A DNA stretch of 64,000 nucleotides from assembly GCF_963921235.1 (NCBI RefSeq), contig NC_086097.1, positions 18,912,001 to 18,976,000 of the forward strand, given 5' to 3'. Positions 1 through 64,000 of this stretch are shown here, piece after piece; positions within the stretch are counted from its first letter, which is position 1; each line of letters starts with the position of its first letter. Both the position numbers and the translations under genes were made by a program. The notes below the pieces were generated by a model, which saw only the letters and a program-made list of their open reading frames with translations, did not search any database and had not been told where the DNA came from. Origin of the DNA: Mobula hypostoma. Taxonomy: Eukaryota.

Positions 1-312
1 GAGGTTCACTTGAAGTATTGCACACATTTCTGGTCCCTGCACTGGGATGTGGCCTGCAATGGAGGGACTTTGGTTACATGGAGGGTACAGGTAGGCTGGA
101 TCTGTTCACACTGGAGTTTTTGGAGGTATACGGGACATTCAGAGGCATGGATAGAGTAGATAGACAGACCCTATCTCCCCAAGGTTGAAGAGAATAAAGC
201 CAGGAATGGGTTTAGGTTGGGAAGGGAGAAATTTAAAGGTGCTCCAGGGGTAGTTTTTTTTCACACAGAGGGTGATGATTATCTGGAATGACCTGCCAGA
301 GGAGGTGATTGG
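1..312 (+). mobile_element. Old CR1 LINE 3' fragment (C-terminal part of ORF2), cut by window edge
   Basis: Decayed LEYC..FWSP-, GMDRVD- and FFTQRV..WNDLPEEV-like segments matching the younger CR1 copies in this window. Confidence 0.8.
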
Positions 313-344
313 GCGAATTGTCAGGGGTCAAGTGGTGACGTTAC

Positions 345-1580
345 ATTCATCAAGGAGTTTCCTTTCCTCCATCCTTCTGGCGACCTTTCTCTTTGCAAAA
401 CTCAAACAGAGTGTCAGCATCGGGAAGCTGTTATTAGGCTTCTGAACAACACGGCTAGTCCAACAGAGTCAACAGATTACAACTAGGGCCTCAGTACTGG
501 AGATGTTGCCCTGGGAAAGGACGCTGGCACTGATTTGCTTATCCATTCAGCGGACGTGGAGGACTTAGTGGATACGATAGTGGTGGTATCATTGCCATTA
601 TCTGGGGATGCCTGCTAGAGGTAGACCTGGGCACAGAAGCATACTGATGAGGAGAGATCACGACTGATCTTGTCTTGTACCAGGTCTTTTGTCTTGATTC
701 TCAAACACACTTTCCCACAAACTATGAAAGGCAGCACTGGCACACTGAAGAGATGGTGAATCTCATCACCGATGTCTGTCTCACGTAGCTACTGAGATAC
801 TGGGACCGGTTCGTATTATCCAGAATCCAACCATGAAATATAGTTGTCAGAGATCAGAGTAGTGAGGTGAAAATAGATTAGGAGAGGACCTTTGTTTTGC
901 AGAGATTGAGCATAAGGCCATCTTCATATACACCTCGGTGAAGAGTGAACATGCGGAGCAGTAGCATAGCAGATAGTATAACACTATTACAGTGTCAGCA
1001 ACCCGAGTTAAATTCCATAGCTGTCTGTAAGGAGTCTGTAGATCTGCCCCATGACTGTGGGTTTCTTTTGGGTGCTCCTGTTTCTTCCCTCATTCCAAAT
1101 ACATATGGGTTAGCAGGTTAATTAGTCACATGGGTCTAATTGGGTGGTGCAGGCCAGTTAGCATGCTATATCTCTAAAAAAAAATCAAGTCAAGAATCCC
1201 TTGGAACTAGGCTTCTGAGTGTGCACGCCTATGTACTGAAGCTCACCTAAAGTTCAGATGACCTTCATTCTAGAGCTTACTTGCCACAGAATGAACAGAT
1301 TCCATTAGTTCTGAAGACTGGTTCCGCTCCCACATAACAGAGCAATGCAACCAGAAACAGTGAAGAAAATGTCAAGCTAAAGACACTAAGACTGGTTCCA
1401 TTGGTGACCTGTTGTTCATATCAAGTGTTGTACCATCAGAGCAAAGTGAAATGGAGACAAGTTTCTGGGAATCAGAATTTGAGGAAGATGTTTCACTGTC
1501 CCTGCTGAATGGAATCAAATATTTTACTGGAATCAGAGAAGGCCACTGATAGTGCTTGATATATGACAAGCAATGGCCCA
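345..1580 (-). mobile_element. Degenerate RTE-clade LINE (RT and downstream region), split by a SINE at ~953-1184
   Basis: Minus-strand translation gives decayed RTE motifs: VAFSDSSKIFDS (cf. AFxDLTKAFD), RTNG.LF, ELQY..AHSEA, CASAAFHSLWESVFENQD, and a G.RKR-like end; many stops and frameshifts. Confidence 0.75.
953..1184 (+). mobile_element. tRNA-derived V-SINE (HE1-like) inserted in the RTE remnant
   Basis: Decayed A/B boxes, V-domain core GTGGGTTTCT..GGGTGCTCC.GTTTC.TCCC.CATTCCAAA, CR1-type tail ending TATCTCTAAAAAAAAA. Confidence 0.8.
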
Positions 1581-2319
1581 AAGTGTTGCCTGTTTATTCA
1601 TTACCATAGATGCTGCCCGACCTGCTGAGTTCCTCCAGCATTTTGTGAGTGGTATCAATGAACGGCTGGACATTGATAACATGTTACCCTTATGCATGAC
1701 ATGCAATAGTTGACTTAGTAGTGCGGTAGGAAATCTCTGTTGAAAGCCATCGCATTGTAAACCAAAAATGGTCATCTGAGCATCTTTAATTCTTACATCA
1801 GCACCTGTCAGAAACTAGAACAGAGACTAAAACAGCCCAACACTAAAATAAGCTTGCAGAAAGTGGGATATCCATTTGATTCCAATCAGGAACATCTTCC
1901 ACAATGAAATTAAACCTCAGTTATTGACTTAAGGCTGCAGTGAACAACACGGGCTGGAGGTTACATATTATGAGCCATCACACTGTGCCAATTAACTGTG
2001 TGCAGACACACTTTGTTAAAGTCTCCAGTGGGAAGGAGACTGCACGTAGAGACAATGGTAACACATCAAGAAAATCTGCATTGCACTCTAAGGAGATACG
2101 TTCCCAGTTATAAACTTACAAAGGACGCAGAAGTGTGCACGTGCTGGACCAGCCACGTTTCATTGCTCACTTGTTCCAGCATGGCCCATTTCACACCTTT
2201 CTGGAATCGGATGAAACTGTTTTTTCAGGCTTGGCTTGGTGGAAGCGTAGAACCTGCCAGCATCTCAATACCAGAGACACATAACCCGCCCTGATAGAGC
2301 ATCACAAAGATATGACAGA

Positions 2320-2540
2320 CTGTCAGGGGTGCCTTCTTTTGGTCTGGTGCTAAACCATGGACTTCTTTGCCCTTTCAACTGACCTTCAAAGATCCCATGG
2401 CATTCCAAGCCAATTACCTGGCAATTTATCTCATTGTTGCTTGTGAAATATGGTGTAAAGAAATTGGTCTTTTTTATATACTACAGTATGACACCATTGC
2501 CATTTGTGGTTGCAAAATTACTTTGCAATCTCCAGGGAGT
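2320..2540 (+). mobile_element. Ancient DeuSINE (SacSINE1/AmnSINE1-like) remnant
   Basis: Deu-domain hallmarks in order: CTGTCAGGGGTGCCTTCTTT, TAAACC, AAAGATCCCATGGCA, ATCTCATTGTTGCTTGTG, AAATTGG. Confidence 0.65.
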
Positions 2541-2732
2541 GTTTACCATCATCTCACATTCACCTGCAGCCTACAAGGTGCATACTATCCTGTTTTTATA
2601 ATAGAATATTGATAGGCCTAGATAAGGTAGACATGGAGAGGATGTTTCGAATAGTGGGGGAGTTTAGCACCAAAGGGCACAGACTCAGAATACAAGGACA
2701 TCCCTTTACAGCAAAGATGAAGAGGAACACAA

Positions 2733-2921
2733 CTACAAGAGATTCTGTAGATGCTGGAAAGTATCCAGAGTAATACACACAAAACTCAGAACTCAGCAGG
2801 TCATGCAGCATCTATGGACAGAAATAAACAGTCCATGTTTCAGGATGAATGTCAACTTGTCATTCCTTTCCACAGATGCGCTTGACATGCTGAGTTCTTC
2901 CAGCATTTTGTGTATGTTACT
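2733..2921. mobile_element. Fold-back element built from Penelope-like pseudo-LTR (family A)
   Basis: CACACAAAA..AACTCAGCAGGTCATGCAGCATCT followed by its imperfect reverse complement AGATGC..TGACATGCTGAGTTCTTCCAGCATTTTGTGT; unpaired tail ACAAGAGATTCTGTAGATGCTGG on one side. Confidence 0.75.
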
Positions 2922-3395
2922 ATAGATAGAACATAGAACAGCACAGCACAGGAACAGGTCCTTCGCCCACAATGTTGTGCCAAAACAACTAAATTAGTAA
3001 TCACAATACGCTGGAAAAACTCAGCAGGTTGGGCAGCATCAGTGGAAACGATGAGCATGATGCTGCCCGACCTGCTGAGTTTTTCCAGCGTATTGTGAGT
3101 GTTGCTTTGATCACAGCATCTGCAGATTATTTTGTGTTTAAAATTAGTAATCAAATGGCCACCTAAACTAATCTCTTCTGTCTACACAATGTCCATATCC
3201 TTCCATTTTTCTCACATTCATGTGCCAATCTAAACATCTAAACATTTAATTTATCTACCTCTACTACTACCCAAAGCTGTCCATTCCAGGCAACCACCAC
3301 TCTGTGTGCAAAATATTTGCTCTTCACATGTTTTTTGAAATTACCCCTCCCCCAATTTAAATGCACACCCTGTAATATTTCAGAGGTATATTCAA
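2922..3395 (-). mobile_element. CR1 3' end, host of the 3004-3140 insertion
   Basis: ATAGAACATAGAACAGCACAGCACAGGAACAGG tail and antisense HRVVVAWNG..VVVEVD motif. Confidence 0.75.
3004..3140. mobile_element. Short fold-back Penelope-derived element (family B) with 13-bp TSD
   Basis: 41-bp inverted arms 3001-3041 / 3058-3098 (40/41 match), tail ending GCAGATTATTTTGTGTTT, direct repeat AAATTAGTAATCA at 2991-3003 and 3141-3153. Confidence 0.85.
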
Positions 3396-4234
3396 ATGTT
3401 TCAATCTTCCTCAACACTTTAAGCAAGAAATACAGTTTCAGAGCTTCTCCTCGTGGTAGCTTGTTCTTGTGTTTCTCTCCTAGAGTTCTCTCAGGGACAG
3501 CAGAGCGCTGGTTCACTCGATCGAACCGTTGGAGTCACAGGCTCCAACAGTTTCAAAAACAAAATTAAGACAAGACGAATAAGTAGAAGATGTAGAAAAA
3601 ACTGAACCGGTTGACTATCTGGAAGATGTTGCCTGAGGAATCATCGTTCACTGGTGCTATATGTCAGTGATGTTAAGCCTGATTCTGATTCCCACAATAT
3701 TTTGCCTGAGTGGCATGCAGGCCTCCCGGTGTATTGCCAAATCCAACATCTTCAGAAGTTGCAAAGTTCATCCTCCTTCCTAACGCTTGGTGTCGAAGGA
3801 GGTCAGCACCAGACCTTTAATGAACACTTTGATCCTATCACTTCCCAACCTTGAGTTGAAAAGGGCTTGCTTGTTCTTGCGTGTACAATATATCTCACAC
3901 ACCAGGATGTTTGGATAATGGTCAGTCTGACTCACTCAGTTATACAGAACCTGCACTTGACTGAAGCACTGTGAATACTGAGAGCTCCAGAGTTGGGCTG
4001 GTGCACAGGCTCCCTCTGTTGATCATATTGAGCACAGCATTACTGGCCAGGACAGTCTGGTTTGCCTTGGAGTTCAGCAAACTAAAAATTATTCCAGAGA
4101 TGGGGTGGAGGGGGGGGAGGGGGTTCAGTCAGAGCAGCAGAAAATGAAGATGGCAGAAGCAAAGGGCACACAGAACATACAGAAGCTAAGATAAAACTGA
4201 ATGAATGGGGAACACTGGCAGAGGGACTAATAGA

Positions 4235-5110
4235 TCCCTCAACCACAACAACAACCTCTTCCTCAGTGTCAGCAGGACCAAGGAGATGATTAGTTGACTT
4301 CAGGAGAAGGAAATTGGAGGTCCATGAGCCAGTCCTCATCAGGGGACAAGAGGTGAAGAGGGTCAGCGACTTAAAATTCTTCAGGGTTATCAATTCAGAG
4401 GATCTATCCTGGGTTTAGTAAGTGTCATTACAAAGAAAGTACAGCTGCACCTCCACTCTCTTAGAAGTTTGCAAAGATTCAGCAGGTGATCTAAAACTTT
4501 GACAAACTTCTATAGATGTACTGACTGGTTGCATCACGGCCAGGTACAGAAACACTGATGCCCTTGGACAGAAAAGACTACAAACAGTCGTTACAGCCCA
4601 GTCCACCATGGGTAAAGGCTACCCCACCATTGAGCACATCTACACGAAGAGCTGTCACAGGAAAGCAGCATCCATCATCAAGGTCCCCCACCAACCAGAC
4701 CATGCTCTTTTCTTTCTGCTGTCATCAGAAAGAAGGTACAGAAGCCTGAGAACCCAGACCACAAGGTTCAGGAATAGTTATTACCCCTCAACTATCAGGC
4801 TTTTGAGCCAGAGGGGATAGCTTCACTCGCCCCGTCACTGAAGTGGACTCAATTTCAAGGACTCCTCATGTTCTCAATATTTGTTGCTTATTTATTTATT
4901 TATAATAATTATTATGATTTTTTCTTTTATTTTTCTCTTTAATTTTGTTTTAGCACAGATTGTTGTTTTTATTTTGCACGTTGGTCATTGTCTGTCCTGT
5001 TAGGGGGTGATCTTTCATTGTGCTTCTTGTATCTATTGTGATTGCCACCAAGAAAATGAATCTCAGTATGGTGACATATATGTACTTCGGTAATAAATTT
5101 ACTTTGAACA
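4235..5110 (+). mobile_element. Rex1/Babar-clade LINE 3' fragment
   Basis: Decayed TKEMI.DFRR, KRVSDLKF, KTLTNFYRC, PTIEHIY..SCHRKAASIIK.PHQPDHALFFLLSS.RRYRSL.TQTTRFRNSYYP; 3' end AATAAATTTACTTTGAAC. Confidence 0.85.
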
Positions 5111-6160
5111 TTAATTTTTGTAATAGTACCCAAATCTGACAAACTAAAATAGGAAAATATTGAGAAAGTATTCAGAAAATTGCAGAAGTAAGTTCAGGCA
5201 TGAGAATTTGAATAGGAATAGCTTGGAAGATGGCAGTAGTGTCATGCACCACTGCCATCTATTCCGATGTCTGCAAGAAAAAGCGAACTATGAAGTAACC
5301 TAACCATTAGTGGTGACCTGAGACACAAGAGATTCTGCAGATCCTGGAAATCACACACAAAATGCTGAAAGAACGCAAATGGTCCGGCAGCATCTATGGA
5401 GGGAAATAAATAATTGACATTTTGGACTGAGGCCCTTCACCTTTCCGTAACCCAGACTCACAAATTCGGGCAAATTCCTTATAAATCTTTTCTGAGTTCT
5501 TTCCAGTTTAATTACATCTTAAATAGAAAAAAAATGGCACAGGAACGTGTAGCAACACAGCCCAACAACGCATTTCACTTTATGTTTCGATTTACATGTG
5601 AAAAATGAACCTATAGCAGGGTGACCAAATCTGAACATAACAAGTGCAGCTTCGCTTGCATCTTATACAACCATACCATGACCTCCCAAAGTTTACACCT
5701 AATCTCCTTTTTCAGGGATACGTAACGAGCTGGAGGAATACCCTCTCCTAATAATAAATGCTTGATTATCTGGTGGGAGCCGGGGATCAGTCTAACTTAT
5801 ATGTAACACTCACAAAGTACTGGAGGAACTCAGCAGCCCAGGCAGCGTCTATAGAAAAGAGTATAGTCAATGTTTCCTTCTGACCTCAGTTTAATCTTCA
5901 GTTGATGCACAACACAACCAAATGGTTGATCTTTCCCATCAACATTCTTCATCTTCTTTGGCATTTGATGATGCACCCTTTTAAAATGACGGCAAAAGTA
6001 AATGTTTGAATATAATAAACATGAGAGATTCTGCTGATGATGAAAATCCGGAATCAGAATCACGTTTAATATCACTGACATTTCAGGGAATTTGTTGATC
6101 GCAATACATAATTTAAAAATTGCAAATTACAGTAAGGATATATATCAAAAAAGTTAAATA

Positions 6161-6710
6161 GGGGCCGTGGACAATTCTGATTTGATGGAGAATGGACGTG
6201 AAAGCACAGAGGAACATCTGGAGAAATTCCTTAAATGCCCGTTCGCTGCTGTCGTTACTGTGTGGTCGGGAATCTTTCGGAGGGTGGGCCTCAAAATCCC
6301 CGGCCTTGCCTGCTTTTGGTGACCGAGAAGGAGGTCAAAGCGTTCAGACAGAGATGGCGCTCAGTACTCGGTGTCGGAGAGCTGATCAGAGCTCGAAGTT
6401 TTTGGATGTCTCAGAGTCGGATTGTGGTCGGCATGGCAGGGAGAGTTTTTCTTCCTTCTCCCGTCTGCGTGAGATGTGGGACATTTGAGAAACTTTGAAC
6501 TTTACTGTGCTCACAGATTTTCTTCATCAAGTTATGGTATTGTTACACTGTTTGCAACTATATGTATGATTATGTGGTTTTGTCAGTTTTTTCAGTCTTG
6601 GTTTGTCCTGTGTTTTGTGATATCACACTGGAGGAAATAATGTATCATTTCTTAATGCATGCATTACTAAATGACATAAATGGGGACTATGTGTCTTCAT
6701 AATCTAAAAA
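6161..6710 (+). mobile_element. 5'-truncated copy of the non-autonomous element at 28022-28713, inserted in an antisense Rex1-type 3' UTR
   Basis: Shares CTGATTTGATGGAGA..GACGTGA.AGCACAG.GGAACATCTGG and TGTATCATTTCTTAATGCATG..CATAATCTAA with 28022-28713. Confidence 0.8.
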
Positions 6711-7094
6711 TAAGTAGAGCAAAAAGAGAAAAAAAAAGTGAGGCAGTGTTCTTGGGTTCAATGTCCATTTAGAAATCTGATAGCAAAGGGGAAGATGCTG
6801 TTCCTGAATTGTTGAGTGTGTGACTTCAAGTTAGGTCAAGTTTATTGTCATTTAACTATATTTATACACACCATCAAACAAGACAACATTTCTCCGAACC
6901 AGGGTGTAAAGTACAGTAGTACACATAACACACATATAACTCACAATAACTTAGGAAAGCAAGAATTAAATCTACAAATGAATCACACACTGATAATCAA
7001 AGTAAAGTGCATAAATTAAATATTGTTAGGTACAGTACAAATTATTTGGGCTCCTGTACTCCTAACTAATGGCAGCAATGAGAAGGGGTCCACT

Positions 7095-7193
7095 GTAACA
7101 CACACAAAATGCAGGAGGAACTCAGCAGGTGAGGCAACATCTGTGGGAAGAAGTGAGGAGTGGACATTTCAGGCCAAGACCCTTCTTCAGGAC
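7095..7193 (-). mobile_element. Single family-A Penelope pLTR arm with degenerate hammerhead
   Basis: Minus strand reads gtc-CTGAAGA-agggtcttggcct-GAAA-tgtc; helix I has a mismatch. Confidence 0.7.
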
Positions 7194-8227
7194 ATAATAA
7201 TCTCATCTGTGTTTGAACGTAATGATCTATTATGTCAGTAGGCATAACATCACAAGTTGGCACATGTGACTTCCCAAGTATTGGCTGCAGGGGAAGCACC
7301 AAAGTTTATTCCAAAATGGTTTCCGTTCAAGATGTACCCCTCACAGGCTGACGTTACACAAAGTATAAATCTGTTACATAGTGTAAAATATATGTGCACA
7401 GCCTACACACCAGTGCTTTTGAAATAATACTGCTCTTGTCTACTTCTGGCACATAATAATGACAGGCAGCTGTGAGATACAGACCAATGGTGTTGCAGGG
7501 ATGAATCTGCAATTGCAATAAAGCACAACACTTGCACCAAGTTCCACACTGAATGCACTTCTAATGACTGACATTGCCTTCTGGAAGCACCAGAGTATTG
7601 AATTCTCATCTGTGTCAATATCTGCTCAGTGCCTAGTTTTATCTCTGATCAGTGCTTAAGACCTTGCCTGGGATCACACTACAGTACTGACACTTCAAAG
7701 CGTCAAAGAATTGAAGAACAAGAGAAAAAGAGTCCTTTGAAAATGTCTTTTTACCCTAACATGGAGTTACAAGACCCACAAATCTTCCCTACTGATAACA
7801 TTACTTTCTAATTGACTGTATAGAGCATTATATGCGTGATTCATTGATAGTGAAAGAGCTCTTTTTTGCCCATCTGTGCCAGCTTTAAAACTGCAATTGT
7901 TACCAGTAGATTGCTCTTCTTCCACAGCCCGACATAATTTTTTTGCTCTAATGTACATCCAATTCCCTTTTCAACATTGCTTTAATGACTTTCAAATCCT
8001 TTAAGATAACAAGTTCCAAACCCTAGCAACTCACTATGTTTCTTCCTATCCTCATCTATTTCTTTTACCAATTAACTCAGATAAAGTTTTCCATGTGACC
8101 TTAAAGATAAAGGCCAGTTAAAAAGACTTATTTGTTAATTCAGAAGCAGAATGCATTGTTTAATATAGCAATACAGTTAGCAACAGTGCATCTTCCAACT
8201 AGCCAAACAACCAGTATCAGGGAGTTG

Positions 8228-8478
8228 AAAGAGGCTTGTATTTATAGTGTCCATCAGATCTCTCTTTGGACATTCCAAATAATGTACAGCCAATGAAATA
8301 CTTTTAAAGTGATGTTACTGCTAAGTTGGAAACTGCAATCAAATTGTTTGCAACAAAATCCTATGAATAGCAATGTGAGGAAGACCAAGTAATTTCTTTT
8401 ATTGATGTGATTGATGAATAAGTAAGTTGGTGGGACTTTAAGAAGCATCCATTCTTCTTTGAGATTGTGCTACCTTTA
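8228..8478 (-). mobile_element. Ancient DeuSINE remnant, antisense
   Basis: CTTGTATTTATAGTG tail, TACAGCCAATGAAATACTTTTAAAGTG and AATAGCAATGTGA...GACCA match the reverse complement of the Deu 3' domain. Confidence 0.65.
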
Positions 8479-9397
8479 ATAAAAGAGCTTAAGAAATTGC
8501 AATGAAGTTCCAAATGTTTTAAAAATGTAATTTTTGTCATATTTTTTCATGTGGGTTGTTCAACAGATCAATCTACCAGTGTACCTTAGGACCTAGTCAA
8601 TACCCAGACTAGGAACTCCTGATGTCCCATTTGCCAGACAGAAGATAGTTCAAATGTCTAGATAGAGAACATACATATTTATAAAGCCTTTAATGGAATC
8701 CATTTTAAAAATCACTCAAACATTAATCTTAGAAGTCTCTGTTCTATAATAAACTGAAATGACAGAAAATACTGAACCTAATACAAGGGAGACATAACTT
8801 TAAGGTGTTGGGAGGAAAGTATGGAGGGGATGTCAAAGGCAGTTGTTTTTACACTGAGAGTGGCATGTGGAATGCTGAGCCTGGGATGGTGGTAGAAGCA
8901 CTTTTAAGAGACTCTTAGATGAAAGAAAAGTGAAGGGCTATGGGGACAAGAAGGGTTTGATTGATCATGGAGTAGGTTAAATGATCGGCACAAAATTGTG
9001 GGCCAAAAAGCCTGTACTCTATTGTAGTGCTCTCTGTTCTGAAACCAGCAGTACAAGCACTAATTGCAAACTGGGTAAAATGTGGGAAAATGTTCCAATT
9101 ACATGTGAATCCAGGAAATGGGAGTGTAAGGTCCAACACACTCCAACTGAAATGAAGGTAGACCACGCCAGTGGCAGGTAGCCCATTGGAGGAGTAAATC
9201 AAGTCCAGCAGCAAAGGTTTAGGAAATTTCATTCAATGAAAAGAAATTGGTCCTTGGCACATGCACCCCTTCCTTGCTGAAAGCAAAACAGGGGCAAACA
9301 AGCTGCATAGCAGGAAACAAAACATGGAAAGGTTAAAAAAGGATCCAGAGCTTTCCCAGCTTATATGATGAATAAACTCTTCTCAGGCTTCCAGCCG

Positions 9398-9468
9398 GGT
9401 CAGGTATCAATTTTAGCCAACATTTCAATGACGAACTCTGCCTTCTTCATCAGAGATAATGCCTGGGC
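9398..9468 (-). ncRNA. Type-I hammerhead ribozyme motif (left arm)
   Basis: Minus strand: gcccaggcattatct-CTGATGA-agaaggcagagttcgtcatt-GAAA-tGTT-ggctaaaattgatacctg; core boxes and NUH triplet intact. Confidence 0.7.
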
Positions 9469-9600
9469 ATGTCTAGTCTGGCGGTATTTATACCCGCATC
9501 GTCCATCCCTCCTGATTGGATAGTCCTCATCCACGGACAGCGGAAACCTGATTGAATGAGGACTAACCAATCAGGAAGGACAGGTTATGGGGGTAGACAT

Positions 9601-9670
9601 GCCCAGGCATCATCCCTGATGAAGATGGCGGAGTTTGGCATTAAAACATCTGTTAAAATCGATGCCTGGA
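9601..9670 (+). ncRNA. Type-I hammerhead ribozyme motif (right arm, core mutated)
   Basis: gcccaggcatcatcc-CTGATGA-agatggcggagtttggcatt-AAAA-catc-tgttaaaatc-gatgcctgg; CCAGGCATC/GATGCCTGG form a perfect 9-bp distal helix I; GAAA>AAAA and CGTC>CATC are CpG-type changes. Confidence 0.65.
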
Positions 9671-9904
9671 CCCAGCTGGAAGCCCAAGAAGAGTTTATTC
9701 GTGGAATGGTTAGTTAAAATTTTAATAAAAATTCAGTACCCTCTTGGCACAGCTCAAGGTAGATCATTCTCTCTGTCCAGATAGTACGGCTGATGAGGGC
9801 TAGGTCAATCTAATAAAAGCACAGAATCAGGCCAAGATAGTTCCTTCCCCACACAAAGGAGAGGAGGTTTGCGAGCAGAGGAAGGAGCAAGTATCAAGAA
9901 TCAA

Positions 9905-10440
9905 CTTTGCATGCAATTCTGGTTGCCCTATCATAGGAAGGATGTCCAGAATTTGGAGAGGGTACAGAAAAGATTTACCAGGATTCTGCATGGATTAGAG
10001 GGTATGAGCTGTAATGAGAGGGTGGACAAACTTGGGTTGTTTTCTCTGGAGTGGCAGAGGCTAAGAGGAGATCTGATGGAGGTTTATAAGGTTTTGAGAG
10101 GCTTAGATAGAGTGGACAGACAGTATCTTTTTCCCCAGGGTTGTAATGTCTAATACCAGAGGACGTGTATTTAACGTGAAAAGGGGATAATTTCAAAAGA
10201 TATGTGAGAGGCAAGTTTTTTACAGAATGGTGGTTGTCTGGAATGTCCTGGCTGGGTTGGTGACAGAGGCAGATATATTGGAAACATTTAAGAGACGTTT
10301 AGATAAGCACATGAATATGAGGATGATGGAGGGAAATACAGATTATGCAGGCGGAAGGGAGGTTTAGTTGGCCATTTGATTATTCATTTGGTTCAGCACA
10401 ACATGATGGGCTGAAGAGCCTGTTCCTGTTGTATGTTCTA
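9905..10440 (+). mobile_element. CR1 3' fragment
   Basis: CMQFWLPYHRKDVQNLERVQKRFTRIL.GLEG..LGLFSLEWQRLRGDLMEVYK; tail GGGCTGAAGAGCCTGTTCCTG..ATGTTCTA. Confidence 0.9.
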
Positions 10441-10949
10441 ACTTCATTCACCTTACACACTTACATGGATTAGGAATTTGCTGTGGTGTTGGTCGGGTGC
10501 GACATGAAACAAGAAGCAACATTTAATAATTATTAAGAATAAAGAGTTATTTAAAAATAAATTATATATAAACTAATATAGTAGGTGTTAAAGGGCGGAT
10601 ATGGAATAAAATATGGATAAATAAACGAATAGCAATATGTATTTACAGTGTAAACAACACTATAAAAAAGGTTTAAAGTGTCGACGGTGCAGTGCAGTGA
10701 CGGGGGTAATTGACAGAGCTAACTAGACGGGGGCTAACTAGATTTTTTTTATTCTTAAAGCGTCAAGAATTAAAGGAAACTTGAAGGGACGTGTATTTGA
10801 CAGAGAGCATTAGGGCGAAACAAAAATAATATTAAAATGTAGGAATGTTTTTAAAAAATGAAATCCAGGCCAGAAAATTCCCAAAAGAAAAAGTGGACAG
10901 GGAAGAGAACGAGCAACGTTGAAGTGTTGCTCTGCAGACGATTAGTATG

Positions 10950-11417
10950 CGGCTCACAGCTCGGTCTCCGCTCCGGAGAGGGAGGAGAGTACAGTAGAGG
11001 CAGACTGAGCGTTGGGGAAGAGAAGGAAAATAATGTGAGCTAGCCTGGCGCCGTAAATACACACACACACACACACACACGCCCGCCACCTGTGCTTCCA
11101 TAGAATTACCCTACCGGAGTCGCTCGGGTCATCGAGCTGAAGCCAGATGTTGTCTTGAACGCTCGGGTTTTCAGCGAAGCTCTACTGGGAAACTGAAGCG
11201 ACTGCCGGCAGTGTGCGGCGAGATCTACAAGTGATTCTTTAAACACCTCAAGCGCTTTAATAGGCTTTTTTTTCTCCCTGAGATTGCCACTGCTTACGGA
11301 ACCACCCCAGCCTTCGGGGACTTGTCAGCCGGGCTCCTGGCGGGTGCAGGCAAGCAGATGTCTCGATGTGCCTGTCCTACGCAACTTTGCTGCCGATGGC
11401 TTGTGGTTAGGGCTCAG
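10950..11417 (+). other. Putative first exon of an unidentified gene (start approximate)
   Basis: Ends in CAG|GTAAGG inside the CpG island; ATG at 11358 reads 20 open codons (MSRCACPTQLCCRWLVVRAQ) to the donor, phase 0. Confidence 0.4.
11059..11080. repeat. (AC)11 microsatellite
   Basis: Direct reading. Confidence 0.95.
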
Positions 11418-13116
11418 GTAAGGGAAACACCGATCCTCGGAGCCGGACCATTCATTCCTGGCGCGGTTTCAGTGGTGGGGAGGGGAAGGGGGTGAGAAGG
11501 TTGGTCGCTGCAACTACTATTGTTTTGTACTTGTCTTGTACGGCCAAGATGGTAATTTGGTGTCACTGAGGCGACGCTGATGTGAGAAGCCTCAGTCTTT
11601 CCGCGGCTTAGCGGTGGATCTGAACCCAGTACTACACTGTGCTTATGGTGAAGTTGTCTGTGAAAAGGGGATTTGATCAGCTGTTTGTGGGGTGGGGGGG
11701 GTGGGGGTGGATTTGGTACACTGTTAGATTCTGTCATTGCGTGGACGGAGAGTTCACACATACACAGGTGCGAGAGGTTGATTAAAGAGATACTGCAGCG
11801 TAAAATAAAATCAAGATTAATTCCGTTCAAATGTGCTCCAGAACCTTCATGTGGGGAATTCGAGGAGGTATTTAAAATAAAAACGAGTCCCGTTGCACTT
11901 TCGGTCCGCAGGTTATCTTCTTGTCCATCGGCCTGACGTACTAACGAGTCGATTCTTCTCCGGGGAAAGTGAGAAAACAATCTCCAGATCCCGCCTGAAA
12001 ATGGGTTCGGTTTATTTGTACCTTGTGTGTACTTAATGATAAAGAGAGTCCTTGGGCAAACACGTTGCAGCCTCATTAGGTCTTGCATTGATTAGAATGT
12101 GAATTACATTCATCGCTCGAACGTGGCTTCTGGTGTGCTCGCTCCCTCCTGGGGAATAGCAATTATACAAAATTATCCTCGCCGTTGGTTAACTTAGACT
12201 TAAAACTAGACGATATGATAACATGATTGTCATTTTTTTCAATTAGCGTCATATGTTCATTTACTTTCTCCTCCTGAGTCTTTGGAACTGAAGTCGCACT
12301 CAGTGTGCGCCCTCCTATTATTTCTCTAGAGAGTGCTCACAGAGTCACCGGGCTATTCGACTGAGAAAGGCATCACAATTCAGTTTTCCGCCACCCACCG
12401 CAACCTCTCCCTGAACGGCTAGTTGCACTGGGAGTGTGAATACCTGAGCTAGCTGCTCCCCGACAGACAGGCGATTGGGTCTCGGACACAAGACAGGATG
12501 GTTGGATGCGCAAAAGACTTCCTAAATTCACACGGAATAAGCGGAATGGACTATAACGCGGTGGTTAGTGAGGGGAAGTGATAACTCAATTTTAAAAAAA
12601 TACTTTGAGGGAGAAAACAAGCCCCCGTGGACCACGACATTTGAACTTTACGTTGCGATGCGCCCGTCCTTATGCCGCTGCTCTGAGGTCGGCGTTAGAC
12701 TGTTTTCCGATGTCAGTATGTGAACAACATCCTCTCGCCTCACCCAGCCCTTGTTCCCAACCAGACTCTGAATGCCGACTTTCCCATTCATGACAAACGG
12801 GTCCGCCGTTCTTGGGAGTTTTGGTGAGGAGTGAACCGGGGTACACGGGGGATTGGAGCGGTCACGGGTACAATTAAAGAGATGTTTTATTTAGTCAATG
12901 CAGCGAATAGGGGAGGCTAGGGACAGGAGCAGTGGATGGTCAAGTGCGGATTTGCACCACCACTCTGGAAAAATGTCAATAGGCCATTTAATTTAAGATG
13001 AGTATTCCGAAGGCAAGTTCCGTGCAATCTTTGACAATTTCACTGAAGCATAGGGAAGTGTGGACCTTACACCTCACACCTGCCACACAACCTGTTTCCA
13101 TTGTACAAAACTGTTG

Positions 13117-13502
13117 CTTAAGTCTATCACCCCTGGTGCGGCATAGGCCACCGACAACAGCTCACCAGAGTCCACTGTCATGTGCCCGTTTTTCAAATTG
13201 TCGCCAGTGTAGCCCATTATCTTGGTGTCAGCTTTAAGGTCACGCTGCCAGGTGTTCTTTGGCCAGCCTGTCTTACATTCTATGTTTCAGTGGTGTCGAC
13301 CCAGGATGATAGAAGGTTGATCAGCTTGAGGCTTTCACCACATGAATTCATATGTCTACTGGGAGAAGATCTTTCCTCTCCCAGAATTGAGGTATTTGGA
13401 GCTTCTGTCCGTGTCTCTGTAGTTCTGGGTTTTTATGGGATGGGATTGCTGGCCCCATGTCCAACCCTCCACCTTTCACAGCCGGACTTGGGACTGTCCA
13501 TG
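13117..13502 (-). mobile_element. Bipartite non-autonomous RTE derivative (5' UTR piece fused to 3' end)
   Basis: Minus strand starts GGACAGTCCCAAGTCCGG..GGAGGGTTGGACATGGGGCCAGCAATCCCATCCCATAAAAA (RTE leader-like) and ends in a PKNTWQRDLKAD..AVVGGLC RTE C-terminus. Confidence 0.65.
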
Positions 13503-13591
13503 GTGGAGTTGTACCATACTGACAATAAGATCCAGAATGAAACCAGGATGATTTCTATCTTGGGAGCCACCTCTCTGTAAAAGCAATAATC

Positions 13592-13803
13592 TGTCAGGAA
13601 ATGTAGAGGAGGCTTGCCCCGAGCCAGGGCGAGTGAAGGCTCAGGAAGCAACTGATTGAGACTGGCTGGCTTGATGAGTGGACAAGGACTGTAGATGAGA
13701 ACCGGGGTTAAATAGGCTGCAGGTGATGAGTCTAGAATGAGCAGCAAGTCAATTCTATTAGCAGGGTGGAGACTGGGAGATGCCTGCAGGAGTGTACATG
13801 ACA
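13592..13803 (-). mobile_element. Probable solo LTR
   Basis: TGTCA...TGACA termini; minus strand has CACCTGCAGCCTATTTAACCCC TATA-like context; flanks AATC/AATA are only a 3/4 TSD. Confidence 0.45.
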
Positions 13804-13814
13804 AATATCCATAA

Positions 13815-14330
13815 TGAAATTCACCTTCACCTTCTGTACACCAGCACAGCCTTTGGGTATCCAAGCAAACAATGCTTGAATCAACCTCTCAAAACAGGCA
13901 CTAAAAACGTGGTCTACCAGCAGCAGTGAATACTGCCGTCCTGCAGGCTTGAGGGATGTAGACTGCCTACAGCAGGCTCCTCAGTGCACTGCAAAATACC
14001 ATCAATGCTGCCTCTGCAAAATCCTCCAAATCCCCCAGTCTTAGTGTCCTCTCTTAGGAGAACATCCTGGGCACGGAGCCCCGTCTTGCATCGAGCCAGC
14101 TTCATTGGGCAGGCCATGTTGTTTGGTATCGGACTCCACTTTGAGTCTTTCATGGAAAGAGACTACCAGATGGGCTGAGGAAAGATTCAAGGACTTTTCC
14201 AAACCTGACAAGAAAATATAGCATCCCTAATAAGATGATTTTGGTAGATGATTTTACAGAGAGCACGAAGGATATGCAAGCGTATGTAGCTTCTCTTACT
14301 GTTGGCTGTTATGGAGATACTTTGGACCTG
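13815..14330 (+). mobile_element. Degenerate RTE LINE fragment (a matching 3' end lies at ~15245-15470)
   Basis: GTKNVVYQ, KYHQCCLCKILQI, QLHWAGHVV, HGKRLPDGLRKRFKD; distal piece GRVCVSNTGLIAHLR. Confidence 0.75.
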
Positions 14331-14509
14331 AACACTTAGAACACTGAAGACTGTGAGCCCAATGCTGGGAATGGGATTCATATAGATGGGTATTTCCTGT
14401 ACGACTATCACACTGAATCATGTGGAGCCATGATTCATGCAGATGACATAGCAGCCACTGTCACTGTCTCCCTTTGACAATACAGGTTTTCTGCACATTC
14501 CAAAGACAC

Positions 14510-14730
14510 TTATTTAGAGATAGAGCACAGTACAGACCCTTCCAGCCTTATAAGCTGGTGCTGCCTAATCACACCCATGTGATCAATTAACCCACTAACT
14601 TTGGAAACCAGAGGGTCCGGGGGAAATCCACGCAGTCATGGGGAGACTGTGCAAACTCCTTATAGACAACAGCTGGAAGTGAACCTGGGTCACTGGTGCT
14701 GTAAGGTTATGCTAACCACTACTCTACCAC
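14510..14730 (-). mobile_element. V-SINE, antisense (another fragment at ~14900-15050)
   Basis: GGAAACCAGAG..CCGGGGGAAATCCACGCAGTCATGGGGAGA..GTGCAAACTCCTTATAGAC is the reverse complement of the V-domain. Confidence 0.75.
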
Positions 14731-15494
14731 ACGTTGTCAGGTCGCTCCAAGTTGCTCCAAATGCAGGCAGGTGGCATATAGAGCATTGCAACACAGAAAT
14801 AGGCCCTTTGCCCTATAATATTGGTGCTAACCTTGATGCCAATTGAAACTAATTTCAGCAGTCTGCACGTGGTCCATATCCCCCTATGCCAATTGTCTAT
14901 TTATTTATTGAGGTGCAATGTGGGATTTGAACCTTGCTACACAGCAATCCCCCAATTTAACCCTAGCCTAACGATGGGAACATTTACAATGATCTATCAA
15001 CCTACCAGCCAGTATGTCTTTGGACCGTGTGAGGAAACCGAGGCACCCAGGTTACTTGCCTGTCTAAGTCTTTCTTAAGTACCCCTAACATGTCTGCTTC
15101 CACTACTACCTCTAGCAAAGTGTTCCAGTCACAGGGTAGGACTGGGGAAAGTTGAATACGTTTTAGGGAAATAGGTGGGGGATGGAATTTCTTTGAGAAG
15201 TGGCATAGACTGAATTGTCTCCTAAGTGGTAAGAAATAAATGAAATGGCTCAGACTGGAGGAAGGACATCTGGAGGTCCACTAGTCCATGCAGTGAACTG
15301 TAGTATAAGACACGGGGGGAGTGTGCCACCTTACAAACTGCCCAGCCATCGCGCCATCCATGGAAGAGTCTGTGTTTCCAACACTGGTCTCATTGCACAC
15401 CTCAGAATCCAGGGCATCAGAGTGGAGGGTAGTCATCCTCGGTCACGAGGGACTGCCCAAGGAGGAGGGGAGAACATTCTAACCAGGCACAGTG

Positions 15495-16002
15495 CCCTGT
15501 AGGACGTACTGTTATTGGAGATGATACAGAGGAGTTTCACGAGAATAATTCCAGGAATGAAAGGGTTCATGTGTGAGGAGTGTTTGATGGCTCTGGACTT
15601 GTAGTCACTAGAGTTTAGAAGAACGAGGTGGATCTCGTTGAAACTTATCGAATATGGAATTGAAGATTCTATTGATGCTGGAAATCCACAACACACATAA
15701 AATGCTGGAGGAATCCAACAAATCCGGCAGCATCTAACAAAGTCCTGATGAAGACTCTTGGCCCAAAATGTCGACAGTTTATTCCCCTCCACAAATGTTG
15801 GCTGACTTACTGAGTTTCTCCAGCATTTTATGTGTATTGAAAGGCCCAGATTCGAGTGAACATGGAGAGGATGTTTCCAGTAGTGGGAGAGTCCAAGATC
15901 AGAGGACACAGCCTCGGATTACAAGGATGTCCTTTGAGAACAGAGATGAGGAGGGATTTCTTTAGCCAGAGAGTAGAGAATCTGCTGAATTCATTGCCAC
16001 AG
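15495..16002 (+). mobile_element. CR1 3' fragment interrupted by a family-A fold-back (~15663-15835)
   Basis: IQRSFTRIIPGMKG..MERMFPVVGESKIRGHSL..RDFFSQRVENLLNSLPQ; insert has inverted arms and AGTC-CTGATGA-agactcttggccc-AAAA-TGTC-GAC at 15741-15775. Confidence 0.8.
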
Positions 16003-16532
16003 ATGAGACCCTTCATCAGGATTGGAGATAAAAAGATGAGGAGAAGGTGGGGGAGGTGAGGGAGAAACACAAGGTGATAGGTGAAACGGCGGGGGCGGGT
16101 TTAGAAAGAGCTGGGAAGTTGATTGGTGAAAGAGATAGCGGGCTGGAGAAGGGGGAATTTAATAGGAGCGGACAGAAGACCAAGGAAGGTAGAAAAAGTG
16201 GCGGGGTGGGGGGGCAGGCAAGGAGATAAGGCGAGAGAGGGAAAAGATGAAGCGTGGGGGGTATTACCAGAAGTCAAGAAATCGATGTTCATGCCATCAG
16301 GTTGGAGGCTACCCTGACGGAATATAAGGTGTTGTTCCTCCAACCTGAGGATGGACCCATGGCGACGGTAGAGGAGGCCATGGATAGACATATCAGAGTA
16401 GGAATGGGAAGTGGAATTAAAATGGATAGCCGCCGGGAGATCCTGCTTTTTCTGGCGGACGAAGTGTAGGTGCTCGGTGATGCGGGTCTCACAGTTTATG
16501 TCAGGTCTCTCCGATATACAGGAGGCCCACAC
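16003..16532 (-). mobile_element. Penelope-like element 3' fragment (GIY-YIG endonuclease C-terminus and start of pLTR)
   Basis: EHLHFVRQKKQDLPAAIHFNSTSHSYSDMSIHGLL..RLEEQHLIFRQGSLQPDGMNIDF, pyrimidine-rich 3' UTR, then CTGATGAAGGGTCTC (5' half of hammerhead). Confidence 0.85.
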
Positions 16533-17940
16533 CGGGAATGGGGTTGAGAAAGATAATAACTCAGCCAGGATGGACTGGCGGAGCGGATTCGATGGGCCGA
16601 ACACCCCAATTCTGTTCCTCTGATTTATGTCCTTATGGCAGAACGATGGAAAATCCCACAACAGTCCGCTGAGTTTAAAGTCCGTTACGCACAAACCAAA
16701 TTTTAACTTGAGACTACCAAGCTCTTAACTGTTGTATGTTTATTTTGGTGTGGAGAGGCAGGTCACGGTAACCATGTTTTGGGGAATGCTCTGAGAAAGA
16801 AAAGGGATGGATAACACCGCGCGAAAAAAAAGACTGGCTAAAGATTTTTTTTAAGCGGTCTCAGTTGGCCGCGCTCGTCCGGAGCTGTGTGCACTGTTTC
16901 TGGGTCGGGGAGGTGATGAACGAGTTAATGCTTGCTTGATCTGGTGTGAAACCCACATATTAGAGACCGGGGTCTCGACCGAAACGTCCGCGGGCCTCTC
17001 GCCTCCACACTCTCCCCCGACGCTGCTCGACACCATGAGTTCCTCCAAGAGTTCGGTTTGTTGATGGATCAGAGTATTCATCCGAGAATGAGTGCAAGGT
17101 TTTAAAGTCTGCTGCCCGTGATTAAAATTGCACATCAAGTGTTAAGTGCAGTGTTTGGTGGGAGGGTTGAGGCGTTGAATGGTTGCTATATTAATGGCTG
17201 CACAGTGAACACGCTACTTCAGAATGAAAATCATTATGTGAAGCACATTGAGCATTTAAATATAATGAGGTGCTTTCTGAATACATTATTTTTACTACCT
17301 GCTATTTGATATTACCGATAATAAATTCACTTCCATTGCCATTATGCATGTAATTTCACATTCTGAAGTTTGCCAGTTACGTAACTTGGGCAAGATGGTC
17401 TGTACCTCATTATTTCGTACTCGCGATACTCAAGAGCAAAAGGAGTGAACCCTGTTGTAATCCACTTCCGAGTTCCCTTCTGACCTAAATCGAGACCTCA
17501 CCGATCTGCGCTTTATCTGAGGACGCAGCTGCTGTATGGCTGTTCCCAATCCTCCTCCAACCCATCCCGAGCCACAGGACAGACGTAACCTTTCTCCCCC
17601 TCATCTAGCGCCGCCTTATAGAAGCTGATTTAAACCAAGCCTGTGTTGCAGGTACCCTGGCCATATGGAAAGCCGAGACTAAGACACACATTGCGTACCA
17701 CGGTCTTTGAGATGCAGGCGCCTTCCATCCGGCAGTCGTTTTCTTGGTGTACAGTAGACGTGAACATTGGCTCAGCAACCGGACTACTCTCATCGCCTTT
17801 CAAAACTTGCCTCAACTTAGTCAGCCTTTTGGAAATAAACGAATACCACAGTAAAGTTACTGAGCTGTCCACTCCTGCAGACTAAAGATACATTCGCCCG
17901 TGCTGGGGCTGTCTCCTCCCATATGCATCAGTTCCCAGTC

Positions 17941-19981
17941 ACATATAAAACCAAAAGACATAGGGGTAGAATTAGGCCATTCAGCCCATCGAGTCTGCTC
18001 CGCCATTCCATCATGGCTGATCCTGGATCCCACTCAACCCCATACTCCTTCACGCCATATACTTTGATATCCTGACCGATAGGAAACATATCAACTTCCG
18101 CCTTAAATATACGCACAAACTTGGCCTCCACTGCAGTCTGTGGCAGAGCATTCCACAGATCCACCACTCTCTGGCTAAAAAAAATCCTTACCTCTGTTCA
18201 AAAAGGGTCGCCCCTCAATTCTGAGGTGCTGCCCTCTAGTTCTGGATATCCCCACCATGGGAAACATCTTCTCCACATCCACCCTATCTAAACCTTTCAA
18301 CATTCAGGAGGTTTCAATGAGATCTCCATGTATTCTTCTAAATTCCAGTGAGTATAGATCTAAAGGTGCAAAACCCTCATCATATGTTAACCCTTTCATT
18401 CCCAGAATCATCCTCGTGAACCTCCTCTGGACTCTCTCCAATGACAACAGTTCCTTTCTAAGATACAGGGCCCAAAACTGTCGACAATACTGACCTGACT
18501 AGTGACTAAAGCTTTGGCATTATCTCCTTGTTTTTGTATTCTACTCCCCTTGAAATAAATGCCAACATTGTATTTGCCTTCTTTACCACAGACTCAACCT
18601 GTAATTTAACCGTATGTGAATCTTGCTCGAGGACTCCGAAGTCCCTTTGCACCTCTGATGTTTGAACCTTCTCTCCATTTAGACAATAGTCCGTGCTATT
18701 GTTCCTTTTACCAAAATGCATTATCATACATTTCCCAACACTGTATTCCATCTGTCACTTTTTTGTCCATTCTTCCAGTTTGTCCAAGTCCTGCTACAAT
18801 CACATTGCTTCCTCAGCACTACCTACCCCTCCACCTATCTTCGCATCATCCACAAACTTTGCCACAAAGCCATCAATTCATTATCCAAATCATTGACCAA
18901 CAATGTGAAAAGTAGCGGTCTCAATACTGACCCCTGAGGAACATTACCAATCACTGGCAGCCAACCAGATAAAGCTGCCTTTATTCCTTCTTACTGCCTT
19001 CAGCCCGTCAGCCATTCCTCTGTCTATGCCAGTATCTTTCCTATAACGCCATAGGATTTTATCTTGTTAAACAGCCTCATGTGTAGCATCTTATCCAATG
19101 CCCTCTGAAAATCCAAGTAAATAACCATTGTCTCTCCTTTGTCCACCCTGCTTGTTACTTTTTTGAAGAACTCTAAATTTGTCAGGCAAGATTTTCCTTT
19201 ACAGAAATCATACTGACTTTGACTTATTTTATCATTTGTCTCCAAGTACTCTGAAACCTTGCCTTAATAATAGACTCCAACACTTTCGCAATCACTGAAG
19301 TTAGGCTAACTGGCATATAATTTCCTTTCTTTTGCCTTCCTCTCTTCTTAAAGAGTGGAGTGACATTTGCAGCAATCCAGTCCTCCAGGACCATGCTAGA
19401 ATCAGCAACACTCACAACACGCTGGAGAAACTCAGCAAGTCGGGCAGCATCCGTGGAAATGATCAGTCAACGTTTCCGGCCCGAGATGTTGACTGATCGT
19501 TTCCACGGACGCTGCCCGACCCGCTGAGTTCCTCCAGCATGTTGTGAGTGTTGCTTTGACCTCAGCATCTGCAGATTATTTTGTGTTTACCATGCTAGAA
19601 TCAAGTGATTCTTGAAGGATCAGGACTAATGCATCCATTACTGTTCAGCTCCCTCTCTCAGGATCCTGGGATATAGTCCATCTGGCCCAGGAGACTTATC
19701 CACTTTAAGACCTTTGAGTTTGCCTAGAACTTCTTCCCTTGTAATAGCAATGACACTCACTCCTGCTCCCTGACACTTACGGACCTCTGGTACACTGCTA
19801 GTGTCTTCCACAGTGAAGGCTGATACAAAGTACTCATTACGTTCATCTGACATTTCTTTGTCCCCCATTAGTACCTCACCAGCATCATTTTCCAGTGGTC
19901 CAATATCAACTCTCACTTCCCTTTTACTCTTTATATAACTGAAAAAACTTTTGGTATCCTGTTTCATATTATTGGCTAGTT
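17941..19981 (-). mobile_element. CR1 LINE, 5'-truncated, ORF2 disrupted; contains fold-back insertion 19405-19588
   Basis: SFFSYIKSKRE, KVDKSPGPDG, EDWIAANVTPLFKK, GKSCLTNL, YLDFQRALDK, GKCMIMHFG; CR1 tail at the 17941 end. Confidence 0.92.
19405..19588. mobile_element. Fold-back Penelope-derived element (family B) with perfect 15-bp TSD
   Basis: ACCATGCTAGAATCA at 19390-19404 and 19589-19603; ~70-bp inverted arms meeting at CAGTCAACGTTTCCGGCCCGAGATGTTGACTG; same tail as 3004-3140. Confidence 0.9.
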
Positions 19982-20454
19982 ATGTGACTGATCCATCCCC
20001 TGGATCATTGTTAATGTATATCCTTTCATAGAGCAATACAACTCAAAAGCTTGTCCATGTCAACAAGATGCCAAAATGCTTTTTCCCACATTTGCCCTAT
20101 ATTCCTCAGTCTTAACTTTTCTTATTCATGTACTTGTCAAAGGGGCTTTTATATGTTGTTAATGTACCTGCCACCAACCACTTCATCTGGCAGCTTGTTC
20201 CATATGTTCACCACTCTCTTCATGAATAAATCACCTCAAAAGTTCCTTTGAAATTCTTCCCCACTCACCTTAGACGTATACCCTCTAGTTTCTTAAACCC
20301 CTTCCCTGGGAGAAAGATTGTATGTTCACCCTATCATTGGTGCTCAGGATTTTATACACTTCTATAAGCTCACTGTTCAGACTCGTACGATCCAATGAAT
20401 GAGGTCCTAGCCTGCTCAAATCAGCATCCACAAGCCCTGACTAGAAAGTCAGGG

Positions 20455-21310
20455 CTAGAAAGGGTGAGCAGCTTCAAAATTCTCGGCATCAACATCTCAG
20501 AGCATTTATCCTGGGCCTGACATATTGGTGCAATCACAAAGCCATCCTTCATTAGTAGTTTGAGAAGATCTGGTATGTCACTGCAGACTCCTAATAAAGG
20601 AATACAACTTCCTACAGATGTACCATGGAGAGTTTTCTGACTAGTTATATCACTGTCTGATATGGAGGCTCCAAAACAATACATTCTTGGGCTTGTGCAG
20701 GGAGCTGGAGAGTGTTGGGCCCTGAGGTTTCTGGAGCACCTGAATTTTTCAGGTTAACTGTTGTCTTAATGAGAGTCGTTAATCCCTGGTGTTTTCTCTT
20801 TAATCTGGTTCGGTTTATGTTGATTGTTAAGTTTTTCTGCATTCTGTGATTATTAAAGCAAACTCCTGATTAGTGCTTAATGTGGAGCCCTAGCTTTGGG
20901 AATGTTAAGTCTCACGGTGTCGCTCTGCTGAGCCACTGATGTTTTATTGGAGCTGGTATGAGTAAGCCCTGGTCAGCATCTCCTCATGGGAGTCTTGCCT
21001 TTCCTCCATACGAGTTCAGCCTTTGCCAGCGTGCACCCCAGGACAGAAAAAGAGCTACAGAAAATTGTAGCCTGACCCAGTTTCATCGTGGGCACCAACC
21101 TCCTCACCACTGAGGACATCTTCAAAAAGCAGTGTCTCAGGAAGGCAGCATCCATCATTTAGGACCCTCACCAGCAAGGAGGAGGTACTGGAACCTGAGG
21201 ACAAACAGCTTCTTCTCCTCCAGATTTCTGAATAGTCCAGGAACCCATAAATGCTAGCTCACCATTCCTAGTTTGTACGATTTAGTCATTTTTTATGCTA
21301 ACTTTATTTT
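20455..21310 (+). mobile_element. Rex1 fragment split by an LTR-like insert (~20680-21045)
   Basis: ERVSSFKILGINISEHLSW before the insert; KELQKIV..LTTEDIFKKQCLRKAASII after it. Confidence 0.75.
20680..21045 (+). mobile_element. ~365-bp LTR-like dispersed repeat, homologous to 34405-34768
   Basis: Colinear matches to the reverse complement of 34405-34768 (GAGTCGTTAA.CCCT.GTG.TTTCT.TTTAATCT; CATGGGAGTC..GTTCAG..TGCCAGCG..CACC..GACA). Confidence 0.65.
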
Positions 21311-21325
21311 TGCATGCTATCCATA

Positions 21326-21653
21326 AATAAAATAAAAAATAAAGGCACCCATTAGTCTTGCGAGACCATGGATCTGCACCTGGAAAGTTTTCACTCTCCG
21401 GGGCGCAGGCCTGGGCAACGTTGTATGGAAGACCGGCAGTTGCCCATGCTGCAAGCCTCCCCTCTCCATGACACCAATGTTGTCCAAGGGAAGGGTATTA
21501 GGACCCATACAGCTTGGCACCAGTGTCGTCGCAGAGCAATGTGTAATTAAGTGCCTTGCTCAAGGACACAACACGTTGCCTCGGCTGGGGTTCGAACTCA
21601 CGACCTTCAGGTCACTAGTCCAATGCCTTAACCATTTGGTCACATGCCCATAC
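21326..21653 (-). mobile_element. tRNA-derived CORE-type SINE with RTE-like tail and 12-bp TSD
   Basis: A/B boxes, GTGTCCTTGAGCAAGGCACTTAA core on minus strand, ATGCTATCCATA at 21314-21325 and 21657-21668; same family as 57235-57536. Confidence 0.85.
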
Positions 21654-22454
21654 TGAATGCTATCCATACAGTTCATTTAAAACACAATTACATTGAGGTA
21701 GTACAAAGTGAAAAGCAATAACAGAGTATTTTTACGGGTGATAATGTAGGAGAATAGGGTTGAGAAGGATAATAAATTTGCAAAAATGGAATGGTGGAGC
21801 AGACTCAATGGTCCAAATTGCCTAATTCTACTCCTGTGTCTTATGGCCTTATAATATAATGTTACAGTTACGGAGAAATTGTAGTGCAGGTAAACAATAT
21901 GGTCCAAGGGCCACAATGAAGTAGATTGTGATATCAAAAGTTCATCTTTATCATTAGGATGCAGGATGAGGACCAGTGACCCATGAGGTGGGCGAGTTCT
22001 TGGGTCAGAGATCTGTACGGGTCAGAGGCACCAGGTCATTCGGCAAATCCAGTAGCATGAGGTGAGTCAGCAGATCTGGAGATTCGAGGTCAATCCAGAT
22101 GTTAGGCTTCAGTGATTCCAGAGGTTGGATTGGGAGACGCTGAGATCGATGACCTGCCATCCCAAGGTCAAGGGCTGTGATCTGCAAGACCGTAAGGACG
22201 TGGGCCAGTGATCCCCATTGGATGGGTAGGAGGTAGGAAGGGGATTGTTTTGCTGTTGTTGTGTCTGCTTTCTTATCTAATTCACCGTGTGTTGTTCTGC
22301 TGAGCATTGAGGGCAAGCAATGTGTTGGCACCTGAAGTGAGGCGACACTTGCAGGCTGCCCCCAGCACATCCTTAGACTGTGTTGGTTGTTAATGCAAAT
22401 GACACATTTAACTCCATGTTTCGATGCACATGTGACTAATACATCTAATCTAAA

Positions 22455-23260
22455 GAGGTCAGTTCAATAGTTTGATAACAGTGTGATAGAAGCTATCCGC
22501 AAGCTTGGTGATTCATGTTTTGTTCTGAGCTGTTATATCTTCTGGCCGATGGAAGGCGGGGGGTGGGGGGTGGTGGAAGGAAAGCGATTAGGATGGTTAC
22601 GTTGCTGATTACAAGGCAGTGGGAAGTATAAGCACTTCACGGATGGAAAACTGCTTTTAAGATTTTCATGATGGGTTGAGCTGTATCTACAACTCTGTAA
22701 TTTCTTGCAGTCTTGGGCTGAACAATTGCCATACTAAGCCATGATGCTTCTGCATAGGATGTGTTCCATGGTGCACCAACAGGGACATGCTGAACTTTCT
22801 TAGCTTTCTGAGGAACTAGAGGTGCTGGTGTGCTTTCTGGGCCATAGCAACCTGATGATTTGACTAAGACAAGCAGTTGGTGATAATTACACCTTGGAAC
22901 TTGAGCTCTTAACTGTTGCCACCTCAGCTGCTTAGAAGGGTGTGTGCTCTGCCCTGACTTAGAAAGTCAATAAACTGCTCTTTTCTTTGGCCTACATTGA
23001 GGGAAAGGTTGGTGTCATGACACCATGCCACTATGTTCCCTATCTCCTTCCCGTACTCCTGCGCCTCACTATTTGAGACCCAGCCCGCTACACTGGTGTC
23101 ATCTGTGAACTTGTAGATGGATAGGTAGACAGATAGATATACTTTATTAATCCCAAGGGAAATTTGGTTTCGTAAGAGAATGGAGTGAGAGAAGAATCTG
23201 GCATACGGTCATGAGTGTTTTGGGAATAAAGCAAGGGGTTGAGGATTCAGCCTTGTGAGT
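22455..23260 (-). mobile_element. Old Rex1-type LINE fragment, antisense
   Basis: Minus strand carries decayed YKFTDDTSVAGW, KAHQHL.FLRKLRKFSMS and DSFYHTVIKLLN. Confidence 0.65.
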
Positions 23261-23299
23261 ATAATCAACTTCTTCCATTCATTAAAAGCTTTCAGTAAT

Positions 23300-24648
23300 G
23301 AGCAAAGGACTGTGACCCTGGAAACTATAGGCTGGTAGCCCTGACATCAATAGTGGGTAAGTTATTGGAAGGTCTTGTAAGGGAATGGATATGGAAATAT
23401 TTGGATAGACAGGGACTGATCAGGGATAGTCAAATGGATTTTTGGTCATGTCTGACCAAATATACAGAGATTTTCAAGGAAGTTACTAGGAAAGTTGATG
23501 AAGGCAGTGCAGTGGATGTTGTCTACATGGACCTTAGCAAGGCACTTGACAAGGTCCCATCTGGGAAGTTGGTCAAGAAGGTTAATTAAACTAGACATTG
23601 ACTTCACGGGAGAAGCCAGAGAGTAATAGTAGGAGGTTGCCTCTCTGACTGGAGGCCTGTGATTATTCGTGTGCCACAGGGATCAGTGCTGGGTCCATTG
23701 TTGTTTGTGATCTAGATCAACGATTTGAATGATAATGTGATGAACTGGATCAGCAAATTTGCAAATGACATCAAGATTGGGGGTGTAGTAGACAGCGAGG
23801 AAGACTATCAGAGCTTGCAGTGGGATCTAGACCAGCTGGAAAATGGGCTGAAAAATGGCAGATGGAATTTAATGTAGACAAGTGCGAGGTGTTGCACTTT
23901 AGGAGGACATATCAAGGTAGGATTTACTGTACACGGTGAGCAGTAGGGCTCTGAAATTGCAGTAGAACAGAGGGATCTTGGAATACAGATCCATAATTCC
24001 TTAGAAGTGGCATCCCAGGTAGAAAGGGTCAGAAAGAAAACTTTTGGCATATTGGCTTTCATAAATTAACATATTGAGTACAGGAGTTGGGCTGTTATGC
24101 TGGTTGTATATGACATTGATAAGGGCTAATTTGGAGTATTGTGTGCAGTTTTCATCACCTACTTACAGGAAAGATGTCAATAAGATTGAAATTCTGCGGA
24201 GAAAATTTACAAGGATGTTGCCAGATCTAGGGGATCTGAGTTATAGGGAAAGATTGAACAGGTTAGAAATTTACTCCCGGCAGCATAGAAGAATGAGGGG
24301 TGATTTAACAGAGGCATACAAAATTATGAGAGGTATAGATGAGGTAAATGCAAGCAGGCCTTTTCCACTGAGGTTGGGTGAGACTAGAAGTAGAGGTCAA
24401 GGGTTAAGGGTGAAAGGTGAAATGTTTAAAGGGAACGTCTTCACTCAGTTTGGTGAGTGTGGAATGAACTGCCAGTGGAAACAGTGGATGTGGGCTTGAT
24501 TTCAACACTTAAGAGAAATTGCAATAGGTACATGGATAGGAGGTGTGGAGGCCTATGGTCCAGGTGCAGGTTAATAGGACAAGGCAGATTAATAGTCTGG
24601 CACAGACTAGGTTGTCTGTTTCTGTGCTGTAATGTTCTGTAACTCTGT
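23300..24648 (+). mobile_element. CR1 RT-to-3'-end fragment
   Basis: PGNYR, VDEGSAVDVVYMDLSKALDKVP, VPQGSVLGPLLF, ISKFAND, NLEYCVQFSSP, RRMRGDL. Confidence 0.92.
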
Positions 24649-25097
24649 CTCCTGGGTTTAAATGAGAGAGTAGACAGACACCTTTTCTTCCTCCTGAGTT
24701 GATAATATTTCTCTGTGTATTTTTGCACCTCTCCTAGACAGTTTGAGGTATGAGAAGAAAGCCATTAAAAATGAGTTAAGCATGAATTAGTTCAATGACC
24801 TTTACTTAACCTGACCACGAAATGCAAACAGTTCATGTTACTCTTGAAGCATAAATGAGGCATACATTAATAGCATTTGATCAATGTGCAGTGAATGTGC
24901 GATTGAGATGAGTTTGAAAGGTAATGTAATGGGTAAACTGCCACATTACTTTGCAAACAGTCCTGAGTAAACTTACTTTCCTAATGAATAATCCAAATGT
25001 AAATTAAGATAAGGAAGCAAATAAGGGAGGGATGTAAAAGAAGTGGTGGAGCTGCATTACTGATGAGGGAAAATTGCTGTGATTAGGGAGAGCATCT

Positions 25098-25310
25098 ATT
25101 TATTTATTTGGAGATACGGTGTGGAACAGGCCCTTCCTGTCCTATGAGCCCCATGGCCAAGCAGTCCTTCTAGTTACAGTGACCAATTAACCCATCGACC
25201 AGTATGTCTTTGGACTGTAGGAGGAAACTCGAGCAATTGCAGGAAACCCAAGTATTCACGGGAAGGACATACAAACTCCTCGCAGATACTGTTGGAATTG
25301 AACTCCAAAT
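25098..25310 (-). mobile_element. V-SINE, antisense
   Basis: TATGTCTTTGGACTGTAGGAGGAAAC..GGAAACCCA..CACGGGAAGGACATACAAACTCCT; (TATT)n tail. Confidence 0.75.
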
Positions 25311-26519
25311 TGACTGGGACTCAGTGCCAGGGACTGAGATGGGTCAGAACTTGCAGAAGTGTTTCAATAGCTAATCCAATCAGGGATGGGCCTTTTCTAG
25401 ACCTTGACTGGAGAATGAGTCTGGCAGGCGATTGAAGTTTCAGTAGGGGAGCATTTTGCGAACAGTGATCATAAGTTTTAAAAATGTTATAGAGAGCTGG
25501 GTCTTTGAGTGACTGTACTAAATTGGGAGAATGCTAATTACACAGTAATAGACAAGAACTGTGTAAGGTAGATTTGGAGAGGCAGTTTGAGTGTAAATCC
25601 ATGTCTGACATATGGAAAACGTTTAAGGACTAACTGGACAGAGTTTCAACCACTGCAAATCAAGTTTCACTCCACTCTCTTCCTGTGATGTTTTGCATTT
25701 CCCTTACCTGGCCTGTTCGTGATCACCCCCATGGCATGGGAAACCACAAGCCTCATTATCCATTCTTGTTTTCCTTCCCCTTTGAGTTTGTTTTCATTTG
25801 AAAAGGAAAAGGCTGAGGGTTGAACTGATTGAGGAGTACAGAATTCTGAAGGTAGATGATGAGAAGCTCTTCCCTTCAACGGAGTTGTCTATGACCTCAG
25901 AACTATGGATTAATGTAATCGATCCTTGGGTTGTGCTGATTGTTAGCGCAAACGATGCATTTTACCGCATGTTTCAATATATATGTGATAAATAAATGAA
26001 TCTGTATCTGAATGTGAACAGTGGGAAATTCAAAGAAAGAACTTTTTTACCTTGAGAAAGTTTGAAACCTAGGACTCACTGATTAGAGGCTAAAACAAGG
26101 TACCCTCAAGATGTTTAAGAAGTAATTAGATAAGCACTTAAAAGACCTTGGCATAGAAAAATAAGAACCAAGTGCTGGGAAATAGGCTTAGATACGTACC
26201 TTACAGCCAGGAGAAACACATTGTCTCCTTACTGAATTTGATCCTCATAGTGCTTTTCCTTCAAATTTCTCTCAGAGAAGGGTTGTTTGCTGTTATAATT
26301 CAGCTTATTTTCTTGAAAAAAGTAACTAAATTAGATTGAAAAGGGTTCCTAGTTTTGCAGTTATCCCACCCACCTAGAGCCCTGGATGTTAGAAACTAGG
26401 ATATCTATTATTCATGTAAGCAATAATTAGCAATTGACTTTTCTAATTAAATCTGAATGAGAACCAGCTAGCTTTAAAACCAAATTCACATTCGTTTTTC
26501 AAAACTGAGCTAATATTAA

Positions 26520-27885
26520 TATCAGTGATGAAGTGCTTTGAGAAGTGGGCGGTGCAATTTATCAACTCCTCACTGAGAAGTGACTTAGATTCGCTTCAAT
26601 TTGCCCGCTGGAGCAACAGGTCCACAGCAGATGGCTCTTCACTCAACCCTGGAACATCTGGACAACAAAGATGCACACATCAGGATGCTTTTGTCGACTC
26701 CAGCTCAGCATTCAATACCATCACCCCCTCTAAACTAATGAATAAGCTCCTAGGCCTTGGCCTCAATACCTGCTTGTGTAATTGGATCCTCAGTTTCCTC
26801 ACTTACAGACCCCAGTCAGTATCTCCTCCACGATCTCCATCGGCACAGGTGTACCACAAGGTTGTGTGCTTAGCCCTCTGCTCTGTTTGCTTTATGCTTA
26901 TGTCTATGTGGCTAAGTACAGCACCAATGCCATATTCAAGTTTGATGCCATCACTGTCATAGGCAAGTCAAAGGTGGTGATGAATCAGCATTTCGGAGGG
27001 GGACTGAAAATCAGGCTGAGTGCTGCCACAACAACAACCTTTTACTTAACGTCAGCAAGATCAAGGAGCTGATTATTGACTTCACGAGGAGGAAACGAGT
27101 CAGTCCTCATTGAAGGATCAGAGGTAGAGAGGGTCAGCAACTTTAAATTCCTCAGTTTGATTATTTCAGAGGACCCATCCTGCATATAAGTGCAGTTACG
27201 AAGGAAGTATACCAGCACCCTTTACTTCTGAAATTCGGAATGACATCCAAAACTTTGACTAATAGATGTGTAGTGGAGAGTATACTGACTGGCTGCATCA
27301 CAGCCTGGTATGGAAACACCAATGTCCTTGAACAGAAAATCCTACAAAAAGTAGTGGATACAGCCCAGCCCATCATGAATAAAGCCCTTCCCACCATTGA
27401 GCACATCTCTATGAAACGCTGTTGCAGGAAAGCAGGATCCATTATCAGGGACCCCATTACTCAAGACATGCTCTCTTCTTACTGTTGCCATTAAGAAGAA
27501 GGTGTATGAACCTTAGGATTCACACCACCAGGTTCAGGAACAGTTACTACCCTTCAACCATTAGGCTGTCAAGCCAAAGGGGATAACTTCACTCAACTTC
27601 ACTTGCCGCATCATTGAAATGTTCCCACAACCAATGGACTCACTTTCAAGGACTCTTCATCTCATATTTTCCATATTTATTGCTTATTTATTTATTTATT
27701 AAATATTATTTCTTTCTTTTTGTTCTTGCACGGCACATTGTCTTTTGCATACCAGTTGAACGCCCAAGATAATGCATTAATGTTATTCATCTATAGATTT
27801 ATTGAGAATGCCCACAAAAGAATGAATCTCAGCATCGTATATGGTGACATATAATGTACTGATAACAAATTTACTTTGAACCTTG
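26520..27885 (+). mobile_element. Rex1 LINE RT-to-3'-end fragment
   Basis: MKCFE, LDSLQFA, FVDSSSAFNTI, LCNWILSFLTYRPQSV, TGVPQGCVLSPLL, ESILTGCITAWYGN; tail AAATTTACTTTGAAC. Confidence 0.92.
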
Positions 27886-28021
27886 ATGTCTATGCTCCTT
27901 TTTGTATCCTTTCCTCTTGCTTATGAATATTTCTCTTAAGTTATTAAACTTTGTGCAATACACTTTCAGAAAATACAAAGCCCTAGTCAGAATAAGTATA
28001 TAAACTTATACTTATCTTCTC

Positions 28022-28713
28022 GGGAGGGGGGAGAAGATGGCGGCGCGACAACTGCGCGCACGGCCACTTCGGTGATGAATATCTGTTACCTGTCAAGTAG
28101 GGGACCGTGCACAATCCTGATTTGATGGAGACAGACGTGAGAGCACAGCGGAACATCTGGAAAACTTCTGAAATGTCTGCTTCGCTGTCGCTGCTACTGT
28201 GTGGTAACCAGAATCTCCGGAGCTGAAGGCCCCGAAATCCTCGGCTTTGCATGTTTCAGCGGCCGGGGAGAGGTCGAAGGTGCTCGGCAGAGGATGGTGC
28301 TCGGAAGGCTGTATCGGAGAGGCTGGTCGGAAGCTCGGAGTTTTTGGACGGATGGACTCAGGGTCGGCTGGGGTTGGCTGCTTCCAAGGCATCGGCAAGT
28401 TGACGGTGCCTGGAGGTTTATGGCAGGGAGTTTCTCCCTTTTGCCGCCTGCTATCAGGGACTCGGGAATCGATCAACTCGGGACTTTTTCTTACTGTGCT
28501 TATGGTCTGTTCTTTATCAAATTATGGTATTGCTTTGCACTGCTGTAACTAGATGTTATAATTATGCAGTTCTATCAGTGTTAGTCTTTGGTCTGTCCTG
28601 TTTTCTGTGATATCACTCCAGAGAAACATTGTATCATTTCTTAATGCATGTATGCATTTCTAAATAACAATAAAAGAGGACTGAGTGTTCTCATAATCTA
28701 ATCTAAATCTAAA
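28022..28713 (+). mobile_element. Apparently full-length non-autonomous, non-tRNA retroelement
   Basis: Starts GGGAGGGGGGGAGAAGATGGCGGCG, GC-rich non-coding body, T-rich 3' part, AATAAA then (AATCT)n tail; second copy at 6161-6710. Confidence 0.75.
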
Positions 28714-28804
28714 CGCCTCCTCATTCATTTCTAGTTTTTTAAGATATGTACATTTTTCAATATTATTTAGTTAGTTGACAGAAAGCATTGAAGATTTATT
28801 TATT

Positions 28805-29575
28805 TATTCAGATTTATACAGATTTATTTATCACATGTACGTTGAAGCATATCAGGAATGTGTCATTTGTTTTAACAGCCAACTCATCTGAGATTGTGCT
28901 AGGGGCAACTCGCAAGTGTTGCTGCACTTTCTGGCGCCAACATTGCATGCCCGCACCAGCAACACAACAACAAAACCAAACCAAACATCAGAATAAGGCC
29001 CCTTCCCACCTTCTCACTCATACACACAGACTGGCCTCCAACACCAGGACAAGTTGCCTTGACTTTCAGCCTCTCACAGACCTGCGATCCTGGGACTCGT
29101 CCACCTGGGGGTCGCCGGGGTCTCTTCAGCACCTGGCACACTGGCCTTCGACGGCGGAGTGCTCAGTCGCCGAACACTGGCTCCTGCCCAGGGCACTCCA
29201 TTTACTGCCCCTGATCTCTAACTCTACCTCGTCTCTTCCCTGAACCCGAACCTGACCACTAACTCCCTGCGGTGCCCCCATGTACATGGAAACAAGGCGT
29301 GAAATGCGCCATTTTGCATTGCAGTCCGAGGATTGTGCTGGGGGCAGCCAGCAAGTGTCACCCCGCTTCCAATGCCAACATAGTATGCCCACTACTGACT
29401 AACTCTTACTAACCCGACTGTCTTTGAAATGGCGAAGGAAACTGGAGCACCCGGAGGAAACCCATGTGGTCACAGGAAGAACATACATTCTCCTTACAGA
29501 CAGTGCCAGAAATTGAAACCTGCTCGGTGGTCACTGGAACCGTACAGTTATTATGCTAATTACTTCAATACCAAG
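28805..29575 (-). mobile_element. Cluster of antisense SINEs (V-domain head, Rex1-type tail)
   Basis: GGAAACTGGAGCACCCGGAGGAAACCCATGTGGTCACAGG; tail TTTATCACATGTACGTTGAAGCAT; related copies at ~39990-40245 and ~42365-42670. Confidence 0.7.
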
Positions 29576-30372
29576 CCATCATCCCTATGAAACAGACAGA
29601 CAACTAATGGCTTAGCGACATCTTGGCCGGAAGCAAGAGGTCACTTCAAAATGCATTTGGAATTATGGCACCCCCTATGGTCATGACACTAGAATTGTAA
29701 CCATTCATTGAAAATTGTGAAGTATTCTGATAATCTGTGGGCCAGCAGAAATAAAAACCAGTGGGTTATGAAGTAATATCCTTTTGCAAGAGGACTTTAT
29801 CATCTTTGCCTCACTGATGTATACGTCATTCGCCCTCCACAGCAGATGGTTGGCTCCTGTTATCCTCCGTCCAAACACCAATGAGCAATGAATACGGCCT
29901 TGTCTGTGGTAGCTGCATGGTGATCGACATCCGTGCACAATGGAAAATTAAGCACACTGCATGAGTTCCAACTCTGCAATCCAGAATCAGCACACAGAAG
30001 CAAAAATTACAAGGCAAGCTGTGAATTTAACACTAAGCCGACATTGATGAAAATCTGATTCCATTTTAATGATTTTATTTTTTACTATGCTTAAACTTTT
30101 AATTTCAAAATGTGATTTACTAGAATAAAAAGAGTTCAGAAAAAACATGTTGGTCAATTTGCAGGTATCTGTTGGCCAAATGGAGCAGATACAGGACAAT
30201 GCACGCTCTCTAAATATAGGTCACATAGTGTTGCAGATTCTATAGCAGGGAGGCATGATATCTTCATGGTGTAAGAACTTGTCATATTCCCAGGTCCAAG
30301 CATGCTAGATACTCTAGGTCCTAATAATGAGTTTCAATGAAAAAGGTGTCTCATTTGCCAAATCCAGTACGT

Positions 30373-31365
30373 GTATAAGAATCATTGAGGCATTGATCAT
30401 GTGGATAGTCAGAGGCTTTTTCCCAGGGCTGAAATGGCTAACACGAGAGGGCACAGTTTTAAGGTGCTTGGAAGAAGGTACAAAGTGGATGTCAGGGGTA
30501 AGTTTTTTTGCACAGAGAGTGGTGAGCTCGTTCCTCAGCTAGTTCCATTTGCTTGCATTTACCCCATATTCCTCTCTCCTCTCTCACCTTAAATCTCTGC
30601 CCCCTAGTTTTAGGCTCCCCTGCCCCAGGGAAAAGACTTTGATTCTTCAAGTTATCTTGTCGTAGAGTCATAGGAAAGTACAGCACAGAAACAGGCCCTT
30701 CAACCCATCTAGTCCATGCTGAACCATTTAAACTGCCTACTCCCATTGGCCTGCACCAGAACCATAGTCCTCCATACTTCTACCGTCCACATACCTATCC
30801 AAACTTCTCTTGAACGTTGAAATTGAGCTCTCACGCACCACTTGTGCTGGCAGCTCTTTCCACACTCTCACCACCCTCTGAGTGAAGAAGTTTCCCCTCA
30901 TGTTCCCCTTAAACGTTTCACCTTTCACCCTTAACCCACGACCTCTAGTTGTGGTCCCACCCAACTGCAGTGGAAAAACCCTGTTTACATTTACCCTATC
31001 TATACCCCTCATAACTTTGTACACCTCTATCAAATCTTCCCTCAGTCTTCTCTATGGCCCCCTCATAATTTTATCTAACTCAATAAGATTAGAAATGCTC
31101 TGCTAATAAGATTAAAACATAGAACATAGAATATAGAAAACCTACAGCACAATCCAAGCCCTTCGGCCCACAAAGCTGTGCCGAACATGTCCTTACCTTT
31201 GATATTACCTACGGTTACCCATAACCCTCTATTTTTCTAAGCTCCATGTACCTATCCAGGAGTCTCTTAAAAGACCCTATCATATCTGCCGCCACCACCG
31301 TCACCAACAACCCATTCCACACACTCACCACTCTCTGCGCAAAAAAACTTACCCCTGACATCAAC
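30373..31365. mobile_element. Cluster of short CR1 3' fragments (+ 30373-30525; - 30545-30640, 30662-31055, 31115-31365)
   Basis: IEVYKVMRGIDRV..RGNFFTQRVVRVWKELP; (AACATAG)n tails. Confidence 0.85.
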
Positions 31366-31399
31366 CTTGTACCTATTTCAGGAGACTGGGTTCCAGATG

Positions 31400-32010
31400 T
31401 GTGTGTCAATATCTCTGAGGATCTAAACTGGTCCCAACATATCGATGCAGCCTTAAAAGAAGGGAAGAAAGCAGCTATATTTCATTGGGAGTTTAAAGAG
31501 ATTTGGTTTGTCACCTAAAACACTCAAAAAACTCTACAAATGTATCACTAACTAGTATAGAGGGGGGGCTACTGCACAGGATCAAAAGAAGCTACAGAAA
31601 GTTGTAAAATTAATCAGCTCCACCTTGGGTACCAGCCTCCGTAGTATCCAAGACATCTTCAAGGAGTGGTGCGTCAGAAAGGTGATGTCTATTATTAGGG
31701 ACCCCATCACCCAGGATATGTCCTCTTGTCATTGTTACCATCAGGAAAGAGGTACAGAAGCCTGAAGACACACACTCAACAATTCAGGAACAGCTTCTTC
31801 CCCTCTGCCATGCGATTCTTAAATGGACATTGAACCCATGAACACGACCTCATTTGTTTTCATTATTTCTGTTTTGCACTACTATTTTTAATTTAACTAT
31901 TGAATATACTTTAATTCATCTTTTTCTATATTTATCATGCATTGTACAGCTGGCACTGAGTTACCCAATTTCATGATGTATGCCGGTGATGTTAAATCTG
32001 ACTCTGTTTC
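31400..32010 (+). mobile_element. Rex1 3' fragment
   Basis: VNISEDLNWSQHIDA; GACCCCATCACCCAGGA..TTACCATCAGGAAAGAGGTACAGAAGCCTGAAGAC..AGGAACAGCTTCTTCCC. Confidence 0.82.
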
Positions 32011-32114
32011 TGCGAGCTGGAAATTATGTCAGTCTATGCACTTAAACTCATTACAATAAAGGGTCCTCCCAAATTATATCTGCTCTACTCACTGTTTCAG
32101 ATTACTTTCTGCTC

Positions 32115-32511
32115 ACTACTCCACTGCCATTGAGGGCAGCAATGAAGTTCCTTCATCTCTGCTGGTGTTCAGGGCTTCCTTCATCGTGTCAGTAGCTTCC
32201 TCTCAGTTTCACTAATCAGTCATGCAAGTTCCAAGTGGACACACTCAGGAATCCTATCACACTCAGATATGTAAGGATTCTTCATTGTTGTTTCCGCAAC
32301 AACTTTGTTGTTAGCCTTGAGCTGAAACCCCCGAACCTGGAGGACCGGTGGACCACTCTTAGTCTGTCCTCTCCCCTTTGACCTGTTTGGCATGGGCGAC
32401 CCTACCAAAGAGCCAAAGCATGAAGCCCTGACTCCAGCCAACATAGCTCTCCGGGTCATTGAGGCCCGCAAACCTCCAAACCACGACAAGGTTGTGGTCC
32501 TCTTGGAAGAC
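32115..32511 (-). mobile_element. Bipartite non-autonomous RTE (Expander/Rex3-like leader fused to RTE 3' end)
   Basis: Minus strand: ACCTTGTCGTGGTTTGGAGGTTTGCG..TCAATGACCC..AGCTATG..GGTAGGGTCGCCCA..AAACAGGTC..CAGACTAAGAGTGGTCC, then AGATGAAGGAACTTCATTGCTGCCCT. Confidence 0.75.
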
Positions 32512-33124
32512 AGTTTCAGATGGAGAAGATAAAAAAAAACTTTATTCTAAATCTAAAATAATTAAAGTTCCAAAATTTACTGAGACACAACCTAGCTTCT
32601 CTGGAATTCGAACCATAGTGCTGAGTACACAAGAGATTAGATCGACATGGGGACCATTCACCAGGATTAGGACTCCGTGTTTATTAGTAGAGAATCTTAA
32701 ACATCCATAATCCCTTTCGTTGGCCTTACAATGCACATCACTGCAGAGCTCTAACTCTATTCCCACCTGGGTGGGTGAGGGGTCGGTGGAACTGAAATAG
32801 GTTTTAACGGGATTTCTCTTTACTTCCTAATTCAAATGATATTTGCTCAGTTGTGTAAATTCTCACTGATTACCTAACTAAGCAGAAAAACAGGCCCCTT
32901 TATTTAGTTCCCTGGTCAGTCTTCAGAGTTCAGAGACATCTCATCGTGTGAGCGTGTGATGTATTTTAATAGCACAAGATACATGGAGAGCAAGTTTTAT
33001 TATGTTGATATTACTATCTCATGCTGTTCATGATGATTTGGAGGATAAGCATTTCTAATAGTGTCAGCAGAAAGTGACTGTCACAATATTAACATGAGTT
33101 ACTATTAATAGCAATAGTCTCAGA

Positions 33125-33532
33125 GTCCTGGCTCTTGGGCAAAGTTTAATCGACGCGGGTTGTGGACCGTACTCTGTAGTTCACGTTACGATGTGTTCCT
33201 GGTTTCTGGTGGCTCCTTTTTTGGTTGTTGTTTTGTGCGATTTTGATCGGGGCAGACTGACTGGATCTTCAGCCTGCAGTCAACAGTCGGCCCGTCGCTG
33301 GTTTGAACTGGACTGGAGTGCGCTGAGCATTCCTGGACTGTTTTGATGATATTTTTGTGATTTGATATTTTGTGTTCCACATTTTTTACCGCGAGCATCT
33401 GAGGGGTTCAATGTTTTTTCTTTGAATGGGTTCCATAATTTCTTTGCTTTGTGGCTCTCTGTGGGAAGACGGATCTCGGGCTTAGATACTGCATACATAC
33501 TTCGATAATAAATGTACTTTGAATCTTTGAAT
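33125..33532 (+). mobile_element. Non-coding element with Rex1-type 3' tail
   Basis: Ends GATAATAAATGTACTTTGAATCTTTGAA, like the Rex1 tails at ~5100 and ~27880. Confidence 0.65.
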
Positions 33533-34404
33533 GTTCACCAAAAAATCCATCCTTTTTTTTGTGATTATGCCTGTTGCGAAATATAATTTTGTTTGTAAAT
33601 ATTAAACCTTTCTATTCTCCCACAGGAACTTGGCAACTACAGGAGTGCTTGCACTTTATTTCTGATTCTGCCCATTCAATCACACCCCGCTGCCTGTACC
33701 AATCACCTTATTTTCATCTCCTTTAGCACGTATTCTGTCTTCTTTCTTCCTCAATTTTGAAGAATGTGAAGAGATGTGACTGAGGTGCATGGCTTTGAAA
33801 AGGGTAAATAGAAGTTAATTTCATTCAAAGTCAGAATAACATGTTCATGTTGGTTTTAAAAGATACACAGGGCATTTGAGGAAAACTTTTCTGCACAGAG
33901 AAACGCAGTCTGTTGACTCCATAATTGAGTGGGGGAAAGAAAATTCCATCAAGCCTTTCAAAAGTCAACTAAGAGGAAATAATTTATAGAACTGTGAGGA
34001 AAGACTAATAGAACTGTACACCAGGGAAGCTGGCCCTTCAGCCCATCGCATCCATGCCAACCAAGATGCCTCTCTAAGGTAGTTCTATTTGCCCACATTT
34101 GGTATGGGGAAAGAGTCTCTTATTACTCAATAATGACTGCAGGGTCGCAATAGACAGAATGCCCCTCTACTGCGGCATAATGGTCTCATAATCCTTCTAC
34201 ATAGTCTTTGGTATTTTCATGCAGAGGCAAAGAAGCATCTTGATACAGAGTGATGAATCTCAACCCATGTCTCTCGACCATACCTCACCACCCTTCTCAG
34301 CTTATAGTCTGACACTCAGTCTTAAATAAGTCGTCACTTACTCCAGCTCAGTGTGGGAGGAATCCCCACAGGTATCACTCCCTTGACACTGCTTCAGTTC
34401 TTTC

Positions 34405-34768
34405 TGTCATGGTGTGCGCTGGCAGATGACTGAACCCAGGTGCAGAGGGACGAGAGACTCCCATGCAGAAACAGGGACAAGATTTATTCACAGGAACTCC
34501 AACAGAACATCTTCGGCACAACCAAGCAACACCACAAGATGAATCATTCTTGGAACGCAAGGACCCTGTGATACGTGCTAATCCAGTGTCCGCTTGAAAT
34601 AGTCACAGTATGCACAGTGTGCCAGTGAAAATAAACTTGACAAGATTAAACAGAAAGCACAAGGGCTTAACGACTCTAGATGAGACAACAATTAACAACT
34701 ACAGGTGCTCAGGCCCACAGGGCTCATGGTATTCTCTACCTCTGCTACTGTCTCAGGCAGTGTGGACC
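34405..34768 (-). mobile_element. LTR-like dispersed repeat (second copy of 20680-21045)
   Basis: TGTCA terminus at 34405, AATAAA on minus strand about 75 bp from that end, colinear homology with 20680-21045. Confidence 0.65.
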
Positions 34769-35330
34769 AGCCACAGACACAACATTCAGTCTCAATTCGC
34801 AAGTTCTTTCACTATCATGCTGCCTACAACCAGCTGTGCAGTTTTTGGCTCTACCCAGCCCAACTGCTGTTAAACACCTTTGCATATATCTCTTTGCCTT
34901 CTGAACTGTTTAAATTGTTTCTTTGCTGGCCTAGCATCACCTGCAGATCCCCAAAGATGTACAGATCTTCTGGAGCACATTGAATATATTTTGGGTGGGT
35001 TAGATCTAATCAGGATCCATAAGACATGGGAGCAATATTGAGCCATTCAGCCCATCAACTCTACTCTGCTATTCGATCATGGCTGATTTATTTTCTCTCT
35101 TAAACTCATCATCCTGCCTTCTCTCCTTTGATGCCTTTACAATCCAACCCACTCCTAAATATTGGACTTTTAACCCCAGCATTCTCTTCATGCCACATTC
35201 CCACCCCTCCTGCTTTAATTTGCAACCTCCACATCCACTCCTGCTCCCTCCAAACTCTGTTTCTCTGACTGAAGGATTGTGCTTCTGCACGCCAGTTCTC
35301 CCGTCCTTTCCCAGACAATACTGTTCCATT

Positions 35331-36753
35331 ATAAGACCATAAGACCACAAGACAAAGGAGCAGAAGTCGGCCATTTGGCCTATCAAGTCATGAGCTGATC
35401 CATTCTCCCATTTAGTCCCACTCCCCCACCTTCTCACCATAACCTTTGATGCCCTGGCTACTCAGATACCTATCAATCTCTGCCTTTAAATACACCCAAT
35501 GACTTGGCCTCCACTGCTGCCCGTGGCAACAAATTCCAAAGATTCACCACCCTCTGACTAAAAAAATTTCTTCGCATTTCTGTTCTGAATGGGCGCCCTT
35601 CAATCCTTAAGTCATACCCTCTCGTACTAAACTCCCCCATCATGAGAAACAACTTTGCCACATCCACTCTATCCATGCCTTTCAACATTCGAAATGTTTC
35701 TGTGAGGTCTCCCCTCATTCTTCTAAACTCCAAGGAATACAGTCCAAGAGCGGACAAACATTCCTCATATGTTAACCCTCTCATTCCTGGAATCATTCTA
35801 GTGAATCTTCTCTGTACCCTCTCCAACGTCAGCACATCCTTTCTTAAATAAGGAGACCAAAACTGCCCACAGTACTCCAAGTGAGGTCTCACCAGCACCT
35901 TATAGAGCCTCAACATCACATCCCTGCTCCTATACTCTACTCCTCCAGAAATGAATGCCAAGATTGCATTCGCCTTCTTCAACACCGACTCAACCTGGAG
36001 GTTAACCTTAAGGGTGTCCTGTACGAGGACTCCCAAGTCCCGTTGCATCTCAGAACTTTGAATTCTCTCCCCATTTAAATAATAGTCTGCCCGTTTATTT
36101 CTTCTGCCAAAGTGCATAACCATACACTTTCCAACATTGTATTTCATTTACCACTTCTTTGTCCATTCTTCCAATCTATCCAAGCCTCTCTGCAGACTGT
36201 TTCCTCAGCACTACCGGCCCCTCCACCTATCTTTGTATCATCAGCAAACTTAGCCACAAAGCCATCTATTCCATAATCCAAATCGTTGATGTACAACGTA
36301 AAAAGAAGCGGCCCCAACACGGACCCCTGTGGAATACCACTGGTAAACGGCAGCCAACCAGAATAGGATCCCTTTATTCCCACTCTCTGTTTCCTGCCAA
36401 TCAACCAACACTCTATCCACGTATGTAACTTTCCCATAATTCCATGGGCTCTTATCTTGTTTAGCAGCCTCATGTGTGGCACCTTGTTAAAGGCCTTCTG
36501 AAAATCCAAATATACAACATCCACTGCATCTCCCTTGTCTAGCCTACTTGTAATTTCCTCAAAAAATTGTAATAGGTTTGTCAGGCAGGATTTTCCTTTA
36601 AGGAATCCATGCTGAGTTCTGCCTATCTTGTCATATGCCTCCAGGTACTCTGTAACCTCATCCTTGACAATCGACTCCAACAACTTCCCAACCACGGATG
36701 TCAAGCTAACAGGTCTATAATTTCCTCTTTGCTTCCTTGCTCCCTTCTTGAAA
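35331..36753 (-). mobile_element. Young 5'-truncated CR1 (RT domain in two frames)
   Basis: ORFs 36144-36782 (NYRPVSLTS, YLDFQKAF, PQGSVLGP, KFADDTK) and 35473-36147; (CCATAAGA)n tail; highly similar to the 3' part of 43421-46675. Confidence 0.95.
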
Positions 36754-36807
36754 ATTTTGTTTGGTGTAGTCTGTGTCTGCATGCAACAGTAAGTAGATGT
36801 AGGAGGC

Positions 36808-37801
36808 CAGTGTTGGGTCTACTACTTTTCACATGTGTCGAGGTACTGGATGACTGCACAGATGGCCTTTTGGCTAAGACAGAAAGATAGGTGGTGAAGC
36901 AGGAAGTCTGCAGAAGGACTTGGAGAGATTAGAGGAATGCGAAAAGAAATGGCCGATGAACAATATTGCAGGGAAGTATACTGTCATCTATACTATACTA
37001 TAAAGTATCATACTATCATACTATAAAGGCATAGACTATTTTCTAACTGTGGGGTGAATTCAGAGATCAGAGGCACAAAGTGACTTAGGAGTCTTAGTGT
37101 AGGATTCCTTAAAGGTTAATGTGCAGGTTGAGTCAGTGGCAAGGAAAGCAAATGCAATGTTATCAATCATTTCGAGAAGGCCAGAATATAAAAAGCAAGG
37201 ATGTAATACTGAGGCTTTATAAGGTGTAGGCCAATCGGCATTTGAAGTACTGTGAGCAGTTTTGGACCCCTTACCTAGGAAAGGATGAGCTGCTCGTGGA
37301 GAGAGTCCAGAGGAGGTTCACGAGAATGATTCTGGGAATTAAAGGGTTAATATATCAGGACCTTTTGAATGGCTCTAGGCCTGTATTCACTTGAGTTTAG
37401 AGGAATGAGGGACATTTCATTGATACCTGTTAAATATTGAAATGCTCAGATGGAGTGGATGTAGAGAGGAAGTTGTGAGTAGTGGGAAAGCCCAGTACAA
37501 GAGAGCATAGCTTCAGAATACAGCGATGTCACTTTAGAACAGAGATGAGGGGGGATCTCCTTCGGACAGAGGCTGGTGAATCTATAGAATTCATTGCTAC
37601 AAGTGACTGTGGAGGCCAAGCCATTGGATACATTTACAACTGTGTTTGATAAGTTTTTTATTAGTAAGGATGTCAAAGATTATGGGGAGAAGGGGAAGAG
37701 AATAGGATTGAGAGAGAAAATAAATCAGCCGTGATAGAATGGTGGACAAGACTCGATGGGCTGAATGGTTTCATTCTACTCCTATGCATTATGGTCTTAT
37801 A
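36808..37801 (+). mobile_element. Old CR1 3' fragment
   Basis: Decayed VLG.LLF, ERVQRRFTRMILG; tail ATGGGCTGAATGG..CTACTCCTATG..TTATGGTCTTAT. Confidence 0.85.
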
Positions 37802-37867
37802 CAGGGTAAGTCACTGAAGCATTTTAGAGCAATAATGATGAGCAGACAGGGAGCAATGTAGTCACTC

Positions 37868-38925
37868 ATTCATACAGGTTAAGAGCCAATGGTATTACAG
37901 GAAAGATACTAACAGGGGTAGAGTATTGGCTGTTTGACAGGAGGCAAAGAGTAGGAATGAAGGGAGCCTTTTCTAGTTTGCTGCCAGTGAATACTGGTGT
38001 TTCACAGGGGTCTGTGTTGGGACCACTTCTCTTTATGTTATATGTCAGTGACTTGGATGACGGAATTGATGGCTTTATGGCCAAGTTTGTGGACAATAGG
38101 AAGATAGGTGGAGGGGTGGTTAGTATTAAAGAAACAGGAATGGTACAGAAACACTTGGGCAGATGAGGGGAATGGGCAAAGAATGGAATACAGTGTCGGG
38201 AAACGTATAATCATGCACTTTGATAGAAGTAATAGCATAGACTATTTTCTAAATGTAAAAATCTGATGCGCAAAGAGACTTGAAAGCCCTCGTGCAGGAT
38301 GGAGTCCGTGATGAAGAAAGTAAATGCAATGTTATCATTCATTTTGAGAGGACGAGAATATAAAAGCAAGAATGTAATGCTGAGGCTTTATAAAGCACTG
38401 GTGAGGCTTCACTTGGAGTATCGTGAGCAGTTTTGGGCCCCTTATCTAAGAAAAGATGTGCTGACATTGGAGAGGGTGTTAAGGAGGTTCACAAAAATAA
38501 TTCCAAGAATCAAAGGGTTATCATGTGAGGAGTGTTTCTCTAGAATTTAGAAAAAAATGATGGAGGATCTCATTGAAACCTATTGAATGTTGAATGGGCT
38601 AGAAAGAGAGGATGTTTCCTATGGTGGGGAGTCTAGGACCAGAAAGCACAGCCTCAAAATAGAGGGGAGTCATTTTAGGAGGAATTTCTTTAACCAGAGG
38701 GCGGTGAATCTGTGGAATTCATTGCAACAGGCAGCTGTGAAGGCCAGATCATTTACAAAGTTTGTAGATCGGAGGTTGATAGATTCGTGATAAGTCAGGG
38801 TATGAAAGATTATGGGGAGAAGGCTGGAGAACGGCATTGAGAGGAGAATGATCAGCCAGGATGAAAGGACAGAGCAGTCTCAATGGGCCGAATGACCTTG
38901 GAGCAGAATTATGTCATATGTTCTT
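37868..38925 (+). mobile_element. Old CR1 3' fragment
   Basis: TGVSQGSVLGPLLF, LRLYKALVRLHLEY, NFFNQRAVNLWNSL. Confidence 0.88.
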
Positions 38926-39000
38926 ACTTAAGAGGCATTTATGTAGATATTTACATAGGCGTTTGAATAGACGAGGCATAAAGCAATTATTAACTAATAT

Positions 39001-39130
39001 AAACATGAGAAAATTTGCAGATACTGGAAATCCAAACAACACACACAAAGTGCTGGAGGGACTCAGCAGGCCAGGCAGCATCTATGGAAAAAAGTACAGT
39101 CGACATTTCGGCCGAGACCCTTCGGCAGAC
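39001..39130 (-). mobile_element. Family-A Penelope pLTR arm with variant hammerhead
   Basis: Minus strand CTGCCGA-agggtctcggcc-GAAA-TGTC-GACTG then AGATGCTGCCTGGCCTGCTGAGT. Confidence 0.75.
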
Positions 39131-39746
39131 ATATAATATAGTTAATGTAACTTAACTCATGTAGGTAGGCATAACAGCATAGATATGGTGGGCTGAATGG
39201 CCTATTTCTGTGCTGTATGACTCTGACTCTATGATAGATATCAACCTGATGAACTCCAACAGATAGTTAGATTTAATATTCAATGCAGAATGAAACTGAA
39301 TCTCCTTTAGAATCTGAGTATTAGTTTCAATTACTGTTCCTTATGTAATCCAAGTATGTAGCTTTTGGAACATTTTAAATTAAATAGATGAGAAGTCTAA
39401 TCTGCTGTATAAAACATGAAGGATTTAGGTGAAAGTACCAAGATAATTATTCCATATTATCTACCATTTCTCTAGCACTAACCCTTCTTTCATGGAACTT
39501 ATTAGTATCTCCTTCTAAATCTCCTTAGTATGCGTGGGTGTGTTCCATGTGGACTTGGGGTTTTAATCTAAATGGTTTGCTGGTTGTTTTTCTCCCAGCT
39601 GTATGAATGGCTTTCAAGCTTATCCTCCGTTGTATTTGAGATCCAATTAGCTTATTTGTCACATATAAATCAAAACTTAGAGAGAAATATGCCACTTACA
39701 TCAAACTTCACCAACTAGGGTGGTGGTAGAGGCAGATAAATTAGAG

Positions 39747-39826
39747 CAGGGGTTCCCACCCCGGGGTCCACAGACTCCTTGCTTAATGGTGTTGGTCCAT
39801 GGCATAAAAAAGTTTGGAAACCCCTC
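39747..39826. mobile_element. 80-bp hAT (Charlie-like) MITE
   Basis: TIRs CAGGGGTTCCCA / TGGAAACCCCTC; 8-bp flanks AATTAGAG / CATTAGGG (6/8); inserted in a CR1 3' remnant. Confidence 0.75.
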
Positions 39827-40649
39827 CATTAGGGACCTTTAAGAAAAAGTTAGACAGGCACATGATTATGAGGAAACTGAAAGGATATGGACATTGTTTG
39901 GCAGAGGAGGTTCGTTTAGTTTTCTATTTCATTACTAATTTGCTTGGATCAGCACAATACTGTGGGCCGAAGTGCAGCAGAGGAACAGGCCGTATGCTCT
40001 ATGACCAACACAGTCTGATGACGTGATGGGGGCAGCCCACACGTGTCGCCATGCTTCCAGCCCCAACGTAGCATGTCCACCGCTTACCCTAACCCTGATG
40101 CATACACCTTTGGAACGTGGGAGGAAACCTATGTGGTCACAGAGAGGATGTACAACTCCTTGCAGTTGGTGTTGGGAATTAAACCCCAGTCGGTGATCAC
40201 TGTCATTGTAAAGCACTGTGCGAACCACAATGCTAAACTTGCACCATTTCTGTCATTATATCTGCAATTGCCTTGTTCATCATTTAATGGCCTTGGCCTT
40301 ACCTCAATGATCCTTTTACTAATAGTCTCTAAGCTGAATTGATGTTAAGGTTATATTTCTTCTTGTTCCTATCTTGCTTCTCATCTTGCTTTCTGTACAT
40401 TACAATTCCTTAGTTTTTTATTGCCTAAAATTAGTTAAATTCCTTTTTTTTTGCTTTCAGAAGAATTAACTTGTCTTGAACTCCCTTGATTACTCTTTCC
40501 TAGATCGCCCTTTTTCAGTGTTTTCCAAGACTTTCTTCTCTTGTGTATTCATGACTTGAACTTTATAGAGAGGCCACAATTAAGAAGTGCCACCGAAAAC
40601 CAAAGTTGGCCTTGCTGGTAATTAATGGGGAAGAAAGTTCTAGACCATG

Positions 40650-41085
40650 GGAAGATATCAGCAGGAGAGATGCCACAAGAAAGCAGCATCTACCATCAAG
40701 GACCCCACCATCCAGGCCATGCTCTCTTCTCTACTATCATTGGCCATGAGGCACAGGAGCCTTGGGCCTCACACCACCAGGTTGGACACCATCCTTCAGC
40801 CATGAGGTTCCTGAATCAGCGTGAATAATTTCACTCAACTCAACATTGAACTGATTCCATAAGCTATAGACTCACTTTCAAGGACTCTACAACTCATCTT
40901 CTCTGTATTTTTTTTTTGTTTACCCAATTTGTCTTTTGTTCGTTGGTTGTTAGCCTTTGCTTATGAACAGTTTTCATAAATTCTATTATATTTCTTTATT
41001 TTCATGTAAGTACTTGCCTGATAATAAATCTCCGGGTAGTAAAGAGTGACATATATGTACTTTGATAATATATTTACTTTGATTT
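40650..41085 (+). mobile_element. Rex1 3' fragment
   Basis: AAAGCAGCATCTACCATCAAGGACCCCACCATCCAGGCCATG; tail GTACTTTGATAATATATTTACTTTGA. Confidence 0.8.
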
Positions 41086-41137
41086 TGTTAATTAGGTGAC
41101 AGGTCAGGTAGGTGGCCAACTGGAATTTTGTCCAGAC

Positions 41138-41217
41138 CAGGCGTTCCAAACCTTTTTTCTGCTGTGGACCAAGATTATTAAGCAAGGGGTCCATGGACCC
41201 TAGGCTGGGAATCACCA
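41138..41217. mobile_element. 80-bp hAT MITE, same family as 39747-39826, opposite orientation
   Basis: CAGGCGTTCCAAACC...TTAAGCAAGGGGTCCATGGACCC..GGGAATCACCA; flanks GTCCAGAC / GTTGAGAC (6/8). Confidence 0.72.
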
Positions 41218-41874
41218 GTTGAGACATATATGAAGTAATGCAATTTGAGAAGTTGGCAGAGCCACAGCTGGAGAACTGTGTACAGTTCTTGTTGACACAT
41301 AGCAAGAGAAGGACATGAGAGCACTGGAAAGGGTGCAGAGGAAATGTAAATGCTGCTTGGGCTGCAGAGTTACCATTATAAGGAGCAATTGCCTAGGTTG
41401 TGGTTGCTTTGTTGAAATTAAGGAGACTAAGGAGTAATTGAATATTAGTATATAAAATCAGAGTGAAATGGGAAGGGCCTGTATTCTTTGACAGAGAAAT
41501 AGAGAATGAAGGAACATGTATTTAAATTAATTGTAGAATTATTGTTAATTGTAGACCTCCACCCATTAACCCACCCCACCACAACATCCAGATCAGCCAC
41601 TTCTCTCCACAGCTCTATATAGATAAACTAATCATATTTATATACGGCCGCACTTAACAGTTACTTGCACATTGTGTTTTATAGGATTGTTTTTGTATTT
41701 ACTGTATATTTATCATGTTCTTATGCTCATTGTGTTTTTATGCTGCATTGGATCTGGCGTATCAATCACTTTGTTCTCATATTCTTTGATTCTTCTCGTA
41801 TACCGAAGAATGACAATAGCAATACTGAATCTTGAGTAAGAGTTGGAGGAAATTGACTTCACTTAACAGATAAT

Positions 41875-42062
41875 GCAGATGTCGACTTCATTGCCTGATA
41901 AGACCATGGAATGCAGATGTGGAGCTCATTGCTTAATAGGAATAGGGAATGCGGATCTGGACTTCATTACCTGATAGGGATATGGAAACAGGAGTGGACA
42001 TCATTACCCTGATAGGGACATTAAAGCAGTTGTGGACCTCATTGCTTGAAAGGGTCATGGAA
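41875..42062 (+). repeat. Degenerate minisatellite, 5 units of 37-38 bp
   Basis: Consensus ~GCAGATGTGGACYTCATTGCCTGATAGGGACATGGAA; units of 38,38,37,38,37 nt. Confidence 0.85.
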
Positions 42063-43420
42063 GCAGACAGCATCATCACATTTGAAAAGGTACCATTGAA
42101 AGCTTGAGTAAGAGGGATTAACCTATTATTTGAGTGCAGCAAGAACATGTTGAGTTCGATAGCGATAGCCTCCACTAAAGCCATAAGTGTTTCTGCTTCT
42201 ACCGCTTGGCCTTCAATTCCAGTCTCCATTCCTCGTGAGCGATATTTACATTTTTGATCTTGTGCTATTTGTGTCTCTCCCAGTCCTAACCTGGAACGTT
42301 ACTGATTTGCCATCCTGTCATTCCTTTTCTCACCTTCTCAGGTTCATTACCCATTAAACATTAAAAGATTAAATAGTAGCTTTATTTGTCGCATGTATAT
42401 TGAAACGTACAGTGAAATGCTTCGTTTGCGTCAAATCAAATCAGTGAGGATTGTGCTAGGCAGCCTGCAAATGTTGACACGCTTCAAGCATGCCCACAAT
42501 CCTCTAACCTGAACTGTACATCTTTGGAAAGTGCAAGGAAGCTTGAGCACTTATGGAAAACACACCCAGTCACACGGAGAACATACAAACTCCTTACAGA
42601 CAGCGACAGCAGTCAAACTTCAAGCTCACAATCAGTGCCGTGAAGCAATTGCACAAATCACTATGCCCCTTATAACATCAAGCACTGACTCTTTTCCTGT
42701 TGGATTTTGGCTTATGATTCAAGAAAGGTGTCCCCTATGCACTTTGCAAAAGCCTATTTCCCTCTTATTCTTTCACTTCTTCCTGATAGCTTACATGGAG
42801 TTAACTGTAATCTCTTGTGGTTATTACTTAGTTGACTACTTGCTACACATAGTTGCCTACACCAGTTACATTCCACTATTTGGGAACTGATCAAGTCTCC
42901 ATTTTGGTTTTCAGTCTTAGGTGCATGGATTGTGACCAAATAAAAAATGGCTGGAGTGGCTTCGCACAGAAAAATCAAACACACAAAATAGCAAAAACTG
43001 TGAGGAGAAAACTGCCAAATTTTATAAATTGTCTTGTAAATTGTCCTGTGATTAGCCTAGGGTTAAATAGGTGGGTTGAGGGGCAGTGAAGCTTGTTGGA
43101 CCAAAAGGGCTTGTTTCATGCTGTATCTCTCAATATAATAAATGGATTCTATAACCACCTTGTCAATTTTGTATTCCTTTTCTATTAGGTGCCATAAAGT
43201 TTCATCTTAAATATGTTATGTCCTTCAATATTTAATTGTTAATCCCTTTCTATTTGACCATCGTCAGTTATATCTACTATATCTGAAACCTCTTTCCTAA
43301 TTATCACCCCTATTTTATTTGAATATTATTGATTGATACTTCCCTCTGTCCACTATTTTAAGTTGTTTCTGCTTTGTTCTTTGTTTTTATAACTTTGAGC
43401 ATTATGGATCGCTGGGTAGT

Positions 43421-46400
43421 CCATAAGACCATAAGACAAAGGAGCCGAAGTCGGCCATTCCGCCCATCGACTCTGCTCCGCCATTTTATCATGAGCTGAT
43501 CCATTCTCCCATTTAGTCCCACTCCCCCACCTTCTCACCATAACCTTTGATGCCCTGGCTACTCAGATACCTATCAATCTCTGCCTTAAATACACCCAAT
43601 GACTTGACCTCCACTGCCGCCCGTGGCAACAAATTCCATAGATTCACCACCCTCTGGCTAAAAAAATTTCTTCGCATTTCTGTTCTGAATGGGTGCCCTT
43701 CAATCCTTAAGTCATGCTCTCTCGTACTAGACTCCCCCACCATGGGAAACAACTTTGCCACATCCACTCTGTCCGTGCCTTTCAACATTCGAAATGTTTC
43801 TGTGAGGTCTCCCCTCATTCTTCTAAACTCCAAGGAATACAGTCCAAGAGCGGACAAACATTCCTCATATAGTTATCCTCTCATTCCCGGAATCATTCTA
43901 GTGAATCTTCTCTGTACCCTCTCCAACATCAGCACATCCTTTCTTAAATAAGGAGACCAAAAGTGCCCACAGTACTCCAAGTGAGGTCTTACCAGTGCCT
44001 TATAGAGCCTCAACATCACATCCCTGCTCCTATACTCTATTCCTCTAGGAATGAATGCCAACATTGCATTCGCCTTCTTCACCACTGACTCAACCTGGAG
44101 GTTAACCTTAAGGGTATCCTGCACAAGGACTCCCAAGTCCTGTTGCATCTCAGAACTTTGAATTCTCTCCCCATTTAAATAATAGTCTGCCCATTTATTT
44201 CTTCTGCCAAAGTGCATAACCATACACTTTCCAACATTGTATTTCATTTGCCACTTCTTTGCCCATTCTCCCAATCTATCCAAGTCTCTCTGCAGATTGT
44301 TTCCTCAGCACTACCGGCCCCTCCACCTATCTTTGTATCATCAGCAAACTTAGCCACAACGCCATCTATTCGATAACCCAAATCGTTGATGTACAATGTA
44401 AAAAGAAGCGGCCCCAACACGGACCCCTGTTGAACACCACTGGTAACCGGCAACCAACCAGAATAGGATCCCTTTATTCCCATTCTGTTTCCTGCCAATC
44501 AGCCAACGCTCTATCCACGTATGTAACTTTCCCATAATTCCATGGGCTCTTATCATGTTAAGTAGCTTCATGTGTGGCACCTTGTCAAAGGCCTTCTGGA
44601 AATCCAAATATACAACATCCGCTGCATCTCCCTTGTCTAGCCTACTTGTAGTTTCCTCAAAAAAATTGTAATAGATTTGTCAGGCAGGAGTTTCCTTTAA
44701 GAAATCCATGCTGAGTTCTGCCTATCTTGTCATATGCCTCCAGGTACTCCGTAACCTCATCCTTGACAATCGACTCCATCAACTTCCCAACCACCGATGA
44801 TAAAGCTAACAGATCTATAATTTCCTTTTTGCTTCCTTGCCCCCTTCTTAAATAGCGGAGTGACATTTGCAATTTTCCAGTCCTCTAGAACCATGCCGGA
44901 ATCTATCGACTTTTGAAAGATCATTGCTAATGCCTCTGCAGTCTCCACAGCTACTTCCTTCAGAACACTAGGGTGCATTCCATCTGGTCCAGGAGATTTA
45001 TCTACCTTTAGACTATTCAGCTTCCTGAGTACTTTCTCTGTCGTAATTGTGACTGCGCACACTTCTCTTCCCTGCCACCCTTGAGTGTCCGATATACTGC
45101 TGATGTCTTCCTCAGTGAAGACTGATGCAAAATATTCGTTCAGTTCCTCCGCCATCTCCTTATCTCCCATTGCAATTTCTCCAGCATCATTTTCTATCGG
45201 TCCTATATCTACTCTCACCTGTCTTTTACTCTTTATATACTTGAAAAAGCTTTTAGTATCCTCTTTGATATTATTTTTTAGCTTCCTTTCAGAGTTCATC
45301 TTTTCCCTCTTAGTGACCTTCTTAGTTTCCTTTTGTAAGCTTTTAAAAACTTCCCAATCCTCTGTCTTCCCACTAATTTTTGCTTCCTTGTATGCCCTCT
45401 CCTTTTCTTTAACTTTGGCTTTGACTTTGGCTTTGGCTTCTCAGCCACGGTTGCATCCTTTTTCCATTCGAAAATTTCTTTTTTTGGAATATATCTGCTT
45501 TGAACCTTCCTCACTTCTCGCATAAACTCCAGCCACTGCTGCTCTGCCGTCCTTCCTCCTAGTATCCTTTTCCAGTCAGCTTTGACCAGTTCCTCTCTCA
45601 TGCCACTGTAATTTCCTTTACTCCACTGAAATACCGACACATCGGATTTTGGCTTCTCTTTTTCAAATTTCACAGTGAACTCAATCATGTTATGATCACT
45701 GCTTCCTAAGGGTTCCTTCATCTCAATCTCCCTAATCATCTCTGGTTTGTTACACAATACCCAATCCAGTACAGCGGATCCCCTAGTGGGCTCAACAACA
45801 AGCTGTTCTAAAAAGCCATCTCGCAGACATTCTACAAATTCTCTCTCTTGAGATCCAGTGCCAACTGGATTTTCCCAATCCACTCGCATATTAAAATCCC
45901 CCACAATTTTCATAACACTGCCCTTCTGGCAAGCCTTTTCTATTTCCTGTTGTAATTTGTAGTCCACATCACTGCAGCTGTTTGGAGGCCTGTATATAAC
46001 TGCCAGCAGGGTCCTTTTACCCCTGCGATTTCTTAGCTCAACCCATAAAGATTCTGCATCTTCTGATCCTATGCCACCTCTTTCTAATGATTTAATATCA
46101 TTTCTTACCAATAAAGCCACGCCTCCCCCTCTGCCTACCTTCCTATCCTTCCGATACACCGTGTATCCTTGGACGTTCAGCTCCCAGAGACATGCATCCT
46201 TTAGCCAGGTCTCAGTGATGGCCACAATATCATACCTGCCAATCTGTAGCTGTACAACAAGATCATCCACCTTATTCCTTATGCTGCGTGCATTTAAGTA
46301 TAACACCTTAAGGCCAGTATTTGTTACTTTTTCCTTTGATTGCACTGCAACTTTATTGCACTGCAACTCATCCCAATGGCTGTAGATTTGCCCCATCACC

Positions 46401-46675
46401 TGCCTGTCTTTCCTCACATCTTTACTGCTCACTATTTTTGATTTATTTCTGTTTTCCCCTTCCTCCGCTCTATCATTCCGGTTCCCATCCCCCTGCCAAA
46501 TTAGTTTAAACCCTCCCTAACAGCTCTGTTAAACCTTCCCGCCAGGATATTGGTCCCCTTCGGGTTCAGGTGTAACCCGTCCATTTTGAAGAGGTCATTC
46601 TTCCCCCAGAAGAGTTCCCAATGATCCAGGAATCTGAAGCCCTGCCCCCTGCCCCAGTCTCTCAGCCACACATCC
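43421..46675 (-). mobile_element. CR1 LINE truncated within ORF1; ORF2 (APE endonuclease + RT) frameshifted
   Basis: ORF1 end WLRDWGRGQGFRFLDHW..DGLHLN; ORF2 LYLNARS, AITETWL, IYRPP, GDFN, LDWV, SDH, then RT motifs over several frames; (CCATAAGA)n tail. Confidence 0.95.
45296..46432 (-). pseudogene. CR1 ORF2 apurinic-like endonuclease segment
   Basis: 378-aa ORF with NARS, ETW, YRPP, GDFN and SDH motifs; drifts out of frame at its C-terminus. Confidence 0.9.
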
Positions 46676-47521
46676 AGCAAAAGTAGTCCTGCTACTCTTA
46701 TTCCCTTCTCATTGCTTCCACCAGATTAGAGCTCCACTCTCCATAAACTTGAACTTAAAAACTGCTGCCCTTCTTCCACCAGCACTCAACACAATTCTCC
46801 CTTCACCTATGTGTGGTTAGTCTACATTGGCTCTCATTAGAGCGACGTCTCCAGTATAAAATATTTACACCCTCTGAGACCTCACCCCTCTAAAACTCTG
46901 TCACCTCCAACACCCATTAAAGTCTCTTCCTCTTCAGACATTATACACCTGCCCCTAAGAGTCAAAGCTTCGTTTATTGTCAGATGCACAAGTGCAATGA
47001 AAAACTTACTTTCAGTGGCATCACAGACACAGTGACGCATAGCATCAGATACACAACCTTTGCAAGAGAAAACAAAGGCAACGATTACGCAAGAAAGAAC
47101 ATAATTAGTAAAACAGAAGCCCATTTTAGTGCAAAGTGGTCAGAGTGTTCCTATACTAATTAGAGGTATCCAGTTTGGTTGAAGAATAATTTGGTTGAAG
47201 GGAAGCAGCTGCTTTTGAACCTGTTGGTGTGGGACTTCAGACACACACAACTCATTTCACTGTACGTTTCCCTGTGCATATGGTAAATAAAGCTCACCTT
47301 TCTGTACCTCCTGCCCAGTGGTAGCTGTGAGGAGATGGTGAAGATCTTTGCTGATATTGTAAATGTTGCCCGTGTTTTCCTTTATGGAATGATAGTATAC
47401 TGCGGTGAAGTATCCACTAATTTCTAACCTTTCCTCCTGCAAGATTGGACTCTAAATCAACATCTGTCTGAAGGAGAAGTCAGAGTTAGAAATCTGGAAT
47501 GGGCTTTCTTTCCATTCCTCC

Positions 47522-47720
47522 TGTTGTGTATTTATTATTTCAGTTGCTGTATATTGGTTGATTAAGCACTATACATTTAAATAATTAATTGTAAGTTATA
47601 TATAAAATACACTAATTGCATACATCATCATGCTATCACGTGATGAACTACACTCGCATTTCAGACTCTTTGTAAATTTCTTTGAATTAATTTCATGTTC
47701 TGAAGTTGCAGAACATAACA
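47522..47720 (+). mobile_element. Solo LTR of the Gypsy family at 60405-63821, perfect 5-bp TSD
   Basis: TGTTG...TAACA termini, CCTCC at 47517-47521 and 47721-47725, ATATTGGTTGATTAAGCA and CATTTAAATAATTAATT shared with the reverse complement of 60405-60650. Confidence 0.88.
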
Positions 47721-48606
47721 CCTCCCACATACCAGAATCTTGCCACTGCCACTTTCTCTTTAATTTATCGAACACGGTGTTTATTTATTGTTGGTTATCC
47801 ATGATTTAATTATCTGAACTAATTGGTCATTTGAGATCTAATCTCATTAAAAAGGTGGGCTTAGCTTGATTTCACATGATTTAGATGGGATTAGATTTGT
47901 TATTAACATTTCAAAAATACATTTAAAATTTAATCACTTGGAAGTGTCCAGTGACTTAAAATTGCACTTGTATTAAATTGTTGCACTTAAATTATTGCTA
48001 ACTGAGATTAATAGTAATCATTAGATGTAGGAAGAATCCAAACCCTTGGCACTACTTGTTCCTTTATGTCTTTGGGCCTAATGCTCGACTCTGTGATTTG
48101 GGGGTTGATGTGCCTGTTCCGTTTTTGTTTGTTTTTTTGTACGGGGGTGGGGGGGTACTCAGGAGTTGGTGATCGTGCTGCCTTTCTTTCTTGGTTTCAT
48201 GGCTACCTGGAGAAGAATTTCAGTTGTAGACGTTGATAATATTTGAACCTTTATAGATTTTGCAATGGTTGCAGAGGACTGGTGTTGTGTATGTGGCCTG
48301 TTTATACAACTACGTTATTAATAAAAACGCTGGAGATGGGAACTAAGTTTCATGGTTCTCTACTGGTAGAATCCGAACTTAACACATGCATACAGATCAA
48401 TACATGCCTAATAGCACGTGCAACAACGTGTTACTAAAACATAAAGTAGTCTCTTATTATAATGTAGGCTCTACGGTACACTCTTCCCCTTCTATTTTAA
48501 TAGTGTATCAACTGTATTTTTTTACTGGGGCACTATGCTAAACAAATATGTTTACCCTTAACATACAAATGCCTACCTTTTTTTTTACTTTTGGTCTAAG
48601 ACCCAC

Positions 48607-51600
48607 TTAGAACTCAAGTCTCTGGGGAGGCCTTCTCTGCCTCTCCGGGTAACGTCTGTCCTGAAATGTTTGCTTTGGGGAATTAGTCTTCGCAGGTACA
48701 TCAGGTGGGCCATCAGCACTGATGACAGGCTTATCTGTGGATGAGGCTGATGTGGTCACATCAGGAGTGTTTCCTTCTATGTCCGGGGAGTCCGGGCAAG
48801 GTGTTCTTGTGTTTTTCACCTGAGCATCCAGGATTTGGTCCACATGACGTCTCCATACATTCTCTCCAACCTCCACCATATACATCAGTGGCCTGTCTAT
48901 GGCGGAAATTGTACCCGGCTGCCACTTTTCAGTCTGGTAATCACGTGCAAGAACTGACTGTCCCACACTGAAGCTCTGTGTTGACTTAACATTCAAGTGT
49001 TTGAACTGTCTGTTCTCCGCATCACGCCGTACATTTGGTTTGAGAAGATCCATGTGGGACCTCAGGTTTCTGTTCAGAAACATCATCGCTGGAGTCTGGT
49101 TAGTGGTTGCATGTACTGCATTATGATAGACAAGGAGGAAGTTATCTATCTTGTGTTGCAGTGGTCGATTTTCACTGTCCATTGACTTGATGGCTTTCTT
49201 GAATGTCTGCACAAATCTTCCTGCCAAGCCATTTGTGGATGGATGGTAAGAGGCAGATGTAAAGTGCTTGATTCCATTGTTCTTCACAAGACTTTGGAAT
49301 TCTTTAGAGACAGATTGTCATCCATTGTCTGTGCAGATTTGTTCTGGTATGCCATTCCTGGCCCTCAGAACTGTAATGGTCTTTTCCGATGTGGTTGCCT
49401 TCACTATGATGACCTCTGGCCATTTGGAAATGTGCATCGACGGCGATTAAAAAGATAGAGCCATGAATGGTCCAGCAAAGTCGATGTGCACTCGTTGCCA
49501 TGGCGATGAGGGCCACTCCCACGGATGGAGAGGGGCTTGTGGTGGCGTGTTCTGGATCTTTAGACATCCAGAGTAGTTCTTGGTTATGTCCTCAAACTGT
49601 TTATCGATTCCTGGCCACTACATATAGGCACAGGCCTGACCTTTCATCTTCACGGTACCCAGGTGACCCTCATGCAGTTCCTCCAGCACTCTGGTGCGTA
49701 GCTTGGGAGGAATCACAACTCGTGAGCCACACATTAGTGTTCCCTGACACACTGACAACTGCTCATTCCTCGCTGAGAAGGCTGGACACAGTGTGTTACC
49801 CCGCGTTGGCCATCCCTTTCCCGTGACAACATAGGGTCATTGCGTGTTTCTCTTTCAATGAGGCTGTTTGTCACTGGTAATTGTTCAACTATTGTTGTGT
49901 GAAAGACCTCTGCTGAATCCATTTGTGTAGTTATCTCTGAAGTCGGCAGTGGTAAACGTGACAACCCATCTGCGTTGCCGTGTTGCTTGGTCCCCTTGTG
50001 TTCAATGTCATACATGTGACCTCCTGAGAAAAGAGACCATCGCTGCAGCCTTTGCGCTGTCATCACTGGAAAGCCTTTTTCTTTGGTTGAAGATTGACAC
50101 GAGAGGCTGATGGTCAGTCAACAGAGTAAACTTTTGACCATACAGGTGGTGACTGAATTTCTTGATTCCCCACACGAGGCTTAGGGCCTCTCTGTCAATC
50201 AGTGCGTAGTTGTGTTCAGCTGAAGTTAGCGTTCTTGAGGCAAAGGCTATTGGTCTTTCTGCGCCATCTGGAAAATTGTGCAATAACACAGTTCCTATCC
50301 CTTGGGGTGAGGCATCACAAGCCAGTCAGATTGGTAAGGAGGGTCAAAATGCACGAGCACCCCTTCCGAAGTTATGAGTCTTTTAGTTTCTTGAAATGCT
50401 TTCTCACATCTCTCATTCCACTTCTATTGTGTCCCTGTCTGTAATAGTGCGTTTAGTGGGTGTAGGACTGTGGATAAGTTAGGCAAGAACTTGTGGTAAT
50501 AGTTCACTAATCCAAGGTATGCTCTCAGCTGAGACACATTTTCAGGTGGCGGTGCCTTAAGCACTGCTTCCATCTTGTCTTGAGACATGTGTAAGCCATC
50601 CTTGTTGATCACACGCCCACAGTATGAAATTTCCTTTTTGAAAACCTCACATTTCTGTCAATTAGCTCTGAACCCATATTCTTGTAACCTGGTGAGCACT
50701 TGTTCAAGGTTAGAAAGATGTTCGTCGTCATCTTTGCCGGTGACAATGACGTCATCCACGTATCACTGCGTCCTTGGAATCCCCTGCAGGACCTGGTCCA
50801 TTGCCCTTTGCCAGATTGCAGGAGCTGATGCTATCACAAACACCAATCTGTTGTACTGGTAAATTCCTTTATGTGTATTTATTGTCAGGTATTTCTTGGA
50901 TGTTTCACCGATTTCCATTTGGAGATAAGCCTGGGACAAATCAATTTTTGTAAACATTCCCCTCCTGACAGGGAAGCAAAGATGTCCTCAATACGAGGTA
51001 GAGGATACTGTACTGTGTGGAGAACTGGGTTAACAGTCACTTTAAAGTCTCCACATATACACACCTTGCTTGGTTTTCCTGGTTTTGTGCTGGAGGTTTT
51101 CTTCATCACTGGAACAATAGGCATGGCCCAGCCACTCCAATCCACCTTTGACAGGACCCCAGTCTGCTCCAGATTTTTCAGCTCGGCCTCTACTGTAGGA
51201 TGGATTGCATATGGCACTGGTCTGGCTTTGTGAAATTTTGAAAATGCATTTTCCTCAATCTCAATCTTTGCCTTCATGCCCTGAAGTGTTCCTATTCCTT
51301 TCAGGAACACTTCCTCAGAGTCAGCAAGTATTTGTGACAGTCTCTCGGATGTAGCCTTGCCTCCCTTCTTTGATGACATATTTAGTGCCTTGACGGTGTA
51401 CCAATCCAACTGGATTTTCCTGAGCCATTCACGTCCCAGCAACGGTGGTTCTCCATTTTTCAGTACATAGAGGTTCACCTGCTGTGCTTTGTCTCTGTGG
51501 GTCACTGTCCCTTTAATTTTACCTTTGGGACGCACTCTCTATCCTGTACAGGTCTTTAGCAGCACTTTAGTTTGTTTCAGAGTACGTGAGAAAACAGTCA

Positions 51601-52194
51601 TTTGTAGTCATGTACATAGATCACTGTTAAAGCTGAGCCTGTGTCCAACTCCATTTTCAATCTCACGCCTGCCACTTCTGGAGTGATCCATATTACTCTT
51701 CAATCATCTGTCTCTTTCACGCTGTGAAGTTGCAGACAAGACTTTTGTCTGAGTCATTTTCATCAGAACTGCTTTCTTTCATTTTGTGTACATTGTTATA
51801 TTTTCCTTTCTGGGGTTTCTTGCTTCTCTATATTTTGTCCTTTTTCTGCTGTTTACTAGCTCTGCCAGTGTGGCCCTGTTTGCCACAGTTTCTGCATTCT
51901 TGGTCTTTAAACCAACAGTCATCTGGGTCATGTGACATGTTCCCACAATGGTAACATTTCTTTCCTTCATTTCTGTTCAGTGACATTTTATTTGTAGCAT
52001 AATCCAGAGATTTTTATTGTATCTCTGAAGCACCCCGTGCTGCTGTTTCCAATGATATTGCAATGTTCAGCGCCTTCTCTAATGCAAGGTCTTTTTTTTT
52101 TACACAGGAGCTTCTTCCATGTGGTTTCACGGTGCATGCCACACACTAACCTGTCCCTCGGTGCGTCTGATAGACCAGCTCCAAACTGACAATA
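48607..52194 (-). pseudogene. Gypsy gag C-terminus and pol, multiply disrupted
   Basis: Two zinc knuckles (CYHCGNMSHDPDDC, CRNCGKQGH), MELDTGS protease, YPLPRIED and YVDD RT, RPIAFASRTL..TDHQPL RNase H, YHPSTNGLA integrase. Confidence 0.93.
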
Positions 52195-52346
52195 GAACGA
52201 TAGAACGATAGAACACCACAGCACAGAGAAAAGGCCACTCGGCCCTTCTAGTTTGTGCCAAAACTTTATTCCGCTAGTCCCATTGATCTGCACCCAGTCC
52301 ATAATCCTCTAGACCTCTCCCATCCATGTATCTATCCAATTTATTC

Positions 52347-55139
52347 TTAAAACTTAAGAGTAAGCCCGTATTTACCACAGCAGATGGCAGCTCGTTCCAT
52401 ACTCCCACCACTCTGAGTGAAGTTCCCCCTAAACCTTTCCCCTTTCACCCTGAAGCCATGTCCTCTCATATTTATCTCAACTAATCTAAGTGGCAAGAGC
52501 CTACTCGCATTTACTCTGTCTATACCCCTCACAATTTTGTAAACCTCTATCAAATCCCCCCTCATTCTTCTACGCTCCAAGGAATAAAGTCCTAACCTGT
52601 TCAATCTTTCCCTGTAATTCAACTCCTGAAGACCTGGCAACATTCCAGTAAATTTTCTCTGCACTCTTTCAATCTTACTGATATCCTTCCTATAGTTAGG
52701 TGACCAGAACTGCACACAATACTCCAAATTTGGCCTCACCAATGTCTTATACAACCTCACCATAACATCCCAACTCTTATACTCAATACTTTGATTTATG
52801 AATGCCAGGATGCCAAAAGCCTTCTTTACAACCCTGTCTACTTGTGATGCCACTTTCAGGGAATTATGTATCTGAACTTCCAGATCCCTTTGTTCCTCCA
52901 CACTCCTCAGTGCCCTAACCATTTACTGTGTATGTCCTACCTTGATTTGTCCTTCCAAAATGCAACATCTCACACTTGTCTGCATTAAATTCCATCTGCC
53001 ATTTTCTGGCCCATTTTTCTATCTGGTCCAGATCTCTCTGCAAGCTTTGAAAGCCTTCCTTGCTGTCCACAACGCCACTAATCTTAGTGTCATCAGCAAA
53101 CTTGCTGATCCAATTTACCATATTATCATCTAGATCATTGATATAGACAACAGACAACAATGGTCCCAGCACAGATCCTTGAGGCACACCACTAGTCACA
53201 GGCCTCCAGTCTGAGAAGCAATCATCCTCTACCACTCTCTGTCTTCTCCCACACAGCCAATTTCAAATCTAGTTTACGACCTCTCCGTGGATACCTAGTG
53301 TCTGAACCTTCTGAACTAACCTCCCATGTGGGACCTAGTCAAAGGCCTTACTAAAGTCCATGTAGACAATATCCACAGCCTTTCCTTCATCTACTTCCTT
53401 GGTAACCTCCTCAAAAAACTCTACAAGATTCGTTAAACATGATCTACCATGCACAAAGCCATGCTGACTATCCTTAATCCGCCCTTGGCTGTCCAAATAC
53501 TTGTATATCCAATCTCTCAGAACACCTTCCAATAATTTACCTACTACTGATGTCAGGCTCACCGGCCTGTAATTACCTGGTTTACTTTTGGAGCCCTTTT
53601 TGAACAACAGAACAACATGAGCTACCCTCCAATCCTCCGGCACCGCACCTGTGGCTAAGGACATTTTAAATATTTCTGCCAGGGCCCCTGCAATTTCTAC
53701 ACTAGTCTCTCTCAAGATCCAAGGAAATATCATGTCAGACCTGGGGGATTTATCTACCTTTATTTGCTGTAAGGCAGCAAGCACCTCCTCCTCTTTAATC
53801 TCTATATGTTCCATGACACTACTGCTTGTTTCCTTTCCTTCCATATATACTCTGCCAGTTTCCTGGGTAAATACTGATGCAAAAGAACTGTTTAAGATCT
53901 CCCCCATCTCGTGAGGCTTCACACATAGACGACTACTCTGATCTTCTAGGGGACCAATTTTGTCCCTTACTATCCTTTTACTCTTAATATACTCATAGAA
54001 ACCCCTCGGGTTTACCTTCACACTATCTGCCAAAGCAACCTCATGTCTTCTTTTTGCCTTTCTGATTTCCTTCTCTAGTATTTTCTTACATTTTCTATAT
54101 TCTTCAAGTACCTCATTTGTTCTTTGTTGCCTATACCTGCTGTACACCTCTCTCTTTTTCTTAACCAGATCACCAATATCCCTTGAAAACCAAGGTTCCC
54201 TATGCCTGTTAAGTTTGCTTTTAATCCTGGCAGGAACATGCAAACTCTGCATTCTCAAATTTTCGCCTTTGTAGGCCTTCCACTTACTGAACATATCCTT
54301 GCCAGAAAACAATTTATCCCAGTCCACTCTTCCTAGATCCTTTCTCATTTCCACAGAATTGGCCCTTCTCCAATTTAGAACCTCAACTTGAGGACCAGAC
54401 CTATCCTTATCCATAATTAATTTGAAACTAATGACATTATGGTCCTGGACCCAAAATGTTCGCCTACACATAGTTCTGTCGCCTGACTTGTCTGGTTCCC
54501 TAATAGGAGATCTAGTATTGCATCCTGTCTCATAGGTACCTCTATATATTGACCTAGAAAACTTTACTGAACACATTTGACAAACTCCAAGCCATCTATC
54601 CCTTTCACACTGTGGAAGTCCCAGTCAATATGTGGAAAGTTAAAATCCCCTACTATTACAACTTCCTGTTTTTTTGCATCGGTCTGCTATCTCTCTACAG
54701 ATTTGCTCCTCCAATTCTCTCTGACTATTGGGCGGTCTATAATACAACCGTATTAGTGTGGTCACACCTTTTCCGTTCCTTAGCTCCAACCATATGGCCA
54801 CTGTAGATATGTCCTCCGGGCTGTCCTGTCTATGCACACCTGTGATATTTTCCCTGACTAGTAATGCCACTCTTCCCCTTTCATCCCTCCCCCTCTGTCA
54901 CGTCGGAAACAACGGAACCCTGGAACATTAAGCTGCCAGTCCTGTCCCTCCTGCAACTAAGTCTCACTAATAGCAATAATGTCATAATCCCATGTGCCAA
55001 TCCACGCCCTAAACTCATCTGCCTTACCTACAATACTCCTTGCATTGAAATAGATGCACCTGAGAACATTTCTATCATGTACAAACCTTTGATTTCCATC
55101 TATACATGCAGTTCTTGCTTGACCTTTATCCTCCTCCAC
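52347..55139 (-). pseudogene. CR1 ORF2 (endonuclease + RT), disrupted
   Basis: YFNARS..AISET*, YYRPP, KSPRSD, NYRPVSLTS, YMDFSKAFD*, PQGSVLGP, KFADDTK over five ORF fragments. Confidence 0.92.
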
Positions 55140-55183
55140 CTCACTATCTGCTCTAACACTCTGGTTCCCCTCCCCCCGTAAAT

Positions 55184-56125
55184 CTAGTTTAAACTCCCCA
55201 GAGCAGCACTAGCAAATCTACCTGCAAGGATGTTATTCCCCCTACAGTTCAGGTGCAACCCGTCCCGTCGGAACAGGTCCCACCTTCTCTGGAACAAAGC
55301 CCAGTTGTCCAGAAACATGAAGCCCTCCCTCCTGCACCAACTCCTTAGCCACGTATTCAGCTGCATTATCTTCCTATTTCTAGCCTCACTAGCACGTGGC
55401 ACGGGTAGCAATCCTGAGATTGCAACCATGGAGGTCCTGTCCTTCAACTTTGCACCTAACTCCCTAAACTTTCTTTGCAGGACCTCCTCCTCCTTCCTAT
55501 ACACATCATTGGTCCCTACATGGACCACAACATCTGGTTGCTCACCCTTCCTCCTGAGAATACCGAGAACTCGATCCGAGATATCGCGGACCCTGGCACC
55601 AGGGAGGCAACAGACCATCCGGGATTCTCGATCTCTCCCACAGAACCTCTTATCTGTCCCCCTAAATATCGAATCTCCCATCACTACTGCTCTCCTCTTT
55701 TCCGTCCTTCCCTTCTGAGCTGAGGGTCCAGTCTCGGTGCCAGAGATGCAACCACTGCAACTTGTCCCTGGTAGGTCGTCCCCACCAACGGTGTCCAAAA
55801 CGGTATACTTACTGTTGATGGGAATGGCCACAGGGGTACACTGCTCATTCCGTCTATTCTCCCTCCCTCTCCTGACAGTCACCCAGCTACCTACCTCCTG
55901 ACTTTTCGGGGTGACTGTCTCCCCGAAACTCCTGACTATTTCTGCCTCTGCTTCATGAATAATCCAAAGTTCATCCAGCTCCAGCTCCACTTCCCTAACT
56001 CGGTTTGTCAGGAGCTGCAGCTGGATGCACCTTTTACAGGTGTAGTCCTCAGGGACGATTGTGCTGTCCCTGACTTCCCACATACTGCATACAGAGCACT
56101 CGACTGCCCTAACTGCTGCCTCCAT
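55184..56125 (-). CDS. CR1 ORF1 protein: zinc finger/leucine zipper plus SGNH esterase (313 aa, open)
   Basis: CSVC..CKRC, heptad LQLLTNRVREVELEL, GDS, PGARVRD, HVGTND, DGLH blocks. Confidence 0.93.
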   Translation of the reverse strand: MEAAVRAVECSVCSMWEVRDSTIVPEDYTCKRCIQLQLLTNRVREVELELDELWIIHEAEAEIVRSFGETVTPKSQEVGSWVTVRRGRENRRNEQCTPVAIPINSKYTVLDTVGGDDLPGTSCSGCISGTETGPSAQKGRTEKRRAVVMGDSIFRGTDKRFCGRDRESRMVCCLPGARVRDISDRVLGILRRKGEQPDVVVHVGTNDVYRKEEEVLQRKFRELGAKLKDRTSMVAISGLLPVPRASEARNRKIMQLNTWLRSWCRREGFMFLDNWALFQRRWDLFRRDGLHLNCRGNNILAGRFASAALGSLN

Positions 56126-56491
56126 TACCTACTCCTAAGTTAATTAAATTAATTAAAGGAACTTACCCGGCCTTACCTCACCGGGAGCAGGCTCGTCCTC
56201 AGCCTCTGCTTGCCGAAGCCTCTCGAGCCAAAGCCTCAAAGCTCCACTCCTACCCTGAGCCACTCACACACTGGCCACTCCTCTTCAGTTACCCCTCCTT
56301 TTATTTTTCCCGGCCAATTATCTCAAGTAGTCATTCCCTCTAATCAACTAATCAACACTATATTTAACCCTTCATTTGCCCTCCACACTCCTTTTAAAGC
56401 ACACTTACCTCAGCTCCTCAGCTGCTTCCCAGAACTCAGCGCTCTCCCCAGCCCTCGCTCCTCCTGCTGCGACGGTCCCACGATCACACGG

Positions 56492-56826
56492 TTCTGATAA
56501 TTTGTGCAATTCAGCACAATATTCAGAAATGCTTTCATTTTTGCTCTGATTCTGTTTGTGAAATTTAAATCTTTCAGCAATGACCAGTGGCTTGGGGTTT
56601 AAATGCTGTTGGAGAGGGTCTACTATTTGCTTGAGCGTTTTGTCAGCTGACTTTTCAGGGGTTAACAAGCTCCGTAGCAGCCCGTATGTTTTTGCTTCCG
56701 TAAGACGCTGGCTTTCTTTTCATCATTAACACCGTTAGCATCACAATATAGCTCCACTCTTTCAATGTAAGTTACCCAGTTTTCAATGCAACAATCAAAT
56801 GCTGTAATGGTTCCAATCATCACCAT
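56492..56826 (-). pseudogene. Gypsy gag N-terminus
   Basis: MVMIGTITAFD..ENWVTYIERVELYCDANGV; HLNPKPLVIAERFKFHKQNQSKNESISEYCAELHKLSE. Confidence 0.88.
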
Positions 56827-57234
56827 CTTTGTTATGTTAATTTAGTCCCGTTTTTCCTTGTTTTCTTTTTAGCTAGCTCCTTGCAGTCACTGCACATGTA
56901 GTTTTTGCTAGCGCAATGACCACACTCCATTTAGATGCATGTGTCGCTCCTTTTCATCTCCCTTCTCTCTCTTCTCCAAGTGTCATTATCAACTAAAACA
57001 TGGTGTTCCGATAAAATGTAGGTTCATAACTCTTGTCACCCATTTGTTGTGTATGTGGCCTGTTTACACAACTATGTTATTAATAAAAACGCTGGAGATA
57101 GGAAGTAAGTTTCATGGTTCTTTACTGGTAGAATCTGAACGACACACACATACAGATCAATACGCACCTAATAGCACATGCAACGACATGCTACTAAAAC
57201 ATAAAGTAGTCCCTTATTATAATGTAAGCTATAC

Positions 57235-57536
57235 ATGTGTTGGCACGTGGCCAAGTGGTTAAGGTGTTCGTCTAATGATCTGAAGGTCGCTAGTTCGAGC
57301 CTTGGCTGAGGCAGCGTGTTGTGTCCTTGAACGAGACACTTAACCACACATTGCTCTGCGACGACACCAGTGCCAAGCTGTATGGGTCCTAATGCCCTTC
57401 CCTTGGACAACATCCGTGATGTGGAGAGGGGAGACTTGCAGCATGGGCAACTGCCGGTCTTCCATATAACCTTGCCCTGGAAACCTTCCAAGGCGCAAAT
57501 CCATGGTCTCACGAGACTAACGGATGCCTATATATA
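57235..57536 (+). mobile_element. tRNA/CORE-type SINE inserted near the outer end of the Gypsy 5' LTR
   Basis: A box TGGCCAAGTGG, B box AGTTCGAGC, GTGTCCTTGA..GACACTTAACC core; ATAC duplicated at 57231-57234 / 57537-57540. Confidence 0.88.
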
Positions 57537-57551
57537 ATACGATATGACTGG

Positions 57552-58900
57552 AAAATCGCAACTGTCATTCTATGCAGGGCAAGTCACTCTATACAAGGCA
57601 GGGTGGCAGAACACAGGAAAGTATAAGCCAGTTAGCCTGACTTCAATAGTTGGGAAGATGCTGGATGAGGTTTCAACATACCTGGAGGTACATAATAAAA
57701 TAGTCCAAAGGTCTGCATGGTTTCCTTAAGGGAAAAGCTTGCCTGACAAATCTGTTGGAATTCTTTGAGGAAATAAAAGGCAAGGTAGGCAAAGAAGAGT
57801 CAATGGATGCATTTACTTGGATTTTCAGAAGGCCTTTGAGAAGGTGCTGCATACAAGGCTGCTAAACATGATAAAAGCTCATGATGTTGCAGGGAAGATG
57901 CAAGCATTGATAGAAGATTAGTTGAAGAATGGAAATAAAGGGGGCTTTTTCTGGATGACTGCCAGTGATGGGACTGTTTCTTTTCACGTCATATGTCAAT
58001 GATCTGGATGATAGAATTGATGACTTTGTGGCCAAGTTTGTGAATGATACCAAGATAGCAAGAGGGGATGGTAGTGTTGGGGAGGCAGGGAGTCTGCAGA
58101 AGGACTTCGACAAGGAGAGTGGACAAAGAAGTGGCAGATGACATACAATATATGGAAGTGTATGGTCTTGCATTTTGATATAAGGAATAAAGGCACAGAC
58201 TATTTTCTAAATGAGAAGAAAATTCAGAAATCAGGGATATGAAGGGACTTGAGAGTTCTCATGGAGCAGGATTCCCTGAAGGTTAACTTGCAGGCTGAGC
58301 TGGTGGTAAGGAAGGCAAGTGCAATGTTAGCATTGTTTCAAGAGGGCTATAAATTAAAAAGCAAGGATGTAATGCTAAGGGTTTATAAGGCATTGTTCAG
58401 GCCACGTATGGAGTTTTGTGAGCAGTTTTGGGTCCCTTATCTAAGAAAAGATGTGCTGGCATTTCTGAGAATTCAGAGGATATTCACGAGTATGATCCCG
58501 GGGATGAAACGGGTTAACATATGAGGAGCATTCGAACAGGGTGGGGGGATATCATTGAAACTTAGCGAATATTGAAAGGCCTGGATAAAGTGGATGTGGA
58601 GAGGATGTTTTCTATAGTGAGGGTATCAAGGACTAAAGGAAAACAAGATGAGGGAGAATTCCTTTAGCCAGAGCGTAATGAATCTGTGCAATACATTGCC
58701 CCAGACAACCATAGATGGCCAAGTCATTGAGTATATTTAATAGGCTCTTGGTGTCAAAGTAAGGGTTTCAAAAGTTATTGGGAGAAGGCAGGAGAATGGG
58801 ATTGAGAGGAGTAATAAATCAGCCATGATTAATGGCAAAGCAGGCTTAATGGGCCAAATAACTAATTCTGTTCCAATATCTTATAGTCTGTTCTTATATT
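57552..58900 (+). mobile_element. Old CR1 hosting the Gypsy insertion (left stub ~48252-48282)
   Basis: Rejoined flanks read IDFAMVAEDW|KIATV, then GKYKPVSLTSIVGKML, YLDFQKAFEKV, RVYKALFRPRMEFC. Confidence 0.9.
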
Positions 58901-59249
58901 ATGAAGTTGCTTCCCCACTGTAAGAATTTACAAATGGGAGTCATACCTCCTACCCCGTCTCCCCTACCCTCCCTTCCTCCATCCACTTACTGCCCACTCT
59001 CACAGATTCCCGTAGCCTTTTGGTTAATCTGGAACCCCCAAGCTCCATGCATACAGCACACTGTATGTAAATTATCATAAAAGTTTGTTACAGCAGAAAA
59101 GAAAAAAAGTTAGTTCATTTCTATTTAAAAAGTTCTGCATATTATAATAATACTGTGAGAACCATTCCAATTATTAATTTATGTTGGAAATAATATTGAA
59201 CAATCTTTTCAATCCTGCTTAATTTATTCATTATACACCCATTTGTGGT

Positions 59250-60075
59250 TAGGTAACAAATGTCAGAGTAAATTTATTATAAGAAAAGTGCATACAGTAC
59301 GTGTCACCATATACAACCCTGAGGTTTGTTTTCTTGCGGGCATACTCAAGAAATTGAATAGTCTTAATAGAATCAATGAAAGACCGCATCAACGGGATGG
59401 ACAACCAGTGTGCAAAAACCAAGAGGTGGGGGTCTCTGATGATGGATGCTGCTTTCCTGCAAAAACATTCCTTGTAGATGTGTTCAATGGTGGGAAGGGT
59501 TTACCTGTGATGAGTGGATCTGTATTCCACTACTTATTGTAATAAGGAAACTAACTTGAGAAAAGCCTTTTCTTCAAAGCTCAGCAGTAATCCTCCTACT
59601 TGTATGGGCTGCAGCTGTGGGTCCCAGACACACTCCCTCCCACTCACCTCTGTCTATTTACAAAATTCTGTCCTTACTCTCCACAACCCTGCTCTCACCA
59701 CACTGTTACCAGCTCCCAAAAAGCATCTTCCTTCTCCCCACTCGCCTCAAGATTTAAGATTCGGAATTGCTTATTGTAATTCTTCAGTGCACATGTTAAA
59801 GAGAACAAAATGATTGTTACTCCAGATCCAATGCAGCATAAAAAAAAAGCACATTAAGCATACAGAACACAATTTAAAAAACACTATAAATATAAATGCA
59901 ATCCTATAAAACACAATGGACAAGTAACTGTTATATACATAGACTGATCTGATTGTATGTACATAAATTGACACTAGGTGATGTGTATGCCGTGTTGAAG
60001 TGGATTAATGGATGGAGGTGTTGATCAGCCTGATGGCTTAGAGAGAAGTAACTGTTTTTGAGTTTAGTGGTTCTT
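59250..60075 (-). mobile_element. Two antisense Rex1-type 3' fragments (~59250-59540, ~59755-60075)
   Basis: CAGAGTAAATTTATTAT tail, GATGATGGATGCTGCTTTCCTGC, GTTGATCAGCCTGATGGC..AAGTAACTGTTTTTGAGT. Confidence 0.65.
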
Positions 60076-60224
60076 TTCCCCCCTCAAAAACTTCTTCCCT
60101 GTGCCCACTCCAAAAAACTGTCTTTCCTCTCCCCATTACCAAAAAACTCCTCCCACTTTTTCTGTCCTCAAGGCCTCTCCCCACCCCTAGCTACCACCTT
60201 CTCATTTCTGTCAGTCAGCTGTGA

Positions 60225-60404
60225 CTCAGATCAACCTGGAGATGGGCAGCTCTGGCCTGACTCCTCAACACAAATGACTAGCCGATTCCAGCAGCACATG
60301 CTGCAAATTCTGCTCCATCCACCAGGAACAAAATTTCCCAGTAGCTAACTATTTTAATTCCAATTCCCATTCTTGTTCTGACATGCCTTGTCTTGTTATG
60401 AGTA
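60225..60404 (+). mobile_element. Penelope-like remnant, left part (resumes at 63822)
   Basis: SIHQEQNFPVANYFNSNSHSCSDM matches the GIY-YIG C-terminus at 16003-16532. Confidence 0.7.
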
Positions 60405-61124
60405 TGTTATGTTTTGTAAGCCCAAAACATTAAACTACTTCAAAGGAAAACAAGAGAGCCAAAAGATGCAAGTCTTAAGTTTGGTCTTTAAACAAGGTCC
60501 GCACAAATCATATGGTAACACAATGAAGTATGCAATTCACATATTTATACATATAACCTGTAATTAATTATTTAAATGAACTAGAATGCTTAATCAACCA
60601 ATATATATACAAAATTACACAAATATTACTGAAATATTAAATACACAATGCTCCTCTCTGCTTAGCTATAAACTCTAAATCAATATTGAATGTATCTCAA
60701 CTATATACACAGTATACTATACAATAAAATTGCTGTACAGACATCCATATTAGAGTAAATTTTAAATTGTCCCATTCAGGCCTAAATATTTAATTGCAGT
60801 GAGGATTTCTTACTCTTGTGGGATACCATCTTTCCTGACAAGGGAGGTCACTGTAGGCAGGCTAGCCTTGTGTGTGCTAAAACAACATTAGGTTCTGGGT
60901 CCTCCTTGGTGGCAGTAGGAGTTGACTCAAGAACTGCAATAAGTGTCTCTGACAGCTCTGGATGCCTTTCTTCTCCTTTTCTCGGCATTTCTTTCTGGAT
61001 CTGTTTCGATCCTTGCTTCCCTCATTCTCAACTTCCTGTCTTTCTTTTTCTCATTTTCCCTTTTCTTCTTCTAGTTTCTTGTGAGTATCTCTGAATTTGA
61101 TAATTTCAAGAATTCTTTTTGTGG

Positions 61125-61445
61125 CGTATGATGTGAGCGATCATGGTCCATGACAAGACTGTTCTTGGCAAATCTTTCGCCAGAAATGGTTTGCCATTGC
61201 CTTCTCCTGGGCAGTATCTTTAGAAGAAGGATGACCCCAGTCATTATCAATACTCTTCAGAGACTGTCTGTCTAGAGTCAGTTGTTGCACCAGCTGCTCA
61301 TTTGACCATCCACCACCTATCCCATGGCAATCACATGACCCTGATCGGGGGAGATAAGCAGGTGCCACACTTTCCTGCAGGCTAGTGGAGGGAAGGGGTG
61401 TCTTACATGTCCTTTGGTAGAGGTGTATCTCTAAACTGCCACCTA
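61125..61445 (-). mobile_element. RTE-related SINE-like insertion
   Basis: Minus strand GGAGAAGGCAATGGCAAACCATTTCTGG..TTTGCCAAGAA resembles the BovB-type GGAAATGGCAACCCACTCCAGTATTCTTGCC block. Confidence 0.6.
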
Positions 61446-62718
61446 TTGTCTTTTGTCAGTTTTCACTTTGTAAATCCCAAGGCTACCCAGTCTTATGTCA
61501 CTCTCATCATTAACAGATTTTTCATCAATAGCATACTGATTAGTGCTCTTTTTGAAACTACAACTTAACTTTTTAACTTATTCTCTTCCCTGTGCAGTCC
61601 ATTTATTTGTATCTGCCTGACATGCTCTTTGTATGCGCCCAAATTTATTGCATTTTCGGCAAGTTTCACCTTTAAACCTGCATTAGTCTTATGACTGTGA
61701 GCACATGCCAAAAGAGTAACACAATTTGTTCAGTCAGGCCGATTTCTGTTTAGACATTGCAATTTTGATCACATTCACCTTTATTCCTGACTGCAAATCA
61801 ATTGCAGCTCTGTCCGCTGTTTCCACTGATACAGCAATTTCAACTGCTCTTTTAAATGTAATTTGTGCTTCATTTAGGAGTCATTTTTGAATGCTTTCTT
61901 GTAAGATTTCACAAACTAAACAATCTTTCAGTGCATCATTAAGCCCATCACTGAACTGATAATGTTCAGACAATCTCTTCAATTCAGTCATGATTGCTGA
62001 AATTTACTCTCTTTCCTTTAGATTCTGTATATGAATCCTAAAGTTCTAAATAATCCTGCATTACTTTCATGATATAAGCAAAGCTAATTGCTGTTGGTTT
62101 GGTTGAAACAGTCAAACTTCAAAGCAAACTGTATGCCTTTAAACCAAACACACTCAGCAAAACTGGTACTTGTTTTTCATTGGCTATTCCATCCGGTTCA
62201 AAGTACTATTCAATTAGTGCAGTATACATGAGCCAGCTACCTGTTGAGAAGTTGATGCATCTATCTTTCCATTATAGCCATTTCTGGTTTTACTTTAATG
62301 AATATCACCTAATACTTGTTTGTTGAACCTATTAATTATTTCAATTTCTGCCTTTTTTTAACAATTCTCCTCTCTCTTCTGAAGAGCCATGTTCTGTGCT
62401 GCTTTTTAAAAAATTCAAAGGTCTCGCTGTGCTTTTTTTTACCCGAACGTCTCACTGCACGTCAATGGGTTGGTAGCCATCTCAGGTTCAGTTTTAAAAT
62501 ACTCCGTCATCACGGTTATGTTCTGCAACTCCAAAACATCAAACCAATTCAAAGGAAAACAAAAGATCTGAGAGATGCGAATCTTAAGTTTGTTCTTTAT
62601 GTTAAGCAAAGCACGCATGTATCACATGGTAGCACAATGACGTATACAATTCATGTATTTATACATATAATCCATAATGAATGATTTAAACAAACAAAAA
62701 TGCTTAATCAACCAATAT

Positions 62719-63773
62719 ATAGAAACATAGAAACATAGAAACATAGAAAATAGGTGCAGGAGTAGGCCATTCGGCCCTTCGAGCCTGCACCGCCATTTAT
62801 TATGATCATGGCTGATCATCCAACTCAGAACCCAGCCTTCCCTCCATACCCCCTGACCCCTGTAGCCACAAGGGCCATATCTAACTTCCTTTTAAACATA
62901 GCTAATGAACTGGCCTCAACAGTTTGCTGTGGCAGAGAATTCCACAGATTCACCACTCTCTGTGTGAAGAAGTTTTTCCTAACCTCGGTCCTAAAAGGCT
63001 TCCCCTCTATCCTCAAACTGTGACCCCTCGTTCTAGACCTCCCCAACATCGGGAACAATCTTCCTGCATCTAGCCTGTCCAATCCCTTTAGGATCTTATA
63101 CGTTTCAATCAGATCCCCCCTCAATCTTCTAAATTCCAACGAGTACAAGCCCAGTTCATCCAGTCTTTCTTCATATGAAAGACCTGCCATCCCAGGAATC
63201 AATCTGGTGAACCTTCTTTGTACTCCCTCTATGGCAAAGATGTCTTTCCTCAGATTAGGGGACCAAAACTGCACACAATACTCCAGGTGTGGTCTCACCA
63301 AGGCCTTGTACAACTGCAGTAGTACCTCCCTGCTCCTGTACTCGAATCCTCTCGCTATAAATGCCAGCATACCGTTCGCCTTTTTCACCGCCTGCTGTAC
63401 CTGCATGCCCACTTTCAATGACTGGTGTATAATGACACCCAGGTCTCGTTGCACCTCCCCTTTTCCTAATCGGCCACCATTCAGATAATAATCTGTTTTC
63501 CTATTTTTGCCACCAAAGTGGATAACTTCACATTTATCCACATTAAATTGCATCTGCCATGAGTTTGCCCACTCACCCAATCTATCCAAGTCACCCTGCA
63601 TCCTCTTAGCATCCTCCTCACTGCTAACACTGCCACCCAGCTTCGTGTCATCCGCAAACTTGGAGATGCTGCATTTAATTCCCTCATCCAAGTCATTAAT
63701 ATATATTGTAAACAACTGGGGTCCCAGCACTGAGCCTTGCGGTACCCCACTAGTCACCGCCTGCCATTCTGAA
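62719..63773 (-). mobile_element. Very young 5'-truncated CR1 in the Gypsy 5' LTR; uninterrupted frame
   Basis: ~315 codons without stop (SGVPQGSVLGP, KFADDTK, HLEYCVQFWSP, FFTQRVVNLWNSLP), CpGs retained, (ATAGAAAC)n tail. Confidence 0.95.
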
Positions 63774-63821
63774 CCATATACACAAGATAACTCAAATATT
63801 ACTGAAATATTAAATACACAA

Positions 63822-64000
63822 GAGGAACAACTCCTCATATTTCATCTGGGTAGCCTCAAATCTGATAGCATGAACATCGATTTCCCCTTACTGTAAAACA
63901 ACTTTTCTCTCTCATTACCTCTTTTTCTATTCCCCTCTCTGGCCTCATACCACTTCTCATGTGCCTATCACCTCCTGCTGGTACCCTTTCTTCTTCCCTT
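63822..64000 (+). mobile_element. Penelope-like remnant, right part
   Basis: EEQLLIFHLGSLKSDSMNIDF followed by pyrimidine-rich 3' UTR. Confidence 0.8.

What the first reader, a model, noticed from the sequence alone, without database searches (positions are those of the whole stretch)
9336..9700. Palindromic non-coding element with a hammerhead ribozyme in each arm and its own CCAAT/TATA promoter
Seen: a ~330-bp inverted repeat with a 34-bp one-sided tail and an 11/13 TSD. Each arm has a type-I hammerhead layout (CTGATGA, helix II, GAAA, NUH, helix I with internal loop and 9-bp distal stem). The arm differences at the core are CpG-type and reconstruct GAAA-CGUC, a loopless helix III with palindromic ACGU. 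On the minus arm a CCAAT box (9512-9519) and TATAAATA (9485-9492) sit ~30 nt upstream of the core. Established: Penelope-like pLTRs carry minimal hammerheads proposed to cleave as dimers, and PLE insertions often have inverted pLTRs. Inference: a non-autonomous ribozyme-bearing hairpin unit that could be transcribed outward from its centre or form long dsRNA on read-through. It differs from the family A/B pLTRs, and no coding partner is visible in the window.
Basis: partly seen in the sequence, partly recalled or inferred. Interest (0 to 1): 0.7.

Follow-up and report, generated by a model that had tools for sequence, protein, structure and literature searches.

The report
Dead fold-back Penelope retroelement stub
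This 365-base hairpin-shaped insert is two broken-off ends of a very abundant Penelope-type jumping gene joined head to head, each with a worn-out copy of a small self-cutting RNA motif, which is an already described and ordinary outcome of how such elements insert.

Summary
In detail: inverted arms 9370-9533/9535-9700 (82% alike), a 34-bp one-sided tail, a target duplication (12 bp, 10/12) and a minimal hammerhead layout in each arm. Public contigs laid on it show a high-copy family (9,034 contigs in one run) with edges at 9336 and 9700, an optional tail, majority letters that restore helix II and GAAA, and TATA as a family feature that only this right arm lost. But other copies run on past this centre or fold back elsewhere, so the palindrome is not a fixed unit. 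The layout matches the 3' end of anole Poseidon: ATG at the start of stem II, cut site 26 nt later, tail ending near +110. So it is two 5'-truncated pLTR copies joined head to head; CCAAT/TATA is most likely the parent's pLTR promoter. Both cores are damaged here and lie on opposite strands. The coding parent was not found. Inverted truncated copies, tails and opposite-strand hammerhead pairs are in print, and this scan noted the same kind of stub on other DNA. Ordinary; interest 0.15.

The parts
9324..9335 (.). Left copy of the target-site duplication (12 bp)
   Evidence: 10/12 match to 9701-9712; 91 of 200,000 random pairs do as well; family edge at 9336
9336..9369 (-). 34-bp one-sided tail (optional 3' extension of the family; +77 to +110 from the ATG position)
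   Evidence: 238 loose ends before 9336 in X1; loose-end consensus behind 9700 in X5 matches the tail's reverse complement at 23 of 30 letters (counted by eye); positions
9370..9533 (-). Left arm: inverted, 5'-truncated copy of the element's 3' end (pLTR)
   Evidence: family pieces end at 9532-9533 (table 8)
9515..9519 (-). CCAAT box, left arm
   Evidence: function not tested
9485..9492 (-). TATAAATA box, left arm; family feature
   Evidence: 190 contigs in X1 carry it upstream of 9594 (table 7); function not tested
9400..9466 (-). Decayed minimal type-I hammerhead, left arm (CTGATGA 9453-9447; helix II 5/7; GAAA 9426-9423; cut position 9419 is U; distal helix I 7/9)
   Evidence: does not fold as a hammerhead, z -0.4
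9534..9534 (.). Junction of the two copies (one base belonging to neither family piece)
   Evidence: listed pieces stop at 9533 or start at 9535; none of the 32 listed pieces spans it, 27,329 pieces not shown
9535..9700 (+). Right arm: 5'-truncated copy of the element's 3' end, 18 nt longer at its 5' end than the left arm, with a private 17-nt deletion that removes the TATA box
   Evidence: 175 contigs continue upstream of 9535 with a shared sequence
9535..9555 (+). Possible last six codons and stop of the parent ORF (GQRKPD-stop)
   Evidence: translation; in frame with an open 10-codon loose-end consensus (read by hand); protein searches blank; inference only
9567..9571 (+). CCAAT box, right arm
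9603..9669 (+). Decayed minimal type-I hammerhead, right arm (CTGATGA 9616-9622; unpaired A 9623; helix II 9624-9630/9636-9642, 6/7; AAAA for GAAA at 9643; cut position C9650; distal helix I 9/9)
   Evidence: family majority letters
9625..9700 (+). ATG at the start of helix II and 25 open codons: likely start of the next tandem ORF, as in anole Poseidon
   Evidence: cut position is the 26th base from the ATG; PMC11167929 text; 90% of depth at 9443 restores the ATG in the left arm
9701..9712 (.). Right copy of the target-site duplication

Best explanation
The insert is a single, old, dead-on-arrival integration product of an endonuclease-bearing Penelope-like element, probably of the Penelope/Poseidon type. 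Shown: a high-copy dispersed family whose 3' end carries CCAAT, TATA, a minimal hammerhead, an ATG at the start of helix II and an optional 34-nt tail; this insertion holds two differently truncated copies of that end, 5' to 5', between duplicated target bases; the centre varies among copies. Inferred, by analogy with anole Poseidon: the parent's RT-endonuclease cut AT-rich DNA and primed reverse transcription inside the RNA at two sites, +110 (giving the arm with the tail) and +76 (the arm without); both cDNAs stopped after about 180-200 nt and were joined, so the mirror symmetry was made at insertion. CCAAT/TATA is the pLTR promoter that drives the next ORF in a tandem copy; here it has no ORF behind it. 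The hammerheads are passengers that have decayed like the rest, mostly at CpG.
For: Family depth 8,741-130,081 in bins wholly inside the element against 12.6 on the flanks in X1 (about 700-10,000 fold; the tool warns that this is no copy number); 9,034, 8,514 and 8,355 contigs laid in three runs of three organisms. Tail optional and left edge AT-rich (table 7). Centre not fixed: 175, 162 and 187 contigs run on upstream of 9535; same-strand joints 9400>9670 (7 contigs X1, 2 X5), 9400>9677 (2 and 2), 9394>9670 (1 X1, 1 X13); 375 joints not shown. Majority letters give helix II 7/7, an unpaired base before G10.1, a G10.1-C11.1 pair (56% of depth) and GAAA (59%), the features listed for metazoan minimal hammerheads. 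ATG-to-cut distance 26 nt and tail end +109/+110 against 26 bp and RT start at 111-118 in anole Poseidon. Inverted 5'-truncated copy plus a 30-40-bp one-sided tail is the typical arrangement; head-to-head is the commonest inversion, with 8-10-bp TSDs and a TATA in the pLTR, which includes the first ORF codons; opposite-strand hammerhead pairs 100-700 bp apart are reported (here 163 bp). The other pLTR family in this window makes the same stubs with different centres, 98 and 152 bp.
Against: No RT/GIY-YIG ORF was tied to this family: no genome was available, DNA scans were blank and protein searches were blank. The 25 open codons after the ATG are not significant alone (about 1 in 3 for a given frame, by simple calculation). 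The palindromic base at 9648 is G in only 38% of depth in X1, and the X5 loose-end consensus shows the decayed form. The clade label rests on one positional match and on a recalled C-terminal motif that the supplement search did not confirm. D. virilis Penelope has a TATA-less internal promoter, so CCAAT/TATA is not a general PLE trait. The recurring joint 9400>9670 could be a small amplified subfamily.
Confidence: 0.88

Rival explanations
1. A fixed, non-autonomous hairpin element with its own promoter that is copied as a unit by PLE proteins.
For: Clean TSD around the whole palindrome; high copy number of the arm; one short fold-back joint recurs in 7 contigs of X1 and 2 of X5.
Against: Junction 9533/9535 is in none of the 15 listed joints or 32 listed pieces, while 175 contigs continue past it into other sequence. 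The stub ends at +76/+110, whereas anole Poseidon needs RNA to +172 for insertion in vitro, so by analogy its RNA lacks the part the protein binds. TATA is lost from one arm.
Confidence: 0.05
2. The arm belongs to a non-autonomous pLTR-derived family (retrozyme-like or internally deleted PLE) rather than to truncated copies of a coding parent; the inversion is still made at insertion.
For: No coding parent found; pLTR-derived retrozymes are reported in one cartilaginous fish genome.
Against: No head-to-tail tandem here. Upstream sequence shared by 175 contigs reads open in frame up to the stop at 9553-9555 (by hand), as expected of an ORF end; ATG and tail positions fit a coding PLE.
Confidence: 0.05
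3. The insertion was co-opted by the host as a source of dsRNA/small RNA or as a promoter.
For: Stable predicted hairpin; intact CCAAT/TATA on the left arm; insertion shared with organism B and perhaps E (table 8).
Against: Arms differ by 18% with a 17-nt deletion; no significant strand bias for G.U-keeping changes, 6 vs 14, p 0.12; flanks in B are as conserved as expected for a close relative (3 and 1 differences), so sharing shows age, not selection.
Confidence: 0.02

Closest known systems
Poseidon from Anolis carolinensis (PAc; PMC11167929, parts 1-2 of 4 read, passages, supplement search)
   Same: ATG at the start of hammerhead stem II, cut site 26 nt after it, RT start near +110, tail between two RT starts, AT-rich targets.
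   Different: No ORF shown here; sequence likeness to PAc not tested (its consensus was not among the supplement text held); PAc promoter boxes are not described in the passages seen.
EN+ PLE insertions with an inverted 5'-truncated copy and one-sided tail (PMC8557442, 12 of 22 passages; PMC3846280, 9 passages)
   Same: Head-to-head inverted copies of unequal length, 34-bp tail at one end, TSD, TATA-like box and first ORF codons in the pLTR.
   Different: Both copies are cut down to the pLTR, so no ORF body lies between the arms; TSD 12 bp against 8-10 bp in the rotifer examples; a CCAAT box as well.
Minimal type-I hammerheads of metazoan PLEs (PMC4209133, parts 1-2 of 4 read)
   Same: 7-bp helix II, short helix I, unpaired base before 10.1, G10.1-C11.1, palindromic 15.2-16.2, no loop 3; dual motifs on opposite strands 100-700 bp apart.
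   Different: Both cores at this locus are mutated; covariation and cleavage were not shown.
Non-LTR retrozymes (bioRxiv 10.64898/2026.07.22.740005, parts 1-3 of 5 read)
   Same: pLTR-derived, type-I hammerhead, present in cartilaginous fish.
   Different: Retrozymes are head-to-tail tandems with same-strand ribozymes; this is a head-to-head pair with opposite-strand, decayed motifs.

Membership tests
EN+ Penelope-like element insertion | Minimal hammerhead in the terminal repeat near the 3' end | tested here: met
   Layout in both arms; family majority letters restore helix II and GAAA
EN+ Penelope-like element insertion | Optional 30-40-bp tail at one end | tested here: met
   34 bp at 9336-9369; other copies carry it behind 9700 or end without it; feature
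EN+ Penelope-like element insertion | Inverted 5'-truncated copy next to the 5' end, with variable junction | tested here: met
   Arms truncated at different points; three other same-strand centres listed, 375 joints not shown
EN+ Penelope-like element insertion | Target-site duplication of about 8-12 bp | tested here: met
   12 bp, 10/12; 91 of 200,000 by chance
EN+ Penelope-like element insertion | pLTR includes the first codons of the ORF (PAc: ATG at stem II, cut at +26, RT start +111-118) | tested here: met
   ATG 9625, cut position 26th base, tail end +109/+110; positional match, open frame itself not significant
EN+ Penelope-like element insertion | Parent with a telomerase-like RT and GIY-YIG endonuclease ORF | tested here: inconclusive
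   No genome; DNA scans 0 hits; protein searches blank, and the same database also gave nothing for the window's other PLE relic
Penelope/Poseidon clade | RT phylogeny and absence of the Neptune linker motif | not testable with these tools
   No ORF sequence of this family obtained
Metazoan minimal hammerhead (min-HHR) | Unpaired base between 9 and 10.1; G10.1-C11.1 pair | tested here: met
   A9623; G9624 with C at 9642 in 56%, 55%, 55% of depth in X1, X5, X13; both arms here have U
Metazoan minimal hammerhead (min-HHR) | Palindromic 15.2-16.2 without loop 3 | tested here: inconclusive
   G at 9648 in 38%, 36%, 37% of depth; loose-end consensus has the intact form in X1 and X13, the decayed form in X5; CpG decay and bias to the window's letters expected; absent in both arms here
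Metazoan minimal hammerhead (min-HHR) | Covariation in helices across copies | not testable with these tools
   Individual copies could not be retrieved; only per-position letter shares
Metazoan minimal hammerhead (min-HHR) | Self-cleavage as dimer | not testable with these tools
   Bench assay needed
Rfam hammerhead models | Score in cmscan | tested here: not met
   No hammerhead family among 7 matches (whole window, E<=1) or 2 matches (9300-9750, E<=10); the other family's hammerheads in the window were missed too, so the blank says little
Non-LTR retrozyme | Head-to-tail tandem units, each with a same-strand hammerhead | tested here: not met
   No direct repeat of the unit in 8000-11000 or the window; tandem arrays elsewhere in the genome not tested
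Fixed palindromic non-autonomous unit (MITE-like) | Same centre in many copies | tested here: not met
   175 contigs pass 9535 into other sequence; this junction is in none of 15 listed joints (375 not shown)

The most novel reading that the evidence does not exclude
This lineage has an LTR-like upstream CCAAT/TATA promoter whose predicted start site (about 9467-9461, 25-31 nt after the TATA, a recalled rule) falls inside the 5' strand of helix I (9466-9458). The ribozyme, whose cut lies 26 nt inside the ORF, would then be complete only in read-through or tandem RNA and crippled in the element's own mRNA: a built-in switch that would say what PLE hammerheads are for. Thousands of stubs would also scatter ready-made promoters and fold-back RNA sources over the genome.
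Probability: 0.1. Interest if true: 0.5.

Novelty: new member of a known kind. Interest (0 to 1): 0.15.

Why it matters
As a single insertion it matters little: it is a tidy textbook case of PLE integration. Two small points have use. The ATG, cut site and tail positions match those measured for anole Poseidon, which suggests that this geometry is kept between a lizard element and one from what looks like a cartilaginous fish. And thousands of stubs with variable centres are material for working out how PLE inversions form, which is still open. The family itself may be uncatalogued; Dfam and Repbase could not be searched.

Tried and rejected
No genome held, so no genome-wide BLAST. Rfam: no hammerhead match, uninformative. 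Exact-pattern scans of viral, prokaryote-genome and metagenome contigs: 0 hits each. Protein searches for the parent: alignment of three window frames, longer proteins 6 candidates, none at E<=10; near lengths no candidate; the other PLE relic, no candidate. The profile-library search was run on the wrong reading frame by my slip; its 5 hits are repeat-array translations (3 of 5 looked at) and say nothing. Pfam on 41 of 248 open frames: 0 families. Idea rejected: that the parent ORF runs through the promoter boxes and stops in the hammerhead core (left arm open for 27 codons); position 9555 is not among the listed differences although its bin has depth 117,160, so the family most likely has the stop there (57 differences not shown). 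'Opposite strand' joints were not counted, since a single arm maps on both arms. Table 5c joints were not counted, since their kind is not given. No RNA holder listed; run X9 is only guessed to be RNA and was not used as evidence. Single-arm folds do not give a hammerhead (z -2.1, -0.4, -1.7, +0.8). Paper searches for this family or layout: (0 papers; 0; 2; 3; 2), seen as listings only, except the retrozyme preprint; none names it in title or abstract start; the library lacks most subscription papers. Lunse et al. not held; seen only as a citation. Supplements of the bioRxiv preprint, which list cartilaginous-fish retrozyme families, were not seen and may bear on novelty. Search of earlier findings by sequence and by nearby place: nothing.

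Full report
Setting. No genome is held for this window. The window is mostly retroelement debris: Pfam finds an endonuclease, an esterase-type ORF1, RT and an integrase piece among 7 frames tested. Earlier notes of this scan call the host a ray-like cartilaginous fish (unchecked, and I did not try to name it).

Observation. The inverted repeat is real: arms 9370-9533 and 9553-9700 align at 82% with a 17-nt and a 1-nt gap, and the insert folds at -200 kcal/mol with z -13.6. There is no second copy in the window. The tail is 9336-9369. With edges defined by public contigs the duplication is 12 bp with 10 matches; 91 of 200,000 random pairs match as well. Each arm has CTGATGA, a 7-bp helix II frame, a GAAA position and a cut position. 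At this locus both are damaged: the right arm has AAAA for GAAA (the lost G is the general base, recalled) and 6/7 pairs; the left arm has 5/7 pairs and U at the cut position. Rfam finds no hammerhead here or at the other family's copies.

The family. Of 24 runs listed I laid four at 80% likeness. 9,034, 8,514 and 8,355 contigs lie on the stretch in runs of three organisms, and 246 in a small fourth run. Depth in X1 is 12.6 on the flanks and 8,741-130,081 in bins inside the element, so the arm is a high-copy dispersed repeat; the tool warns that depth is no copy number. Contigs break off at 9336 into unrelated AT-rich sequence (238 in X1, agreement 0.40) and at 9699/9700 (133 and 172), where the consensus of what follows resembles the tail, so the tail is an optional part of the family's 3' end. 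Majority letters at 9630 (91%), 9638 (95%), 9642 (56%) and 9643 (59%) give a 7/7 helix II closed by G-C and an intact GAAA; 9648 is G in 38%. That is the minimal hammerhead of Cervera and de la Pena (PMC4209133, parts 1-2 read), with the CpG positions half decayed across copies, as expected of relics under no selection. The perfect 9-bp distal stem is not the family state: 94% and 92% of depth differ at 9664 and 9669, giving 7/9. TATAAATA is the family state (190 contigs carry it upstream of 9594); this right arm lost it in the 17-nt deletion.

The palindrome is not a unit. The left arm stops at 9533 and the right arm starts at 9535. In X1, X5 and X13, 175, 162 and 187 contigs continue upstream of 9535 into one shared sequence (agreement 0.77-0.79) that is not the left arm. 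Same-strand joints show fold-backs with other centres: 9400>9670 (7 contigs X1, 2 X5), 9400>9677 (2 and 2), 9394>9670 (1 X1, 1 X13). This locus's junction is in none of 15 listed joints or 32 listed pieces; 375 joints and 27,329 pieces were not shown, so this is not a full count. The other pLTR family in the window makes the same stubs, 3001-3098 and 19404-19555, with different centres and a shared one-sided extension.

What the arm is. [quoted passage not shown] Here an ATG at 9625 begins helix II, the cut position 9650 is the 26th base, the arm ends at +76 and the tail at +109 (+110 with the 1-nt gap); 90% of depth restores that ATG in the left arm. The frame is open for 25 codons, which alone is not significant. 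Upstream, 9535-9555 reads six codons and a stop in frame with an open 10-codon loose-end consensus; it looks like an ORF end, but that rests on recall and the searches did not confirm it. So the arm reads as the pLTR: end of ORF, CCAAT, TATA, hammerhead, start of the next ORF. PLE pLTRs hold the promoter for the downstream tandem copy (PMC6765202 passages; PMC2377424 passages, where the fly promoter is TATA-less; a putative TATA in a rotifer pLTR).

Mechanism. Shown: family, edges, tail, TSD, variable centres, decay. Inferred: internal priming at two sites on AT-rich DNA, early stop of both cDNAs, head-to-head joining. The recurring 9400>9670 joint sits on a 4-base palindrome of the family, which would fit the self-priming idea of PMC3846280, but I did not test it. 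The stub should be immobile, since anole Poseidon needs RNA to +172 and the stub ends at +110; this is analogy. The two ribozymes are on opposite strands, so one transcript holds one sense copy, and a read-through RNA would bury it in the long hairpin. No strand shows selection for pairing (6 vs 14, p 0.12). Contigs cross from flank into the element in organism B (3 and 1 differences), and by only 25 letters in organism E (15 differences in 157), so the insertion is older than the A/B split and perhaps than the split from E.

Known or new. An inverted 5'-truncated copy with a 30-40-bp tail at one end is the typical arrangement (PMC8557442 passages), and dual minimal hammerheads on opposite strands 100-700 bp apart were reported in 2014; here they are 163 bp apart. 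This scan's earlier notes describe the same kind of stub on other DNA (unchecked, not support). Searches showed no paper naming this family; Dfam and Repbase were not available. Against my reading: the coding parent was not found, covariation and cleavage were not tested, and the clade label is tentative. Verdict: a new member of a known kind, confidence 0.88, interest 0.15.

Noticed in passing
window 16272-16525 (-): Broken Penelope-like GIY-YIG C-terminus (YIG motif seen; Neptune-like by recall), near a pLTR hammerhead of the other family at 15745 (+). Pfam blank; Atlas third hit 0.93 with GIY-YIG on 15% of members, a lead only.
   Followed up: partly
window 3001-3140 and 19404-19600: Two fold-back stubs of the other pLTR family, 98 and 152 bp, with different centres and a shared one-sided extension; both are cut before the CTGATGA half of the hammerhead.
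   Followed up: partly
window 9664 and 9669: Two changes from the family majority, 5 bases apart, both perfect the local stem with 9603-9611; may be one template-switch event or a minor subfamily (6-8% of depth).
   Followed up: no
window 9400 / 9670: A very short fold-back (about 31 bp per arm) centred on a 4-base palindrome recurs in 7 contigs of X1 and 2 of X5: a hot spot of inversion or a small subfamily.
   Followed up: no
window 9340-9363: The tail folds into a small 5-bp hairpin in the prediction.
   Followed up: no
window 43400-46500, 52200-56100, 35300-36800, 62700-63850 (all -): Long LINE copies (CR1-like by recall) with endonuclease, esterase-type ORF1 and RT frames; 35334-36752 and 43418-44852 are 93% alike.
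   Followed up: partly
window 48600-51550 (-): Broken LTR-retrotransposon pol region (Gypsy-like by recall); weak integrase hit, E 0.00024, below the Pfam cut-off.
   Followed up: no
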